Virus record (IMG/VR): IMGVR_UViG_3300025011_000002
Origin: a virus
Taxonomy: Duplodnaviria; Heunggongvirae; Uroviricota; Caudoviricetes
DNA: 64,000 nt
Direction: 5' to 3' (one strand)
The notes under the pieces were generated by a model. The model ran no database searches. It saw nothing but the letters and a program-made list of their open reading frames with translations, and was not told the origin of the DNA. The position numbers were made by a program, and so were the translations under genes. This document shows positions 1-64,000 of this stretch, piece after piece (positions within the stretch are counted from its first letter, which is position 1; every line of letters begins with the position of its first letter).

Positions 1-330
1 AGCATGTTTATTATTTTGAGAACTATTACACCATTCTAAATTTTGATATTTATTATTTTCTTTATTTCCATCTATATGATTCACTTGAGGCAAATTATTA
101 ATATTATTTATAAAATATATTGCAACCAATCTATGAACTTTAAAGGCTTTTCTATTATTATTTTGCATTAAATTAACTATTAAATATCCATCTTTATCAT
201 AATATGGCTTTAATTGTTTTAATTTATTTTTTTTATAACTAAATACTTTACCATAATTACTAATATAATAATCTTCAAAATATAATATTTTTTTTACATT
301 TAAGCCTGTTTGTATAATATCTGCTGACAT
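1..330 (-). CDS. HNH homing endonuclease (NUMOD4-like N-term + HNH_3-like motif), C-terminus beyond window start
   Basis: Minus-strand ORF with ATG at 328-330. Translation has 'ISNYGKVFSYKKNKLKQLKPYYDKDGYLIVNL' (NUMOD4-like) and 'VNHIDGNKENNKYQNLEW' (HNH_3-like). Truncated by window edge. Confidence 0.55.
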   Translation of the reverse strand, partial: MSADIIQTGLNVKKILYFEDYYISNYGKVFSYKKNKLKQLKPYYDKDGYLIVNLMQNNNRKAFKVHRLVAIYFINNINNLPQVNHIDGNKENNKYQNLEWCNSSQNNKHA

Positions 331-341
331 TAAATTCTCAC

Positions 342-530
342 TTATATATAAATATCTATACTCTTACCTTTTTTATTTCCATTTATTCTTACATTACCAC
401 CTTGTTTATCATTATCCGTAGGGATATAATTTTTATTTGTTAATACAGGAGGTTTACTATAATAACAAGTTGGTTGAAATGGATGTCCATTAAAAACTGT
501 ATTTTTTAATGGTTGATACGGAATAATCAT
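342..530 (-). CDS. hypothetical small protein
   Basis: 62-aa ORF tightly packed on the minus strand; no recognisable motif. Confidence 0.3.
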   Translation of the reverse strand: MIIPYQPLKNTVFNGHPFQPTCYYSKPPVLTNKNYIPTDNDKQGGNVRINGNKKGKSIDIYI

Positions 531-742
531 TTTCTTTTCCTTTTTTTGTCTCTTTTAAAGCCAAGAGATTCTATACAATCTTTATACTCTTGGCATCTAT
601 CTTCTAATTTTTGACCACCAGTCTTAATATCCAACAAACATAGCTTTATATATTCTAAACCTTTTACAACATCTTGTTTGTTTGTTAGAATTTTATTTAT
701 TTCATCTATTGCATTCTTGGTATTAAGACAAATGGTACTCAT
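527..742 (-). CDS. hypothetical protein
   Basis: 71-aa ORF; 4-nt overlap with the downstream ORF suggests translational coupling. Confidence 0.3.
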   Translation of the reverse strand: MSTICLNTKNAIDEINKILTNKQDVVKGLEYIKLCLLDIKTGGQKLEDRCQEYKDCIESLGFKRDKKRKRK

Positions 743-756
743 ATCTTTATTATTCC

Positions 757-921
757 TTATTCTTGAGGGTCTTCTTCATCATTTTCTTCTAATAAAGAAG
801 CTTGTTGACCACAATAAGGGCAGGTAACTTCTTCTTGGTCTTCTTCTAAATAATCTTCATAAACAAGAAAATCACCATCACAACTTTCACAAGTAATTTC
901 TAAAACTGTACTTTGTAACAT
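757..921 (-). CDS. small zinc-ribbon protein (CxxC...CxxC)
   Basis: 54-aa minus ORF not in the track (<60 aa): 'MLQSTVLEITCESCDGDFLVYEDYLEEDQEEVTCPYCGQQ...' has two CxxC pairs. Confidence 0.3.
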   Translation of the reverse strand: MLQSTVLEITCESCDGDFLVYEDYLEEDQEEVTCPYCGQQASLLEENDEEDPQE

Positions 922-946
922 ATCCTATCTCACTTTCTTTAATATA

Positions 947-1150
947 TTAATGAATAAACAATCCTGCTTTAATAAATAAAAATAAATTAATAATTACACA
1001 TAATAAATGTACCCAAAAACTATGGACTCCTTCTTCTGGTTTCCCATGTTTATGCGCAGATAAACATAATCCAGTTAATATTAAAAGTAAAATTATTATT
1101 TCATAAATATTCATATTCATTCTCCAACTATTATAAGTATAGTATAACAT
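947..1150 (-). CDS. small hydrophobic/membrane protein
   Basis: 67 aa with hydrophobic stretch 'IIILLLILTGLCL'. Confidence 0.3.
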   Translation of the reverse strand: MLYYTYNSWRMNMNIYEIIILLLILTGLCLSAHKHGKPEEGVHSFWVHLLCVIINLFLFIKAGLFIH

Positions 1151-1175
1151 CTTTTAAAATAAAGTCAATATCTAA

Positions 1176-2324
1176 TTAATCTTTCTCTTTTAAAAGATAT
1201 TGATTTGAGATAACTTTAAAAGATATTTGTTCTCCATCACACGCCTTAAATACTATTCCTTCACGTTTTTGACTTGTATTTAAAGATTCTCCATCTGCCA
1301 TAGCTAATAATAAATCTAAATCAGCTACAAGAGGGAACGCAGGATTTAAAACAGGAACATGTTTAATATTAGTATTATATTTTTCATTAAATGAAGTAAT
1401 CCAATCCATTCTTTCTTGTGGATATAAATATCTTTGTTCTGTTATGTTAAAAATATCAAATATTCTTAATTCATGATTTAAAAGACCTTCATTATTTTTT
1501 TGAATACCAACGCCTATAAGTTCTCCTTGTAAAGCGAAATCAGCACCAACTTCTTGACAAAAATCTTTTAAATATAAATTAATTTTTTCTTCTTTTACTA
1601 TTTTCCAATAATTACTTGGTTCTGCTTTATATACAGGTAGATTATACCAAGGTAATATTTTAGATAATAATGTTTTAAAGAAACCATAATTAGGTTTAAA
1701 ATCAGGGTCTTTAAGGTCTATATTTCTACTACAAACTCCAGTATACACATCTTTATTATATGTTGTAAGACTTGAACCATCAAGTTTTATTGTAATTTCA
1801 AATAACTTACCTTCATATTGTTTAAGTTTATTAATGATATTTTGAACTCTTTCTTGGTCTGTCTTTCTAATAAAATGTGGGAATGCACCTTTAGCTTGTC
1901 CATGCTGTTTTGCTTGAGCAGGACTCATAGGTTTTTCCCAAAGTTTAATACCAAGTTCATCTGTTACATCAAGACCTTCTGAAACAACATCCATATTGAT
2001 AAGTATATTAAAATCAGTTATTGGAAGTATTAAGCCTTGGCTTATTTGACCACGAAGTTTAATAGTTCTTAATCTTTCGCCTTGAATGCCATTAAAAACT
2101 TTTGGTTCGTGTCCTTCTTTTGTTAAAAATGATGCAATTTTTGTTGGAATAAAACTGTCTATCTCAAAATATACAACAGCATCACCAATATTAAATTCTC
2201 CTTTTTTAACAACAACTTTCCAACCTAAAACAGTTGCAACTTCAATAGCATCTGCACCCTCAATAGTATTAATTTCTACAATTCTTTGAATACTTGCTAA
2301 ACTTCTTTTAATTTCTTCGCCCAT
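1176..2324 (-). CDS. ATP-dependent RNA ligase (Rnl family; covalent nucleotidyltransferase)
   Basis: Ligase motif I KxDG 'TIKLDGSS', motif IV 'EGIVFK', motif V 'FKVISNQYLLKEK'. N-terminal ~60 aa resemble the extra N-domain of DraRnl/NgrRnl-type (Rnl5) ligases. Immediately adjacent to rtcB and the tRNA array. Confidence 0.55.
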   Translation of the reverse strand: MGEEIKRSLASIQRIVEINTIEGADAIEVATVLGWKVVVKKGEFNIGDAVVYFEIDSFIPTKIASFLTKEGHEPKVFNGIQGERLRTIKLRGQISQGLILPITDFNILINMDVVSEGLDVTDELGIKLWEKPMSPAQAKQHGQAKGAFPHFIRKTDQERVQNIINKLKQYEGKLFEITIKLDGSSLTTYNKDVYTGVCSRNIDLKDPDFKPNYGFFKTLLSKILPWYNLPVYKAEPSNYWKIVKEEKINLYLKDFCQEVGADFALQGELIGVGIQKNNEGLLNHELRIFDIFNITEQRYLYPQERMDWITSFNEKYNTNIKHVPVLNPAFPLVADLDLLLAMADGESLNTSQKREGIVFKACDGEQISFKVISNQYLLKEKD

Positions 2325-2500
2325 TATTTTTCTCCTTTTTTAATTATTATAAATTAATGTTATTTATTTTATCTTTAAAATCTTTTAATTCTTCATCTGT
2401 TAATAATATTCCTGTTGAAAGAAAATAATCTTCTATTTCTATTAGCCATTTCTTTTTTGGTTCATATCTGACTATTCTTATTCTCATACTAAATATCCTT

Positions 2501-3706
2501 TTATGCCTTAAAGTTATATATAGGTTTAATAATATCTATTATTTCTATTGTATCTTCAACATATTTTATTATTTCTTCTGGATTCTTATAAGCCATTGGT
2601 GATTCGTCAAGAGTTGACTGTTTAACAGATGTTGAATAAATACCTTCCATTGATTTTTCAAAATCTTCTAAATTAATATTTTCTTTAGCTTTAGTTCTTG
2701 ACATTAATCTTCCTGCTCCATGAGGAGCAGAATTATTCCAATCTTCATTGCCTTTGCCAATAGCAAGTATTGAACCATCTCTCATATTTAATGGAATAAG
2801 AACTTTTTCATCTTTATCAGCAGATATAGCACCTTTACGAACAAAATTTAATACATCAATATAATTATGAATAGTTTCAAAACATTGTATAAAATCTATA
2901 TCTAAAAAGTTTTGTATTTTTTCATACATATAAAATCTATTCATAGAAGCAAATTTTTGTGCTACTTTCATATCATGAATATAATTTTCAAATAATCCAC
3001 CTTCTAAAAAGGATAATTCTTTAGGAACACTATAAACATCTAATGCTTTTTGAGTAGCAATTGTAAATTCATCCTCTTCTACTTTAAAAGTTCCTTTATA
3101 AGAATTTAAAGAATTACGAATTTCACTTCTCTTTTTATCGCAATATATTTCTGCTTGTTTTTGATAATATGTTGCAATTTTATGTCCAAAATTTCTTGAA
3201 CCAGAATGTATCACTAAATATTTATTATCTTCTTTATCTATATTAATTTCTATAAAATGATTTCCACCACCTAAAGAACCTATAGATTTTAAATGTCTTT
3301 CATATTTATCTATATCTCCTATATTTTTGCAAACATTATAAATATCATCTTCTAATGATTTAATTATTCTTGGTCTATGTTTATTTACTTCATTACCATG
3401 AGGTATATTATTTCTAATAAAATTATCAATCTTTGGCAAATCTAATTCTACTTTACCTAAATTAACAGTAAGCATTCCGCAACCAATATCTACTCCAATT
3501 AAATTAGGAATAACTCTATTATTTAATCTTGCAGTAAAGCCAATTACACATCCTTTTCCTGCATGAACATCTGGCATAATTCTTACAGGCATATCTTTAA
3601 ATATAGGATGATTACAAACTTCATAGATTTGAGATAATGCTTCTTGTTCAACATTATCATTAAAAATTTTAGCTGTTGTGTATTTACCTATTATTTCTAT
3701 ACTCAT
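2501..3706 (-). CDS. rtcB: RtcB RNA 3'-phosphate/5'-OH ligase
   Basis: Motifs 'PDVHAGKGC', 'GGGNHFIEI', 'NSAPHGAGR'. The track start at 3733 needs a GTG and would overlap tRNA-Trp. Internal ATG (MSIEIIGKY) at 3706 is preceded by AAGAAGGA RBS. Confidence 0.85.
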   Translation of the reverse strand: MSIEIIGKYTTAKIFNDNVEQEALSQIYEVCNHPIFKDMPVRIMPDVHAGKGCVIGFTARLNNRVIPNLIGVDIGCGMLTVNLGKVELDLPKIDNFIRNNIPHGNEVNKHRPRIIKSLEDDIYNVCKNIGDIDKYERHLKSIGSLGGGNHFIEINIDKEDNKYLVIHSGSRNFGHKIATYYQKQAEIYCDKKRSEIRNSLNSYKGTFKVEEDEFTIATQKALDVYSVPKELSFLEGGLFENYIHDMKVAQKFASMNRFYMYEKIQNFLDIDFIQCFETIHNYIDVLNFVRKGAISADKDEKVLIPLNMRDGSILAIGKGNEDWNNSAPHGAGRLMSRTKAKENINLEDFEKSMEGIYSTSVKQSTLDESPMAYKNPEEIIKYVEDTIEIIDIIKPIYNFKA

Positions 3707-3728
3707 TTTTATATTCCTTCTTATTAAA

Positions 3729-3800
3729 CGCACCCTGTAGGAATCGAACCCACACCTTTTAGTTTGGAGCCAAACGTGCTACCATTATCACCAAGAATGC
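3729..3800 (-). tRNA. tRNA-Trp (anticodon CCA)
   Basis: Reverse complement folds as a cloverleaf. Acceptor GCATTCT/AGGGTGC with two G-U pairs, T-loop GGTTCGATTCC, anticodon loop CTCCAAA. No encoded CCA end. Confidence 0.65.
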
Positions 3801-3840
3801 AAATTATTTAACTATATTTATAGTATAACATATCTTAAAA

Positions 3841-3870
3841 TAAAAAGCAACATATTTTTAATATGTTGCT
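3841..3870 (-). terminator. hairpin followed by T-run on minus strand (intrinsic terminator-like)
   Basis: 'agcaacata' tttttaa 'tatgttgct' is a perfect 9-bp inverted repeat, followed on the minus strand by TTTTA. Confidence 0.3.
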
Positions 3871-4307
3871 ATAATTAATGAAAGGGGAAACGAGAAACAT
3901 ACACGTCAAATAATTGATAGTTTTTATGTTTACCAAAGGATACTATCATCCAATATATTAAAAATATTATTACGATTAATCAGCTTGGAGGATTACCACA
4001 GGTCTTACAAACCAAAACCATAAACCTTTTATCCAAGATTTTATAAACATATACCCTTTTTGCTTAGACTTTAAAACACCGAAGTGTTTATTTAATCTTT
4101 ATATTTAGTCTTTAGTCTTGTAAACATTAACCTTATAAGCGTTCAAAATCCACCTTTAGGTGAGAATAAGCACAAGGCTTACCATATTTAAATACATTAA
4201 TTTTGTATGATTATTTGCATAATCTAACGCTTCATCAGCAATGGTTGTTTAACCCAAAACCAAGGGAGTTCGAGTTCAGGTTTTCAATCAACCGTAATAA
4301 TATTACT

Positions 4308-4916
4308 TTATACTTCTACTTTAGTTAGAGCATTTACTTCTGAAAGTTTAAAATCAACTTCTGATTCAAATGTAAATACTTCTTGTTCTAAGTCATTTAG
4401 TTTAGTAGCAATATCAAGAGGATTTAATACAGAACCTTGAAAATTCTTTTGAATTTGTTCAATAAATTCTTTACTTGAGCCTTCTTTTTCTTTTTGAGCT
4501 ACATCTTGTTGACATCTTCTATTTTGTTCTTCTGCCTTGCTTGATGCTGTTGCAAAATCTTTTCTTAATTTATTAATTAAAGCTTTTTTCAAATCAATAG
4601 CTGTTTTCAAATCAATAGCTTCTGCTACTTTCATTGTTTTATCTGCAATTGTAACATCTGTTGTTGCATTAGCTAAAGTTAATTTAGATTTTAATGTTGT
4701 TCTTCTATCTAATAAATCTTTAATAGATTGAAAATCGCTATTAATTTCTTTTGTTCTTGTTTCTGTAGTTACTTTATTAACAAGTTTTTCTCCAACTAAT
4801 ACTTCTGCAAATGTTGATTCAGAAATTTTCTTTTCAATTCTTTTGTCTAAAATTTTTAATTCAGCTAAAATCTGTGTTAAACTGATTTTTTCTACTGTTA
4901 CTTCTGACATATTCAT
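4308..4916 (-). CDS. hypothetical protein, predicted coiled coil
   Basis: 202-aa ORF; K/E/L-rich heptad-like composition. Confidence 0.4.
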   Translation of the reverse strand: MNMSEVTVEKISLTQILAELKILDKRIEKKISESTFAEVLVGEKLVNKVTTETRTKEINSDFQSIKDLLDRRTTLKSKLTLANATTDVTIADKTMKVAEAIDLKTAIDLKKALINKLRKDFATASSKAEEQNRRCQQDVAQKEKEGSSKEFIEQIQKNFQGSVLNPLDIATKLNDLEQEVFTFESEVDFKLSEVNALTKVEV

Positions 4917-4931
4917 TCTCCTATTAAATAA

Positions 4932-5102
4932 TTAACATAATTGTATTTTTAAATCATTTATTTCCACACTTATTAGATTATCACCGCTTGCCTCTTTTAA
5001 TAATTTTTTAAAGCCATCTTCAACATCCATCATATCATCATTTGATGGCATTCCATCTTCTTCAATAATCATTTCCATTTGTGCGGTTACTTTAAATTTC
5101 AT
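4932..5102 (-). CDS. small acidic hypothetical protein
   Basis: 56-aa ORF 'MKFKVTAQMEMIIEEDGMPSNDDMMDVEDGFKKLLKEASGDNLISVEINDLKIQLC'; fills an intergenic gap. Confidence 0.25.
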   Translation of the reverse strand: MKFKVTAQMEMIIEEDGMPSNDDMMDVEDGFKKLLKEASGDNLISVEINDLKIQLC

Positions 5103-5152
5103 TTTTATTTCCTTTATTATATATTTTAATTATAACATCTTTTAAAATAAAG

Positions 5153-5848
5153 TCAAGTGTTAAAATTCTTTCTTCTATATTCTCTTCCGTTTCCTTTATT
5201 TAAAGCTTTATATGTTTTTGTTAAAGAATGACAATTAGGACATAATAGAATTAAATTATCTTCATTATTATTCTTATAATTACCATCAATATGTTCTATT
5301 TCAAGTGGTATTTTGTTACTAAATGGATTAATTTCATTCCAACCACATCTTGCACATTTATTATCATATTTTTCAAATAAATATCTTCTAATAACAGAGG
5401 GTATTTTATATTGTTTTATTATATCATTAAATTTGCCTTGCTTCCAATCTTCAATTTGATTATTATATTGATATTTTTGCTGACATTTATGACTACAAAA
5501 ATAATTAGAATTTCTATGTATTATATTGTTACAAAAAATACAATATTTATTATTTTTTCTTAATTTATTATTGTATTTTGCAGCACAACTATTATTACAA
5601 AATTTTTTATTTCTTTCTTTAAATTCTAATTCTTTTTCGCACAAGATACATTTATTTGGATTTTTATAATATGATTCTCTTTTTTCATCTAAAGATTCTA
5701 CTCCAAATAATCTTCCATATTTTCTTCTTATAGCTTCAAGAGTTTTACTTGTTATAATTTTACATAATTCTTCTATAGATTTATTTTTATTATCATATAA
5801 AAGTTTTATTTCAAATTCTTCCCATTTAGACATTATTTTTATTACCAA
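5153..5848 (-). CDS. HNH endonuclease (Cys-rich zinc fingers + HNH motif), inserted beside tRNA array
   Basis: C-terminal 'IEHIDGNYKNNNEDNLILLCPNCHSLTK' is an HNH motif; multiple CxxC pairs upstream. Confidence 0.65.
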   Translation of the reverse strand: MVIKIMSKWEEFEIKLLYDNKNKSIEELCKIITSKTLEAIRRKYGRLFGVESLDEKRESYYKNPNKCILCEKELEFKERNKKFCNNSCAAKYNNKLRKNNKYCIFCNNIIHRNSNYFCSHKCQQKYQYNNQIEDWKQGKFNDIIKQYKIPSVIRRYLFEKYDNKCARCGWNEINPFSNKIPLEIEHIDGNYKNNNEDNLILLCPNCHSLTKTYKALNKGNGREYRRKNFNT

Positions 5849-5860
5849 CTATTTATAAAA

Positions 5861-5932
5861 AGCTGGTGAGAGGAATTGAACCTCCAACAGACGGTTTACA
5901 AAACCGTTACTCTACCATTGAGTTACACCAGC
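5861..5932 (-). tRNA. tRNA-Thr (anticodon TGT)
   Basis: Reverse complement: GCTGGTG...CACCAGC acceptor, anticodon stem ACGGT/ACCGT, loop TTTGTAA, T-arm GGAGGTTCAATTCCTCT. Confidence 0.8.
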
Positions 5933-6095
5933 ATATTACCAGTTATTCTGTCTTCTCGTCCGAACTCTGGCAAACGATAACGCTAACACTTTCCTTTTCA
6001 GGATGGATTTTAATCCTATTTTCATAAGCTGTTAGATGCTTGTTCAGAAACTTAGGGAACTATGAAACAGGGAGAAACACCTAAGTTTAAATAAT

Positions 6096-6167
6096 AGCGG
6101 AGGTGAGAATCGAACCCACAATACTCAAGCTTATGAGACTTGTCAGCCTACCAAGGCTTGTCTCCGC
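6096..6167 (-). tRNA. tRNA-Met (anticodon CAT; elongator versus initiator versus Ile-lysidine unresolved)
   Basis: Reverse complement: D-arm AGCC/GGCT, anticodon stem CAAGT/GCTTG, loop CTCATAA, T-loop GGGTTCGATTC. Acceptor pairing is irregular; boundaries are +/-1 nt. Confidence 0.6.
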
Positions 6168-6185
6168 AATAATGGCATAAAGTAT

Positions 6186-6258
6186 ATGAGGGAGAAGGAC
6201 TCGAACCTTCACTCAATACCTTCAAAGGGTACTGCTTTACCAATTAAGCTATCCCTCA
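6186..6258 (-). tRNA. tRNA-Gln (anticodon TTG)
   Basis: Reverse complement: TGAGGGA/TCCCTCA acceptor with U1-A72 (typical of bacterial tRNA-Gln), D-stem GCTT/AAGC, anticodon loop CTTTGAA, T-arm GAAGGTTCGAGTCCTTC. Confidence 0.75.
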
Positions 6259-6263
6259 ATAAT

Positions 6264-6336
6264 CGGATTATAGGGGAATTGAACCCCTGTTCTCAACGTG
6301 ACAGGCTGATGTCCTAGTCCACTAGACGAATAATCC
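6264..6336 (-). tRNA. tRNA-Asp (anticodon GTC)
   Basis: Reverse complement: GGATTAT/ATAATCC acceptor, anticodon stem TCAGC/GTTGA, loop CTGTCAC, T-arm AGGGGTTCAATTCCCCT. Confidence 0.8.
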
Positions 6337-6544
6337 AAGTTGATAATTTACGATATTATCAAACGCTAATTTTTACTCTAATTAGTTAAAGAAATACTTT
6401 TTGTAGGTAGGCTATAGTAAATAAAACCCTGTTGCAACTAATTACATTGTGTGGAATCTAACCACTACTTCAGGTATGGCTAACCGAACATTGCCAATAT
6501 GTTAAATGTAATCACCGAATTATAAAATTAATTAATAAATAGAA

Positions 6545-6631
6545 CGGATGCCAGAGGACTTGAACCCCTATCGCCTTTGACAGCTACAGCAGTTTTCAAA
6601 ACTGCTCTCTTACCAATTAGAGTAGACATCC
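6545..6631 (-). tRNA. tRNA-Ser (anticodon TGA), long variable arm
   Basis: 87 nt. Acceptor GGATGTC/GGCATCC, anticodon stem GCAGT/ACTGC, loop TTTGAAA, ~20-nt variable arm, T-arm AGGGGTTCAAGTCCTCT. Confidence 0.8.
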
Positions 6632-6640
6632 AAACATTAT

Positions 6641-6832
6641 TTATTTAATATGAAATAATTTTTTGAATCCATTAATTACTTTATTAAACCAAGATTCGGG
6701 AATAGTATTTGTAACTTGCTTAACAATTTCTGTAGTTTCTCCAACATTAGACTTGTCTGTTGGGTCTATTATACCACTTACTGCTTGAACTACCTCTTCT
6801 GTTTGCAATAATTTTTCTTTTGCATCTGACAT
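6641..6832 (-). CDS. hypothetical small protein between tRNA-Ser and tRNA-His
   Basis: 63-aa ORF fitting exactly between two tRNA genes. Confidence 0.3.
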   Translation of the reverse strand: MSDAKEKLLQTEEVVQAVSGIIDPTDKSNVGETTEIVKQVTNTIPESWFNKVINGFKKLFHIK

Positions 6833-6863
6833 AATCCATTATCTCCTATTATTTGTTATAAAG

Positions 6864-6940
6864 TGGGGTGACTGATGAGATTTGAACTCACAACAACTTG
6901 TTTCACAAACAAGGACTCTAACCAGTTGAGCTACAGCCAC
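6864..6940 (-). tRNA. tRNA-His (anticodon GTG), CCA encoded
   Basis: Reverse complement: GTGGCTG/CAGTCAC acceptor (one G-U), D-arm GCTC..GAGT, anticodon stem CTTGT/ACAAG, loop TTGTGAA, T-arm GTGAGTTCAAATCTCAT, then C-CCA. Confidence 0.75.
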
Positions 6941-6949
6941 AGCGACCCA

Positions 6950-7423
6950 CTAAAAATATGCTGTACGCAAACCATATTGATATTCTTTATGATGCGTTGG
7001 ACATAAAATTTTTAGATTAGATAAATTATTATTATTTCTATTAGAATCAATATGATGAACTTCAAGAACATCTATAATATCATATCCGCAAATTTCACAT
7101 TTATTCTTATAATAATTTAATGCTTTTTGTCTATAAGAACCTTTACCATTTAAATAGTTAGGGTTTTTTGCCCCATTTCTTAGTTTGTTAGCTACGCTTG
7201 ATGAACAAGACCTAGAACAAAATAATTTTCCAGATTTACTTTTTTTTACTTCTGCTAAATTTCTACTTACTGGCTTTCCACAATTATTACAATTAGTTTT
7301 TATTGTTCCATGGCTGTCTGAATAACACTTGCGATTACAATATTTTCTATTTATATATTGTGTTTTAGATTCTTTATCTTGCTTAACTAAAGTTTTTTTA
7401 CAAAATAAACATTTTCTATCCAT
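6950..7423 (-). CDS. HNH endonuclease (zinc-finger-rich) within tRNA array
   Basis: 'EVHHIDSNRNNNNLSNLKILCPTHHKEY' is an HNH motif; several CxxC pairs in the N-terminal half. Confidence 0.65.
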   Translation of the reverse strand: MDRKCLFCKKTLVKQDKESKTQYINRKYCNRKCYSDSHGTIKTNCNNCGKPVSRNLAEVKKSKSGKLFCSRSCSSSVANKLRNGAKNPNYLNGKGSYRQKALNYYKNKCEICGYDIIDVLEVHHIDSNRNNNNLSNLKILCPTHHKEYQYGLRTAYF

Positions 7424-7443
7424 ATTAATCCTTATATTAAAAA

Positions 7444-7527
7444 TGGTGCGTTAGGATGGACTCGAACCACCAATGTATCTCTACGGTTGGGTTACAGCCA
7501 ACTGCCATACCATTAGGCGACTAACGC
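7444..7527 (-). tRNA. tRNA-Tyr (anticodon GTA), bacterial-type long variable arm, CCA encoded
   Basis: 84 nt. Acceptor GCGTTAG/CTAACGC, anticodon stem GTTGG/CCAAC, loop CTGTAAC, 14-nt variable arm, T-arm GGTGGTTCGAGTCCATC, then A-CCA. Confidence 0.8.
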
Positions 7528-7528
7528 A

Positions 7529-7604
7529 TGGAGGGTAAGGTTGGATTCAAACCAACGCATAGAACCTTTGCAGGGAACTGCCTTTATCACTTGGCTACTT
7601 ACCC
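7529..7604 (-). tRNA. tRNA-Cys (anticodon GCA), CCA encoded; weak anticodon stem
   Basis: Acceptor GGGTAAG/CTTACCC, T-arm GTTGGTTTGAATCCAAC. Anticodon loop CTGCAAA is flanked by a stem with two U-U mismatches. Separated from tRNA-Tyr by 1 nt. Confidence 0.5.
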
Positions 7605-7615
7605 AAAAATAAATA

Positions 7616-7687
7616 CTGCCTCGACAGGACTCGAACCTGTAGTAGCCTCCTTAACAGGGAGGTGCATTACCATTTTGCTACAAGGCA
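7616..7687 (-). tRNA. tRNA-Asn (anticodon GTT)
   Basis: Acceptor TGCCTTG/CGAGGCA, anticodon stem CCTCC/GGAGG, loop CTGTTAA, T-arm ACAGGTTCGAGTCCTGT. Confidence 0.75.
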
Positions 7688-7707
7688 ATAAGAATATAAA
7701 TAACTTT

Positions 7708-7778
7708 GTATATAGGCAATGAATTGAACATGCTACGCTCCTGTTTTGCAGGACGCTCTACCGATGAGCTACTATATC
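7708..7778 (-). pseudogene. degenerate tRNA-like sequence (possible tRNA pseudogene)
   Basis: Reverse complement has a canonical 5' half 'GATATAG TA GCTC ATCGGTA GAGC'. The anticodon arm has a 5-nt loop (TCCTG CAAAA CAGGA), the T-stem has a bulge and the acceptor end is mismatched. Confidence 0.25.
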
Positions 7779-8164
7779 CCTTCTTATGCTACTCACTACT
7801 TGACAGAGCTATAGTATCTTTCACCCTTCACATAAGTCCGTTTTACAAAGTTATTTTAATTATAAAATATAAATAACCAGACCTAACACTTATAGACTCA
7901 TGTTTCGTTAATGTGATTGACCCTCCTATCAAGGGGATAATTTTCTATATATTTCTATATTACTAATTATCTCTCAACAACATCTGATTATTTATATTAA
8001 GTTTTCAAGGTACAATTTATTTTTTACTTAATTGTTCTGCTATTCCTTCAAAAGAGTTAGGTTTAAGTATTTTTACTATTAAACCTCTATCTTCTAAGTT
8101 CTTTACAAGTGCTTCAACTGAAAATAAATTCAGTATTTGTATATTATCTTTTTCCATGATATAT

Positions 8165-8395
8165 TTAATTTAAAACTACGCTATATGCTTCAAACTCTTC
8201 AACTATTACTTCTTTTAATGTCATAGAATAATTTAATGATTCTACTTCTTTAGTGCAAGTATCAGAAACTTGATTGTTTTCCATAATTCTATTATATAGA
8301 TGATTTAGTTTTTCTTTTCTTGTTCCTAATCTTTGCAAATCTGAATCAATGGCTATGATTGTTTTTGCTATTTGTTCTATTTTTTCTTTATTCAT
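8165..8395 (-). CDS. hypothetical protein
   Basis: 76-aa ORF. Confidence 0.3.
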   Translation of the reverse strand: MNKEKIEQIAKTIIAIDSDLQRLGTRKEKLNHLYNRIMENNQVSDTCTKEVESLNYSMTLKEVIVEEFEAYSVVLN

Positions 8396-8461
8396 TTTGA
8401 TAAATCCTCTTTATTATATATTTATTATAACATATTTTAAAATTATGTCAAGCCCATTTTT

Positions 8462-9157
8462 TTATTTAATAAAGATAAATTTCCATTTTTTATGAGTTTT
8501 CTTTTTATGCAATAGGCATTGATTTATATTTTTACTATTTAAATCATTTTCTCTTGCAAATTCAGATTGATTATTGCTTATAAATTCTTTTCCATCTGGA
8601 GAAATAGCTTTGAAAAATTTTTGGGTCTTCCATATTATTTTATTCCAGTCTATTCCTCTTCTATTTCCATGTTGCTCTTCGTCAGTAGCCCATCTACAAT
8701 TATCTAAAGAATAGCCTAAATCATTATTTATTCTGTCTATAGAAGTATTATTCTCTTCAAAATCTTTACAATGTTCTAAATAACTCTCATACATATCATC
8801 TTTGAAATTATTAAAAGATTCTAACCATTTATCACATATTTTAATATCATGTTCTCCGTAATATTTATAGGCAGGATGATTTTTATTTAAACATCTTTGT
8901 TTCATTCCTTGCCATATTTTATAAAATCTATTATAAATATTTTTCCTATTCATTCCATGTTTTAAAAGATGACTAGAATCTCTTAAACATCCACAAGATT
9001 TAGTATTGCCAGATGTTAAATTACCTCCTATTGCCTTTATTAAATTTCCACAATCGCATTGACATAACCAGATAGATTGACCTTTATCAGTACGTTGTAA
9101 AAATTTTACAACATTTAATTTTTCAAACTTTTGTCCAGTTAAATCTTTTTTAATCAT
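8462..9157 (-). CDS. homing-endonuclease-like protein, dispersed paralog family member 1
   Basis: Module 1: N-terminal 'KFEKLNVV...WLCQCDCGN...SGNTKSCGCL' Cys cluster. Module 2: core 'YNRFYKIWQGMKQRC...YKYYGEHDIKICDKW..F..F.DDMY' and HNH_3-like 'SIDRINNDLGYSLDNCRWATDEEQ'. Module 3: C-terminal 'FKAISPDGKEF...FARENDL', like the C-terminal DNA-binding module of the GIY-YIG gene here. Confidence 0.5.
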   Translation of the reverse strand: MIKKDLTGQKFEKLNVVKFLQRTDKGQSIWLCQCDCGNLIKAIGGNLTSGNTKSCGCLRDSSHLLKHGMNRKNIYNRFYKIWQGMKQRCLNKNHPAYKYYGEHDIKICDKWLESFNNFKDDMYESYLEHCKDFEENNTSIDRINNDLGYSLDNCRWATDEEQHGNRRGIDWNKIIWKTQKFFKAISPDGKEFISNNQSEFARENDLNSKNINQCLLHKKKTHKKWKFIFIK

Positions 9158-9159
9158 TA

Positions 9160-9441
9160 TTAATCTAATCTACATTTACGATTAAGAAGGGCTAATAAAT
9201 CTCCACCAGAATCTTTACCAACTGTATTAACAGAAACAACTAATTGATTATGGCTACTTCTTATTCCAGTCATTTCTAAACAAGGTGAAAATCCACTACA
9301 AACACTAATTTTATCTTTGCCTTTATCTCTTTCAATTACTTTAAATTTACCAGATAATACAGCTCCAGTAATCATTGCAGGAATAAAAGTTTGTGGAACT
9401 TCTAAACTTTCAACTTCTTTTTTTTGTTTTGATTTATTCAT
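9160..9441 (-). CDS. hypothetical protein
   Basis: 93-aa ORF, no recognisable motif. Confidence 0.3.
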   Translation of the reverse strand: MNKSKQKKEVESLEVPQTFIPAMITGAVLSGKFKVIERDKGKDKISVCSGFSPCLEMTGIRSSHNQLVVSVNTVGKDSGGDLLALLNRKCRLD

Positions 9442-9495
9442 ATCTTTACTCCTTTAAATCTTATGTATTAATAATAACATCTGATAAAATAAATG

Positions 9496-9942
9496 TCAAG
9501 TGCTAATTTCATATGGAGATATATAATATTTACCAACAACATAATCTGCGTAAGATACTTTGCCTTTTTGATGATATATTTTTATATTTGAATCGTCTTT
9601 TGCAGTCAACCAATAATATTTACAAGTTTTATATTTTTCTTCATATCTATATTCTTGACCTTCTTTTACTTTAATATTATCAAGAACTATTTCACTTTCA
9701 TCTAACTCTATAAAAGCACCATAATCACCTATTATAACTTCATTATAATCATAAGCAATTAAAGTTCCAGATAAAGTATATAAAGGTATTTTATAATCTT
9801 CTGGTTTAATTCCAACAAAAAACTCTTTTATAGGGCTTGTTTTAAGTGCTTCAAAATATTTATCTTGAACTTCATAAGATAAATGCTCTGGTAACTTTTT
9901 ATACTTATATTTTAAAGCTAATTCTTCTTGAAATTGTAACAT
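9496..9942 (-). CDS. hypothetical protein
   Basis: 148-aa ORF, Y/K/E-rich. Confidence 0.35.
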   Translation of the reverse strand: MLQFQEELALKYKYKKLPEHLSYEVQDKYFEALKTSPIKEFFVGIKPEDYKIPLYTLSGTLIAYDYNEVIIGDYGAFIELDESEIVLDNIKVKEGQEYRYEEKYKTCKYYWLTAKDDSNIKIYHQKGKVSYADYVVGKYYISPYEIST

Positions 9943-10400
9943 TAGTAATCAATTCCTTTTTTATAAATTATTTGATTGCTTGTAGCTAATTTTATATTAA
10001 ACTGAATATTATCATCTGTTAAAAGCTCTTTATCATATTTTCCTATTTTAATATAATCACAATAACATTTAATATTATTTGGAACATCTTCTAAATTAAG
10101 CCTTGTAAATAACCATATTTTTTTATTTAATAATGATGATTCTCTTAATAAGTGTCTTAAGGCATAAATATCTTGATGTAGCGGTTCGCCACCAACTATA
10201 AATATGTTATCAATTAAATTATCATAATCTTGTATATATTTTTTGATATTATTAATAGTTTGTTCTGAATATTCTTCTCCTACTTCAAATGATTGTAATT
10301 CTGGATTACAGCATCCGTCACAAAAAGGCGGTAAACAACCAGATAAGAATATGTCAATAGATTTTTGAGCTATACTGTATTCTATAAAAACTATTTTCAT
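9942..10400 (-). CDS. nrdG: anaerobic ribonucleotide reductase activating protein (radical SAM)
   Basis: 152 aa. Cys cluster 'SGCLPPFCDGCCNPE', 'IVGGEPL'. One gene (the GIY-YIG insert) away from nrdD, as in T4-type nrdDG operons. Confidence 0.6.
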   Translation of the reverse strand: MKIVFIEYSIAQKSIDIFLSGCLPPFCDGCCNPELQSFEVGEEYSEQTINNIKKYIQDYDNLIDNIFIVGGEPLHQDIYALRHLLRESSLLNKKIWLFTRLNLEDVPNNIKCYCDYIKIGKYDKELLTDDNIQFNIKLATSNQIIYKKGIDY

Positions 10401-11107
10401 AAATAATCCTCATTAACATATTCCCATGTGAGACCGCAAGCTGTTTTATAAATGCCCCTGCAAGCATTACTTATAGTTCCTTTATGAATATTATAAAACC
10501 TTGAAGCTTCATTTATACTATTAAATATTTCATTTTTATTATTTTTAATTACTTTATTTGTTTTTTGAGATTTTTTTATTTTTTCTTTATGCTCGCTTGA
10601 AAATACTTTCCCCTTTTTAGCTTCACTCATTTTAATTTTTGTTTCTAAAGATAATTTTTTGTCTTTTATCCAAGTGGTTTTTCCTTTTTTAACTTTGCTT
10701 AAATTATTTTTATGTTCTTCTGATAAAATTTTACCTTTATGACTATTTGAAATTTTATTTTTTTGTTCTTCCGTAAATTTATAGCCTAATGTATTCCCAG
10801 CAATTTTACAAATATTATAGCCATTATCTCTATTATAAGACTTAAATTCATTTATCCAATATTGTTCTCTTCCTATTAATAAATATTTATCTTCAATATA
10901 TTCTATAATTTCAAATATAAAGTTTTCTTCTCCATATTTATTATATGAACTTTGAAGATGAATATTTTTATGAATATTTTTTTTTAATTTATTAAAATGT
11001 TCTTTTTTTCTTTTATATAAATTAACACTACTACCAATATATATTTTATTATTTATTATATTTATAATTTTATATATTCCAGTATTATCCATTAATATTA
11101 ATTCCAT
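10397..11107 (-). CDS. GIY-YIG homing endonuclease (I-TevI-like) with NUMOD3-like repeats
   Basis: N-terminal 'GIYKIINIINNKIYIGSSVNLYKRKKEH...GREQYWINEF'. Repeated 'GKILSEEHKNNLSKVKKGK'-type motifs. C-terminal HTH-like 'FNSINEASRFYNIHKGTISNACRG'. Free-standing between nrdD and nrdG. Confidence 0.8.
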   Translation of the reverse strand: MELILMDNTGIYKIINIINNKIYIGSSVNLYKRKKEHFNKLKKNIHKNIHLQSSYNKYGEENFIFEIIEYIEDKYLLIGREQYWINEFKSYNRDNGYNICKIAGNTLGYKFTEEQKNKISNSHKGKILSEEHKNNLSKVKKGKTTWIKDKKLSLETKIKMSEAKKGKVFSSEHKEKIKKSQKTNKVIKNNKNEIFNSINEASRFYNIHKGTISNACRGIYKTACGLTWEYVNEDYL

Positions 11108-13103
11108 TGTAAAATTGACGATTAGGAAAGTCTAATTCACGCCTTTCTTTAATCCAATTTTCTACTTTTGTAAGAAATCCTACAACACGAGTATATTTAC
11201 CTACTATTTTTTTATTACACATAGGGCAAATATTAATATTTCCAACACTCATATGTCCTTGTTCGCATTCTTGTAAAACGTAGTTAATGGCGAAATATAT
11301 TACTCCCATTTTAGCAGAAGTTATAATTAAGTTTTTCATAATTTCTACATCTGTTATTTCTTGGTCAATGTTTAAATGACAAATACTGCCTCCAGAAAAA
11401 TGTTTGTCAAATTTTGATTGTAAAGTAATTCTATCTAATATATTCACTTTTTTTATTAATGGAATAAATTGATTAGAATAAAATTTATAATTTATATTAA
11501 TGCCTAATTGATAATCCAACTTTGCTAATTTTATAGCTACATTTTCTGCTGGTATTTGCTCTGCATTATGAGGATTTTTAAATCTTCTTTGAAGTGCTTT
11601 ATTTGTTTCATTAATAGTATTTAATATTTCTAAAACAAAATCTTGTCCTTCTTCTGTCATAATATCAAAGCCAAGAATTTCTAAAGCTTCATAGAGTCCA
11701 ACAACTCCAAAAGTAGAGTATTGTTTTTTAATATCCATATATCCTAAAGAATAAATAGGATGGCTACCAAACCTAATAGTTCTATTAACTATGTTTCTTT
11801 TAGCATTATTAACCTCTTGACAATCAATAACAAGTTGTTTTAATTTATTTAAAAAATTATATTTATAATGAGATTTTTCAAAATCCATATATTCATAATC
11901 TTTGCAAACCATTTCAGCTAATTGAGGTAAATTACCAGTACAAACACCTAATGAACCTATCTTAGAACTTCCAGCTCCGAATGAGTTAAAATATTCATTA
12001 TCTTGTTCACTTCTAAGTCTGCAACAAGAACTTAATGTACTACTTTTACCACTATAAATATTTATAAATCCAAATTTTAAATTTTGCTCTGCAATATATT
12101 CTACAAAATCTAAATCTTGAATATTATTATCTTCATCTACTGCAAAACAAGCTGTTGTAATAGGGAATGTAAGAGGCTTTCTTTCCATTTCTCTATTCAT
12201 AATTTCAAGATAAGTTTGTTGTACTTTTTTAACAACATGCATTTGTGCAGAGTATGTTCCGTCATCTCCATGTTCTAAATCTAAAACATATGCAGGAATC
12301 ATTTGTTCTAAAAACTTTTCATCATATACAGATACGTTTGAAAATAAAGATTGTGAACCTCTATATGGTTGATTTAATCTATATATGAATCCTGTTAATA
12401 TTGATTCTAAATATTTCCAACAATCATCATTATCTTTAAAGAAGAAATGTGCATCTGATTCTGATTCAAGAATCTTGGACATATAAATAGAGATTACAAT
12501 AAGTAAATCTGCAAGTCCTGTAGCTCCAAGTGTACTATTCCCTGCTATTAAAGAGAATAATTCTATTTGTCCAAGAAACGCCATTAAACTTTTAGGTGGC
12601 TTGCTTCCACCTCTACCATCAAATACACTTGGAATACCTAATAAAGCAGTATCATATGTTGAATAATTAAAACAATAGGGCATTGACGAGGAAAAACCAC
12701 TAAAATCATTTACATATATTCTACCACTTATTTGAGATTCTATTATATGTTCTGCATATTCTTTGCTTCTATTTTTACAAAGTTCTTTCCATAGCCTATA
12801 ATAACTATTTACCAACTGCATTGGCTTTGACATTTCTATTCTATGAGATATTACAGATTTGTCAGAAACATTTGCATTAGCATCTACAGAAATATCAGAT
12901 GTTGAACTTGTATTAAAAAAACTTTTAGACATTTCATTTATATCTAATTGTTTACCTATACCATTTAAATCAAAAATATCTTCACCGTATTTTGCTTTTA
13001 ATCTATCCATAAAGTCTTTAAAAGCTTTAACATAGGAAGTTGTATGCCAAAAATCTATTCTATTAACCACTTTTATTATCCTTTTAATGCAACTCTTAAA
13101 CAA
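11085..13103 (-). CDS. nrdD: anaerobic ribonucleoside-triphosphate reductase (class III, glycyl radical)
   Basis: 672 aa. C-terminal Zn-ribbon 'CPMCNKK' followed by glycyl-radical-like 'YTRVVGFLTKVENW'. Confidence 0.75.
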   Translation of the reverse strand: MFKSCIKRIIKVVNRIDFWHTTSYVKAFKDFMDRLKAKYGEDIFDLNGIGKQLDINEMSKSFFNTSSTSDISVDANANVSDKSVISHRIEMSKPMQLVNSYYRLWKELCKNRSKEYAEHIIESQISGRIYVNDFSGFSSSMPYCFNYSTYDTALLGIPSVFDGRGGSKPPKSLMAFLGQIELFSLIAGNSTLGATGLADLLIVISIYMSKILESESDAHFFFKDNDDCWKYLESILTGFIYRLNQPYRGSQSLFSNVSVYDEKFLEQMIPAYVLDLEHGDDGTYSAQMHVVKKVQQTYLEIMNREMERKPLTFPITTACFAVDEDNNIQDLDFVEYIAEQNLKFGFINIYSGKSSTLSSCCRLRSEQDNEYFNSFGAGSSKIGSLGVCTGNLPQLAEMVCKDYEYMDFEKSHYKYNFLNKLKQLVIDCQEVNNAKRNIVNRTIRFGSHPIYSLGYMDIKKQYSTFGVVGLYEALEILGFDIMTEEGQDFVLEILNTINETNKALQRRFKNPHNAEQIPAENVAIKLAKLDYQLGININYKFYSNQFIPLIKKVNILDRITLQSKFDKHFSGGSICHLNIDQEITDVEIMKNLIITSAKMGVIYFAINYVLQECEQGHMSVGNINICPMCNKKIVGKYTRVVGFLTKVENWIKERRELDFPNRQFYNGINING

Positions 13104-13465
13104 TCATTGCAAATGTATTCGCCCAAAGTTTTAACATCTTCTTTTTTAGCTTTTACTAAAGATTTTGTTGCCTTACATTTACATTGAACTTGTTTCCAAT
13201 TTATTTCTCCACCAGAAACATAAACATCTCCATTATGTTTTGATGGATATTGTCTATTGCTTCTATATTTTCTAGCATTTCTAACACCATACCATCTATT
13301 ATCTCTCATAGATTCAAGAAATTCTTTTCTCATTTCTTCTTGTTGAAGAGGATTCATATTTTCATATTTTTGTATCAACTCTTTAGTACCTTGTTCTACT
13401 TCTTCAAAGATACCTTCATCTTTAAGAAATTCATCAAAGTTTGAACCGATATTTTCTTCATTCAT
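13076..13465 (-). CDS. hypothetical protein
   Basis: 129-aa ORF; C-terminal Cys pairs (CKCK...CNDC). Confidence 0.35.
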   Translation of the reverse strand: MNEENIGSNFDEFLKDEGIFEEVEQGTKELIQKYENMNPLQQEEMRKEFLESMRDNRWYGVRNARKYRSNRQYPSKHNGDVYVSGGEINWKQVQCKCKATKSLVKAKKEDVKTLGEYICNDCLRVALKG

Positions 13466-13476
13466 TATTTTTCTCC

Positions 13477-13653
13477 TTATATATTATCTTTTTCTATTAA
13501 CTCTAACAATATATCATCTTCTAAATAAAACATAGGTATTGTACTTGGATAAATAGTATTATGTAATAATTGACAAAATCTTAAATCAGGATTCTTTTCC
13601 CATTTTTCTTTAAGTTTATCTAAAATAACAGGGATTCTATTTTTATCTCTCAT
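13477..13653 (-). CDS. small hypothetical protein
   Basis: 58-aa ORF 'MRDKNRIPVILDKLKEKWEKNPDLRFCQLLHNTIYPSTIPMFYLEDDILLELIEKDNI'; fills the gap upstream of dut. Confidence 0.25.
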   Translation of the reverse strand: MRDKNRIPVILDKLKEKWEKNPDLRFCQLLHNTIYPSTIPMFYLEDDILLELIEKDNI

Positions 13654-14120
13654 TAGAATTTACCTGAACTTCCAAGACCTTCGCCCCTTTCAGTTTCAGA
13701 AACATTATTAACTTCCACCATAACCATAGTAGGTACTGGTTTTATTTGAAACTGTGCTACTCTTTGCTGATGTTCTACAAACACAATTTTATCTGTCATA
13801 TTTTGTAATGCTATTTTACAAGTTTCTCTATATTTAGAATCCAAAATACCTGTTCCATTAGCAAGTCTTAATCCTTCTTTAATTCCAGTAGAACTTCTTG
13901 GATATATCTTCATTTCATGGTCAGGAGGTAATTCAAAAATAAGACAAGTATCGAATATTTTAATTTCATGTGGAGCTATTGAAACTTTATTTATTTGGCA
14001 TCCTTCAAAATTATCATAAGGCAACATAATTCTTAAATCCATGCAAGCATCCCCATAATTAACATAAGATGGAATAATTGCATCTTCTCTTGTTTTTTTC
14101 ACATTTACAAGTATAGTCAT
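13653..14120 (-). CDS. dut: dUTP diphosphatase
   Basis: dUTPase motifs 'PRSSTGIKEGLRLANGTGILDSKYRE' and C-terminal 'ERGEGLGSSGKF'. Confidence 0.75.
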   Translation of the reverse strand: MTILVNVKKTREDAIIPSYVNYGDACMDLRIMLPYDNFEGCQINKVSIAPHEIKIFDTCLIFELPPDHEMKIYPRSSTGIKEGLRLANGTGILDSKYRETCKIALQNMTDKIVFVEHQQRVAQFQIKPVPTMVMVEVNNVSETERGEGLGSSGKF

Positions 14121-14311
14121 TATTTTAATCCTTTTCTTAATTCTTCTGAAAACTTATCTATTATTTCTTCTATTGTAATTTCATTATTTAATATAGCTTC
14201 TTCTATTTCATTCATAGGTAAATAACTGCATTCTTTTCTATCATAATATAAAAAATCAGTTACAAGGTCATCTGTTACTGCCAATATACGTTCTCTTCTT
14301 GTTTTACTCAT
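14120..14311 (-). CDS. hypothetical small protein
   Basis: 63-aa ORF, start/stop coupled to neighbours. Confidence 0.3.
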   Translation of the reverse strand: MSKTRRERILAVTDDLVTDFLYYDRKECSYLPMNEIEEAILNNEITIEEIIDKFSEELRKGLK

Positions 14312-14961
14312 TTTAAATATCTCTCCGCTATATGTTTTAATTTTTTTATACCTTTATAATATAAATTTTCTAAACTTCTTTGTTTTAAATCTAATTTAAT
14401 TGATAATTCTTTAAATGTTGTAGGAGTATTGCCAAATAAACCTAACTTAAATATTATAACATCTTTTTGGAATTGTTGCAACCTAAATCTTTTAGCAACT
14501 ATTATATCGTCTGATAATTTAAATAAATTTTCTATTAATATATTTTTATCTAATCCTGTTTCTGAATCATCATAATGCATGCCATCATTAAATTCACAAG
14601 TTCCATCATAATCACAATATTCTGATTGATATGTTAAAGAAATATTTTTTTCATAAAAATTATCTTCTTTTGAGAATATCTTTAATAATCTTAAAAATAA
14701 TCTATGTCTAAGATATGTTAGTAACGAACCTTTTTCTATATCAAATTTATCTACACAAGTTTTAAAAACGATAAATGCTTCTTGTAATATTTCTTCTTTA
14801 ATTAAATATTTATTTTTATTATGTATTTTTTTACATATTATATTAATAAATGGCATATTCTTATCCCATAATTTTTTTAATATAATATTTTTATTTTTTT
14901 CATCTTGTGAACTTTGATACAATAGACATAAATCTTCATTTATCGTTCTTTTTATGGTCAT
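14308..14961 (-). CDS. sigma-70 family RNA polymerase sigma factor
   Basis: Region 2-like 'EEILQEAFIVFKTCVDKFDIEKGSLLTYLRHRLFLRL'; region 4 HTH-like 'TFKELSIKLDLKQRSLENLYYKGIKKLK'. Confidence 0.55.
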   Translation of the reverse strand: MTIKRTINEDLCLLYQSSQDEKNKNIILKKLWDKNMPFINIICKKIHNKNKYLIKEEILQEAFIVFKTCVDKFDIEKGSLLTYLRHRLFLRLLKIFSKEDNFYEKNISLTYQSEYCDYDGTCEFNDGMHYDDSETGLDKNILIENLFKLSDDIIVAKRFRLQQFQKDVIIFKLGLFGNTPTTFKELSIKLDLKQRSLENLYYKGIKKLKHIAERYLK

Positions 14962-14968
14962 AAAACCT

Positions 14969-15211
14969 TTAACTCCTGTTATAAGTTATTTTTCTATCAT
15001 CTATTAAACATGGATATTTTAATATTTCTATTTTATTTCTTTCACAGAAAAGAAAAATATCTCTCATTGAACGAAAATCCATTTTATATTTAGAATTTAT
15101 GTGCATTTTTAAATCAATGTCTCCTCCAACAAAACACATATCCCTTGTATCATCGCCAACTATGCAAAATATATTAACTTTAGCCATTATTACACTCTCC
15201 CTTTTTAACAA
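14969..15211 (-). CDS. hypothetical protein
   Basis: 80-aa ORF. Confidence 0.3.
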   Translation of the reverse strand: MLKRESVIMAKVNIFCIVGDDTRDMCFVGGDIDLKMHINSKYKMDFRSMRDIFLFCERNKIEILKYPCLIDDRKITYNRS

Positions 15212-15482
15212 GAGTTATATCATAATTACCGTCAGGGATATTGTTAAAATCTTTTAATTTAAAAGATTGAGTTTCACTATTATAATTTTCCATTAAAGGT
15301 TTAAAATATTCTTTAAAAAAATCTTCTGCTTCTTTAATATTTTTAGGGTCAAATTGCATTACAACAGGTTGTTTTTTATTGCTATTACAATAACAAAATG
15401 GCGTATTTGGAGCATTTACTCTTCCACATACAGGACATTGCCACCCTTTAGGGATATAATTATCATATGGATTATTTATCAT
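15180..15482 (-). CDS. hypothetical zinc-ribbon protein
   Basis: 'WQCPVCGRVNAPNTPFCYC'. Confidence 0.35.
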   Translation of the reverse strand: MINNPYDNYIPKGWQCPVCGRVNAPNTPFCYCNSNKKQPVVMQFDPKNIKEAEDFFKEYFKPLMENYNSETQSFKLKDFNNIPDGNYDITLVKKGECNNG

Positions 15483-15695
15483 ATTATAATCCTTTCATAA
15501 TTTTGAAAGTGTTATAAGCAGTTTCTATTTTTTCAACTACTTGATTTTTACCCATATTAGGTTTACCTTTATCTATTAATTTAATTAATAGATTTTTAAA
15601 ATCTTCTACATTCTGCATAATTAATTCTCCAACTTTATTTCTTATTATACTTATAGTATATCATAATAATTAAATAATTGCAAGATGTTATATTT

Positions 15696-16322
15696 TTATA
15701 AATATTTAAAAATCCAACCTTTATACTGCTTATGAATATTTTTTAAACATTTCCAAATACTTGAAGCATGTAAATCATTCTCTCTAGCAAATTTAGTATA
15801 ATTATTTTCTATATATTCTATTCCTTCTGGTGATATAGCCTTAAATTGTTTTTGAGATGGCAAAATTCTATTTATATTTTGTTGACTAAGAGTAGCCCAT
15901 CTACAATTATCTTTATTATATCCTAAATTATTATTTTCTCTATCTATAGAAGTATTTGATTCTCCAAATTCTTTACAATGTTCTAAATATTCTTCATACA
16001 TATCTTCTTTAAAATTTATAAAATCTAACCATCTATCACAAATATTTATACCTCTTGCTCCATAATCTTTATAGCGACTATTATTTATATTTAAACATCT
16101 ATTTTTCATACCATTCCATATATTATAAAATCTTGTATAATATAATCCATGTTTATTATTATTAAAATTTTCTTTTTTTAGACATCCACAAGACATCGTT
16201 CCTCCTATTTTAACATTATATATTGATATTTCTTTTCTATTACCACAAATACACAAATATTCTGCATATTGTACCCCATTTATTTTTTTAGTATTTTTTA
16301 TAAAGTTTAATCTATTTATCAT
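15696..16322 (-). CDS. homing-endonuclease-like protein, paralog family member 2
   Basis: Same three modules as 8462..9157: 'CICGN...SCGCL', 'YTRFYNIWNGMKNRC...YKDYGARGINICDRW', 'SIDRENNNLGYNKDNCRWAT', 'FKAISPEGIEYIENNYTKFARENDL'. Confidence 0.5.
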   Translation of the reverse strand: MINRLNFIKNTKKINGVQYAEYLCICGNRKEISIYNVKIGGTMSCGCLKKENFNNNKHGLYYTRFYNIWNGMKNRCLNINNSRYKDYGARGINICDRWLDFINFKEDMYEEYLEHCKEFGESNTSIDRENNNLGYNKDNCRWATLSQQNINRILPSQKQFKAISPEGIEYIENNYTKFARENDLHASSIWKCLKNIHKQYKGWIFKYL

Positions 16323-16335
16323 TTATTTAATTATC

Positions 16336-19300
16336 CTATATTAAGTTATTATGATATAATTCTGACATTAATTCTTTCTTATCAGAAAGCCAATATATAG
16401 ATTTTAATATTTTTAATCTATTGTCTTTTTTAAAAATAGTAATATATTTTATTTCCTTATTATCTGAAATATTAAGTCTTGATAAATCCTTTATAATATT
16501 TCTTATTTTAGCCATATCTTGATTTGTTTTATCATTAATATCTATTATAGCCATATTATCATCATTATTAATAAAAGTTAATTTACTTATATTTTTTAAT
16601 CCAAATCTATAATCAGAAAAAGACTTATTATCGTTTTCTTCCATAGTTCCTTTTATTAAAACTAAATCACCTTTATTATATAATTCTTTATTTAATTTTT
16701 CCCAAATCCAAGGAGGACAACTAAATGATACTTTACTTCCTAAATATTGTACTTCAACAAAACCCATTTTATTATTATTTCTAGTAGTAATTTCTTTTAT
16801 ATTTTCTATTAACGCTATTGTACTAAATTCTACGGCATAGCCATTATCATCTAAACATAAATATTCATAATTAGATTCTTCGTCTAATAAATCTGGCATT
16901 GAAGTATAATCAAAATATTTATCGTATTTGGCAAATAAAATTAGGGGATGAAATGATATAGAATAACCCATCAATTCTTCTTCACTTGCCGAATATTCTG
17001 CTTTTGTAAAATCATCACATAATAAATCTTCTTCAATATTTTCATAAATATTATTATATAATTTATCTATATCTATATCAATTAATTGCTTATCTTTCTT
17101 AGCTTGTTTTGAAGCCCCTTTAATTGATTTTTTATTTTCCATGAGCTGTTTATACTCATCACTATTTTTATGCTTCTTTTTAGCTATTATTTCCATCACA
17201 GAATACATTATATTTTGTTCTGTATTCTTTTTAGCATCAGAAATATATTCAGTTAAATTATAATAGAATTTTGCATTATAAGGTTTTTCTATTATAGAAT
17301 TTAAAGCACCAACTCTACATAAACATTCAATAGCGGATTTATCTAATTTAGGAACTCTTTTTATTAAATCTTCAATTGATTTAAAATTACCATTCTTATT
17401 TCTTTCTTGCATTAAAGGTTTAATAACTGCTTCTCCTAATCCTTTTAAAGAACTAAAAGAAAATCTTATATTGTTATTTTCATCTATTTCAAATTTATCT
17501 GTAGAAATATTAATATCTGGAGGCAATATTTTAATGCCTGTTTGAAAACAATTAGCGATACAACTACTTAATTTATCTGCATTATTACTTATTGCATTTA
17601 AATAAGATGTCATATATTCTACTCTATAATTGCATTTTAAATATGCTGTTACATAAGATAAAGCAGAGTAAGCTATAGAGTGAGGTAAGGCAAACCCATA
17701 ATTAGCAAATTTTTCAATATCTGAAAATACTCTTTCCGCAAATACTTGTTCATACCCATTATTAACACAACCATCTATAAATTTTTGCTTCTGTAAAGGC
17801 ATATCTTTTATAACTTTTTTACCAATTACATAACGCATAGAATCTGCTTCTGCCATTGAAAAGTCAGCCAATTCTCTAACTACTTGCATTACATTTTCTT
17901 GATAAATCATAAGTCCTAAAGTATCTTTCATATAATTTTCTAAAGTAGGACAAAGATAAGATATTTCTTCTTCTCCGTTTCTTCTTCTAATATAAGCCTC
18001 TGTAAGTTTAGAATCCAATGCTCCAGGTCTTGCAGCAGCATTAACAACAGAGAGTTCTTCAAGTGTTCTTGGTCTTATTTTTCTTAATAAGCTTTTCATT
18101 AACTTTGATTCAAATTGGAATACTCCAAAAGAATCACCATCACACAACATATCATAAGTTTTTTTATCTTTAAAATCTAACTTTTTAAAATCTATAAAAA
18201 TATCATGCTGTTTTTTTATTGTTTCAATACATTCTCTAACTATTGATAAATTACTTAAACCTAAAACATCTAATTTAAGTAATTTTAAATCTCCATCTAC
18301 TTCTTTCATAGAAAATGCAGATGCTTTTACCTTATTGCCTTTTGTATCTTTAACAACTACAGCAGGGCAAATATTATCTAAAGGTTGATTACTTATTATT
18401 TGCCCACAAGCATGTAATCCTCTTTTATCTTTTATATTTTCTAATTTTCCTGCAACATCATAAATCTTTTTAAATAATTCATTATTATTATATAATTCCT
18501 GTAATATATTATTTTCTTGTAGATTTTGTGCTAATGTTTGTTTCGTATTTATATAATTAGTTATTTTATTAGCATCCTGAAATGGCATTTCTAAGATAGA
18601 TGCAACAGCTTTAAAACTTGCTTTTGATGTAAATGTTCCATAAGTAGAAATATAAGCAACATAATCATCGCCATATTTTTTAGTTAAATAATCAATAACT
18701 TTATATCTATCATTATCATCTATATCACAGTCCACATCTGGAGCAGATATTCTATGTATATTAATAAATCTTTCAAAATATAAGTTATATTCTATAGGGT
18801 CAATATGAGTAACATTTAAACAATATAAGACTAAACTGGCAGTAGCAGAACCCCTACCAAATCCAGTATATATATCTTCTTTTTCGCAAAATTGATACAT
18901 ATCATATAATAAAATAAAATAATCAACAAATCCTATTTGATTAATAGTTTCTAATTCATATTTTAATCTATCTATATATATTTTAGTGTCAACAACTCTA
19001 TCTTTAAATCTTTCAACATATCCTTGTTTTGTTAATTCTACAAGTTTTCTAAAACTTTCTTTTTTATCTTCTGAAAATACAGGATAATTATATCCATCTT
19101 GTTTTAAGATAACATTACAAGAATCAGCAATAATATTAGTATTTAAAATACATTCTTCAAAAATATCATCTGGCAAATAATCAAATATTTCTTTTAATTC
19201 TGATTTATTTTTAAGATAAAATTCATTCGTATCAAATTTAAATCTTTTTTCAGAAGACATTTTAGAACCAGTATTTTTACATAATAAAACTTCATGGGCA

Positions 19301-19926
19301 AAAGCATCATCTTTTGAAGCGTAATGAGCATCATTCTGTATTATTAAAGGTAAGTTGTACTTCTTAGCCAATTCTATTAAAAACTCATTATATTCTCTTT
19401 GACCTTTTATTCCATGTTCTTGGAGTTCTAAATAAAATCTTCCTTCAAAAATATCAATATATTGTTCAATTATAGGCTCTATATCTACATTATCAAAATA
19501 TGGTTTAGCAAAAATACCGCCCATACAAGCAGTTGTAACTATTAAACCTTCATTAAATTCTTTTAATTTAGAAAAAGTTATTCTTGGTTTTCTGTAAAAG
19601 TTTTTCCAAGAATAATTATGTAGTTTAATTAAATTATTCCATCCATCATTATTATATGCAATAACTACAATGTGCATATTATCATTTATATTTTCTTCTT
19701 CATTAGCTGTTAAATAAAATTCACAAGCAAGAATTGGTTTAATATCTGCTTTATTACATTTTTTATATAATTCTAAACATCCAGACAATTCGCCATGATT
19801 AGCTAAACCTATAGATTTAATATTATTATCTATAGCCCATTGTATATATTGGTCTGTTTGTAATATTCCATCTAATAAACTATAGACATTATGCGTATGA
19901 AACGGTATCATTTCTAAATTATTCAA
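16336..19926 (-). CDS. dnaE: DNA polymerase III alpha subunit (DnaE-type, N-terminal PHP domain)
   Basis: 1196 aa. PHP motifs 'FHTHNVYSLLDGILQ', 'GLANHGELSG'. Size and organisation of bacterial replicative Pol C-family alpha. Confidence 0.8.
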   Translation of the reverse strand: MNNLEMIPFHTHNVYSLLDGILQTDQYIQWAIDNNIKSIGLANHGELSGCLELYKKCNKADIKPILACEFYLTANEEENINDNMHIVVIAYNNDGWNNLIKLHNYSWKNFYRKPRITFSKLKEFNEGLIVTTACMGGIFAKPYFDNVDIEPIIEQYIDIFEGRFYLELQEHGIKGQREYNEFLIELAKKYNLPLIIQNDAHYASKDDAFAHEVLLCKNTGSKMSSEKRFKFDTNEFYLKNKSELKEIFDYLPDDIFEECILNTNIIADSCNVILKQDGYNYPVFSEDKKESFRKLVELTKQGYVERFKDRVVDTKIYIDRLKYELETINQIGFVDYFILLYDMYQFCEKEDIYTGFGRGSATASLVLYCLNVTHIDPIEYNLYFERFINIHRISAPDVDCDIDDNDRYKVIDYLTKKYGDDYVAYISTYGTFTSKASFKAVASILEMPFQDANKITNYINTKQTLAQNLQENNILQELYNNNELFKKIYDVAGKLENIKDKRGLHACGQIISNQPLDNICPAVVVKDTKGNKVKASAFSMKEVDGDLKLLKLDVLGLSNLSIVRECIETIKKQHDIFIDFKKLDFKDKKTYDMLCDGDSFGVFQFESKLMKSLLRKIRPRTLEELSVVNAAARPGALDSKLTEAYIRRRNGEEEISYLCPTLENYMKDTLGLMIYQENVMQVVRELADFSMAEADSMRYVIGKKVIKDMPLQKQKFIDGCVNNGYEQVFAERVFSDIEKFANYGFALPHSIAYSALSYVTAYLKCNYRVEYMTSYLNAISNNADKLSSCIANCFQTGIKILPPDINISTDKFEIDENNNIRFSFSSLKGLGEAVIKPLMQERNKNGNFKSIEDLIKRVPKLDKSAIECLCRVGALNSIIEKPYNAKFYYNLTEYISDAKKNTEQNIMYSVMEIIAKKKHKNSDEYKQLMENKKSIKGASKQAKKDKQLIDIDIDKLYNNIYENIEEDLLCDDFTKAEYSASEEELMGYSISFHPLILFAKYDKYFDYTSMPDLLDEESNYEYLCLDDNGYAVEFSTIALIENIKEITTRNNNKMGFVEVQYLGSKVSFSCPPWIWEKLNKELYNKGDLVLIKGTMEENDNKSFSDYRFGLKNISKLTFINNDDNMAIIDINDKTNQDMAKIRNIIKDLSRLNISDNKEIKYITIFKKDNRLKILKSIYWLSDKKELMSELYHNNLI

Positions 19927-19998
19927 AATTATTTTCCTTATAAAAATATTCTATACATTACATATAGAATATCATATTTTTAATAAAATTACAAGATG

Positions 19999-20169
19999 TT
20001 ATTTATTAAGTTCTTTTATCATTTTATCTATTTTATTTGAACCTGCAACCGCATTATTATAAACAGAAGAATTTTGAGATTCATAACTATTACGAATATC
20101 ATCCATATAATTTTCGTATTCTATTATTTTATCAAAATATAATTGTAGTATTTTTAAATCATTAATCAT
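19999..20169 (-). CDS. small hypothetical protein
   Basis: 56-aa ORF between cca and dnaE. Confidence 0.25.
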   Translation of the reverse strand: MINDLKILQLYFDKIIEYENYMDDIRNSYESQNSSVYNNAVAGSNKIDKMIKELNK

Positions 20170-21478
20170 ATTTCGCCTCTTTTATTTTATCTAATAATAT
20201 TTCTCTTTTATTTTCTATTTCTTCATTTATTACCATATCAAATAAAATGTTTAAAATATCACCCACTTGTTTTGATGGAGGGATATTTAATATTTTCATA
20301 ACATCAGTTCCATCAATTTCAAGCATTTTCGGACTCAATGGAGGTTTTTCATTTATAACTTCCATAAATCTTCTATATAAACACCATTCGACAAAAAACT
20401 CACTATTATATAAAACATTACCTTTTTTATCAGCATATCTTAAATAAATAAAATCTTTTAAAGGTATATTTTTATCAGATAATTGAGCCAATGTTCTTCT
20501 CATGCTTTTTTTACCAATAACATGATTCATATGAAATAAACTTAAATATTTAACATAATCAACAATATCGTTAGGAAATTTTAAATGATTTTTTAAATCA
20601 TCAACAATATTATCTAAGCCTAAAGTATTATGTCCACAGAAAGTATTAAATCCTTTATCATTAATAATAGGCGAATGTTTTCCAGCATCATGATAAAGAC
20701 AGGCTAATTTCAACTGCCAATTTTTATCTTCAACAGCTTTAACAGCACCTAAAGAATGAGTAAATACAGTTTCATTATGATAACCGCCACCATCTATTCC
20801 TTTTAATTTAAATATACTTGGAAATAATATTTCAAACATTTCCATTTCATCTAACATTGTTAAGAATCTATGCGTATTATCTGTTTTAAAGGCTTTAATA
20901 ATTTCTAACTGTAATCTTTCTTTAGGAACATCTTTTAATTTATTCCTACACTCAATCATAGCAAAGTAAGTTTCTTTTTCGATAGTTAGATTATATTTAG
21001 ATGCAAATCTAACACCTCTAAGTATTCTTATCGGGTCTTCTTCTATTCTTTGCCATGGATTGCCTATAAATCTAAGTATTCTATTATTAATATCATCAAT
21101 ACCGCCAACATAATCTAATATTTTTTTACATACAATTCCATAACCCATACCATTTATGGTAAAATCTCTGCGTAAAATATCTTCTTCTAATGTTTCTACT
21201 GGAATTGCATTTTCTGCATTATCTTGTCTATATGTTGCAACTTCAATTCCATCAATTAATGAAACTAAAAAACTATTTCCTGCTATTTTTGCTTGTGGGA
21301 ATAATGTAATAATATTATCTGGAGTAGCAGATGTAACTAAATCAAAATCTACAGGCTGTTTACCCATCATATAATCACGACAAGCACCGCCAACAATAAA
21401 TACTTCATAATTATTAGCTTTTAATATTCTCATTATATTTTTTATATTATCTGGTATTTTCATTTTATTATAACTCAT
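20162..21478 (-). CDS. cca: tRNA nucleotidyltransferase (CCA-adding enzyme) with HD domain
   Basis: 'FIVGGACRDYMMGKQPVDFDLVT' (GGxxRD...DxD), 'EVATYRQD', HD motif 'CLYHDAGKH'. Confidence 0.8.
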   Translation of the reverse strand: MSYNKMKIPDNIKNIMRILKANNYEVFIVGGACRDYMMGKQPVDFDLVTSATPDNIITLFPQAKIAGNSFLVSLIDGIEVATYRQDNAENAIPVETLEEDILRRDFTINGMGYGIVCKKILDYVGGIDDINNRILRFIGNPWQRIEEDPIRILRGVRFASKYNLTIEKETYFAMIECRNKLKDVPKERLQLEIIKAFKTDNTHRFLTMLDEMEMFEILFPSIFKLKGIDGGGYHNETVFTHSLGAVKAVEDKNWQLKLACLYHDAGKHSPIINDKGFNTFCGHNTLGLDNIVDDLKNHLKFPNDIVDYVKYLSLFHMNHVIGKKSMRRTLAQLSDKNIPLKDFIYLRYADKKGNVLYNSEFFVEWCLYRRFMEVINEKPPLSPKMLEIDGTDVMKILNIPPSKQVGDILNILFDMVINEEIENKREILLDKIKEAKYD

Positions 21479-21944
21479 ATACTAATACTTCAAAATCTTT
21501 TAATTCTTCTTCTATAATTCTTTCTATAATATTCCAATCTCCACCGCCTAAACCAGCACCTATTTTTGGCATAGCGATTTGACTTATATTATTTGGTTCA
21601 TTATACCAATCTTTATATTTTTTACAATATTTAGGAATATATTTAAAACAACTTCTAAGAGCTGGATAACTTACATATTGTTTGCCATCTTTCCCATAAT
21701 ATTGTTGGGTTATTGCATTTAATATATGTATATTTTTATTATTTTCTCTTGTTCTTACTGGAATAACATTACCTAAATATAAAAGTCCACATTCATATTG
21801 TTCTCTATAATATTTATAAGCTAATGGGTATTTATTTTTAATAGTTAATGCGACTCCAGAACCCATTACTCCTTGAGCATTACACCCATGGACTATAATA
21901 TTTACATCTGTTTGTAATAAATCACCTTTAATATATGTAATCAT
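21468..21944 (-). CDS. macro domain protein (ADP-ribose binding/processing)
   Basis: 'NIIVHGCNAQGVMGSGVALTIKNKYP' matches the macro-domain core. Confidence 0.6.
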   Translation of the reverse strand: MITYIKGDLLQTDVNIIVHGCNAQGVMGSGVALTIKNKYPLAYKYYREQYECGLLYLGNVIPVRTRENNKNIHILNAITQQYYGKDGKQYVSYPALRSCFKYIPKYCKKYKDWYNEPNNISQIAMPKIGAGLGGGDWNIIERIIEEELKDFEVLVYEL

Positions 21945-22209
21945 TTTAATAAACCTTTAATAATATATTACATCTACTATTTTATCATACTTTTTAGCTA
22001 AGTCAATACTATGTTTTAATACGAGTAGTTCTTCCCATTATATAAAAATCTCATACCAATAACATGAAAATAATATCCAACATATAAATGTCATTACAAA
22101 TGTAAATAATAATAACCAAGTTTGAGTATAATTTATCCAAGTTCTATTAGCAAAATAAAGTTCTACTTCAATATAATCTTTTATTTTTTGTATAAAATAT
22201 TTTATTTCA

Positions 22210-22713
22210 TTAATCATATTTATGCCTTCTTTGATTATAGTTTTGCTCTTCTGTTGTAGCCCACCTACAATTATTTAATTCATAATTCCCATCAACATCT
22301 ATTCTATCTATACTTGTATCTTTTTCGCCAAAATCTTTACAATGTTCTAAATATTTTTCATACATATCGTCTCTAAAATTTTCAAAAGATTCAAGCCATC
22401 TATCGCAAACTTTTATTCCACGTTCTCCATAATTCTTATAATCTTTATTATTTATATTATTACATCTTTGAATAATATGAGAATATGTATTATAAAATCT
22501 TGTTTTAGACATATTATGTGTTATTTTATTCTTATTTATAATACATCCGCAAGATTTAATTGTTCCTCTTTTTATACAAGAAGATGATACTATAGTTTCT
22601 TTGCCACAATCACACAAGCATTTCCATAGCATTCTTCCTTGTTTTGTCTTACCAACTATTTCTAAAGCGGTTAAATTATTATTTTTAAATCCAGTTAAAT
22701 TTAAAATTCTCAT
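22210..22713 (-). CDS. homing-endonuclease-like protein, paralog family member 3 (lacks C-terminal module)
   Basis: 'LWKCLCDCGKE...KSCGC', 'TRFYNTYSHIIQRC...YKNYGERGIKVCDRW', 'SIDRIDVDGNYELNNCRWATTEEQ'. Confidence 0.5.
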   Translation of the reverse strand: MRILNLTGFKNNNLTALEIVGKTKQGRMLWKCLCDCGKETIVSSSCIKRGTIKSCGCIINKNKITHNMSKTRFYNTYSHIIQRCNNINNKDYKNYGERGIKVCDRWLESFENFRDDMYEKYLEHCKDFGEKDTSIDRIDVDGNYELNNCRWATTEEQNYNQRRHKYD

Positions 22714-22964
22714 TATAATGCTTTATCTTCATCTGGTTCATCTCTTAAATGAACAAATTTAGGATATAATATTATTTCATCTTTTGTTTCTTCTATTGTT
22801 AAAATATCATAAGCATTAAAGCCAAGTTCTATTAAAACTTCTTTATCTTGACCTTTTTGCTGTAATATTTTTATTAAGTCTTTAACTAAAAATGGGCTGT
22901 GCATTATTATTTTCTCCATTAAATAAGTGATAATATTCACAATCTTTACTATCGCAAGATTCAC
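22713..22964 (-). CDS. hypothetical protein
   Basis: 83-aa ORF. Confidence 0.3.
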   Translation of the reverse strand: MNLAIVKIVNIITYLMEKIIMHSPFLVKDLIKILQQKGQDKEVLIELGFNAYDILTIEETKDEIILYPKFVHLRDEPDEDKAL

Positions 22965-23071
22965 AACTTATATCATATGTTTCAGAATAATTGCCAAAAT
23001 CATCATATTCTTTGTAAACATTTACAATTTTAGGTTCACATTCTAAATTTGATTCATTTATTTGTTTCATA

Positions 23072-23602
23072 TTACACCTCATAAAATTGTGTGTTAGTCC
23101 TATTTTCTAACTTTAATATGCAGTCATCAATATGAATTGGTGTGAAATTAATACAATCTACAGAAACATCCATGCTTCTACCAAATACTTGTTTTAATGT
23201 ACCATGTTCATGACCGAAAAAGTGGTAGCTACCATGAAAGCATCTATCCCAACGCAAATGTGGGAAATGCGATAAGAAAATAAAATTATTGTTGTATAAA
23301 AATCCTTTAGTTTCATAAAATCCACCTATTAATCCTTCATTCTTGGCGTATGCCAATTCTTTTATTCTATCGTGATTACCTTTTATAACAATAATAAACC
23401 CATTTAATCTTTTTAAAATATTATAATCTCTAAATGAAATATCTCCTAAATGATATATAGTATCATTTTTTTTAACAACACTATTCCAATTTTTAACTAT
23501 TGTTTCATCTTGTTCTTGGTATGAATAAAAAGGTCTATTACAATGTTTAATAATATTTGCATGAGAGAAATGAGTATCACTTATTAAAAATGTTTCTACC
23601 AT
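23072..23602 (-). CDS. calcineurin-like metallophosphoesterase
   Basis: 'LISDTHFSH', 'YHLGDISF', 'IKGNHDR', 'HFPHLRW', 'GHEH'. Confidence 0.65.
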   Translation of the reverse strand: MVETFLISDTHFSHANIIKHCNRPFYSYQEQDETIVKNWNSVVKKNDTIYHLGDISFRDYNILKRLNGFIIVIKGNHDRIKELAYAKNEGLIGGFYETKGFLYNNNFIFLSHFPHLRWDRCFHGSYHFFGHEHGTLKQVFGRSMDVSVDCINFTPIHIDDCILKLENRTNTQFYEV

Positions 23603-23821
23603 CTTTCTCCTGCTCCTTTTAACTCTCTTAATAAGATGTTAGCTTTTTTTAATTTATTAAGAGTTTTATAAAATAAATTATCTGGAACAAAATCTCCATC
23701 TTGTATTGCTTCTACAATATTCATAAATCTAGCATATCTTCCATGATAATCTTCTAAAATTGATTTTTTATATCCTTTAACGCAATGAATATAAGCATCT
23801 CTTTCTGATGCAGTAATTCTT

Positions 23822-24073
23822 CTATTTTTTTAAATTTTCTGCAATTTCTTCTAAATTTGTAGCCTCATCATCTCTTCTTCCTCTAATATGAGTAGGAGTA
23901 ACTGTTACATTTTGTCCAACCCAAGGGCTAACATAAGATTCTCTTTCTCTCACTCTAACAAGGTCAGACATAGAAAGATGTCTCCAATCAGTATTATCAG
24001 ATGCAGCCCATACGCCACTATCTAAGTTTGGCATTTGAATATTAATTGTTCTATCGTTTCTTGGTTCACTCAT
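23822..24073 (-). CDS. hypothetical protein
   Basis: 83-aa ORF. Confidence 0.3.
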   Translation of the reverse strand: MSEPRNDRTINIQMPNLDSGVWAASDNTDWRHLSMSDLVRVRERESYVSPWVGQNVTVTPTHIRGRRDDEATNLEEIAENLKK

Positions 24074-24303
24074 TTTTTTACTTTCACCTTATTATTTAAT
24101 ATAATCAACTGCTTATAAATATCGCTTTGTGTTTTTAATTGCATTGCTTGTACACAATTATAATCATTAAAAAAATCTGTTTTATCATTACAATAATAAT
24201 TCATTGTTTCTTTTACTTTTTGCTCTTCTTCTTTTGTTAATGCAAAAGCACTACCACTACATAATAAACAAATTAGAACTAAGGAACAGATTCTTTTAAC
24301 CAT
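24070..24303 (-). CDS. small secreted/signal-peptide protein
   Basis: N-terminal 'MVKRICSLVLICLLCSGSAFALTKEEE' signal-like; two Cys in the mature part. Confidence 0.35.
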   Translation of the reverse strand: MVKRICSLVLICLLCSGSAFALTKEEEQKVKETMNYYCNDKTDFFNDYNCVQAMQLKTQSDIYKQLIILNNKVKVKK

Positions 24304-24646
24304 AAATAATCTCCTACTTTGTCAAATAATTGCCACAAGATATTTTTAAATTTTCAGAAACAAGTGTTATAAATAAATTTTCTAATTCTATTCTAGTCAA
24401 TTCTTTTATAGTTCTATTTTTTCAGAAGGATATGATATATACATTTCTACATATTCACCTTCTTCAACATCTACTCTTATTCTTGCATTGCTCATTTCTG
24501 CAATTATAGTTTCTTTTATTGATATTGTTTTCATATCTTTCTCCTTTATTATATATTTTATTATAACATATTTTTAAATTAAGTCAATATATAATTAAAA
24601 TAAAAACCCTGATGAAGCAGGGTTAAAAATGGAGGCAGGTTTTTTA

Positions 24647-25213
24647 TTAATAATATTTTTTTTCTTCTTTTGATATATGAAATTCTATTAATACAAGTAA
24701 ATTCCATATCATAGAACAAATATGTGGAACTCCACTCTCTTTATCTATCCATTCTCCAGATAGCCATCTAAAGGTGTGACGAAGGAATGCTTTTCTATAT
24801 CTTGGAATAGGATTTTTAACCTTACTCCAATTTTTTTCTTCTACTCCCTCTTTATATTTTTTAGCACCATAATTAGGGGCTTGTGCAACATATCCTAGCG
24901 CATTTGGAAAATGACACATTAATATTTCTAAATTAGGTTTCTCTTCATCATCTTTTTTGCCCTCTTCTTCAAGTTCTTCTTTTATTTCTTTATCTTGTTC
25001 TATAGGCTCATTATCATAATCTACATTAATAGCATCAACTGGACAACATTCTAATGCTTCTTCAATTTCTCCCATATTATAAGGAATATTAGTTTCGTTT
25101 ACTTCTGCTACATCTTCTACCGTAAATACTGCTTCACAAATAGATTGACAAGCACCGCATCCAATACATTGCATATTATCTATGTAAACTTTTGTTATTT
25201 TTATTTTATCCAT
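24647..25213 (-). CDS. 4Fe-4S ferredoxin-domain protein fused to a C-terminal domain of unknown function
   Basis: 'CIGCGACQSIC' and 'CCPVDAI' cluster motifs; C-terminal ~100 aa unassigned. Confidence 0.45.
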   Translation of the reverse strand: MDKIKITKVYIDNMQCIGCGACQSICEAVFTVEDVAEVNETNIPYNMGEIEEALECCPVDAINVDYDNEPIEQDKEIKEELEEEGKKDDEEKPNLEILMCHFPNALGYVAQAPNYGAKKYKEGVEEKNWSKVKNPIPRYRKAFLRHTFRWLSGEWIDKESGVPHICSMIWNLLVLIEFHISKEEKKYY

Positions 25214-25224
25214 TTTATTCTCCT

Positions 25225-26100
25225 TTATAAAATATCTTCATCTTCTACTTTTTTATATTCTTGACACATTGCTATTAATACTGCTTCTGCTTCATTATCA
25301 TTATTTGTTACATATCCTGTTAAATCATTACAAAATTTAATTGACTGTTTTTTATATTCATTTCTTCTTCTTAATAAATATTTTGAATTATTTTCATCTT
25401 TTTCTTTTTCTGGTAAATCATATAGTAGTTCATTCTGCCATATTTTAGGACTTACTGAATAATAATTAATATTAAATAATTTTAATATACAGGTATTTAT
25501 GCCATAAATTTCTCCAGATTTAATAAGGGTGTCAGCATCAATGCCCATAGCACTTTGTCTTATAGGTGCTTCAATTATAGCATAATCAATATAAATCCAA
25601 AATCTTGCAATAAAATTATATAATATACGAGTATTATATTCTTTTTTTATTGATAAAGCTCTTCTTTTTGACCTTAATCCTTTTCTAATATTAAACAATC
25701 TTCTTAATTCTGATAATTCTTTTATAAAATCATTATACTTATTATATTCAGAATCTTTTTTATTAAAATTATCTCTTTTTTTTCTATATACAGTTATTTG
25801 TTTTGATAATTCATCATATTTTATTTTTGAACTTGGAATATCTTTATTCTTATTTACTTTTCTTATTTCTGATTCAAGCTCTTTAATTTCATCAATATAT
25901 TTATTTGTACTTTCTGGGAATTGACAAGAATCAATTACTTTATTATTTTCATCAACAATAGCCCAATATCCAAGTTCTCCATTATCAATACCTAATCTAT
26001 ATTTAGGAGGACATTTAACACCGCTATTTTTTATCATATTCTCCATAGCTTCTTTAATATCTTCAATAGGATTATTTTCTTTTTCATTATATTTCTTCAT
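25225..26100 (-). CDS. RuvC-like (RNase H fold) Holliday junction resolvase candidate
   Basis: 'RLGIDNGELGYWAIVDEN' and C-terminal 'NDNEAEAVLIAMC' resemble the RuvC/YqgF catalytic motifs. Confidence 0.4.
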   Translation of the reverse strand: MKKYNEKENNPIEDIKEAMENMIKNSGVKCPPKYRLGIDNGELGYWAIVDENNKVIDSCQFPESTNKYIDEIKELESEIRKVNKNKDIPSSKIKYDELSKQITVYRKKRDNFNKKDSEYNKYNDFIKELSELRRLFNIRKGLRSKRRALSIKKEYNTRILYNFIARFWIYIDYAIIEAPIRQSAMGIDADTLIKSGEIYGINTCILKLFNINYYSVSPKIWQNELLYDLPEKEKDENNSKYLLRRRNEYKKQSIKFCNDLTGYVTNNDNEAEAVLIAMCQEYKKVEDEDIL

Positions 26101-26450
26101 AAATATTTTTCAATCCATCTTAATTCTTCATAATAATTTAATCCATTTGCTTCTATTTTTTTAATTTTATTTAAATATTTTTTTATAAAATATGTTGTTT
26201 TTGAATTTATAAAAATAAATTCTTCTAAACTTAAATTTCTTTTCTTTATATTATTGCATATATTGCAGCAAAATATTATATTTTTTAATTCTATAATTCC
26301 ACCTTTGCTTTTAGGAACAACATGGTCTATAGATACTTTTCTTTTTTTATCATAAATTTTGCCACAATAAGCGCATTTAATATTAAATTTTTTTATATAA
26401 TCTCCAACAATATATCTTATACTACGAACATATTTTTTTGGAGTCTGCAT
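26097..26450 (-). CDS. HNH endonuclease
   Basis: 'CAYCGKIYDKKRKVSIDHVVPKSKGGIIELKNIIFCCNICNNIKK'. Confidence 0.65.
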   Translation of the reverse strand: MQTPKKYVRSIRYIVGDYIKKFNIKCAYCGKIYDKKRKVSIDHVVPKSKGGIIELKNIIFCCNICNNIKKRNLSLEEFIFINSKTTYFIKKYLNKIKKIEANGLNYYEELRWIEKYL

Positions 26451-26460
26451 TTATTTTATC

Positions 26461-26682
26461 CTAACAAATATTTTCTATAAGTTTAAATTCAAGATAAGTT
26501 ACATTTTCTCCGTCTATTTTTCTGGTAACTTTTTCTTGTTGTAAAACATATCCTTCTGGTGGATTTGCTCTTATAGTACTTATTATTCTATCTGCATGAG
26601 CAGATTTAACAAGAACACATGCTTGATGATTGCTTAATTTTCTTTGTTTTAATGTTTGAAGTATTACTTGTTTTTTAGACAT
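26461..26682 (-). CDS. hypothetical protein
   Basis: 73-aa ORF. Confidence 0.3.
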   Translation of the reverse strand: MSKKQVILQTLKQRKLSNHQACVLVKSAHADRIISTIRANPPEGYVLQQEKVTRKIDGENVTYLEFKLIENIC

Positions 26683-26693
26683 TATTATTCTCC

Positions 26694-28115
26694 TTATTTA
26701 ATGTTTTCTAAAATATCTGCAATATCTTTATCGTCTCTTATTTCTACCCATACAGGATGATTTAAAGTATATATTACTTTATCTTGTCCTAATTTTTTTT
26801 CATTATATTCTACACATAATATTTTATTTAAAAATTCTTCTTTATGATTCCAAATATATTTACATAAATCTGGAGTTCTTGGTTTAACATTTACAAATAA
26901 TTTATTGTCAGAAGATTTGCAATATACAGCTCCACAGGCATTTTCTAAAGCACCCTTACCTTCAATAAAATCTATTATTTGTAAATCACAATCTTCTTTA
27001 GCTTTAACTTTAAATGCAGAAGATTTTGTATCTTTCCAAATAGAATCATAATTTTTAATTACAAGTCCTTCTTCTTTTCTTTTTATAACTTCATTAAAAT
27101 ATTCCATTATTTCTTCATAACTATTACATATTCTATGCTCTGGAATACTGATATGTTCAAAATCATAATATTCTAATGTTTCAAGCAATAATTTAAATCT
27201 ATCTACACAAGGTAATTTAAATTCTTTATTAATAAAATTATGCCAAGGTATAAAATCCCAAATTTTATATACAATATATTCATTTAAATATATTGGTCTT
27301 TTTTCATCTCTTAATAGACCATTACCTATTTCTCTTGCCAAATATTCTTTATTTAAAGATTGTTCATGTCTTAAAGCTTTAATTTCATCTTCATCTTTTG
27401 TTTTAGATAATAAATATCTAAATACTTTTTCTTCTGCTAATATTCTTATCTCGCCAGTAAATACTAATTTATCATAGCCAAATGTTATAGCAAAATTTAC
27501 TAATTCTTCATCTAATATATTTCCTAATGCTAAAGGTTTACCTTGTCTTGATATATATTGTACTTTAGCAGGAACTAAATCTATAATAGCATTACAAAAT
27601 AATCCATCTTCTTTCATTTGCGCAAGACATGGATATTTAATTTTGTTTATATTTTTTTCACTTAATCCAGTTGCTCCAAGATAAGGATAATCAAAACTAA
27701 AATCATTCCAAACTTTATTAAAAGTAGAAATATCACAACCAAGATGAAGTGTTTTAAATAAAATGCCCTTGCAAAGTTCTTGTTCTGATTCGCTATTTAA
27801 AGATTTAATAAATAAAAATATTTTAATAACATCTTCGTTTTTTGCAGCTTTTAAACAACTTAATTTATCTAATAATTCTTTAAAATTTTCCCATATTAAA
27901 TATTGTTTCTGAACAGAATATGCTTTCCCTTCTAAACATTTATTAAATTTAGCTTCTTTTATTCCATATTGAAAATTAGGATTATATGTATAAAATAATA
28001 TTTCTTTAAGCAAATCATTATAGCTATTTGTTTTTAAAAATTCAATAGCATCATTTCCAGAAGTTTCTCTTAAAATATTTAATATTTCAATTATATTATT
28101 CATATAAATCTTCAC
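26694..28115 (-). CDS. ATP-dependent DNA ligase
   Basis: Motif I 'AQMKEDGLFCN' (KxDG), motif III 'LVFTGEI', motif IV 'EGLVIK', motif V 'WKDTKSSAFKVKAK'. Confidence 0.65.
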   Translation of the reverse strand: MKIYMNNIIEILNILRETSGNDAIEFLKTNSYNDLLKEILFYTYNPNFQYGIKEAKFNKCLEGKAYSVQKQYLIWENFKELLDKLSCLKAAKNEDVIKIFLFIKSLNSESEQELCKGILFKTLHLGCDISTFNKVWNDFSFDYPYLGATGLSEKNINKIKYPCLAQMKEDGLFCNAIIDLVPAKVQYISRQGKPLALGNILDEELVNFAITFGYDKLVFTGEIRILAEEKVFRYLLSKTKDEDEIKALRHEQSLNKEYLAREIGNGLLRDEKRPIYLNEYIVYKIWDFIPWHNFINKEFKLPCVDRFKLLLETLEYYDFEHISIPEHRICNSYEEIMEYFNEVIKRKEEGLVIKNYDSIWKDTKSSAFKVKAKEDCDLQIIDFIEGKGALENACGAVYCKSSDNKLFVNVKPRTPDLCKYIWNHKEEFLNKILCVEYNEKKLGQDKVIYTLNHPVWVEIRDDKDIADILENIK

Positions 28116-28599
28116 CTACTATATTTTTATCAGTATATCTTTCTATAATTCTATAAACAATTGATTCTACATCCCAATATTTTTTAGTAAATTCTATAAC
28201 ATCTTTTATAGGAAAATCTTTACAAGAATATAAATCTATTGTTATAAAATTTTCAAAAGCCCAACAATGAATAGCCGAATGAGATTCACACCAAGTAATA
28301 GTTCCAGTACAACCACTTATTTCATTTTCTCTGGCAACTATTCTATCTCTCATTTTTTTAACTATAGGATGTTCTTTTAATCCAGCATTTTCTAATTCAT
28401 CTGTATATGAATCAATTTCATTAGCAAAAGGAAGATTAAAAACTCTTGGGGCTTCCATAGCAGTCATTTTTGCTACTTTAGTTACATCTCTTAAATATTT
28501 ATCAGTATGTTTTATATTAGATAATAGATGTCTATTTTCTTCTTTAGTATTAACTTGTATTATGATATGGTCGCCTGTATATAAACTTTCTTTTGCCAT
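28096..28599 (-). CDS. speH: S-adenosylmethionine decarboxylase proenzyme (pyruvoyl-dependent, SpeH-like)
   Basis: 'ITWCESHSAIHCWAFENFITIDLYSCK' matches the bacterial AdoMetDC 'ESHxxxHTWPE...CG' region. Confidence 0.55.
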   Translation of the reverse strand: MAKESLYTGDHIIIQVNTKEENRHLLSNIKHTDKYLRDVTKVAKMTAMEAPRVFNLPFANEIDSYTDELENAGLKEHPIVKKMRDRIVARENEISGCTGTITWCESHSAIHCWAFENFITIDLYSCKDFPIKDVIEFTKKYWDVESIVYRIIERYTDKNIVGEDLYE

Positions 28600-28616
28600 G
28601 ATTACCTCTTATTCTA

Positions 28617-28802
28617 TTAAATACTCGTATCTGCGCTTAATAAGCGTTCTCTGCCTCTATAAATAGAATCTAAAAATTCTACTGGATTATTTATACCTCT
28701 ATCATCTGGCATTCCTGCTAAAACACTATTTATTTCTGTTAATAAATCAGCAGATAAACCAATACATTGTTTTTTAAGGTCTCCTATAGTTCTTAATGGC
28801 AA
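28617..28802 (-). CDS. hypothetical small protein
   Basis: 61-aa ORF. Confidence 0.25.
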   Translation of the reverse strand: MPLRTIGDLKKQCIGLSADLLTEINSVLAGMPDDRGINNPVEFLDSIYRGRERLLSADTSI

Positions 28803-28843
28803 TCTATTTACAGTTAATGCTAATTTTAAAAACTCATAAGAAT

Positions 28844-29488
28844 TTATTTCATATCCTCTTGATAAATATTTTTAAGTCTTAATAAACTATTAATTGGAAA
28901 TTTTGTTTTTGGATTAAATACTAAAGATTTAGACATAATATCTGATAAAAAATTAGGATGAAAAATAAAATTTCCAATATTATCATTTTCTTCTGTAATT
29001 TCAAAAGGCAAAGCAGCCATATTAATAGAATAATCAAAGAAATCAAATATTTGTTCTGGAGTTCCAAATATTTTCATAGCTTGAAAAATTACACCACTTC
29101 TATTATATGTTACTGCTCTTTCAGTTTCTTTAATAACCGTAGCATAATTTTTCATTGTTTCATGAAAAGGTTTAAAATCTTCTTCTGTATAAAAATACAT
29201 ATCATAATCATTTATTGGTTGTTTTGTAAATACGCTTGTTATTGCTCCTCCTGCTATAAATCCTCTTAAAGAAGTTTTTCCATCAGGAAGTTTTTCAAAT
29301 ATAGTATCTGCTATAACATCTAATAAATCATTAAATTCAGATAATATTTCATCTTTTTGTTGCTTAAATTCATATGGTCTTTCAGATTGAGAAAGATAAG
29401 ATGAATATATTTCTTTCAATTCTTCTTCGCTTAATAATTCAAATGGTTTTGGTATTTCTCTTAAATCAGAAATATTAATTAATTCCAT
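28844..29488 (-). CDS. hypothetical protein with Pol-beta-like nucleotidyltransferase signature
   Basis: 'GFIAGGAITSVFTKQPINDYDMYF' fits the hG[GS]...DxD minimal NTase motif. Confidence 0.3.
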   Translation of the reverse strand: MELINISDLREIPKPFELLSEEELKEIYSSYLSQSERPYEFKQQKDEILSEFNDLLDVIADTIFEKLPDGKTSLRGFIAGGAITSVFTKQPINDYDMYFYTEEDFKPFHETMKNYATVIKETERAVTYNRSGVIFQAMKIFGTPEQIFDFFDYSINMAALPFEITEENDNIGNFIFHPNFLSDIMSKSLVFNPKTKFPINSLLRLKNIYQEDMK

Positions 29489-29554
29489 TATCTACTTGCT
29501 CCTTATTTAATTCATAAAAATATTATAACATATTATATAATAAATTACAATATT

Positions 29555-30055
29555 TTATTTTTCTTCAACATAATTAAATCTATACCCTTTATGTTGTTTA
29601 ATTTTATTTTGTAAACATCTAATTATACTTGTACTATCTAAGTCATGTTCTCTTGCAAATTTTCTCTGATTTATTTCAATATATTCTATATTTTCTGAAC
29701 TTACAGCTTTAAATAACTTTTGCGTTGGTAAAACTCTTCTATTATTTGACTGTTGAATTTTTGTAGCCCATTTACAATTTTTAGGATAATAATCTTTATT
29801 AACATCTATTCTATCAATACTTGTATCTTTTTCTCCATAATTATCTACATGTTCTAAATAACTTTTATACATATCGTCTCTAAAATTTTCAAAAGATTCA
29901 AGCCATTCTTTGCAAATACTTATGCCTCTTGCTCCGTAATCACAATAATTTATAGCTTTTTTATTATAACATCTTATCTTCATACTTTGCCATATTTTAT
30001 AAAATCTTGTATAAGACATATTATGAGTTACATTTATTTTATTATTTTTCATCAA
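29555..30055 (-). CDS. homing-endonuclease-like protein, paralog family member 4 (lacks N-terminal Cys cluster)
   Basis: 'YTRFYKIWQSMKIRC...YCDYGARGISICKEW', 'SIDRIDVNKDYYPKNCKWAT', 'FKAVSSENIEYIEINQRKFAREHDL'. Confidence 0.5.
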   Translation of the reverse strand: MMKNNKINVTHNMSYTRFYKIWQSMKIRCYNKKAINYCDYGARGISICKEWLESFENFRDDMYKSYLEHVDNYGEKDTSIDRIDVNKDYYPKNCKWATKIQQSNNRRVLPTQKLFKAVSSENIEYIEINQRKFAREHDLDSTSIIRCLQNKIKQHKGYRFNYVEEK

Positions 30056-31430
30056 CTCTATTCCCTAAAAATAATAAATCAACAGGCTCTCTTTTTTTTC
30101 TGCCTCTTATTTTGCTAAAAGTAATGTCAAATATATCTTTAAAATCTGCTCTTTCTAAAATTAAATCGTCATATATTGCAGCTCTATATATTAATAGGAC
30201 TACATCACAATTCTGTCTTATATCGCTTGCTCCTTTAAGAGAGAAAATATTAGGTCTATAATCAGTATTATCTTGTATAGAATTTGAAAACTGGTGTAAG
30301 GCAAGTACACATATATTTAAGTCTTTAGCTAATTTTTTTAAACCCTTATAGATATTTTTAATTCTTAAGAAATCATTTCCTTTTGCATCAGCATATTCTA
30401 AAATATCAGTATGGTCTATAACAACAAGTGCTAAATTATTATTTTGCATTTGACATCTTTTTGATTTAATAATAACATCTATTAAATCTGCCCCTGCCGT
30501 ATCATCTATTAATAGATTCATTTTATTTAAACGCATTAAGGCTTTATTTAATCTATCACAATATTCTTTTTTAGCATTCTCATCTATTTTATCATTATGA
30601 ATTAAATCTCTTTCTAAGAAATATAATCTTGGATTTTCTATATGTTCTGAATCAATACCAGATAAAATAGATAACGCTCTTTGTCTTAATTCTTCTGTAG
30701 ACATCTCTAAAGAATGATATAAAACACTTTTATCAGGGTATCTTTCGCATATATTTAAAGCCCATTGCAATGATATTAAAGATTTTCCTGCTCCAGAATC
30801 TCCAGTTAAATTAATTAATTGACCTTTTTGAAGTCCGTTTAATGCAAAATCAATTCTACTAAATCCTGTTTCTAAACCAGTTATTTCATGATTTGTTTTA
30901 TCAAATTTATTAAATAAATCAGTAAAGAAATCTTCTTTATTTATTTCTATTTTCTGTATTTTATTACTTTCAACTTCTAAATTATTTATTTTTAATACAG
31001 TATTATTAAATTCATCTAATAATTTTTCTGATGTTAAAGAATCTTTTTGGTCTATTATTTCTTGACAAGATGTAATAACAGACCTTTTAATAAACCTTTT
31101 TTTAACCTCTTCCGCATAGAATTTAGCATCAATTGAGGACTTTGCTAACTTTTTATAACTATATATATGTTCTTGAGGAGTAAAGGCATCCCATAGTTTA
31201 TTTTCTAATAAATGTGCTAAAATTATATCTTCACTAAATTTTACTTTATTTTGAAATAATTCTAACATTGCGTGATATATATTTCCAGTTAGTTTTGATT
31301 CAAACATATGTGGTTTTAGTATATCTGCAATATTTACAATTACATCTGGCTTATATAATATAGAACCTATTGCTATAGCTTCTACTACATCTGTTGATTG
31401 ATTTAAAATAAAATCTTCTCTTCTTGCCAC
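30042..31430 (-). CDS. dnaB: DnaB-like replicative DNA helicase
   Basis: Walker A 'LTGDSGAGKSLISLQWA', RecA-like C-terminal domain, N-terminal DnaB-like region. Confidence 0.7.
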   Translation of the reverse strand: MARREDFILNQSTDVVEAIAIGSILYKPDVIVNIADILKPHMFESKLTGNIYHAMLELFQNKVKFSEDIILAHLLENKLWDAFTPQEHIYSYKKLAKSSIDAKFYAEEVKKRFIKRSVITSCQEIIDQKDSLTSEKLLDEFNNTVLKINNLEVESNKIQKIEINKEDFFTDLFNKFDKTNHEITGLETGFSRIDFALNGLQKGQLINLTGDSGAGKSLISLQWALNICERYPDKSVLYHSLEMSTEELRQRALSILSGIDSEHIENPRLYFLERDLIHNDKIDENAKKEYCDRLNKALMRLNKMNLLIDDTAGADLIDVIIKSKRCQMQNNNLALVVIDHTDILEYADAKGNDFLRIKNIYKGLKKLAKDLNICVLALHQFSNSIQDNTDYRPNIFSLKGASDIRQNCDVVLLIYRAAIYDDLILERADFKDIFDITFSKIRGRKKREPVDLLFLGNRVDEK

Positions 31431-31514
31431 TTAATATCTCCTTACTATAATAAATATCAGGACAGTATGACTCTAAGGAGCAAAAGCCATACCGCCCAAT
31501 ATTTATCTATTTAA

Positions 31515-32333
31515 CTATTCTTTTGCATCAACTATTGTAGCACCGCCACCAATAACTTTTGCTCCTAATGGATAATGTCCATCCCATTTATCTATTTCAT
31601 TAAGTCTTAAAACTGATGGTGACTTAGCAATAGCTTGCGCTTTTATTGTTAATGCTCTTGCTTCTCCTTCTGCTTTTGCAATAGAAGATTGCGCATCTAC
31701 TCTAGCTTGTTGTAAAACATATTCTGCTTTTTGAGCATTTTGTTGAGCAACTTGTTTTTCTTTTATAGCTGTTTCATATTGGTCATCAAAATCTACATTT
31801 GTAATAGGAATATCAATTACTTTAATAGCAGGTTTTTTTGTTTGGTCATTAACTACCGCTAATTTTGCAGCTTCCACTACTTCTTTTCTAATTTTTTCTC
31901 TATTAGTAACAAATTCGCTTGCTGTATATTTTCCAGCTACAGCCTTAAAAGTGTCCATTATTTTAGATTGAGCAAAATTAGCATATGGTTGTGAATTATA
32001 TGTTATTACAGTATTAGCAATATCATCTAAAGGATATGTAGCTATAACATTAAATTTTACATCAATAGGCTGATTATCTTTTGTATATGCTAATGCTTCT
32101 TCATTGATAGTCCATGGCTTAACATCTACATTAATAACAGAATCAATAAATGGTGTTCTAAAGTGCATACCTTCATTAATAACTTCTTGTTTTACAACAC
32201 CAAGGCTTTTAACTACAGCTTTTTCTCCAGATTGTACAAAATAAACAGGGTTTAATGTTATAGCTGCAACAACTATCGCTATTACTGCTATTATACCTAC
32301 TACTTCTCCTTCGCCTTTTCTTTTTTTAAACAT
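31515..32333 (-). CDS. SPFH/band-7 (prohibitin/HflKC-like) membrane protein
   Basis: Start moved to internal 'MFKKRKGEGE' followed by TM helix 'VVGIIAVIAIVVAAI'. 'AKAEGEARALTIKAQAIAKSP' and 'IDKWDGHYP' are prohibitin-family-like. Confidence 0.55.
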   Translation of the reverse strand: MFKKRKGEGEVVGIIAVIAIVVAAITLNPVYFVQSGEKAVVKSLGVVKQEVINEGMHFRTPFIDSVINVDVKPWTINEEALAYTKDNQPIDVKFNVIATYPLDDIANTVITYNSQPYANFAQSKIMDTFKAVAGKYTASEFVTNREKIRKEVVEAAKLAVVNDQTKKPAIKVIDIPITNVDFDDQYETAIKEKQVAQQNAQKAEYVLQQARVDAQSSIAKAEGEARALTIKAQAIAKSPSVLRLNEIDKWDGHYPLGAKVIGGGATIVDAKE

Positions 32334-32352
32334 AATTTTACCTCTTTCTAAT

Positions 32353-32742
32353 TTATTTATTATTACAAACAACTTGTTTAAATTCTTCAACCGTTGCCAT
32401 ATCGCAATGACTTTTATTTTGCTTAAGAAATCCTGTTGCACCTGTGATTGTTCCATCTTCATTAAAATTATTACATAATCCTTTTAACTCTGATGTTGTT
32501 AAAAATACAAGTTCATGATTATCGTCTTCAATAAAAGCAGAATACCAATATGAACCACCTTCTTCATTTTTTGTAGATACATCTTCAAGTTGAGTAGAAC
32601 TTGAACCTTGTGTTACATAAACAATTCTTTCTGTTGATGAAGGAGTGTTTATATGTTCTTCTTTATTTTTTGGTAGAAATATAATCAAACCTATAATTAA
32701 GGCTATTATTATTATTAAATAATCAGTTTTACTTATTTTCAT
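32353..32742 (-). CDS. membrane-anchored hypothetical protein
   Basis: N-terminal TM 'YLIIIIALIIGLIIF'. Confidence 0.35.
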   Translation of the reverse strand: MKISKTDYLIIIIALIIGLIIFLPKNKEEHINTPSSTERIVYVTQGSSSTQLEDVSTKNEEGGSYWYSAFIEDDNHELVFLTTSELKGLCNNFNEDGTITGATGFLKQNKSHCDMATVEEFKQVVCNNK

Positions 32743-32753
32743 TTTAACCTCAT

Positions 32754-33353
32754 TTAAATATTAACAAAATATTTTTTGTTAAATATTTTAATAAATTCTT
32801 TCGCTTTTAAAGCTATTACTGAAAATGGGTCAAGTGTTTGTTTTGATTTAACAACTTCCATTTGCTCTTTTATTAATTTAGAGAAATCAGAATTATCTTC
32901 TAAAAAGAATCTCATTGCTAAACCTGTAAAGAATACATCTGTTTTTAGATATTCATTTAATTGACTTTGAGCTTCTTCTGGAGATACTTCAATCCTACTA
33001 TCATCTTTTATATATTTCATTGTATTAAATATATTAGATAATATTTTAGATTGACTTGGTTTTGATTCAGCAGCCATTTCTAATTTATACCAATCTCCTT
33101 GTTTAAATAAGATGACTGTATCTCCTACTGTTTTTGTAAAAAATAGGAATTTAAATTTATCTTCTCCATAAACTTCTATTGGCGTTAATCCATCCAACAT
33201 ATCTTCTGTTACAATTCTAACTACTGGATTACCATTAGATGTTAAATCAAAAACAATTGATTTAATTGTTTTTTCATTAGGATTTACTACTACTTTTTCT
33301 TCAACTACTGTTGTTGTTTCTACAACTTCTTTATCTTTTTCTTTTTTCGACAT
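32754..33353 (-). CDS. acidic hypothetical protein
   Basis: 199-aa ORF. Confidence 0.35.
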   Translation of the reverse strand: MSKKEKDKEVVETTTVVEEKVVVNPNEKTIKSIVFDLTSNGNPVVRIVTEDMLDGLTPIEVYGEDKFKFLFFTKTVGDTVILFKQGDWYKLEMAAESKPSQSKILSNIFNTMKYIKDDSRIEVSPEEAQSQLNEYLKTDVFFTGLAMRFFLEDNSDFSKLIKEQMEVVKSKQTLDPFSVIALKAKEFIKIFNKKYFVNI

Positions 33354-33443
33354 TATTTATATTATCTCCTTAACTTAAAAAGTTGGTAGCTTACCTACCA
33401 GCACTTAGTTTTAAAGCTATGAAACTAAGAAAACTAATATTTA

Positions 33444-34520
33444 TTATTCTGTAAACTCTTCTTCGCTTTCTGCCAACATAGCATCAATATCAGAGAATAC
33501 TGTTTCATCTACTACTGCTTCTTCTTTTTTAGTTTTAGCAGTTGATGTTTTTTTAGATTTTTTATCAGAAGCTATTTCTTCTTTAACTTCTTCTTTTTTC
33601 TCTACTTCAACATCTGTATTAATTTCTGTTTTTTTAGATTTAGGTAATTCTTGAACATTACCTTTGAATTTAGAAAAATCTAATCCATCTCCATCATCTT
33701 CTATATCCAAACCAGAAATATCAATTGTTTTAGGCGGAGTATAATTAGAAGTTGATGTAAATTTCTTATTTCTATCTACAATTTCAACTCCCAAAAGTTT
33801 AAGTTTAAGATAAACTGTGTTTTTATTATTTACTCCTTGAGTTGGAATAATTTTAAAACTTATATTTACTAAATCATTAAACGAAGCATATAGGGGTTTT
33901 TCTAAGCCGTCTTTTGAAGATGTAAATGTTGAAACATATTGACCATCTTTTTGTTCAACAATTGGAGGTAATACAAATTTTCTATCATCAAAATAAAATT
34001 GATTTGGAGTTAAACAATTTTCAATTAACTCATTTGCATCATCTTCTAATCCTAAATCTTTAAGATGTTTAATTTCTTGCATTAAAGCTTTACTATGACC
34101 ATTTTTTTGAACTAAAAGGTCTGTAATTTCTTCTGCTTTTTTAGAATCTCCTGCTTCTTCATATTTTTTAGCAATTTCTTCTAAAGCACTTACTGTTTTC
34201 TTTTCTGAAAGATTTTTAAACATAAATTCAAGTTCAGCATATCCTTTTGAATTTCCAGTTTTATCTTCTGGATATTTTAAAGGACTTGGAACAACAACTT
34301 TTCTTCTGTTTTCGCCTTTTGCAAAAGAAGCTACAACATATTCAGAAATAGTATCAAACTTATTAGTCAACATACTTTCTTGTTCTGAATCAAATTCAAC
34401 TCTAAAAGAGGCTTTCCTTCCGAATCTAACATCTCTAAGTGGTCCTGTTGCATTGTAATTTACAACTCTAACATTTTTTAATGTTACTTCATCTCTTTTT
34501 TCTGACATTTTCTTCTCCAT
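33444..34520 (-). CDS. hypothetical protein with K/E-rich linker and acidic C-terminal tail (SSB-like organisation, speculative)
   Basis: C-terminal '...KKSKKTSTAKTKKEEAVVDETVFSDIDAMLAESEEEFTE'. First gene leftward of the putative origin. Confidence 0.3.
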   Translation of the reverse strand: MEKKMSEKRDEVTLKNVRVVNYNATGPLRDVRFGRKASFRVEFDSEQESMLTNKFDTISEYVVASFAKGENRRKVVVPSPLKYPEDKTGNSKGYAELEFMFKNLSEKKTVSALEEIAKKYEEAGDSKKAEEITDLLVQKNGHSKALMQEIKHLKDLGLEDDANELIENCLTPNQFYFDDRKFVLPPIVEQKDGQYVSTFTSSKDGLEKPLYASFNDLVNISFKIIPTQGVNNKNTVYLKLKLLGVEIVDRNKKFTSTSNYTPPKTIDISGLDIEDDGDGLDFSKFKGNVQELPKSKKTEINTDVEVEKKEEVKEEIASDKKSKKTSTAKTKKEEAVVDETVFSDIDAMLAESEEEFTE

Positions 34521-34681
34521 ACTTATTTTTTAAACATCCGATTTTAATCGGTAATATTATTATAACATCTTATTAAAAAAAGTCAATATATTTTTTTATT
34601 TTATTCGTCAGCAACTAAATGTATTTATACTTGTAATTTTATTATATAATATAATTTAAATCAAGTAAAGGTATATTTTGT

Positions 34682-34818
34682 ATTTATTTAAAAAGTTCTA
34701 TATTTTTAATATAAATATTTAGAACCTTGTAAATATTTTATTTCTTGTAGATATTTATTACTTGTATTTATTTAAATAAATAGAACTTATATAAAATAAT
34801 AGAACTTTTTAAATAAAT
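34682..34818. promoter_or_regulatory. origin/divergent-promoter candidate: perfect 20-bp inverted repeat flanking three iteron-like direct repeats
   Basis: 'atttatttaaaaagttctat' (34682-34701) is the exact reverse complement of 'atagaactttttaaataaat' (34799-34818). Between them lie three tandem ~17-bp CTTGTA-led repeats (34726-34776) and AAATAnnTAGAAC repeats. The region sits at the minus/plus strand switch. Confidence 0.45.
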
Positions 34819-34957
34819 CTATATTTTAAATTAATGAGTATTTTATTTTATATCATATTTTAAAATATGTCAACCCAATAATTAAAAAAAAATAACATCT
34901 TGTAAATTATATAAAATTATGGTATTATATTCCTATAACAGTTAAAAAGGTGAGAAA

Positions 34958-35545
34958 ATGATTAAAGTAATAGTTGGTTCAATGAGGTCAGGAAAATCAA
35001 AAGCAATAATTCGTATTATAAACGAAAAAATTGCAGAAGGAAAGAGTGTAAAAGTTTTTTATCCTATCTGTGCTAGTAAAGAGGATAATTATATCGTTAG
35101 TAGGTCTGGATTAAAACATAAGGCAATTCCAGTTATTGACCCAATATCTATTTTTAGTCATATAGGAAATTCAGATTTAATTGTTATTGACGAGATAAGT
35201 TTTATAAATAATATGGATTCTTCTTTAGATGATGATTTTTTAAATCTTTTAGATTATTGTGTATCTAAGGATATTGATGTTGTTTTAGCAGGATTAGATT
35301 TAGATTATAGAGGACAATCTTTCCCATTAGTTAATAAAATTTTAGCATACGCAGATGAAGTAGAAAAACCATTATCTTTATGTGATAATTGTGGAAATAA
35401 TAATGGTAGACGTACCATTAAAAAAGTTGATGATTTGTTAGCAGATATTAAATTAGAATGTGAGAATGTTTTAGAATTAGAAGAAGGAGATGTTCAATAT
35501 ATGTCTGTTTGTGTTAAATGTTATAATAAAATGTATGGTCGTTAA
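34958..35545 (+). CDS. tdk: thymidine kinase
   Basis: P-loop 'VGSMRSGKSKAII'; C-terminal zinc ribbon 'CDNCG...CVKCY'. Confidence 0.8.
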   Translation: MIKVIVGSMRSGKSKAIIRIINEKIAEGKSVKVFYPICASKEDNYIVSRSGLKHKAIPVIDPISIFSHIGNSDLIVIDEISFINNMDSSLDDDFLNLLDYCVSKDIDVVLAGLDLDYRGQSFPLVNKILAYADEVEKPLSLCDNCGNNNGRRTIKKVDDLLADIKLECENVLELEEGDVQYMSVCVKCYNKMYGR

Positions 35546-35547
35546 TT

Positions 35548-36006
35548 ATGACGGATAAAGAAATAAATAAATTTAATCAGCATAATGAAGAAATATATAA
35601 AAAATTATTATATATTAATAAAGATAATCTTTATCTTGTTGAAAATCTTTGTAAATATGATTTCTTTTACGAATATAAAAAAAATAATTATATTTTAGAT
35701 GCGAATGTTTCTTTTATGTCTATGAGTGATTTACAATTAACATTGGATGATTCTATCTATGTTTTACAAGATTTAGAAGATATATATAATTATAATTTTA
35801 TAAATTTTCAAGACTTGGAAGAAATAATTAGAAAAGATAGTTATTTTGAAACTTCAATGGTAGATTCATTATTATATGCAAGTGTTGTTGAAGAGTATCA
35901 TATTACTTGTAGTGTGAGTGAATTAGTTATAGAAATAATGGATATAGCAAGAGTATATCATAATACAATTAATAAAATAATAGATGTTAGAAATAGATGT
36001 AAATAA
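35548..36006 (+). CDS. hypothetical protein
   Basis: 152-aa ORF. Confidence 0.35.
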   Translation: MTDKEINKFNQHNEEIYKKLLYINKDNLYLVENLCKYDFFYEYKKNNYILDANVSFMSMSDLQLTLDDSIYVLQDLEDIYNYNFINFQDLEEIIRKDSYFETSMVDSLLYASVVEEYHITCSVSELVIEIMDIARVYHNTINKIIDVRNRCK

Positions 36007-36019
36007 ATGGAAGATAAAA

Positions 36020-38797
36020 ATGATAAGTAAAGAAGATGTTCTAAAATTAAAAAAAGCTATAGATATAATTCCATTTTATGAAAGATATTTAAAATTAAAA
36101 AGAATAGGTTCATCTTATTTTGCAAGATGTCCATTTGGAAAACATACAGATTCGACACCAAGTTTTTCTATTTTACCAGAAAAAAATGGTATATTTAAAT
36201 GCTTTGGATGTTTGCCAGAATATCAAGAAGTAAGAACGGAAAATGGAATTAAAAAAATAAAAGATATTGTTATTGGAGAAAACATCTATACTTTAGATGG
36301 AAATTTAACAAAAATAATAAATAAAAAAAATCATAAATCTGAATATAATATTATAAAAATTAAAACAGCTAATTCTTATGAATATTCTTATTATACAGCC
36401 AATCATAACATGTTTTATATTTCAAAAGAACAAGCCGTAAATTCTTTACCTTTTTTAAGAAATGAAAATGATAGAGACAATTTAAAGTTTTATAAAAGAA
36501 TGAAAAAAAGAGATGATAAATATAAATTAAATATTGAACAAGGATTTGCTGAAAATATTAAATATGAAGACTATTTTATATACCCATCTACAAGAGAAGA
36601 ATTAAAAAAAGATGGTATTTCTTTTAAAAATTTAAAAACAAAAGATATAAAAGAAATACCATTAAATGAAGATATTATGTGGTTATTTGGGTTATATATT
36701 GCAGAAGGAAGCGTATATAGAGGTGGTGTTAAATGGTCTTTACATATAAAAGAGATTGACTATGCTCTTAGAATTAAAGATATATTAAAAAAATATTTAA
36801 ATTTAGAAGCATCAATATATAAATATGACAATAAGCCTAATTCTTTAGAAATTGGATGCTCTAAAACAGATTTAGAATTAATTTTCTCTAATTTATTCGG
36901 CAATGGCTCAATAAATAAAAAATATCCATATTATTTTAATTATTTATCTTTAAATCTAAGAGCATCTTTATTTAAAGGAATGTTTGATGGAGATGGATGT
37001 TATTCTAATAATAAATATACTACTATTAGCCCAATATTAAAAGATTTATTTTTTGACTTAAGTATAAGTTTAAATAAGATACCTAGTATTTATTCTTATA
37101 CTAATGAGAATAAACAAACATCATATCTTATTTATATTAAAAATAGAGAATCAGTAAAATCATTTTTTTATTATATTAATGAAATAAAATATTTATTTTT
37201 ACAAATAACCGATATTAATAAAATAGATAAATGTAATAATGATGTTTATGATATAACTGTATCTCACTATTCTCATTCATTTTTATCAAAATATTTTATT
37301 GTTGGAAATTGTGGAACAAGCGGAGATGTAATATCTTTTTATCAAAGAATAGAAAATCTTTCATTCTTTGATGCAGTAATACAACTTGCAAAAGATTATA
37401 ATGTTGAAATAAAAATAAATAAAGAATTAAAACAAGAATATGCTAAAAAGAATTTATTATATAAATTTAATAAACATGTTTTAGATATTTACAGAAATAA
37501 TTTAAGATATAATACTTCTGCGTTAAAATATCTCATAGAGGAGAGAAAAATATCTTTAGATATGATTAAATCATTTAAGATAGGAACAACCCTTAATGAC
37601 GACTTACATATCGTATTATTTAAATATAAAAGTATTCTTGAAGAATTAAAATTAATTACAGAAAAAAATAATGACCATTTTAGAAATAATAGAATTATGT
37701 TCCCTTATTTGGATGAAAAATTTAATATATCTGGATTTAATTCAAGAGCTATTAATGAAGATAATATAAAATATTTAACATCTAAAACATCACCTATATT
37801 TGATAAAAATAGGGCTTTATATGGCATACACTTAGCTTTAAAAGAAATAATGGAAAGAGCTGCTGTTATTTTAGTTGAAGGTCAATTTGATTGTATAAGA
37901 TGTCATCAAGAAGGTATCAAAAATTGTGTTGCTGCATCTGGACTTGCTTTATCAGAAGAACAAGTAAAATTTTTAAATAAATATGTTAAAACATATTTTA
38001 TTTGTTTTGATAATGATGAAGCAGGGAATGAACAATTAGAAGCAACATATATTCAAATAAATAAAATTAATCCATATGCAAGGGTTAGAATTATAGAATT
38101 ACCTAAGCCTATAGGTAAGAAAAAAATGGATTTGGATGAGTATTTATTAAATAATGATAAGTCTGAATTTCTTAAAATTGCATTAGCATCTAAAAATTAT
38201 AATGAATATTTTATAGAGAAAGTATTAAAAGATGTTAATTATAAGACAATTGAAGAAAAGAAAAAATATGTTTATATCTTAAAAGATAGATTACTTAGTA
38301 TAAGTTCTATTATTGATAGAAATCAATATATCTCTATGGTAGCTAATAAGTTAGAAATACCAGAAATTGATATACATAATATTTTAAAAAATAAAGAAAA
38401 ATATGATAATAAACAGAAAAATTCTGATAAAATTAAAAAAATAGAAAAAAGAAATATATCTGCTCAAAAATATCTTATTTCTTTATTATTTTCAGAACAT
38501 AATCCTTACGATATATTAAAAATATTTGAAGAATTAGATATATATAAGCATTTTGAACCAATGTATTATAATATTTTTAAATATATTGAAAAACAATGGT
38601 TGCAATCTAATGGGATAGATGATATAATAGATAATGTAACAATGAATTTTAAATCAGATGAATCAAAACAAGCGGTTATAGATATTCTATTTAAATCAAA
38701 TGAATTAAATTATTATGATAATGATGAAATAAAAATATTTATAGAAGACCAAATAAGTACATTAGAAGAGTCTGAAGAAGAGAAAGAACATGAGTAA
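36020..38797 (+). CDS. dnaG: DnaG-type DNA primase interrupted by an intein
   Basis: CHC2 zinc finger 'CPFGKHTDSTPSFSI...FKCFGC', resumed after the insertion by 'GTSGDVISFYQ...LSFFDAVIQLA'. TOPRIM 'ILVEGQFDCIRCHQEG' and 'FICFDNDEAGNEQ'. Start taken at MISKEDV to avoid overlap with the upstream ORF. Confidence 0.8.
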   Translation: MISKEDVLKLKKAIDIIPFYERYLKLKRIGSSYFARCPFGKHTDSTPSFSILPEKNGIFKCFGCLPEYQEVRTENGIKKIKDIVIGENIYTLDGNLTKIINKKNHKSEYNIIKIKTANSYEYSYYTANHNMFYISKEQAVNSLPFLRNENDRDNLKFYKRMKKRDDKYKLNIEQGFAENIKYEDYFIYPSTREELKKDGISFKNLKTKDIKEIPLNEDIMWLFGLYIAEGSVYRGGVKWSLHIKEIDYALRIKDILKKYLNLEASIYKYDNKPNSLEIGCSKTDLELIFSNLFGNGSINKKYPYYFNYLSLNLRASLFKGMFDGDGCYSNNKYTTISPILKDLFFDLSISLNKIPSIYSYTNENKQTSYLIYIKNRESVKSFFYYINEIKYLFLQITDINKIDKCNNDVYDITVSHYSHSFLSKYFIVGNCGTSGDVISFYQRIENLSFFDAVIQLAKDYNVEIKINKELKQEYAKKNLLYKFNKHVLDIYRNNLRYNTSALKYLIEERKISLDMIKSFKIGTTLNDDLHIVLFKYKSILEELKLITEKNNDHFRNNRIMFPYLDEKFNISGFNSRAINEDNIKYLTSKTSPIFDKNRALYGIHLALKEIMERAAVILVEGQFDCIRCHQEGIKNCVAASGLALSEEQVKFLNKYVKTYFICFDNDEAGNEQLEATYIQINKINPYARVRIIELPKPIGKKKMDLDEYLLNNDKSEFLKIALASKNYNEYFIEKVLKDVNYKTIEEKKKYVYILKDRLLSISSIIDRNQYISMVANKLEIPEIDIHNILKNKEKYDNKQKNSDKIKKIEKRNISAQKYLISLLFSEHNPYDILKIFEELDIYKHFEPMYYNIFKYIEKQWLQSNGIDDIIDNVTMNFKSDESKQAVIDILFKSNELNYYDNDEIKIFIEDQISTLEESEEEKEHE
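36209..37309 (+). mobile_element. intein with LAGLIDADG homing endonuclease inside dnaG
   Basis: 367-aa in-frame insertion between 'FKCFG' and 'CGTSGDV'. Starts 'CLPEYQEV', block B 'TANHNMF', LAGLIDADG motifs 'LFGLYIAEGS' and 'FKGMFDGDGC', ends '...FIVGN' with +1 Cys. Flanking exteins rejoin to the canonical CFGCGxxGDVI primase motif. Confidence 0.7.
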
Positions 38798-39506
38798 TAT
38801 AATAGGACAAAAATTTGAAAGATTAGAAGTTTTATCTAAATCTTATAGAAATAAAAATAGCATTCAATATTATGAATGTAAGTGTGATTGTGGTAATATT
38901 ATAAATACAAGAAAATATTGTTTAATATCTGGAAGTACAAAATCATGTGGATGTTTACATAAAGAAAAAGTATCAACTCACAATATAACAAAAACTAGAT
39001 TTTATAGAATATGGCAAAATATTAAAACTAGATGTTTAAATAAAAATCATACATATTATAAAAATTATGGAGAACGTGGTATAAATATTTGTGATAGATG
39101 GCTAAATTTTGATAAATTTAAAGAAGATATGTATGATAGTTATTTAGAATATGTAAAAGATTTTGGAGAAAAAGATACAAGTATTGATAGAGAAAATAAT
39201 AATTTAGGATATTCAAAAGATAATTGTAAATGGTCTACTTGTGAAGAACAGGCAAGCAATAGAAGAGAAATAAATTGGGATAAAGCAAAATTTAAAAACC
39301 AAAAATTATTTAAAGCTATTTCTCCAGAAGGTATAGAATATATTGAAATAAATCAAAGAAAATTTGCAAGAGAATATGAATTAGATAGTAATAGGGTAAA
39401 TAGTTGTTTAAATAATCATCAAAAAACTCATAATAATTGGAAATTTAAATATTTATCAGATGATGAAATAAATAATTTTTTGGTATTAAAACAAGATGAA
39501 GTGTGA
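38790..39506 (+). CDS. homing-endonuclease-like protein, paralog family member 5
   Basis: 'KFERLEVL...YECKCDCGN...SGSTKSCGCL', 'TRFYRIWQNIKTRC...YKNYGERGINICDRW', 'SIDRENNNLGYSKDNCKWST', 'FKAISPEGIEYIEINQRKFAREYEL'. Confidence 0.5.
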   Translation: MSNIIGQKFERLEVLSKSYRNKNSIQYYECKCDCGNIINTRKYCLISGSTKSCGCLHKEKVSTHNITKTRFYRIWQNIKTRCLNKNHTYYKNYGERGINICDRWLNFDKFKEDMYDSYLEYVKDFGEKDTSIDRENNNLGYSKDNCKWSTCEEQASNRREINWDKAKFKNQKLFKAISPEGIEYIEINQRKFAREYELDSNRVNSCLNNHQKTHNNWKFKYLSDDEINNFLVLKQDEV

Positions 39507-39669
39507 TTCTTGTAAAAAGAGAACTATTTTTGCTGGTGCTTCTTTAACACAATGGTCTTGTAAAATATGTGGAAAAGAATATTGGGCTGGCAATAATAAT
39601 CCTCCATCCATATGTAAGAAATGTAGTTATAAATATAAAAAATGTGAAAGATGCGAAAGCAAAATTTAG
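39496..39669 (+). CDS. small zinc-ribbon protein
   Basis: 57 aa 'MKCDSCKKRT...WSCKICGKEY...CKKCSYKYKKCERCESKI'; ends just before the RBS AGGAG of the helicase gene. Confidence 0.3.
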   Translation: MKCDSCKKRTIFAGASLTQWSCKICGKEYWAGNNNPPSICKKCSYKYKKCERCESKI

Positions 39670-39678
39670 GAGCAAATA

Positions 39679-41373
39679 ATGTCGATAAGACTTACAGAAG
39701 AACAAGAAAATATATTAGATACATTAGATAATGAACAAAAATATGTTATTATAAACGCATTATCTGGTACAGGTAAAACAAGTACAACAATAAAACTTAT
39801 AGAAAAAATATTAGATGAAAATCCTGATGCTAAAATATTATATACTTGTTTTAATACTATCATTTTAAATGAAGGTAAAGAAAAGTTTAAAAAATTAGGA
39901 TTAAAAGTAGAAAGTAGAACTGCGCATTCTTTAGCATTAGGAGAATTAAAGAAGATAAGAAATGTTGAAGTTATACAATATTTAGATTATGAATTTTTTA
40001 AGAAAAATAAAAAAGATAGAAAATCTACTTTTATTGGTGTAAAACATCTTATTGATGAATATTGTCATTCTAATTCAAATATGGAAAATTTTAAAAAAGA
40101 AGCATTTAATTCTTGGTACAATGATGAAGATAAAACTCCATATGTTGAAGAAGACATTGAAGATTTTGAAGTTATATATAATAAATTAATGGATGAAGAT
40201 AAATTCTTACATGAAATGTATTTAAAAGAATATGCTTTATTGAGTATGGTAATAGATAGATTTGATTATGTATTTATAGATGAAGCGCAAGACCTTGACC
40301 GTTCAATGTTATCTATTATAAGAAAACTTGATGTTAAAAAGATTTATTTATTTGGAGATGTTAATCAAAATATATATTCAAGTTTTAGAAATACAGTAAA
40401 TGCCTTAGATATTTTAAGAGAAAATCAAGGTGGTAATGTTTATCCTCTTACAAAATCTTTTAGGTTTCATGACGATATAGCCAAGATAGCAAATTCTATT
40501 TTAGTAGATAGAAAAGGTTCTACAGTATCTTTAAAAGGGAATGGACCAAGAAGAGATATTGCTATTGATATGACTAAAAAGACAGTCTTATTTAGAAGTA
40601 ATTTTGGTATTTTAACATGGGCTTGTGCTTTATTAAGAGTAGAAAGAAATGCAAAAATAAAATTTAATGGAATAGTAAATGGTAAATCTACAAAAACATT
40701 TGTTGAATTATTTTATGATTTTATTTCTTTATTAAAACTTATGGCTCAAGAAAAAAGAGATAGATACTTTGAATCTGAATTAGATACCCATTTTTATATA
40801 AGCGTTCCAAGTCCTAAAGTATTAAAAATGAAAAAAATAGCTAAAGAAGAAAAAGAATCTTTAATAAGTTATTTAAGATTTCAATGTGATAAAAATGTTA
40901 GTTTAGACCAAGATTTAGTTAATTATTTTAAATTTGCAGATTCAAACTGGACTAATTTAATAAGTAATTTAATAATGCTTGAAAAAGCTCAATTTATAAA
41001 AGACCCTAGTAATATTTATGAATTATATACAACACATAAGTGCAAAGGAATGGAATATGATAATGTTATTATAGCACCTGATTGTTGGTATAATGAAGAT
41101 TATGCAAGAACTGATGAAAAATATAAAAAAGAAGCATTAAATATAATTTATACTGCTTTAACAAGAGCAAAAGAAAATTTAACTATAGAATCTCCAATTG
41201 TTAGAGAATTATGTTGCATACATGAGATAGAAGTTAATTCTGTTATTAATTTTTCTGATTATATAGATGATGAAGATGAAGAAGATAATCCATCTATTAT
41301 AAGTAATACAAATAAAAATAAATGGTTATTATATGAAGATTTCTGTAGAGATAAAGCAATAGGTATATTATAA
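39679..41373 (+). CDS. UvrD/Rep-family SF1 DNA helicase
   Basis: Walker A 'ALSGTGKTST', 'YVFIDEAQDLD', C-terminal 'TTHKCKGMEYDNVII'. Confidence 0.65.
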   Translation: MSIRLTEEQENILDTLDNEQKYVIINALSGTGKTSTTIKLIEKILDENPDAKILYTCFNTIILNEGKEKFKKLGLKVESRTAHSLALGELKKIRNVEVIQYLDYEFFKKNKKDRKSTFIGVKHLIDEYCHSNSNMENFKKEAFNSWYNDEDKTPYVEEDIEDFEVIYNKLMDEDKFLHEMYLKEYALLSMVIDRFDYVFIDEAQDLDRSMLSIIRKLDVKKIYLFGDVNQNIYSSFRNTVNALDILRENQGGNVYPLTKSFRFHDDIAKIANSILVDRKGSTVSLKGNGPRRDIAIDMTKKTVLFRSNFGILTWACALLRVERNAKIKFNGIVNGKSTKTFVELFYDFISLLKLMAQEKRDRYFESELDTHFYISVPSPKVLKMKKIAKEEKESLISYLRFQCDKNVSLDQDLVNYFKFADSNWTNLISNLIMLEKAQFIKDPSNIYELYTTHKCKGMEYDNVIIAPDCWYNEDYARTDEKYKKEALNIIYTALTRAKENLTIESPIVRELCCIHEIEVNSVINFSDYIDDEDEEDNPSIISNTNKNKWLLYEDFCRDKAIGIL

Positions 41374-41448
41374 TGGAAAGCAAGAATGTATTGATTTATA
41401 TATTAAAATATGTTATAATAATATAAATATTAAAAAAGGTAAACTTAT

Positions 41449-42420
41449 ATGAAATTTTTAAAACATAATGATAAAATATTAATTACTGGAGGAGCTGGGT
41501 TTATAGGGTCTCATTTAGTAGATGTCCTTATAACTAATGGTTATAAAGTTGTTGTTGTAGATAATTTATCTAATAGTAATATTAATAATATAAAACACAA
41601 TTTAAATAATCCAAATTTTATGTTTTATAATGATGATATTACCAATTTAAACATATTAAATAAAATTTTTAAAGAAGAAAATCCAAAAATTATATTTCAT
41701 TTAGCTGCTAATTCAGATATTGCAAAAAGTCATTATAATCCAGGAATTGATTTTAAAGATACATTATTAACTACTTATAATATTTTAAATGCCATGAAAA
41801 ATAATAGTATTTATAAAATCGTATTTGCATCTACTTCAGCGGTTTATGGAGAATTAAAAGGCAAACTGTCTGAAGATTCTGGTCCTCTTTTACCTACTTC
41901 TCATTATGGGGCTTCTAAATTAGCTTCCGAAGGTTTTATATCAAGTTTTGTTGAAAATTATAATATCAAAGCTTGGATATTTAGATTTCCAAATGTTGTT
42001 GGTCCAAGAGCAACACATGGCGTAATATATGATTTTATTAATAAATTAAAATATATGCCTGAAAATATAACAGTTTTAGGTGATGGAAATCAATATAAGC
42101 CATATTTATATGTTAGTGAATTAATAAAAGCTATATTATTTGTATTAAACAATACAAATGAAAAAATAAATTTATATAATATAGGCAATACGACAAGAAC
42201 TTATGTAAAAGATATTATAAAAATGACTATAAATGAAATGAATTTAAAACATATAACTAATATTATTTATACTGGAGGAAGTAAAGGTTGGATTGGAGAT
42301 GTATCAGAATTTGAATATTGCTTGGATAAGATACACAATCTGGGTTGGAGAGCAAGTATGACATCTGATGAAGCTGTAAGAAAAGCTATTATAGAAAATA
42401 TTGGAGATTATTTAGTATGA
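41449..42420 (+). CDS. NAD-dependent nucleotide-sugar epimerase/dehydratase (SDR family)
   Basis: 'ILITGGAGFIGSHL' Rossmann motif; catalytic 'SHYGASKLASE' (YxxxK). Confidence 0.75.
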   Translation: MKFLKHNDKILITGGAGFIGSHLVDVLITNGYKVVVVDNLSNSNINNIKHNLNNPNFMFYNDDITNLNILNKIFKEENPKIIFHLAANSDIAKSHYNPGIDFKDTLLTTYNILNAMKNNSIYKIVFASTSAVYGELKGKLSEDSGPLLPTSHYGASKLASEGFISSFVENYNIKAWIFRFPNVVGPRATHGVIYDFINKLKYMPENITVLGDGNQYKPYLYVSELIKAILFVLNNTNEKINLYNIGNTTRTYVKDIIKMTINEMNLKHITNIIYTGGSKGWIGDVSEFEYCLDKIHNLGWRASMTSDEAVRKAIIENIGDYLV

Positions 42421-43184
42421 ATTTAGAGGAGCTTAAAACCGTAGGGTTTGTTCCGCATAATTCTATTATCAATGCAGATTGTCTTGAGGCAATGAAATAT
42501 ATTCAAGACAAAAGTATTGATATGATTTTATGTGATTTGCCTTATGGAACGACAGCTTGTAAATGGGATACAATCATTCCTTTTGAGCCACTTTGGGAAC
42601 AATACAACAGGATTATAAAAGATAAAGGCGTAATTGTCCTAACATCACAAGGTATATTTACCGCAAAATTAATATTAAGTAATGAAAAATTTTTCAAATA
42701 TAAAATTGTATGGGAAAAATCAAAATCTACTAATTTTTTAAATGCAAAAAAACAACCTTTAAGAAAACATGAAGATATTTGTGTTTTTTATAAAAATCAA
42801 CCAAACTATTTTCCTCAAATGAAAGAAGGTTTGCCATATAACAAAGGAACAAGAAAAGCTCAACTAACGGGAAGCTATGGAGATTTTAATCCAGTTCTTG
42901 TTAAAAGTGAAGGCAGTAGATACCCAACAGATATTATTTATTTTAAAACTGCTGAATCAGAAGGGGATGTTTATCACCCCACTCAAAAACCAGTAGCCCT
43001 CTTTGAATATCTAATAAAAACATACACAAACGAAGGTGATTTGGTTCTTGATAATTGTGCAGGAAGTGGAACAACGGGTGTGGCATGCTTAAATACAAAT
43101 AGAAATTATATTTTAATTGAAAAAGAAAAAGAATATATTGATATAATTAATAAAAGAATTGAGGAAAATAAATGCAACTTGTAA
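42417..43184 (+). CDS. DNA methyltransferase (N6-adenine/N4-cytosine, beta class)
   Basis: Motif IV 'ILCDLPYGT' precedes motif I 'VLDNCAGSGTTGVAC'; this is the N6_N4 MTase order. Confidence 0.65.
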   Translation: MNLEELKTVGFVPHNSIINADCLEAMKYIQDKSIDMILCDLPYGTTACKWDTIIPFEPLWEQYNRIIKDKGVIVLTSQGIFTAKLILSNEKFFKYKIVWEKSKSTNFLNAKKQPLRKHEDICVFYKNQPNYFPQMKEGLPYNKGTRKAQLTGSYGDFNPVLVKSEGSRYPTDIIYFKTAESEGDVYHPTQKPVALFEYLIKTYTNEGDLVLDNCAGSGTTGVACLNTNRNYILIEKEKEYIDIINKRIEENKCNL

Positions 43185-43876
43185 TTATAGCTGGTGGCAA
43201 AGGCACAAGACTTGGCTTAAAAGATATTCCAAAACCTATGGTGTTATTGGGTGATAAGCCTATTATACATCATCAAATAGACTTGGCTATAAGACATGGT
43301 ATAAAAGATATAGTTATTATAGGAGGTTATTTATCCGAAGTTATTGTTGATTATTTTAAAGAGGATATGCCAAATGGTATAGATTTAACTATCATACAAG
43401 AATTAAAACCAATGGGAACAGCAGGAGCTTTACATTCTGCTAAATCAATATTACAAGATAGATTTATGGTATTTTACGGTGATTTATATTTAGATTTTGA
43501 TATTAATAAATTTATTGAGTTTTATGAACACATTAGAGCGTCTGCTACAATAATTGTTCAGCCAAATGCCTATCCAGATGAAGCAGACTTATTAGAGGTG
43601 GATAATATGGTTGTAAAGAATATTTATCCAAAACCAAGAGGCAAAGATAAAGAATATAAAAATATATCAAATGCTGCGGTTTATATATTTGATAGAGCAA
43701 TACTTCATTTTATAGATTCTACAGAGCCACAAGATTTTGGCAAAGATGTGTTTCCAAGAATGTTGAATAATGGTGTTTCAATTATAGCTTATGAGACAGA
43801 TGAGATATTAAAAGATTTAGGAACTTTAGAAAAATTAGAAGGTGTTAGAAATGATTATTTCAAGAACTCCATTTAG
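43172..43876 (+). CDS. hddC: sugar-1-phosphate nucleotidyltransferase (HddC-like heptose-1-P guanylyltransferase)
   Basis: 'MQLVIIAGGKGTRLG' N-terminal signature; size 234 aa. Confidence 0.65.
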   Translation: MQLVIIAGGKGTRLGLKDIPKPMVLLGDKPIIHHQIDLAIRHGIKDIVIIGGYLSEVIVDYFKEDMPNGIDLTIIQELKPMGTAGALHSAKSILQDRFMVFYGDLYLDFDINKFIEFYEHIRASATIIVQPNAYPDEADLLEVDNMVVKNIYPKPRGKDKEYKNISNAAVYIFDRAILHFIDSTEPQDFGKDVFPRMLNNGVSIIAYETDEILKDLGTLEKLEGVRNDYFKNSI

Positions 43877-44816
43877 AATAAGTTTTGCTGGTGGCGGTAG
43901 TGATTTAAAAGAACACTATAAAAAATATGGTGGTGCTGTTTTGTCTGTCACAATAAATAAATATATATATCTTTCAATGCATCCTTATTTTGAAAAAGAT
44001 AAATATATTCTTAAATATTCAGAAATTGAAAAAACTAATTCAGTTAATAATATTCAACATAGAATTATTAAACAAGTTTTTAAAAATTATAATATAAAGG
44101 GAGTAGATTTTAATTCAAGTGCAGACATTCCATCTGGAACTGGATTGGGTTCTTCGTCTGCATTTACAGCAGGATTAATAAACTTATGTAATTCATATAA
44201 CAATGAAAAAATAAGCAAAGAAGATATTGCCAATGAAGCTTGCGATGTTGAGATAAACCAATTAAATTGCCCGATAGGAAAACAAGACCAATATGCTTCA
44301 ACTTATGGAGGATTAAACTTTATATTATTTAATCAAGATTGTTCTGTTACAGTTAAAAAGACTAATATGATTGAATGGAAAAAAGATAAATTGGAAAATA
44401 ATTTATTGTTATTCTATCTTGGCAAAACAAGGTCAGCAGACAAGGTTTTAAATACATATAATAGTAATAATAATAATTTAATAAAAATGGTTGACTTAGC
44501 ATATAGTTTAAATTCATCACTAAGTAAGAATAATATAGATTCAGTTGGAGATATTCTACATACAGGATGGATGTATAAGAAAGAGTTATCATCTGAAATA
44601 AGCAATACAGATATAGATTATTATTATAATTTAGCCATTAAAAATGGGGCAGAAGGTGGGAAACTATTAGGTGCTGGTGGGGGAGGATTTTTATTATTTT
44701 ATGTCAAAGAGGAAAATCAAGAGCGATTAAGAAATGTTTTAAGCGTTCTGAAAGAAGTAAGTTTTAAGTTTGAAGACAAAGGAGCAAGTATAATATATGA
44801 TGATGACGATAGATAA
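43842..44816 (+). CDS. hddA: GHMP kinase, D-glycero-alpha-D-manno-heptose 7-phosphate kinase-like (HddA)
   Basis: N-terminal 'RTPFRISFAGGGSDL'; GHMP motif 'PSGTGLGSSSAFTAGL'. Confidence 0.7.
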   Translation: MLEMIISRTPFRISFAGGGSDLKEHYKKYGGAVLSVTINKYIYLSMHPYFEKDKYILKYSEIEKTNSVNNIQHRIIKQVFKNYNIKGVDFNSSADIPSGTGLGSSSAFTAGLINLCNSYNNEKISKEDIANEACDVEINQLNCPIGKQDQYASTYGGLNFILFNQDCSVTVKKTNMIEWKKDKLENNLLLFYLGKTRSADKVLNTYNSNNNNLIKMVDLAYSLNSSLSKNNIDSVGDILHTGWMYKKELSSEISNTDIDYYYNLAIKNGAEGGKLLGAGGGGFLLFYVKEENQERLRNVLSVLKEVSFKFEDKGASIIYDDDDR

Positions 44817-45357
44817 TTATTTTGACAGATTAAAAAAGACTATTGATAATATTGATAAAGAAGAGATAAAAAATGTTGTAAATATACTTTTAAAAGCAAG
44901 GGCTAATGAAAAGCAAATATTTATAATGGGTAATGGAGGAAGTGCATCTACGGCTTCTCATTTTGCTTGTGATATAAATAAAGGTACAAAACAAAAAGAT
45001 AAAAAACCGTTTAGGGTAATATGTTTAAATGATAATATACCTACAATGTTGGCTTATGCAAACGACAGTAATTATGATAATATTTTTATAGAGCAGTTAG
45101 AAAATCTATTAAAACCAGGAGATGTCGTAATCGGAATATCTGGAAGTGGAAATTCTAATAATATTATAAATGCAATTGGATTTTCAAATTTTTTAAAAAT
45201 AACAACTGTGGGAATAACAGGCTTCGATGGGGGAATGTTAAAACAAATGAGTAAGCATTCTATTAATACAAATATAGATGATATGCAGATTTCTGAAGAC
45301 ATACATATGATATTGGTTCATGTAATAATGAAAGCTATATTGAATGAAAAATTATAA
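44797..45357 (+). CDS. gmhA: SIS-domain phosphoheptose isomerase
   Basis: 'IFIMGNGGSASTASHFACDINKG'. Confidence 0.75.
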   Translation: MMMTIDNYFDRLKKTIDNIDKEEIKNVVNILLKARANEKQIFIMGNGGSASTASHFACDINKGTKQKDKKPFRVICLNDNIPTMLAYANDSNYDNIFIEQLENLLKPGDVVIGISGSGNSNNIINAIGFSNFLKITTVGITGFDGGMLKQMSKHSINTNIDDMQISEDIHMILVHVIMKAILNEKL

Positions 45358-46099
45358 ATTAGTTGTTTTATTTGCACAATATGGTAATGAACAATATCCT
45401 GATGCACATAAAGATTTAGATAATTTTTTAAAAGATATTAATTGTAGTAAACAAAAAATTATAATAGATAATAAAACTGCATGTGATTATGATTATGTTT
45501 TTCCAAATGGAAATATTTATATACAAGGAGATAATTCAGCATGGGAATTTAGTGCTTGGGATAAGGGATTAAAATATGTTAAAGATTTAAATGTAGAATA
45601 TGATGCAATATTATTTGTAAACAGTTCTTTTATGAACAGCAGAATAAAAGGAATTGGTGGAAATCCAAAAACAGTTATAAATAATGAGTCAATAAGACTT
45701 TGCATTGAAGATAATAAAGCTATATTCCCTTGGCTCACAACAGGGGATAAATATTTTAAATTAGATAATAATGATGTAAGTTCTTGGTATAGAACAAATT
45801 GTTTCTTGTTAAATAAAAATCATATTAACGTCTTGCAATTTATTCAAACATATGATATAATATATTTAGATAAATTCATTAATAAAGAAATATCAGACAA
45901 TTATTTTAAAGCTGACGCTCCAATGAACAAGATATTAAAAGATTTTATAATATGGAGATTAACAGAAAGTTGGCATAATCCAATAGATATAAAAGAATCT
46001 TGGTCATTATTTAAAATGAAAACATTGGGATATTTTAATGAGTTTGGTTTAACGGCACGATTAAGGAATTGCAAAATAAATGTTATTTCAGAACAATAA
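45344..46099 (+). CDS. hypothetical protein, paralog of 48813..49856 (possible glycosyltransferase)
   Basis: Shares 'YKLVVLF.QY...YP', 'GDNSAWEFSAWDKGL.Y.K', 'YDAILFVN.SF', 'NWH' blocks with 48813..49856. Confidence 0.35.
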   Translation: MKNYKLVVLFAQYGNEQYPDAHKDLDNFLKDINCSKQKIIIDNKTACDYDYVFPNGNIYIQGDNSAWEFSAWDKGLKYVKDLNVEYDAILFVNSSFMNSRIKGIGGNPKTVINNESIRLCIEDNKAIFPWLTTGDKYFKLDNNDVSSWYRTNCFLLNKNHINVLQFIQTYDIIYLDKFINKEISDNYFKADAPMNKILKDFIIWRLTESWHNPIDIKESWSLFKMKTLGYFNEFGLTARLRNCKINVISEQ

Positions 46100-47261
46100 A
46101 AAAATAAAAATTGTTTTTTTATTTCAAGTTGCTTCGTTCTGGGCATCATGGGATTCATTCTATAATGAGTGTATAAAAGATGATAGACTTGAAATAAAAA
46201 TGGTTTTATTTGATGAAGAAATTTGCGAAAAAAGTCAAATGAAAACTGCAAGGGTGTTTTTAGAAAAAAATAATATTTCATTTATAGAATATAAGGATTA
46301 TAATATAGATAAAGATTGTCCTGATATTTGGGTGATGCAAACGCCTTATGATGAAGGGCATAGACCACTAGAGTTAAGGTCTGACTATATAAAAAACAAA
46401 GGAATAAAGATTGTTTATATAACTTATGGAATAGAAATATCTAATACTGTTGAATCAATAAATGCTCACTTCTTAAAAGGTGTTCCACAGAATGCATGGA
46501 AAATATATACTTTTTCTCTATTAATTAAAAAAGATTATGATAAATATATATCTCCAGAAATAACAAGAGCATTAGGGCATCCAAAGTTTGATGGATTGTA
46601 CAATAAAAATAATTTTCCATTGCCAGAAAATATTAAACAAAAAGCAAATGGAAGAAAAATTATATTATGGAAAGTTCATTTTCCAAAGATATTTTCAATA
46701 CCAAATACAGATAAAATTCATTATGTTACACCAGACTTTGAAGAATATAAAAAATTTTTAAATGAAATAAAAAAACATAAAGATTTATATTTTATATTTA
46801 TGCCTCATCCAAAGTTTTTTGAAATGATTTTAGAATACAATATTTTAAATGAACAAGAAATTAAAGACTTACAGAATGAATTAAACAGTTATGATAACTT
46901 ATATATGTATTTAGAAGATGATTATAGACCTATAATTTTGAATGCAGATTGTATAATTACTGATAGGTCTGCAATAATGGTAGAGGCATCGGTAGCAGAA
47001 AAGCCAATATTATATATGTATAATAATAAAAATATAGAGGCTATGACAGATGCTATATCTGAATTAATAAATACATATTATACTGGTGACACTTGTGAAG
47101 ATATGATAAATTTTATAGAAATGTTTAAAAGAGGTGAAGATATAAAAAAACAAGAAAGATTAAGTGCAATAAAGAAATATATTCCATTTTTTGATGGAAA
47201 TGCAGGTAAAAGAATTAAAGAAGATATTATATCTTCTTTTGAAAATGAAGCGATGGAGTAA
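46080..47261 (+). CDS. CDP-glycerol glycerophosphotransferase (TagB/TagF)-family protein
   Basis: 'ADCIITDRSAIMVEASVAEKPILYM' resembles the TagF-family C-terminal signature. Confidence 0.4.
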   Translation: MLFQNNKKIKIVFLFQVASFWASWDSFYNECIKDDRLEIKMVLFDEEICEKSQMKTARVFLEKNNISFIEYKDYNIDKDCPDIWVMQTPYDEGHRPLELRSDYIKNKGIKIVYITYGIEISNTVESINAHFLKGVPQNAWKIYTFSLLIKKDYDKYISPEITRALGHPKFDGLYNKNNFPLPENIKQKANGRKIILWKVHFPKIFSIPNTDKIHYVTPDFEEYKKFLNEIKKHKDLYFIFMPHPKFFEMILEYNILNEQEIKDLQNELNSYDNLYMYLEDDYRPIILNADCIITDRSAIMVEASVAEKPILYMYNNKNIEAMTDAISELINTYYTGDTCEDMINFIEMFKRGEDIKKQERLSAIKKYIPFFDGNAGKRIKEDIISSFENEAME

Positions 47262-47264
47262 ATA

Positions 47265-47840
47265 ATGGATTTAAATTTTACAGGTGAAAGACAGGTAAGT
47301 AAAACACTAGAGGGTATTGAAAAAAAACATTTAGATAGATATTGTTTTGCTAAAAATAAGGTAAGAGAGTTATTATCAAAAGATAATATAAAAATATCTG
47401 ATATTGGTTGTGGTATTGGATATGGTTCATCTATATTATCTGAACTTAATTGCTCTATTGATTCATACGACATATCAAAAGAAGCAATTGATTTTGCTAA
47501 CAAATATTATAAGAAAGACAATATAAATTATTTTACAAAAGACTGTTCTGATTCTGATTTTTTAACAAAACATTATGATGTAATTGTGTCTTTTGAATTT
47601 TTAGAACATATTAATATTGATAAATCTAAAAAAATATTACATAGAATTATTGAAAAAAGCGATTTATCAATTATATCTATCCCTATAAATAAGCCTTCGC
47701 CTTTTCATAAAATAGTATTAAAAAAAGAAGAAGTTAAACAATACTATGACGAGGCGTTGAAAAGTTTTTCAAATAAACATATAATAGAAGAATGGATTCA
47801 AGATACTATATTTTACATAGTAGTAATAGGATTAAAATAA
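47265..47840 (+). CDS. class I SAM-dependent methyltransferase
   Basis: Motif I 'ISDIGCGIGYGS'; 'VSFEFLEH'. Confidence 0.6.
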   Translation: MDLNFTGERQVSKTLEGIEKKHLDRYCFAKNKVRELLSKDNIKISDIGCGIGYGSSILSELNCSIDSYDISKEAIDFANKYYKKDNINYFTKDCSDSDFLTKHYDVIVSFEFLEHINIDKSKKILHRIIEKSDLSIISIPINKPSPFHKIVLKKEEVKQYYDEALKSFSNKHIIEEWIQDTIFYIVVIGLK

Positions 47841-48823
47841 TGACAATATATTTTAGAACACCCGAAAACCCAAACCCTTGTGGTGGCATAAAAAAGTTAT
47901 ATGACCAAACAGATATTCTTAATAAAAATGGTATTGAGGCATATGTAATTCACTTTGATAAAACAGAAACTTTTAGATGCGATTGGTTTGAAAATGATAC
48001 AAAAATAGTTTATAATAAAACACTTATTCAAGAAGATGATATAGTTGTTATCCCAGAAATATATGATTACCATATGTTTAATTTATTCCCTAAAGGCAAA
48101 AAGGTTATATTCAATCAAAATGCTTATAATACATTCAGACCATATGGAACAATAAATGATAATAGTATATTAAATTATAACAATCCCGACTTGCTTGGAG
48201 TTATGGTTGTTTCTGAAGATAATAAAAAATATTTAGAACTTGCTTTTCCAAATAATAAAATTTACAGGATTCATATATCAATCGACACAGATAAATTCTT
48301 TCCAAAAGAAAATAAGAAAAAACAAATATGTTATATGCCGAGAAAAAATAAACAGGATGTTGACCAAGTAATAAGTATTTTAAAATTAAGAGGTTACTTA
48401 AAAGATTATAATTTTGTGGCTATTGAAAATATGACAGAAGAAGAATTAATAAAAACTTATCAAGAATCTGAAATATTTTTAAGTTTTGGTTATCCAGAAG
48501 GTTGTGCAGCTCCTCCACTTGAAGCAATGGCTTGTGGATGTATAGTTATTGGATATACAGGAATGGGATGTAGAGAATATATGAATACAGATTATTCTTT
48601 CCCAATTGAACATGGGGATATAGTCTCTTTTGTAAAAACAATAGAAGAAAAGATTTATTCATTTAATGCAATTAACAACTGCCCTTATTATAATGAATTT
48701 GAAAATTTAAACAACAAAGCTATTAAATTTATAAAAGAAAATTATACAAAAGAAAGAGAAAAATCAGATATATTAAATTTTTGGAACGAAATATTAAATA
48801 AAGGAAATAATAATGTATTATAA
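47840..48823 (+). CDS. glycosyltransferase (GT-B fold, GT4-like)
   Basis: 'EGCAAPPLEAMACGCIVIGYTGMGCREYM' matches the GT4 C-terminal motif. Start moved to internal ATG (MTIYFRT) to avoid overlap. Confidence 0.6.
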   Translation: MTIYFRTPENPNPCGGIKKLYDQTDILNKNGIEAYVIHFDKTETFRCDWFENDTKIVYNKTLIQEDDIVVIPEIYDYHMFNLFPKGKKVIFNQNAYNTFRPYGTINDNSILNYNNPDLLGVMVVSEDNKKYLELAFPNNKIYRIHISIDTDKFFPKENKKKQICYMPRKNKQDVDQVISILKLRGYLKDYNFVAIENMTEEELIKTYQESEIFLSFGYPEGCAAPPLEAMACGCIVIGYTGMGCREYMNTDYSFPIEHGDIVSFVKTIEEKIYSFNAINNCPYYNEFENLNNKAIKFIKENYTKEREKSDILNFWNEILNKGNNNVL

Positions 48824-49856
48824 ATTAGTTGTACTTTTTCTACAATATGATTCAGATAAGTATCCAAATTCTTTATTTTATTTACAAAAATATTTAAGCA
48901 GAATAAGTCAAAATGATGTTCAAATAATAGTTATAGATAATAAGCAAAAAGTAAATTATAAAGAAAGAATCGAAGATTATTATTATGGCGAACCAATTAC
49001 AATATCAGGAGACAATACTATTTGGGAGTTTTCAGGATGGGATAAAGGATTAGAGTATCTTAAAGAAAATAATATTGATTATGATGCAATACTTTTTGTA
49101 AATGATTCATTTTTAGCTCCATCAGGTTATGATTCTCCAATAACAATAATAAATGATGAAAATATATTTGATTGTATAAAAAACAACAACATTATCGGAA
49201 ATATATGTAATGTAGGAAATGGATTTAAAATAGATAAATATAATGTAAAAAAATATATAAGGACTCATTGCTTTATGCTATCTAAAGACTCTGTTGAAAA
49301 GATAAAGACTCTTGTGACTTTGGATATTAATTTTATTAACAGATGTATAAATAATATTTCAACTAAGTTCTATTTCTTAGGTAAGGCTCCAATTTGTATA
49401 GACACAATGAAGAATATTGTCGTTAATTTAACTCAAAATTGGCATAGCAAATTCAATATTCATGATAATTGGGGATTATTTAGAATGAAATCCTTAGTAA
49501 TGCTTAATGAATTAACATTATATACAAGAATATCCAGTATAATAGGAGATAATAAAGTACAAATGAATATAAAAGAGCTTATAAACAATATTCCAAATGA
49601 TAAAAAAATAGTATGTGTGGGAGCTGCAACAAATGCTCACAAGATGATGAAGGAAAGTGACTTACCAAAGAAGAATGTGGTTGCATTTCTGGATAACTAC
49701 ATTAAGGGAGATATTAATGGAATACCAATATATACACCCGAAGAGTTCGTTAATAAAAAGATAAATTATGACTTTGCAATTTTTTGTATGTTCCAACCAG
49801 AAACGATTAAAAATCAATTAGATAGCTTAGGAATTATAACAAAAGATGAATATTGA
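48813..49856 (+). CDS. hypothetical protein, paralog of 45344..46099 with a C-terminal extension
   Basis: Conserved blocks shared with 45344..46099. Confidence 0.35.
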   Translation: MYYKLVVLFLQYDSDKYPNSLFYLQKYLSRISQNDVQIIVIDNKQKVNYKERIEDYYYGEPITISGDNTIWEFSGWDKGLEYLKENNIDYDAILFVNDSFLAPSGYDSPITIINDENIFDCIKNNNIIGNICNVGNGFKIDKYNVKKYIRTHCFMLSKDSVEKIKTLVTLDINFINRCINNISTKFYFLGKAPICIDTMKNIVVNLTQNWHSKFNIHDNWGLFRMKSLVMLNELTLYTRISSIIGDNKVQMNIKELINNIPNDKKIVCVGAATNAHKMMKESDLPKKNVVAFLDNYIKGDINGIPIYTPEEFVNKKINYDFAIFCMFQPETIKNQLDSLGIITKDEY

Positions 49857-50466
49857 TAAAAATAATACCCTCATTATATTTAGTACAGGCGATTCTAATT
49901 ATAATGAATTAAAAGAACATATTATCCCTTTACAGCAAAGTTATGATACGTTGGGTCTTAATATGTTTAATTGTTTCCATTATGGCTGTACATATTGGAA
50001 TTGGAATGATAGATTTTTATTTAGAGATTGTTTATATGAACATTATATAGAAATAGAAGACAATAAAAAGCCTTTATTAGTTACTACAGACGAAGTAACT
50101 AAAAGAGAATTTATTAATAATAATATAAAACCATATTATACTTATGAAGCAACAACAAAATATATACCTACAAATAAAGAGGATAATAAATTATATATAT
50201 TTAAAGCCAGTTTGCATACAGCCATTAATACAGCCATTGTTGAGGGTTATAAGAATTGCATTATATTATTTGCTGATTTATCTTATGATAAGCATGCCCA
50301 TTTTTATGATTCAGAAGAAACAAAAAATAAGATGCAACCAAGACCAACTAAAAGATTAAATATAATGAGAGAATCTTTATATAATTTTAAACAATATGCA
50401 AATATTTATAAAACAAATCATAATGATTTAGATTTAGAATATATTGATATAAAAGAAATTATATAA
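49846..50466 (+). CDS. hypothetical protein (full-length copy of duplicated gene flanking the NAD island)
   Basis: 206 aa. N-terminal 'MFNCFHYGCTYWNWND' and C-terminal 'RESLYNFK...NIYKTNHNDLDLEYIDIKEII' are near-identical to 55800..56210. Confidence 0.35.
   Translation: MNIDKNNTLIIFSTGDSNYNELKEHIIPLQQSYDTLGLNMFNCFHYGCTYWNWNDRFLFRDCLYEHYIEIEDNKKPLLVTTDEVTKREFINNNIKPYYTYEATTKYIPTNKEDNKLYIFKASLHTAINTAIVEGYKNCIILFADLSYDKHAHFYDSEETKNKMQPRPTKRLNIMRESLYNFKQYANIYKTNHNDLDLEYIDIKEII
50368..50466 (+). repeat. ~99-bp direct repeat (copy 1) bracketing the NAD island
   Basis: Near-identical to 56112..56210, with differences clustered in the first ~40 nt. A further 51-nt perfect match lies at 49960..50010 versus 55927..55977. 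Confidence 0.6.
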
Positions 50467-50481
50467 AAAGGAGAATATTAA

Positions 50482-51396
50482 ATGTATCTAATACATAATA
50501 GTAACATAAATTCATATTTTACAATTAATAAAAAAGATAAAATGGCATTTTTATCTTTAATTGATAATTTTTTTGAAGATGATGATAACGTATTTAGAAT
50601 AATTTATGATAAAGACGAATTAAATAAAATATTAAATGATAGATTTTTATCAAAAAACAGGGGAGAAAAATATAATGAAGAATATACATCTGTAACAAAA
50701 ATAGTTGGAGATTTATTCCCTATGGATTTGGATAAGTCCAGAGGATTAATTTATTGGGCTAAAAATATATCTAAAGAAGATTATGCTTTACAACAAGAAA
50801 TAAATGAAGAATGTCAAAATAAAGGAACATATCTTCATGCTGTAATTGAACATATTTTAAAAGATAAGAAACATTATTCTTTAAGAGATATTCAAAGTCA
50901 TATAAATAATCAAGCTGTAGAACAGAATCAATTATGCTCTAAGGCATTATTTGAATATCCGAAGTACAAAGACAAGGGAAAAAATAATTGGCTCAATAAC
51001 GAGCTTCCATATATTGATACTATTTATTCTGAATTATTTATAAAAGATGATGAGCTTGGATTACAGGGAACTTTGGATGGTTTATTAATTTATAATAAAA
51101 TTTTAACATTATGGGATTTAAAATCAACATCTAAAATTGATAAAAAAACACAAAAAGGTGTTCATAAAACTCCAAGTACAATGAATAATTATCATAGACA
51201 ATTAGCAATGTATTCTTATTTATTAGAAAAACATGGATATATTACTAAAAAAGAATTTCAAGATTTGGCTTTTAAAATAGATTGTTTCCATTGGATAAGA
51301 GAAGATTATAGGCAATATGATTTTGAAAACGCATATATATTAAGTTTAATTGAAGATATTTTAAAAGTTACTGAATGGTTTAATAATAGTAAATAG
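50482..51396 (+). CDS. PD-(D/E)xK nuclease, RecB/Cas4-like
   Basis: 'ELFIKDDELGLQGTLDGLLIY...LTLWDLKSTSK' (D...D-x-K) and 'QLAMYSYLL' (QxxxY motif of the RecB nuclease family). Confidence 0.45.
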   Translation: MYLIHNSNINSYFTINKKDKMAFLSLIDNFFEDDDNVFRIIYDKDELNKILNDRFLSKNRGEKYNEEYTSVTKIVGDLFPMDLDKSRGLIYWAKNISKEDYALQQEINEECQNKGTYLHAVIEHILKDKKHYSLRDIQSHINNQAVEQNQLCSKALFEYPKYKDKGKNNWLNNELPYIDTIYSELFIKDDELGLQGTLDGLLIYNKILTLWDLKSTSKIDKKTQKGVHKTPSTMNNYHRQLAMYSYLLEKHGYITKKEFQDLAFKIDCFHWIREDYRQYDFENAYILSLIEDILKVTEWFNNSK

Positions 51397-51402
51397 GTAA
51401 AT

Positions 51403-51936
51403 ATGGCAATATTTAAAAAGAAAAAAAAGGTCTATAAAAAGACTTTTAATTCTCAAGATATAAAAAGAATACTATTGAATGAATTTAGATACAACAAAAA
51501 CTATACCTATGCATGTACAGAATGCGGTAGGTATAGTGCTGATGTTTTATTATATAATATATTTTTAATAGAGATAGAAGTAAAATGTTCGTTATCTGAT
51601 TTTTATGCTGATTTTCGTAAAAAGAAACATTTATTATATTTAAGAGAAAGAAGTAATGCTGGTAGTTATTCTAAAAATATGATTCCTAATAAATTTTATT
51701 TTGCTGTTTCAGATAAATTATATGAACCTGTTAATAATTTTTTAAAAGATAATCCACAATTTAATAAATATGGAATAATAGTAGTTTATCCAAGTGAAAA
51801 AATATCAATAAAAAAATCTGCTAAACTTTTGCATTCAGAATCTCCATCTCAAATGATGTTGGATATTATGATTAGAAGAATGTCATCAGAAATTTGTGTA
51901 TTATATAATAAATTGAATGAAGAAACATCTACTTGA
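51403..51936 (+). CDS. hypothetical protein (possible second PD-(D/E)xK-like nuclease)
   Basis: 'YSADVLLYN...IFLIEIEVKCS' D...ExK-like; weak. Confidence 0.25.
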   Translation: MAIFKKKKKVYKKTFNSQDIKRILLNEFRYNKNYTYACTECGRYSADVLLYNIFLIEIEVKCSLSDFYADFRKKKHLLYLRERSNAGSYSKNMIPNKFYFAVSDKLYEPVNNFLKDNPQFNKYGIIVVYPSEKISIKKSAKLLHSESPSQMMLDIMIRRMSSEICVLYNKLNEETST

Positions 51937-51983
51937 TTTTCTTTTATAATATGTTATAATATTATAAAAGGAGATAAAAAATA

Positions 51984-52835
51984 ATGTTAGATTTACATAA
52001 AGATTTTGAAATATTTAACTTTCCAGGTGGAGAAGTTAATGTAAGATTAAAAAATTTTCCAACAGATGATTGTTTTATTGTAACATTAATAGCAAGATTA
52101 AAAAATTCTAACGATATAATGTCATTATTATTAGCTGTGGATGTATTAAAAAGAGAAAATGTTTTTATTAATGAATTAATAATACCATATTTTCCATATG
52201 CAAGACAAGATAGAGTTTGTAATAAAGGCGAAGCATTATCTGTTAAAGTTATAGCAGATTTAATTAATAGTTTAAATATACCAAAAGTAACAATATTAGA
52301 CCCACATTCAGATGTAACTCCTGCATTAATTAATAATGTAAATATTATTAGTCAAGTAGAATGTTTTACTAAATCAATGTGGAATTTTGGTAAATCTAAT
52401 TTAGAAATTAGAAATGATTATTATATTATTTGTCCTGATGCTGGAGCAAGAAAAAGGATTGATACTATAGCTAAAGAAGTGCAAACAGATAAGGTTATAT
52501 ATTTTAATAAAAAAAGAGATTTATTAACTGGAAATATTTTAGGGATAGATTCTGAATATCAAAATTTTAAAAATAAAAAATGTATTATTATTGATGATAT
52601 TTGTGATGGTGGTCGTACATTTATAGAAATAGCTAAATATTTAAAATCATATGATGCTGATGAAATTATTTTATATATTACTCATGGTATTTTTAGTAAA
52701 GGTCTTGAATGCTTAAAAGAAGCAGGAATAGATAAAATATTTACTACCAATAGTTATCAAGAAATTGATGATAGATATTTGAATAAAGGTACGGTTCCTC
52801 AAGTTTTACAATATGATATATTTCAAGGAATTTAA
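51984..52835 (+). CDS. prs: ribose-phosphate pyrophosphokinase (PRPP synthetase)
   Basis: 'IIPYFPYARQDRV' and PRPP-binding 'CIIIDDICDGGRT'. Confidence 0.8.
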   Translation: MLDLHKDFEIFNFPGGEVNVRLKNFPTDDCFIVTLIARLKNSNDIMSLLLAVDVLKRENVFINELIIPYFPYARQDRVCNKGEALSVKVIADLINSLNIPKVTILDPHSDVTPALINNVNIISQVECFTKSMWNFGKSNLEIRNDYYIICPDAGARKRIDTIAKEVQTDKVIYFNKKRDLLTGNILGIDSEYQNFKNKKCIIIDDICDGGRTFIEIAKYLKSYDADEIILYITHGIFSKGLECLKEAGIDKIFTTNSYQEIDDRYLNKGTVPQVLQYDIFQGI

Positions 52836-53112
52836 TATGATTGGGTATAAAGCTTTTTCTAAAAATATGACAAATAGAAAAGGATATATTTTTAATATAG
52901 ATAAAGAACTTATTTATCATATTAATAAGCCTATAAAATTAAGAGGAACAGGATTTCATTTTTGTAAAAATATTTTATCTTGCCTTATATGGTATCAAAA
53001 TATTTTTAATATTACAATATATAAAATAGAAATTTTAGGAGATGTAATAGATAGTAAATTTACACCTAAGTCAGTAACTAATAAATTTAGATTTATAGAA
53101 AAAGTATTTTAA
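52813..53112 (+). CDS. hypothetical protein
   Basis: 99-aa ORF between prs and nadV. Confidence 0.3.
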   Translation: MIYFKEFNMIGYKAFSKNMTNRKGYIFNIDKELIYHINKPIKLRGTGFHFCKNILSCLIWYQNIFNITIYKIEILGDVIDSKFTPKSVTNKFRFIEKVF

Positions 53113-53129
53113 TAAATAAGGAGAAAAAT

Positions 53130-54641
53130 ATGAAAAAATTACCAGCAACATTACTTTGTGATTTTTATAAAATAAGTCATAGAGAACAATATGATGAAGA
53201 CACAGAACAAATTTATTCTACTTGGACTGCAAGAGGTTCAAGAATAGAAGGAATTAATAAAGTTGTTGTTTTTGGACTTCAAGGATTTATTAAAAAATAT
53301 CTTATTGATTATTTTAATGAGAATTTCTTTAATCGTTCTTGGCAAGAAGTTGTTTCTGAATATAAAAGAGTTATTAAATATACATTAAATATTGATAATC
53401 CAAGCATACAACATATATGGGATTTGCATGAATTAGGATATTTACCATTATTAATTGAAGCAGTACCAGAAGGAACAAAATTACCAATAAGAGTTCCATC
53501 AGCAACAGTAAGAAATACACATCCTAAATTTTTCTGGCTAACAAATTTTATTGAAACATTACTTTCATGTGAAACTTGGCAACCAACAACATCTGCTACA
53601 ATAGCGAATAGTTATAAAAATATATTAAAAAAATGGTCAGATAAAACTTGCGATAATGATTACCATGTTCCATTTCAAGGTCATGATTTTTCAATGAGAG
53701 GTATGCCTTGTTTAGAAGCAGCATGCACATCTGGAGCAGGACATCTTTTAAGTTTTGTTGGAACAGATACAATTCCTGCAATATTATATCTTGAAAATTA
53801 CTATAATGCGGATATTGAAAAAGAACTTGTAGGTACTTCTATACCAGCTACAGAACATTCTGTAATGTGTTGCAATGGAAGAGACGAATATAGTTCTATT
53901 AAAAGATTAATAACTGAAGTTTATCCAAATGGATTTGTTTCTATAGTTTCTGATACTTGGAATTTATGGGATATATTAACAAAAACATTACCAAAATTAA
54001 AAGATGAAATAATGAATCGTGATGGTAGAGTCGTTATAAGACCAGATAGCGGTAATCCTGTAGATATTATTTGTGGAACAAGAAGAGAAATAGAAACAAG
54101 AGAACTTTCAAATATTAATGAAATTAGAAAAGGTGTTATTGAGTCACTTTGGGATGTATTTGGTGGTACAATAAATTCAAAAGGATATAAAGTATTAGAT
54201 TCTCATATAGGGGCTATATATGGTGATGCTATCACTATGGAGAGAGCAGAAGAAATATGTAGTAGACTTGAAGAAAAAGGATTTGCAAGTAGCAATATTG
54301 TTTTTGGCATTGGTTCATTTACTTATACTTATAATACAAGAGATACATTTGGATTCGCTCAAAAATCAACATATGCTGTAAAAGGCGGTCAAGAAGTCTT
54401 CCTATATAAAGACCCTATAACAGATGATGGTCTTAAAAAATCACAAAAAGGCTTAGTTTATGTTTTGGATTTAGAAGGGAATATTACATATAAAGATGAA
54501 TTTAATATACAAGAGCATGAAAAATTACAACCATTTGGACTATTAAGACCTATATTTAAAAATGGAGAATTATTAGTAGATGAAAATCTTGCAGAAATAA
54601 GAAAAAGGGTAGAAGATAATGAATTATTACGATATTCGTAG
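53130..54641 (+). CDS. nadV: nicotinamide phosphoribosyltransferase (NAMPT/NadV)
   Basis: 'VVVFGLQGFIKKYL', 'IEAVPEGTKLP...KFFWLTNFIETLL', 'FQGHDFSMRG...SFVGTDT', 'IRPDSGNPVD' align with NAMPT conserved blocks. Confidence 0.85.
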   Translation: MKKLPATLLCDFYKISHREQYDEDTEQIYSTWTARGSRIEGINKVVVFGLQGFIKKYLIDYFNENFFNRSWQEVVSEYKRVIKYTLNIDNPSIQHIWDLHELGYLPLLIEAVPEGTKLPIRVPSATVRNTHPKFFWLTNFIETLLSCETWQPTTSATIANSYKNILKKWSDKTCDNDYHVPFQGHDFSMRGMPCLEAACTSGAGHLLSFVGTDTIPAILYLENYYNADIEKELVGTSIPATEHSVMCCNGRDEYSSIKRLITEVYPNGFVSIVSDTWNLWDILTKTLPKLKDEIMNRDGRVVIRPDSGNPVDIICGTRREIETRELSNINEIRKGVIESLWDVFGGTINSKGYKVLDSHIGAIYGDAITMERAEEICSRLEEKGFASSNIVFGIGSFTYTYNTRDTFGFAQKSTYAVKGGQEVFLYKDPITDDGLKKSQKGLVYVLDLEGNITYKDEFNIQEHEKLQPFGLLRPIFKNGELLVDENLAEIRKRVEDNELLRYS

Positions 54642-55602
54642 AGAGATTAAAGATTTAGTAAGACAAAAAGGAGGATTCTGTAATGCTCATTCTCATCTTG
54701 ATAAATCTTATACTTTAACGAAAGATAATAAAGATATTTGTAATAAACATTTAAAAAATAAATGGAATTTAATAGATAGTATAAAAAGAAATAGTACAAT
54801 ATATGATATAAAAGATAGAATAGAATATTCTCTTATAAAACAAACATTATATAATACTCATAATATTTTAACATTTATAGATGTTGATAGCGTTGCTAAA
54901 AGTACAGGTCTTGAGGCTTTAGAATTAGCTAAAGAAAATTATTTAGCAACGCAAATATATTCTGCTAATCAAACAATTAAAGGAATATTAAATAAAAAAG
55001 AATACGAATGGTTTTTAAAAGGAGCAGAACAATGTGATTTTATAGGAAGTTTACCTAAAGTAGATGATAATATAGAATTACATTTAGATATACTATTTGA
55101 TACTGCTAAAAATTTTAATAAACACATACAAATTCATTGTGACCAATTTTCTTTAATAGAAGAAAAAGAAACAGAATTAATATTAAAATATATAGATAAA
55201 TATAATTGGCAAGGCAAAGTATCATTAATACATTGTCTTTCTTTAGCTTCTCAAGAAAAGTCTTATAGGTATAAAATATATGAAAAATTAGAAGAAACAA
55301 GAACAAATATAATTATAGCTCCATTAATTTGGATTGATACACCAAGAAATGAAGAATTACAACCTCGTCATAATTGTTTAACTCCAGTAGATGAAATGTT
55401 AGAATTTAACATTAATATAGCTATGGGAACAGATAATATTTCTGATTTAAATGGTATGTTGTCAAATGGAGATATGATGGAAGAATTAATCTTTTTAATT
55501 CGAGCATGTAGATTATATAATAAAATAGAAGAATGTATTAATATAGCCACAATAAATGGTAATAAGATTATAAATAATAGATTAAATAATAATATAATTT
55601 AA
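54619..55602 (+). CDS. amidohydrolase-fold deaminase/hydrolase (CodA-like metal-binding motifs)
   Basis: 'CNAHSHLDKS', 'IQIHCDQ', 'LIHCLS', 'AMGTDNISD' match the H-x-H...H...H...D metal ligands of the amidohydrolase superfamily. Confidence 0.55.
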   Translation: MNYYDIRREIKDLVRQKGGFCNAHSHLDKSYTLTKDNKDICNKHLKNKWNLIDSIKRNSTIYDIKDRIEYSLIKQTLYNTHNILTFIDVDSVAKSTGLEALELAKENYLATQIYSANQTIKGILNKKEYEWFLKGAEQCDFIGSLPKVDDNIELHLDILFDTAKNFNKHIQIHCDQFSLIEEKETELILKYIDKYNWQGKVSLIHCLSLASQEKSYRYKIYEKLEETRTNIIIAPLIWIDTPRNEELQPRHNCLTPVDEMLEFNINIAMGTDNISDLNGMLSNGDMMEELIFLIRACRLYNKIEECINIATINGNKIINNRLNNNII

Positions 55603-55634
55603 AAAGCAAGTTTTAAATATATAAGGAGCTTAAA

Positions 55635-55787
55635 ATGCAAAAGGAAGTCTTTGAAAAAATAAAAGTGGCTCTTAAACGTATTAACTTTAATGAAGATACA
55701 TATATTATTTTCCCTGATTCTGATTTTAAAAGATATAAGGAATCAAGTATTGAAGTTTCTCACAAAAAACTATTTGGATTATTTTAA
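55635..55787 (+). CDS. small hypothetical protein
   Basis: 50-aa ORF with RBS AGGAG 8 nt upstream. Confidence 0.25.
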   Translation: MQKEVFEKIKVALKRINFNEDTYIIFPDSDFKRYKESSIEVSHKKLFGLF

Positions 55788-55799
55788 TATGGGGGAATC

Positions 55800-56210
55800 A
55801 TGCATAATATAACTCCAGATAATACATTATTTATTTTTGGATGCGGAGAATCAAATTATAATGAATTGCTACCATATATAGCACATATACAAGCAAATTG
55901 GAAAACATTAGGCATGAATATGTTTAATTGTTTCCATTATGGCTGTACATATTGGAATTGGAATGATTTATATGTTTGGAGTAGATTTCTTCAAGATAAA
56001 TATTTAGAAATAGAAGACATAAAAAAACCTCGTCTTGTGACTACAGACGAGGTTAATAAAAAAGAGGTATTAACATCAAGTATAAAACCATATTATACTT
56101 ATGATATTATTAGAGAATCTTTATATAATTTTAAAAAACATATTAATATATATAAAACAAATCATAATGATTTAGATTTAGAATATATTGATATAAAAGA
56201 AATAATTTAA
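55800..56210 (+). CDS. truncated paralog of 49846..50466 (internal deletion copy)
   Basis: 136 aa. Shares the N-terminal and C-terminal blocks with 49846..50466 but lacks ~70 central residues. Confidence 0.35.
   Translation: MHNITPDNTLFIFGCGESNYNELLPYIAHIQANWKTLGMNMFNCFHYGCTYWNWNDLYVWSRFLQDKYLEIEDIKKPRLVTTDEVNKKEVLTSSIKPYYTYDIIRESLYNFKKHINIYKTNHNDLDLEYIDIKEII
56112..56210 (+). repeat. ~99-bp direct repeat (copy 2) bracketing the NAD island
   Basis: See copy 1. Confidence 0.6.
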
Positions 56211-56377
56211 GTAGAAGTTGTTTTTAATTTTCCATTTTCATCAAATTGTAATTTTTCTAATATAACTAATATTGCATCTAAAGTTACTTTTGACGAAACA
56301 GATTCATCATATATTTTTTTTAACCATTCATTTGAACCTTGAGCCATTTTTAATCTCTCTTTCTTTTTTTTAAATAA

Positions 56378-58357
56378 CTAACCTAATATTCCAGGTAAAT
56401 TATTGATTGTCATATTCTCATCCTGAATTAATTTTCCAAAAGTTCCTGCCCCTGTAATTTGAGAAGATTGAGTATTCCAAATATCTAAAGCTCCTAAACC
56501 AGTTGATAATATTAGTGGTACTGGTTGCCCTTGATACCAAAAATCAAAAGTTCCTGTATTTAAAGCTGTTCCTGCAATTATAAAGTCATCAAAATATATT
56601 GCTCCTGCTGCTGATTGTCCAGATATAGTTAATAAAGCTTGCGTGTTCTCTGTTGGAGTTCCTATAACAACAAACTGAATCCATTCATCGTGTGTATCTG
56701 GCATAGTCCAAACATTAGTCGTCATTCCTGCGCCAGACAAAGCAACTGTTGGATTCGCAACATCTGTATAATCAGAAGTTTTCTTAATGTAACCTGTTAC
56801 AGCAATTGGAGTTCCAGCTACCGCCATCACATTAAATTTTTGTGTTACAGCTATTGAATTGCTTATAAAATTCATTCCAACACAAATTGAACCTGTTCTA
56901 TAGTTTGTTATATCTTTTTCAATATACCCACTTACTTGATAAACACGATTTATTACAGAGGCATCTTTCATTTCACAGTTATCAAACGCAATTGCTGAAT
57001 TTTGAAGTATAGATGAAAGATTAGTTATAAAGTTTGTGGAATTAAATGAGCAATTTTGAAAATAATGTTGAGTTAAGTTAGTAGAGCACACTAAATCATA
57101 AGTATTATACTGGTTTACTGATGCGCCTACTCCAAAATTGCTACTATAAAAACTTATATCGCTTGTTAAGCCATTTGCTAAAAATACTCCTTGATAACAA
57201 GCATAAGCATTTAAGTTTGTATAAACGTCATTTGCCCCTCCGTTAAAGTATGTCCCGCTATAACAGCCTACAGAATTTATATTAGTCATGGCATTAGCGT
57301 TACTGTAGTTATGAAATATTGATGTCCTTCCGCTAAAAACATTAAAATTACTAATGCTTGAATTAGTGGACTGGTATAAATAAACAGGGTATCCACTTTG
57401 AGCGTTTGGATTGTAGAAAACTAAATTATTAATAGTAATTTCTGCTCTTGCTGTATAAAGAACTATTCCAGAATAGTTTGCAGTATTGTCTTTGGGATTA
57501 TAAATAACAACATCATTAAAGGTTGCTCTACTGTAACCATTTTGAGCATATAAACAATAAGAGGCATTTGAAGCCGTTGCAGATGACGGAGCAAAAGAAG
57601 TACCAAGATAACTTAAAGAAACATTATCAAGAACATGTTTGCTGGCATCTTGTAATTGAGTAGTAGCTCCCCAATAATAAGATGTATTAAAAGCAGTTAA
57701 TATAATATTTTTAGTAATATTAGAAATATCTGTATTTGCAAGATGTGTATAACTTAAATTTGTTGTTAAAGTTACGGCAACATCAGCACCCGAAGAATCT
57801 ATGGATTGAACTATTTTATTTTCAATATGTAAATAATTAGTATCGGGGGTTGCAATAACTAAATTATCACCTTCATAAACTAAAGTTCCTGAAGGAAGAT
57901 GTATAACTGCTTGTCCTAAGTCAGCTTGAGCAGTTAATAAAGTGTTAGTTGTTCTTTCTGCTCCATATAGTAAAATACTACTTGTTGCACTCGAATCTGT
58001 TATAATTCCGTATTTGTTGTTTGCTGGACTTCCATTATATCCATTAAATTTATATGTAACAGTACTTGCTACAGGAACTCTTGACCCCGAAGAGCCAACC
58101 AACCATGAGCAACCACTTTTTAAATTTAAATTTCCTTTAAAAATTGCAGTCCTTGAAGCTGTTGTATCTGGTGTGAATGTTCCGTAAAGAGTTAAAGCAG
58201 AAGTTGAAGAATCTGCACCGATTGTTATATCTTGGTCTTGGGTTACAATATGTCCTGCTGCAATAGTAACTGTGTCACCATCAATAGGAATTATTCCTCC
58301 AGTCCATGTTGAGGTATCTGACCAAGCTCCTGTTTGTGCTGAAGTTATTGCTGTCAT
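56378..58357 (-). CDS. tail fibre/tailspike protein, predicted right-handed beta-helix
   Basis: 659 aa, S/T/N/G-rich with periodic N/T-x-x-N repeats. N-terminal 'WSDTSTWTGGIIPIDGDTVTIAAGHIVT' is typical of pectate-lyase-fold tailspikes. Confidence 0.45.
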   Translation of the reverse strand: MTAITSAQTGAWSDTSTWTGGIIPIDGDTVTIAAGHIVTQDQDITIGADSSTSALTLYGTFTPDTTASRTAIFKGNLNLKSGCSWLVGSSGSRVPVASTVTYKFNGYNGSPANNKYGIITDSSATSSILLYGAERTTNTLLTAQADLGQAVIHLPSGTLVYEGDNLVIATPDTNYLHIENKIVQSIDSSGADVAVTLTTNLSYTHLANTDISNITKNIILTAFNTSYYWGATTQLQDASKHVLDNVSLSYLGTSFAPSSATASNASYCLYAQNGYSRATFNDVVIYNPKDNTANYSGIVLYTARAEITINNLVFYNPNAQSGYPVYLYQSTNSSISNFNVFSGRTSIFHNYSNANAMTNINSVGCYSGTYFNGGANDVYTNLNAYACYQGVFLANGLTSDISFYSSNFGVGASVNQYNTYDLVCSTNLTQHYFQNCSFNSTNFITNLSSILQNSAIAFDNCEMKDASVINRVYQVSGYIEKDITNYRTGSICVGMNFISNSIAVTQKFNVMAVAGTPIAVTGYIKKTSDYTDVANPTVALSGAGMTTNVWTMPDTHDEWIQFVVIGTPTENTQALLTISGQSAAGAIYFDDFIIAGTALNTGTFDFWYQGQPVPLILSTGLGALDIWNTQSSQITGAGTFGKLIQDENMTINNLPGILG

Positions 58358-58360
58358 ATA

Positions 58361-58741
58361 TTATACCCATCCTATAAATAAATTGTTATTATATTGTGCT
58401 GTTTGAGTTAAAACCAATGTATCATCTGATAAATAACTTTTCTTTTGATTTATACTATTATCTTCATTATAAGAAAATACTATATAGTTGTTATTTGTAT
58501 ATGTTTTTTGTATTACTTGGTTGTTGTCATTATAACCAAGAGAGAAATTACCAGAAAAAACATCTATATCTGCTTTTAGATTTAAAGCAGCAGACAAACC
58601 ATTTATAGTGGAAATATCCTGTGTATGTGATATCGGAGTTCTTGCATCTGAAAGTCTGAAATCATTTGTATCAACTTTGTTTAACAAGTCATTTGTCAAG
58701 CCTTTTATTTGATTTTGCTTTATTCTTTCTCTACCAGTCAT
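58361..58741 (-). CDS. hypothetical tail-associated protein
   Basis: 126 aa, N/Y/T-rich. Confidence 0.3.
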   Translation of the reverse strand: MTGRERIKQNQIKGLTNDLLNKVDTNDFRLSDARTPISHTQDISTINGLSAALNLKADIDVFSGNFSLGYNDNNQVIQKTYTNNNYIVFSYNEDNSINQKKSYLSDDTLVLTQTAQYNNNLFIGWV

Positions 58742-58744
58742 AAC

Positions 58745-61024
58745 TTATGTCCTTTTAAAGAGTAAAATATTAATAGTATTGGCTTTTAGCTCTACCGAAT
58801 TGTTAATAATACTAAGATTATTAAAATTATAAGAAATTTTTCTTATTTCAGAAGGATTAGCCTCGCTGTCATTAATATTTAAAACATTATAATCTAGCGG
58901 TAATCCTTCGCCAATAACAATACTTTTCTTGAACTCACAATTAGAAGGTAAATCCAAATTAATAGTCCTATCAGAACCTATGTTTACAATAATTACAGAC
59001 ATCTTGCCTGTATCATAAGTTGCTGCAATTTCTACATTATGATTATTGGATTCAGTCTTTAGAACATTTTTATAAATATATTTATTAAATAGCTTTATGA
59101 TGTGAGCTGTCGGTAAAAGGATAAAGGATTTTAGTTTATCTGTCTCAAAAGTTCTAAGCAGAACCCCAAAAGAATCAGATAAAAATTTAGAACTTGAAGT
59201 TGTATAAACGTCTAGTAATTCAAAATGACAGAGTTCCATAAAACCTAATGTATTGACTGCCGACAATATAGTTCTAGCATTAGCCAAAGCTCCTAAGTAT
59301 GATGACATATTTCTATCCGACAAATTAAAAGCGTTAAATTCTCCAACTATTATTTTTGGGTTAGTTACACCGCCATTAATTAAAGTTCTATAACAGTTAT
59401 CTCTGATTATTATATTATGTCCATTTAATGTTTGGTCAATACAATTTTCAAAAGTATTAAAAGTTGGGTTGTCGGAAGCTTTTTGATTTAAACTTTTTTC
59501 ATACGCAACAGAGTAATAATAATGTGGTGCATAATAAATATTTCCATCGTTTTTATAATTATCTAAATGTCCAGAAGCAAGCATGTCTTCGCCAAAAACA
59601 TGTCCCATTACATAATAAGCCCAATAATCTGAATCTCCTTCCGTAAAAGTAAGCATTACTTTTAAATTAGAATCGACTTCACGCATTTTTTCGATAAAAA
59701 CAGAAGCAAGCTGTGCATATTCAGAAGCTAAAAAATAATTGCTATAAGCCCCAATAGCGTAATCTTCATTACCTATTTCCCAATAAGCAATTAAATCTGC
59801 ATTTCCTGAATCATAAATATATTGAACTAATTCTTTGGCTGATGCAGCCATCTTATCAACTAATTCCCAATCTACATTACCACCGTTGCCTGTCGGATAA
59901 TCAGTATTTGTTAATAAATGAGTTCCATCTTTTGTAAAACTAATTGTTTTTGTTTCTTTGTCAAAATAAGCATGATTATTAACTTGCATTATTATTTTTA
60001 AATTATGCTCTCGGCAATAAGCCAGTATATCGTCGACAAACCACATATTTTCACGACTAATGTTTTTGAGATAAGAAGCTCTCCAAAAAGTCCAATTATT
60101 AAATCCTTCGATTAAATCGTTGTAAGGTATATCCCAAAAAAATGAAGCAACATATACACCTGAAGGAAACCTAAGCGTCTTTATTCCTAAAAATTTTGTA
60201 AAGTCTGCAAGAGTTTTTAATTGATTATTTTGTGTCATCAAATTGGTTGTTCCTGCTGAATTATTAGCATTAAGCCAATTTGAACTTATAAAGCTTGATT
60301 GAGGTAAAGTTTTTATTGTTTCGTTTTCAATAGTTACTATATTTTCAGTTATCTGACTGTCTTTAAAAGCTATTTCATAGTTGTCGCAAATGTCTTTCAT
60401 GGTTAAAACATCGTCATATAAGCGATAACTATATATTTTTACTGGCTTATTTTCAAAAGAAATAAGCTCAAAATCATAAGTATTTACATTATTTATCTTA
60501 TTTGAATTTATTTCCCACCCTGCTTGTATTTTATTGCTATACCCTACTAAATTATAGTTCTCGTCATAAGTTACAACAATATGATGAATTTTATCTCTCC
60601 TTAAGCAAGCCCTTGCACCTGTCATACAGTTTTTAAACCAGCCTACTCCTGTGAAGACAGCTTTTATCCAAAAATACCACACGTTGGCATAAGAATTGTA
60701 ATGTTCTACCATATCTTCCTCAATAGAACATGTTATTTCGATTGAAAACTTAGTACTTAACATTAATTTTTCAGAGTGCGGTATTCTTATTTTACTTAGT
60801 CCGTCACCTAAAAGCCTGACGTAAAAAGGTATATTGTCTCCATCTCCCAAAATTGCTTGACTTAAATTTTCAATTACTGCATTATCGGCAGCCTTATCAG
60901 GATTATAAATTTTTGCAAGGTTATACATACAAAAATTATCGACATCAAGACCGCTATCAGTATTATGATAGGCTCTTAAATCAATTATGCAGTTGTTTGG
61001 TTTTGCAGGAAGTATAAAAGACAT
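58745..61024 (-). CDS. large tail-associated protein with glycoside-hydrolase-like domain (depolymerase candidate)
   Basis: 759 aa. 'AYWEIGNEDYA' is an acid/base motif of TIM-barrel glycosidases. Lies among tail fibre genes. Confidence 0.35.
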   Translation of the reverse strand: MSFILPAKPNNCIIDLRAYHNTDSGLDVDNFCMYNLAKIYNPDKAADNAVIENLSQAILGDGDNIPFYVRLLGDGLSKIRIPHSEKLMLSTKFSIEITCSIEEDMVEHYNSYANVWYFWIKAVFTGVGWFKNCMTGARACLRRDKIHHIVVTYDENYNLVGYSNKIQAGWEINSNKINNVNTYDFELISFENKPVKIYSYRLYDDVLTMKDICDNYEIAFKDSQITENIVTIENETIKTLPQSSFISSNWLNANNSAGTTNLMTQNNQLKTLADFTKFLGIKTLRFPSGVYVASFFWDIPYNDLIEGFNNWTFWRASYLKNISRENMWFVDDILAYCREHNLKIIMQVNNHAYFDKETKTISFTKDGTHLLTNTDYPTGNGGNVDWELVDKMAASAKELVQYIYDSGNADLIAYWEIGNEDYAIGAYSNYFLASEYAQLASVFIEKMREVDSNLKVMLTFTEGDSDYWAYYVMGHVFGEDMLASGHLDNYKNDGNIYYAPHYYYSVAYEKSLNQKASDNPTFNTFENCIDQTLNGHNIIIRDNCYRTLINGGVTNPKIIVGEFNAFNLSDRNMSSYLGALANARTILSAVNTLGFMELCHFELLDVYTTSSSKFLSDSFGVLLRTFETDKLKSFILLPTAHIIKLFNKYIYKNVLKTESNNHNVEIAATYDTGKMSVIIVNIGSDRTINLDLPSNCEFKKSIVIGEGLPLDYNVLNINDSEANPSEIRKISYNFNNLSIINNSVELKANTINILLFKRT

Positions 61025-61033
61025 TATAACCTC

Positions 61034-61816
61034 TTAAAATACATAACTTATAATACCTAACGAATCTTTATATGCTAATTGATTTTGGTCTGTTGAATAA
61101 AAAAAAGAATTTATTGGAGCGTTTACCTCCGCTGAAGCTTTTGGTCGAAAAAATCCATCTCCAATATTAGGTTCTGCTGTAACAGCGTATATTTCTAATT
61201 CATCATCAGCTTCAAGTGCATCATCAAAAGTTAAAATATCTAAAATATAGCTTCCTAAATCATCTGCTGAATAATCTACACTATTAAGCTTAATTCTAAT
61301 ATTTGGATAAGCCTCATCAGTTACGAAAACTTTATTGCTGCCGTCAATATCTCCTGTAAAATTTACAGGTTGCGCTCCTGCTAGAAGATTTTGAGCTGAT
61401 GTTCCATTTATTACACTTACATTAAATTCGTTTGCGCTAAAATTTTGTGAAAAATTTCCATTAATATCTGCTTTTAAATTAATAGCTGTTTGCTGTGCTG
61501 TTGAAATAGGTTTATTAACATCTGATGTATTGTCAACGTTTGATAACCCTACTTGTGTTTTTGTAACAGAATGTGGATTAGATGTTGAACTTATATGATT
61601 TTGAATATTTGTACTTTTTGGCTCATAAACATTTGAATAATCTGGATTTACTTGTGCTCCATATTCTATTCCATCTAATTTATTTTTTTCTATTGTTGTA
61701 TAATCATTAGTAGATAATTGTTTCCCTGTAATTTTATCCACTTTATTATCAAGTAATGTTTCTATATTTTCAGAAGTAAAATAAGCATGACCGTTATAAG
61801 TTAATGCCCCATCCAC
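61034..61816 (-). CDS. tail fibre-like protein
   Basis: 260 aa, N/S/T-rich. Confidence 0.3.
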   Translation of the reverse strand: MDGALTYNGHAYFTSENIETLLDNKVDKITGKQLSTNDYTTIEKNKLDGIEYGAQVNPDYSNVYEPKSTNIQNHISSTSNPHSVTKTQVGLSNVDNTSDVNKPISTAQQTAINLKADINGNFSQNFSANEFNVSVINGTSAQNLLAGAQPVNFTGDIDGSNKVFVTDEAYPNIRIKLNSVDYSADDLGSYILDILTFDDALEADDELEIYAVTAEPNIGDGFFRPKASAEVNAPINSFFYSTDQNQLAYKDSLGIISYVF

Positions 61817-61860
61817 ATCTGTTAGTAGGTCAAGAACAGATAGATTATCGTGAATGTGGC

Positions 61861-62217
61861 TTAGAAAAAATTTCCTTTTATCTGCTCATCTAAATTACTT
61901 ATAGAATCAATTATAGAGTCAACATCTATTTTTATAGGGTCTTCTTTATCTAATTCATCTGGAGTCGTATATCTTTCATAAAGAAATAATGTCTTATAAT
62001 TCTTTGGAATTATTAATTTATATTTATATATACCAGTAGAAGTTTTCGTTACATCTGATACCTTAATTTCTTGTATCTGGTTGCCATTAACATCTTTTAA
62101 TTCAGCACAGAAATTTATAACATCAAAATAATTATCAAGAGTTAATTCATTTGTTCCTGTATAAAATTTTCTTGTTCTCCAATATTCATTACCTTGAATA
62201 ATACTATGTCTTGACAT
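61861..62217 (-). CDS. hypothetical protein
   Basis: 118-aa ORF. Confidence 0.3.
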   Translation of the reverse strand: MSRHSIIQGNEYWRTRKFYTGTNELTLDNYFDVINFCAELKDVNGNQIQEIKVSDVTKTSTGIYKYKLIIPKNYKTLFLYERYTTPDELDKEDPIKIDVDSIIDSISNLDEQIKGNFF

Positions 62218-62229
62218 ATCTTAAATACC

Positions 62230-62604
62230 TTATTTTTTTTCTAATAATTTCTCTGTTAAACTATCAAATTTAGAATGTAAATTATCTATTTTAATATCAG
62301 TTTTATTTGAATTATTTATTACTAATTCTAAAAGTTTATCATAATGCCAATGTTTGCTTTCGCATAAATCTTTTTTTTGAAATATACATTCATTAGAATC
62401 TTTTAAGTCTTCAATTTTTTTATTTAGTTCTTCATAATTATTATCTAATACTTCAGTCATTTCGGTCTTTAAATCCCCAATGCTTTTTGTAATATCTTCT
62501 TTTCTTGCAAAACCTACTTTTATTAAAACTAAACTAATAACAGTTATTACGCCTATTAATATAAATGCTTCTATATTTGGTGCTGTTAAAATTTGTTCTA
62601 TCAT
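62230..62604 (-). CDS. membrane-anchored coiled-coil protein
   Basis: N-terminal TM 'IEAFILIGVITVISLVLI', remainder K/E/L-rich. Confidence 0.3.
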   Translation of the reverse strand: MIEQILTAPNIEAFILIGVITVISLVLIKVGFARKEDITKSIGDLKTEMTEVLDNNYEELNKKIEDLKDSNECIFQKKDLCESKHWHYDKLLELVINNSNKTDIKIDNLHSKFDSLTEKLLEKK

Positions 62605-62672
62605 TTTATATAACTTTCTTTGTTAAAATGCATGCCGTATATATACTATATCTAATATATTTAAAATATTTG

Positions 62673-63560
62673 TTACTGTTTTAAATAAGTAATAATTTTA
62701 TTTATATCTTTTATCCAAATTGTTGAAATATATGAGTCTGCTAAATCCTTTAGCCCTCGTAGGTTTTTATCGCTAACATTATCCATACTTTCAAATTCTG
62801 TAGGACAATCAAATTGAAATCTAAAATATTTTTCATTATCTAATAATTCAGATAAAATATCATGTGTTTTTGAAGTTATTCTATCCATAGTTTCAGGAAT
62901 TAAATGTTTTGCAAAATCATCCCACCAAAACTTTGCAATATCTTTTTGAGACATTTTATCTACTAAAGTGCCAGTTCCTAAACTAACTACAAATAAATCT
63001 TCAAGTTTAGCATCAGTATGTTTTATAGTTTTTACTATCGCTAAGTCAGTTGGGTTTGAGGCATATAGACCGCCATCAAAGCATCCTTCAGAAGCACTAA
63101 AAAATGTTTCTGCTGCGGATGATTTTCTTGTTGCTTGCCATAATTTTATTGATTTTGTTTCAAATGTTGAAAATATAACTCCTTGTCTATTTGACCAATC
63201 ATCCGTAGGAATTAAAAGGTCAATTAAACAATCCCCAAAAGTTTTATCCCCAAAGGTATCTTTTAAAACATTCTCAATATTATTTGAATCATATTTTGGA
63301 CAATGTGTTCCAATAGAATGAAACAAATCTTTTGAAAATATTTTTTTTATTTTATCGCCTATATAAAAACTTATAATATTTTCTACAGGTTCTCCTATTG
63401 AAAGTAATGCTGCTATTATTGCTCCTGTTGAAGTTCCAGCTATTACATCGAACATCTGATATATTTGTTTACCAGTTCTTTTTTCTAAAACATATAAAAT
63501 ACATAAAGGAATAAGACCTCTGCATCCTCCGCCATCAATAGATAATATTTTAGTAGTCAT
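62673..63560 (-). CDS. patatin-like phospholipase
   Basis: Oxyanion 'IDGGGCRGLIP', nucleophile elbow 'AGTSTGAII' (GxSxG), catalytic Asp 'FDGGLYASNP' (DGG). Confidence 0.7.
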   Translation of the reverse strand: MTTKILSIDGGGCRGLIPLCILYVLEKRTGKQIYQMFDVIAGTSTGAIIAALLSIGEPVENIISFYIGDKIKKIFSKDLFHSIGTHCPKYDSNNIENVLKDTFGDKTFGDCLIDLLIPTDDWSNRQGVIFSTFETKSIKLWQATRKSSAAETFFSASEGCFDGGLYASNPTDLAIVKTIKHTDAKLEDLFVVSLGTGTLVDKMSQKDIAKFWWDDFAKHLIPETMDRITSKTHDILSELLDNEKYFRFQFDCPTEFESMDNVSDKNLRGLKDLADSYISTIWIKDINKIITYLKQ

Positions 63561-63573
63561 TTAATTTTCCTTA

Positions 63574-64000
63574 TTATATCTGTGGAGTATATTGTTCTAT
63601 AATTGATTGAGCATACGCATCTTTTTCTTCTGGAGTCATATTAAATACTTGAATTACAAGTTCATCTGGAGCTGTTTTAATCATATTAGATATATTAACA
63701 ATAGTTTGAGTTAAATTATTTACCGTATTAGTTAAGAAGGTATTTAATCTTAATAGTTCTTCTTCTGTTATAGGAACAAATTCATCTAAATAAGGCTCTT
63801 CAGCATGTGTTAAATGAACAAATCTTACATTAGTGACAATAATATTATTTTCATTATCTTTTAAATCTTGAGGGATTGTATTTTTTACTACAATCCATTG
63901 ATTTAAAGTAGAATCTTGTAAATCTGTTTCAATATTTATTGAACCATCTCCAGCTTTATTTATACTAACTATAAATTTTTCTTTTTTCTTTTCAAGTATT
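63574..64000 (-). CDS. hypothetical protein, N-terminus beyond window end
   Basis: Open minus-strand frame from the window edge to the TAA at 63574-63576. Confidence 0.3.
   Translation of the reverse strand, partial: ILEKKKEKFIVSINKAGDGSINIETDLQDSTLNQWIVVKNTIPQDLKDNENNIIVTNVRFVHLTHAEEPYLDEFVPITEEELLRLNTFLTNTVNNLTQTIVNISNMIKTAPDELVIQVFNMTPEEKDAYAQSIIEQYTPQI

Follow-up and report, generated by a model that had tools for sequence, protein, structure and literature searches.

This analysis identified a gene for a patatin-like phospholipase of 295 aa (62673..63560, minus strand) in the window, the whole stretch of 64,000 nucleotides of phage DNA that was analysed, and directly after it a gene for a holin-like protein of 124 aa (62230..62604, minus strand). 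It may well be that these two genes form a late lipolytic lysis module, a reading that is given an even chance here. The original prediction had suggested that the patatin could act in host-envelope penetration or lysis. Of the functions listed there, lysis is the one backed by comparative context, based on the pairing with a holin-like gene, on the endolysin gene that follows the pair in a sister phage, and on the GH108, GH19, GH24, amidase-like, and holin genes found beside patatin genes of other phages.

The source phage is uncultured and is represented by a contig of approximately 123 kb with approximately 25 % GC, from groundwater with a free-living aquifer community. The genome-wide negative results reported here cover 84 of the approximately 123 kb. 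No integrase was seen in the genome parts read. Several Pfam families encoded by the phage point to counter-defence (Gad2-like, NAMPT and PRPP synthetase, and RNA repair), and many auxiliary metabolic genes are present, located in metabolic islands.

The patatin gene and its product

The family and fold assignment of the 295-aa protein is far beyond chance. The profile search suggested with the original prediction returned Pfam Patatin (PF01734) with an E value of 3.8e-26 and 92.9 bits, the cut-off being 27.7 bits; residues 6-175 aligned to profile positions 1-191 of 191. An AlphaFold2 model of high confidence (mean pLDDT 94.6, pTM 0.93) gave Foldseek TM scores of 0.80-0.87 against CBASS lipases and plant patatin. 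These include 0.84 to AbCapV (8zr9) and 0.87 to the plant patatin 1oxw; since the plant enzyme fits equally well, the fold does not place the window patatin specifically with CapV.

The catalytic signatures had been described as complete, and three of them are present exactly as described. Block I, the oxyanion/phosphate loop, reads D9-G10-G-G-C13-R14-G15 (GGGCRG), block II is G42-T-S44-T-G46 (GTSTG), and block IV is D162-G-G, giving a Ser44/Asp162 dyad. Across 120 aligned homologues, no variation is seen at R14, G15, G42, S44, G46, or D162-G-G. The description needs qualifying for block III, which is reportedly defined by a conserved proline (S-A-A-P). In the corresponding SAAP(T/S)YF block, 115 of the 120 homologues have the proline, and only the window patatin and its four closest relatives have a glutamate (Glu151). 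The gene probably encodes a catalytically competent patatin-type phospholipase A or acyl hydrolase, with a predicted lipolytic activity and a putative target membrane.

No signal peptide or transmembrane segment was found in the 295 aa, therefore the protein is likely to be synthesized in the cytoplasm. The ORF starts with ATG, 7-11 nt downstream of a Shine-Dalgarno-like AAGGA. This ribosome-binding site lies within the 13-nt junction to the preceding gene, which encodes a protein of 213 aa (junction 63561..63573, minus strand; TAA-GGAAAATTAA-ATG by direct reading of the sequence). Such a junction is too short to hold a promoter or terminator and the two genes are therefore likely to be co-transcribed.

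Patatin-like genes had been said to be rare in phages, and the searches agree. Using tblastn, relatives were found in 6 of 50,697 deposited phage records, five of these being Wolbachia phage WO and the remaining one a 635-kb metagenomic phage, with identities of 27-31 % and E values of 1e-15 to 1e-17 across these deposited relatives. A pattern-limited scan of IMG/VR found patatin relatives on 157 of 2.9 million contigs. At the DNA level, megablast of window positions 56000-64000 returned no match among deposited phages. No patatin homologue of more than 36 % identity was present in the GTDB genomes; the bacterial homologues, at 28-36 % identity, are mostly stand-alone genes in housekeeping contexts.

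The late operon and the small membrane protein

Upstream of the patatin gene, and on the same strand, are genes for a tape measure protein, a Dit-like protein, a sheath initiator, Baseplate_J, a wedge protein, a 575-aa fibre protein, and the 213-aa protein, of which the 3′ part is within the window (63574..64000, minus strand) and the rest extends past its end. Downstream, a 68-nt AT-rich spacer without a terminator-like site (62605..62672, minus strand) separates the patatin gene from the 124-aa gene. Scanning for promoters and terminators gave results at chance level. The 124-aa gene is followed by five further genes on the same strand, encoding proteins of 118, 260, 759, 126, and 659 aa (56378..62217, minus strand), which are considered to be context outside of the module. 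These are genes of tail-fibre type, with per-gene GC of 0.25-0.34 against approximately 0.25 for the genome, and the 260-aa and 126-aa proteins match tail-fibre PHROGs. With the 575-aa fibre gene on the other side, the predicted adjacency to tail-fibre genes is borne out. A depolymerase-like neighbour had also been predicted, however the 759-aa protein in question matches nothing in Pfam, PHROGs, or the sequences of the PDB and contains just an EIGNE-like motif. The 659-aa protein likewise has neither a PHROG nor a PDB sequence match, and PHROGs returned nothing for the 213-aa, 124-aa, and 118-aa proteins, the neighbours of the patatin in locus L017, or the proteins of approximately 206 aa.

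The 124-aa protein is the sole small membrane protein of the late operon. It has one N-terminal transmembrane helix (residues ~12-31), two cysteines, and a tail of which 40 % is charged and which, judged by eye, is probably a coiled coil; the designation holin-like is based on simple hydropathy and charge rules. The charge distribution suggests that the C-terminus is cytoplasmic. It is an orphan sequence, in that a search of 5.8 billion proteins returned itself and no homologue at E≤0.01.

Identity as an i-spanin was considered for this protein, given the N-terminal transmembrane helix, coiled coil, and two cysteines. It was set aside as less likely, based on the charge distribution and on the absence of an o-spanin lipoprotein ORF, since a search for ORFs of 20 aa or more with a lipobox, within or beside the 124-aa gene, found none.

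A gene of the same kind (50-160 aa, one N-terminal transmembrane helix, and a tail at least 30 % charged) directly follows the patatin gene in exactly the closest phage clades (L001, L015, and L016-L019). The partners of 124, 119, and 103 aa are alike in architecture, with no detectable sequence similarity between them. Over all 66 viral loci, there is no significant excess of small transmembrane or holin-like proteins among the neighbours (Fisher p 0.12-0.24).

Gene order in related phages and the case for lysis

Comparison of four phage backbones shows that a gene for a protein of approximately 210 aa (213, 213, 208, and 206 aa) directly precedes the patatin gene in each. In the window phage the order is 575, 213, patatin, and 124 (transmembrane); in L004 it is 650, 213, and patatin; and in L176, where the patatin is 56 % identical, it is 1083, 206, and patatin. 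The sister phage (L009/L015), which is Mu-like, is 55 kb long, and comes from the same aquifer, encodes a patatin that is 66 % identical and has the order 581, 208, patatin, 119 (transmembrane), and GH24 lysozyme. Its 208-aa protein is 54 % identical to the N-terminal ~95 aa of the 213-aa protein. The start of the GH24 lysozyme gene overlaps the stop of the 119-aa gene, and this endolysin and the end of the operon occupy the position of the five downstream genes of the window phage.

Lysis genes also adjoin more distant phage patatins. A GH108 endolysin gene is directly upstream of the patatin in L011 and L020. In L023 the upstream gene encodes a protein of 164 aa, which from reading its sequence looks like an endolysin of the Amidase_2 type, and a 65-aa lipoprotein is encoded downstream. 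Among the genes within two positions of the patatin in 66 unique IMG/VR loci (n=258), there are at least 13 Pfam lysis matches (Phage_holin_4_1, four; Phage_lysozyme, four; GH108, two; GH19, two; CHAP, one), compared with one match among control genes at least five genes away (n=148). Among the family matches listed, this is a modest enrichment.

For the proposed lysis module, the patatin gene would be transcribed late, within the baseplate/tail-fibre operon, and its product and the 124-aa protein would act at the end of infection as a two-gene system that attacks the membrane. An objection is that a lipase with constitutive activity in the cytoplasm would have to be kept in check. The small membrane protein may set the timing, or may recruit the lipase or give it access to the membrane. 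Hydrolysis of host membrane phospholipids by the lipase would then cause or complete lysis and release the virions. Both the part played by the 124-aa protein and lysis as the function of the pair are putative.

In contrast to the sister phage, the window phage has no peptidoglycan hydrolase gene beside the patatin/124-aa pair. Nor was an endolysin of the GH24, GH108, or Amidase_2 type, or a canonical set of endolysin, holin, and spanin genes, found in 84 of the ~123 kb, using precomputed Pfam matches and phmmer with GH24, GH108, and amidase-like seeds. With no adjacent endolysin gene and five tail-fibre-type genes on the same strand downstream, the position of the gene alone fits a virion protein equally well.

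Such a virion protein would be an entry enzyme, a lipase that the baseplate or the tail fibres bear, perhaps via the ~210-aa protein, and that degrades host membrane or outer-membrane lipid locally at adsorption and genome delivery. The patatin gene is embedded among tail-fibre genes on one strand, and the order of fibre gene, ~210-aa gene, and patatin gene is kept in all four backbones. The 213-aa and patatin genes, along with the C-terminal portion of the fibre gene, form a mosaic block that is 99.2 % identical between two of the phages, although the baseplate genes of the same phages are just 65-73 % identical; this would be expected of a module specific to the host surface. However, lysis cassettes often come directly behind the genes for tail fibres, and specificity for the host envelope is a property of lysis genes too, therefore the block does not discriminate between entry and lysis. 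Entry has also been raised for the patatin of phage WO (Kent et al., PMC3173496). Against this, the protein is a bare catalytic domain of 295 aa, with no additional N-terminal or C-terminal domain for docking to the virion. In addition, what comes after the patatin gene in the sister phage is not structural genes but a transmembrane protein gene and an endolysin gene, and the distant phage patatins adjoin endolysins and holins. A role in entry is regarded as unlikely.

Relationship to CBASS effectors

The original prediction had linked the gene to CapV, the patatin-like effector of CBASS. At the level of the family this link stands, in that the window patatin belongs to a broad bacterial family that also includes the CBASS effectors CapV and CapE. 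It does not extend to identity as a CapV effector. Although the PADLOC CBASS 'Effector phospholipase' models match over their full length (E 7.6e-54), these models carry no curated cut-off here and the match alone is therefore not a test of membership. The NCBIfam CBASS_lipase model (NF041079) gave 141.3 bits, below the curated equivalog cut-off of 200. No CD-NTase gene (SMODS/DncV-like) is adjacent, and there is none among the precomputed Pfam hits over 84 of the ~123 kb.

In AbCapV, K149 and E207 are essential for activation by cGAMP (PMC12480259). The equivalent residues in the window patatin are Ser131 and Lys177, a mapping inferred from consensus numbering and an alignment to 9kh7. Across the 120 homologues, the K149 column is K or R in 92 and the E207 column is E or D in 115. 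Three CBASS-linked patatins (L079, L086, and L154) have K and E at these positions, and the whole phage clade is without a basic residue at the K149-equivalent position. A further column, which was first taken as the equivalent of AbCapV D159, was dropped, as it is not conserved in the CBASS-linked patatins. By the tests run here, the window patatin is not a CBASS effector.

It could nevertheless be proposed that the gene is an orphan effector of CBASS type, with which the phage would carry a suicide lipase that nucleotides activate, for instance to exclude superinfecting phages or to respond to cyclic nucleotides of host or phage. In addition to the PADLOC match, its closest solved structures by sequence are lipases activated by cGAMP and cUA, and a few viral contigs do carry pairs of patatin and CD-NTase genes (L079, L082, and L086). 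However, the score below the cut-off, the lack of a SMODS/DncV-type gene in the 84 kb, and the residues at the K149 and E207 equivalents all argue against this role. So do the nearest bacterial homologues, which have no recurrent cyclase neighbour by a CD-NTase profile from two seeds, one that may miss divergent cyclases and is backed by a Pfam scan of the flanking ORFs, and the late structural operon, which is an odd location for a defence gene. This makes an orphan effector improbable.

The stand-alone, housekeeping contexts of the bacterial homologues, along with the many auxiliary metabolic genes on the phage, would fit an enzyme of lipid metabolism or membrane remodelling, non-lytic and auxiliary, with a role in freeing fatty acids or reshaping the membrane in infection. 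The gene is, however, located outside the metabolic islands, in the late structural operon, and neither the conserved pairing with a holin-like gene nor the recurrence of lysis genes as neighbours of phage patatins would be expected of it, so this role likewise has a low probability.

An anti-CBASS decoy or dominant-negative subunit, which would soak up the host signal or cap host CapV filaments, is very improbable, because, although the fold and length are those of CapV and CapE and the phage has several genes of counter-defence-type families, the inferred ligand-contact positions are not conserved, making a role as a sponge unlikely, the catalytic residues, needless for a decoy, are all strictly kept in every clade member, and the gene is part of a late operon, anti-defence genes typically being expressed early, and is coupled there to a membrane protein gene, with an endolysin gene as well in the sister phage. 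The earlier suggestion of a hijacked effector or anti-defence decoy is thus disfavoured, based on the absence of the AbCapV ligand residues, the CBASS_lipase score, the lack of a cyclase gene nearby, and the invariant catalytic residues.

Comparison with known systems

Textbook phage lysis involves a holin, an endolysin, and a spanin. To our knowledge, lipolytic lysis is established solely for LysB of the mycobacteriophages. This lipolytic enzyme is encoded in the lysis cassette and completes lysis by attacking a lipid layer of the cell envelope, a function that has been shown experimentally. The window patatin would share the principle of a phage-encoded lipolytic lysis enzyme with LysB. There is no sequence relationship, the fold is unrelated, LysB being a cutinase-like alpha/beta hydrolase, and the substrate of LysB, the mycolyl-arabinogalactan ester, is different.

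The bacterial toxins ExoU, VipD, and PlpD have the Ser-Asp dyad and the patatin core in common with the window patatin, however they fit it far more poorly (TM 0.36-0.61). These toxins contain sizeable additional domains or autotransporter modules, together with signals for secretion, and their targets are eukaryotic cells.

CapV and CapE (PDB 8zr9, 9kh7, and 9iom) are closer, having the best sequence matches among solved structures (E ~1e-19), fold TM scores of 0.80-0.85, the same single-domain architecture, a similar length, and the three catalytic motifs. They are cytoplasmic enzymes that destroy the membrane of their own cell, as is proposed for the window patatin. The differences are that the window patatin scores below the family cut-off, has no CD-NTase partner, has Ser and Lys at the K149 and E207 equivalents, and is encoded beside a holin-like gene in a phage late operon. 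Because its closest solved relatives are CBASS suicide effectors, the window gene has a bearing on how a cell-killing enzyme can serve either abortive-infection defence of the host or exit of the phage.

A broader proposal, which is doubtful at present, is that free-living environmental phages use, as their main lysin, a CapV-related phospholipase without the nucleotide pocket of the AbCapV type, its attack on membrane lipids being timed by the holin-like partner and supplementing or replacing the endolysin/spanin route. If this were true, one pool of enzymes would supply both the lysis genes of phages and the suicide effectors of CBASS, and the idea of patatin lysis in phage WO would reach well beyond wall-less endosymbionts.

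The closest known system to the window pair is found in Wolbachia phage WO. The host of WO cannot be cultured axenically. For the WO patatin, a role in exit from or entry into the cell has been proposed (Kent et al., 2011, PMC3173496). A 'patatin-based lytic cassette' that includes a holin-like gene is likewise a proposal, motivated by the lack of detectable peptidoglycan in the host (Bordenstein & Bordenstein, 2022, PMC9203015). The two systems differ in that the patatins are only ~29 % identical, the holin-like gene is downstream of the patatin gene here and upstream in WO, there is no ankyrin-repeat gene or phospholipase D neighbour among the genes near the window patatin, the window phage is a contig of ~123 kb and 25 % GC from a free-living community with no integrase in the parts read, and the sister phage keeps a GH24 endolysin gene next to the pair. 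In both, a tailed phage has its patatin gene at the margin of the tail module, and there is a small protein of fewer than 150 aa (gwv_1106 of 71 aa in WO, 124 aa here) with a single N-terminal transmembrane segment and a charged C-terminus of coiled-coil type. A role in exit is hypothesized in both. The groundwater phages indicate that the pairing of patatin and holin-like genes is not confined to Wolbachia, and in one of them the pair is physically linked to a classical endolysin. The genes are short (295 aa for the patatin, 119-124 aa for the partner, and 162 aa for the lysozyme where it is included), and their synthesis and testing in Escherichia coli is feasible.

The patatin gene and its product

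The predicted patatin-like phospholipase is encoded at 62673-63560 (- strand) by an ATG-initiated ORF of 295 aa, and the profile search that had been proposed as a check was run and supports this identity, with the entire Pfam Patatin profile covered (E 3.8e-26). The start codon is 13 nt past the double stop of the upstream gene on the same strand, with an AAGGA ribosome-binding site inside this gap. All three named motifs are present (D9-G-G-G-C-R14-G15, G42-T-S44-T-G46, and D162-G-G), and the 120 best database homologues, once aligned, show no variation at R14, G15, G42, S44, G46, or D162-G-G. The AlphaFold2 model, for which this alignment was the input, has a mean pLDDT of 94.6, and TM scores of 0.80-0.87 were obtained for its superposition on plant patatin, the CBASS phospholipases CapE and AbCapV, and a further cGAMP-activated lipase. 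Signal peptide, transmembrane segment, and extra domain are all absent from the 295 aa.

The catalytic signatures had been described as complete. This is so for the three motifs, but the proline of the SAAP block is replaced by Glu151 (codon 63108-63110). This protein shares SAAE with its four nearest relatives and with none of the 115 remaining homologues in the alignment; it is, by this comparison, a clade marker of the five closest phage patatins.

Genome of the phage

The identical patatin is present on at least 24 metagenomic contigs, most from Rifle aquifer groundwater (project PRJNA268031) and several of ~123.2 kb. The window bridges both ends of the 123,264-bp contig k141_960484 (ENA ERZ27254729), which overlap by 141 nt (equal to k); the assembly is therefore circular or terminally redundant, at ~123.1 kb. 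Contigs of 123,250 and 123,605 bp from other samples have different start points. The genome has a GC content of 25 %. No DNA-level similarity to any deposited phage was found, nor was any patatin more than 36 % identical found in GTDB genomes. The gene content indicates a large tailed phage whose baseplate is predicted to be of the contractile-tail type: replication and nucleotide genes include DNA polymerase III alpha, DnaB, primase, ligase, and anaerobic ribonucleotide reductase, and structural genes include tape measure, Dit-like, sheath-initiator, Baseplate_J, and wedge.

Other features were also observed. Ten tRNA genes (Trp, Thr, Met, Gln, Asp, Ser, His, Tyr, Cys, and Asn) are clustered at 3728-7688 (- strand), overlapping a local GC peak of 0.34. 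An RNA-repair toolkit is made up of an RNA ligase (1176-2324), RtcB (2501-3733), a CCA-adding enzyme (20162-21478), a Macro domain protein (21468-21944), and, just outside the window start, a PNKP-type HAD phosphatase (14624-15112 of locus L013). Next to the RNA ligase gene is an ORF of 67 aa (947-1150, - strand) predicted to have two TM helices, and next to DnaB is a Band_7/SPFH membrane protein (31515-32462, - strand); no recognisable lysis gene is near either. By Pfam, a NAD-salvage-type set at 51984-55602 (+ strand) contains PRPP synthetase (51984-52835), DUF7666 (52837-53112), and NAMPT (53130-54641), and ends with a weak amidohydrolase-like gene (54619-55602); we take this set to resemble phage NAD-reconstitution counter-defence pathways. 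Another possible counter-defence gene encodes a 214-aa protein (28844-29488, - strand) matching Pfam Gad2 (PF26128), presumably the anti-Gabija family. A sugar-nucleotide/glycosylation island at 41449-48823 (+ strand) has an epimerase/dehydratase, a heptose-pathway-like trio (NTP-transferase, GHMP kinase, and SIS isomerase), Glyphos_transf, a methyltransferase, and a GT1 glycosyltransferase, and may be for host-surface or DNA/virion modification. There are signs of mobile elements within the replication genes: the 937-aa DnaG primase (35984-38797) has a faint LAGLIDADG match, which may be an intein, flanked by duplicated Zn-ribbon matches, and a GIY-YIG homing-endonuclease gene (10397-11107) splits NrdD (11085-13103) from an NrdG-like Fer4_12 gene (9942-10400).

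Gene order in the phage and its relatives

On the - strand of the window and of L001, the locus of this phage, the genes run tape measure, Dit-like, baseplate genes, 575-aa fibre, 213-aa protein, and patatin, followed by proteins of 124, 118, 260 (tail-fibre PHROGs), 759, 126 (tail PHROG), 659, and 46 aa. The placement of the patatin adjacent to tail fibre genes was therefore correct, with the 575-aa fibre upstream and PHROG tail-fibre matches downstream. The 124-aa protein (62230-62604, - strand) is alone as a small membrane protein in the operon; it has one N-terminal hydrophobic helix and then a 40 % charged, coiled-coil-looking tail, and a search of 5.8 billion proteins gave no homologue of it at E<=0.01.

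The same samples contain a 55-kb Mu-like myovirus with a 66 % identical patatin (P0002), in which this order recurs: a 581-aa fibre (45 % identity to the 575-aa fibre), a 208-aa protein (with 54 % identity to the 213-aa protein at the N-terminus), patatin, and a 119-aa protein with a single N-terminal TM helix and charged tail. Next, at the operon end, is a 162-aa Phage_lysozyme (GH24); its start codon and the stop codon of the preceding TM gene overlap. Judged from gene content, this arrangement is a putative lysis cassette headed by patatin. In a third backbone (L004), baseplate genes are only 65-73 % identical to L001 at the DNA level, and a 2.86-kb block of 99.2 % identity runs from inside the fibre gene, taking in its C-terminal part, via the 213-aa gene to the patatin gene, where it ends. 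This indicates a recently exchanged mosaic, a fibre-tip plus patatin module. In L176, with a 56 % identical patatin, the order is 1083-aa protein, 206-aa protein, and patatin. In the next clade (39 % identical), found in 143-190-kb phages of the same aquifer, a 103-aa protein with N-terminal TM and charged tail is directly downstream. The holin-like neighbour is characteristic of these close clades, not of viral patatins in general.

Among more distant loci, a GH108 endolysin is directly upstream of patatin in L011 and L020, and L023 has a 65-aa lipoprotein downstream and a 164-aa protein upstream, the sequence of which suggests a candidate Amidase_2-type endolysin. Genes within two of patatin were counted in 66 unique IMG/VR loci, with genes five or more away as the control. 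Lysis-family Pfam matches were found in at least 13 out of 258 near genes (Phage_holin_4_1 and Phage_lysozyme, four each; GH108 and GH19, two each; CHAP, one) and in 1 out of 148 control genes, among the matches listed, a modest enrichment. A group of high-GC IMG/VR contigs (L039, L050, L052, L053, L059, L061, L064, L068, L074, and L085) is a second recurrent phage context, in which a ~675-aa ORF cluster is one to three genes downstream of patatin; in L061 Phage_lysozyme is directly upstream. Across the whole viral set, SU10-type portal and Mu Com zinc-ribbon Pfam matches are recurrent among neighbours.

Proposed function

There is about an even chance that the patatin and its 124-aa neighbour together make up a membrane-attack module, expressed late and contributing to lysis; lysis is the option favoured among those originally listed. 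The lipase would hydrolyse phospholipid of the host membrane, the small membrane protein would set timing, access, or recruitment, and in the sister phage the module would act jointly with the GH24 endolysin. For the phage itself, no endolysin was found in 84 kb of the ~123.1-kb genome. A virion-borne entry lipase is rather unlikely: it agrees with the mosaic block and with a gene lying among fibre genes, but poorly with a protein that consists of a catalytic domain alone and with the endolysins and holins next to patatin elsewhere. The pair is compact and can be synthesised, and it offers a test both of lipolytic phage lysis and of how phage exit enzymes relate to CBASS suicide effectors.

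Relation to CBASS effectors

The suggested link to CapV holds at the family level only. Full-length matches were obtained to the PADLOC CBASS 'Effector phospholipase' models (E 7.6e-54), and among solved structures the closest in sequence are lipases activated by cGAMP and by cUMP-AMP. However, NCBIfam CBASS_lipase is below threshold (141 bits against a cut-off of 200) and no SMODS/DncV-type gene is among the precomputed Pfam matches for 84 kb of the ~123.1-kb genome. Plant patatin fits the predicted fold as well as CapV does.

AbCapV requires F147, K149, D159, E207, and R279 to bind cGAMP, to form filaments, and to be active (PMC12480259). Two of these columns, K149 and E207, were mapped, by consensus numbering and the 9kh7 alignment. 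By this inferred mapping, K149 is Ser131 here (K/R in 92 of 120 homologues) and E207 is Lys177 (E/D in 115 of 120), Lys being found at this column in the window protein alone. A basic residue is absent from the K149 column in every member of the phage-associated clades; the CBASS-linked loci L079, L086, and L154 have K and E at the respective columns.

The nearest bacterial homologues are mostly stand-alone genes. Cyclases were detectable in only 6 out of 160 loci (five viral, one bacterial), the flanking ORFs of 70 genome loci have no recurrent cyclase, and only two CD-NTases are immediate patatin neighbours in the 66 IMG/VR loci, among the matches listed. We therefore place the protein outside CBASS proper, in the broad family of bacterial patatins to which CapV also belongs. 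An orphan CBASS-type effector is improbable, the tests of CBASS membership having failed, and a non-lytic lipid enzyme is given just as little credence. Least likely by some way is an anti-CBASS decoy, given the strictly conserved catalytic residues and late-operon position.

Comparison with Wolbachia phage WO

A tblastn search against 50,697 records of deposited phages matched only six: five from Wolbachia phage WO (27-29 % identity) and a 635-kb unannotated metagenomic phage record (LR745206.1, 87073-87975; 30.5 % identity). WO is without a conserved endolysin, and its tail-proximal patatin might serve exit or entry (Kent et al., PMC3173496). A 'patatin-based lytic cassette' of patatin, ankyrin protein, and holin-like protein has been proposed for WO, in which the holin-like protein is <150 aa with a single N-terminal TM helix, a C-terminal coiled coil, and a charged C-terminus (Bordenstein & Bordenstein, PMC9203015). 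The 124-aa protein has this architecture in common with it. By analogy, the patatin and holin-like pair may be a further case of the proposed WO-type cassette, which would hardly surprise readers familiar with the WO literature. As far as the searched literature shows, it would be the first such cassette outside endosymbiont phages, and in one relative a classical endolysin is physically linked to the pair.
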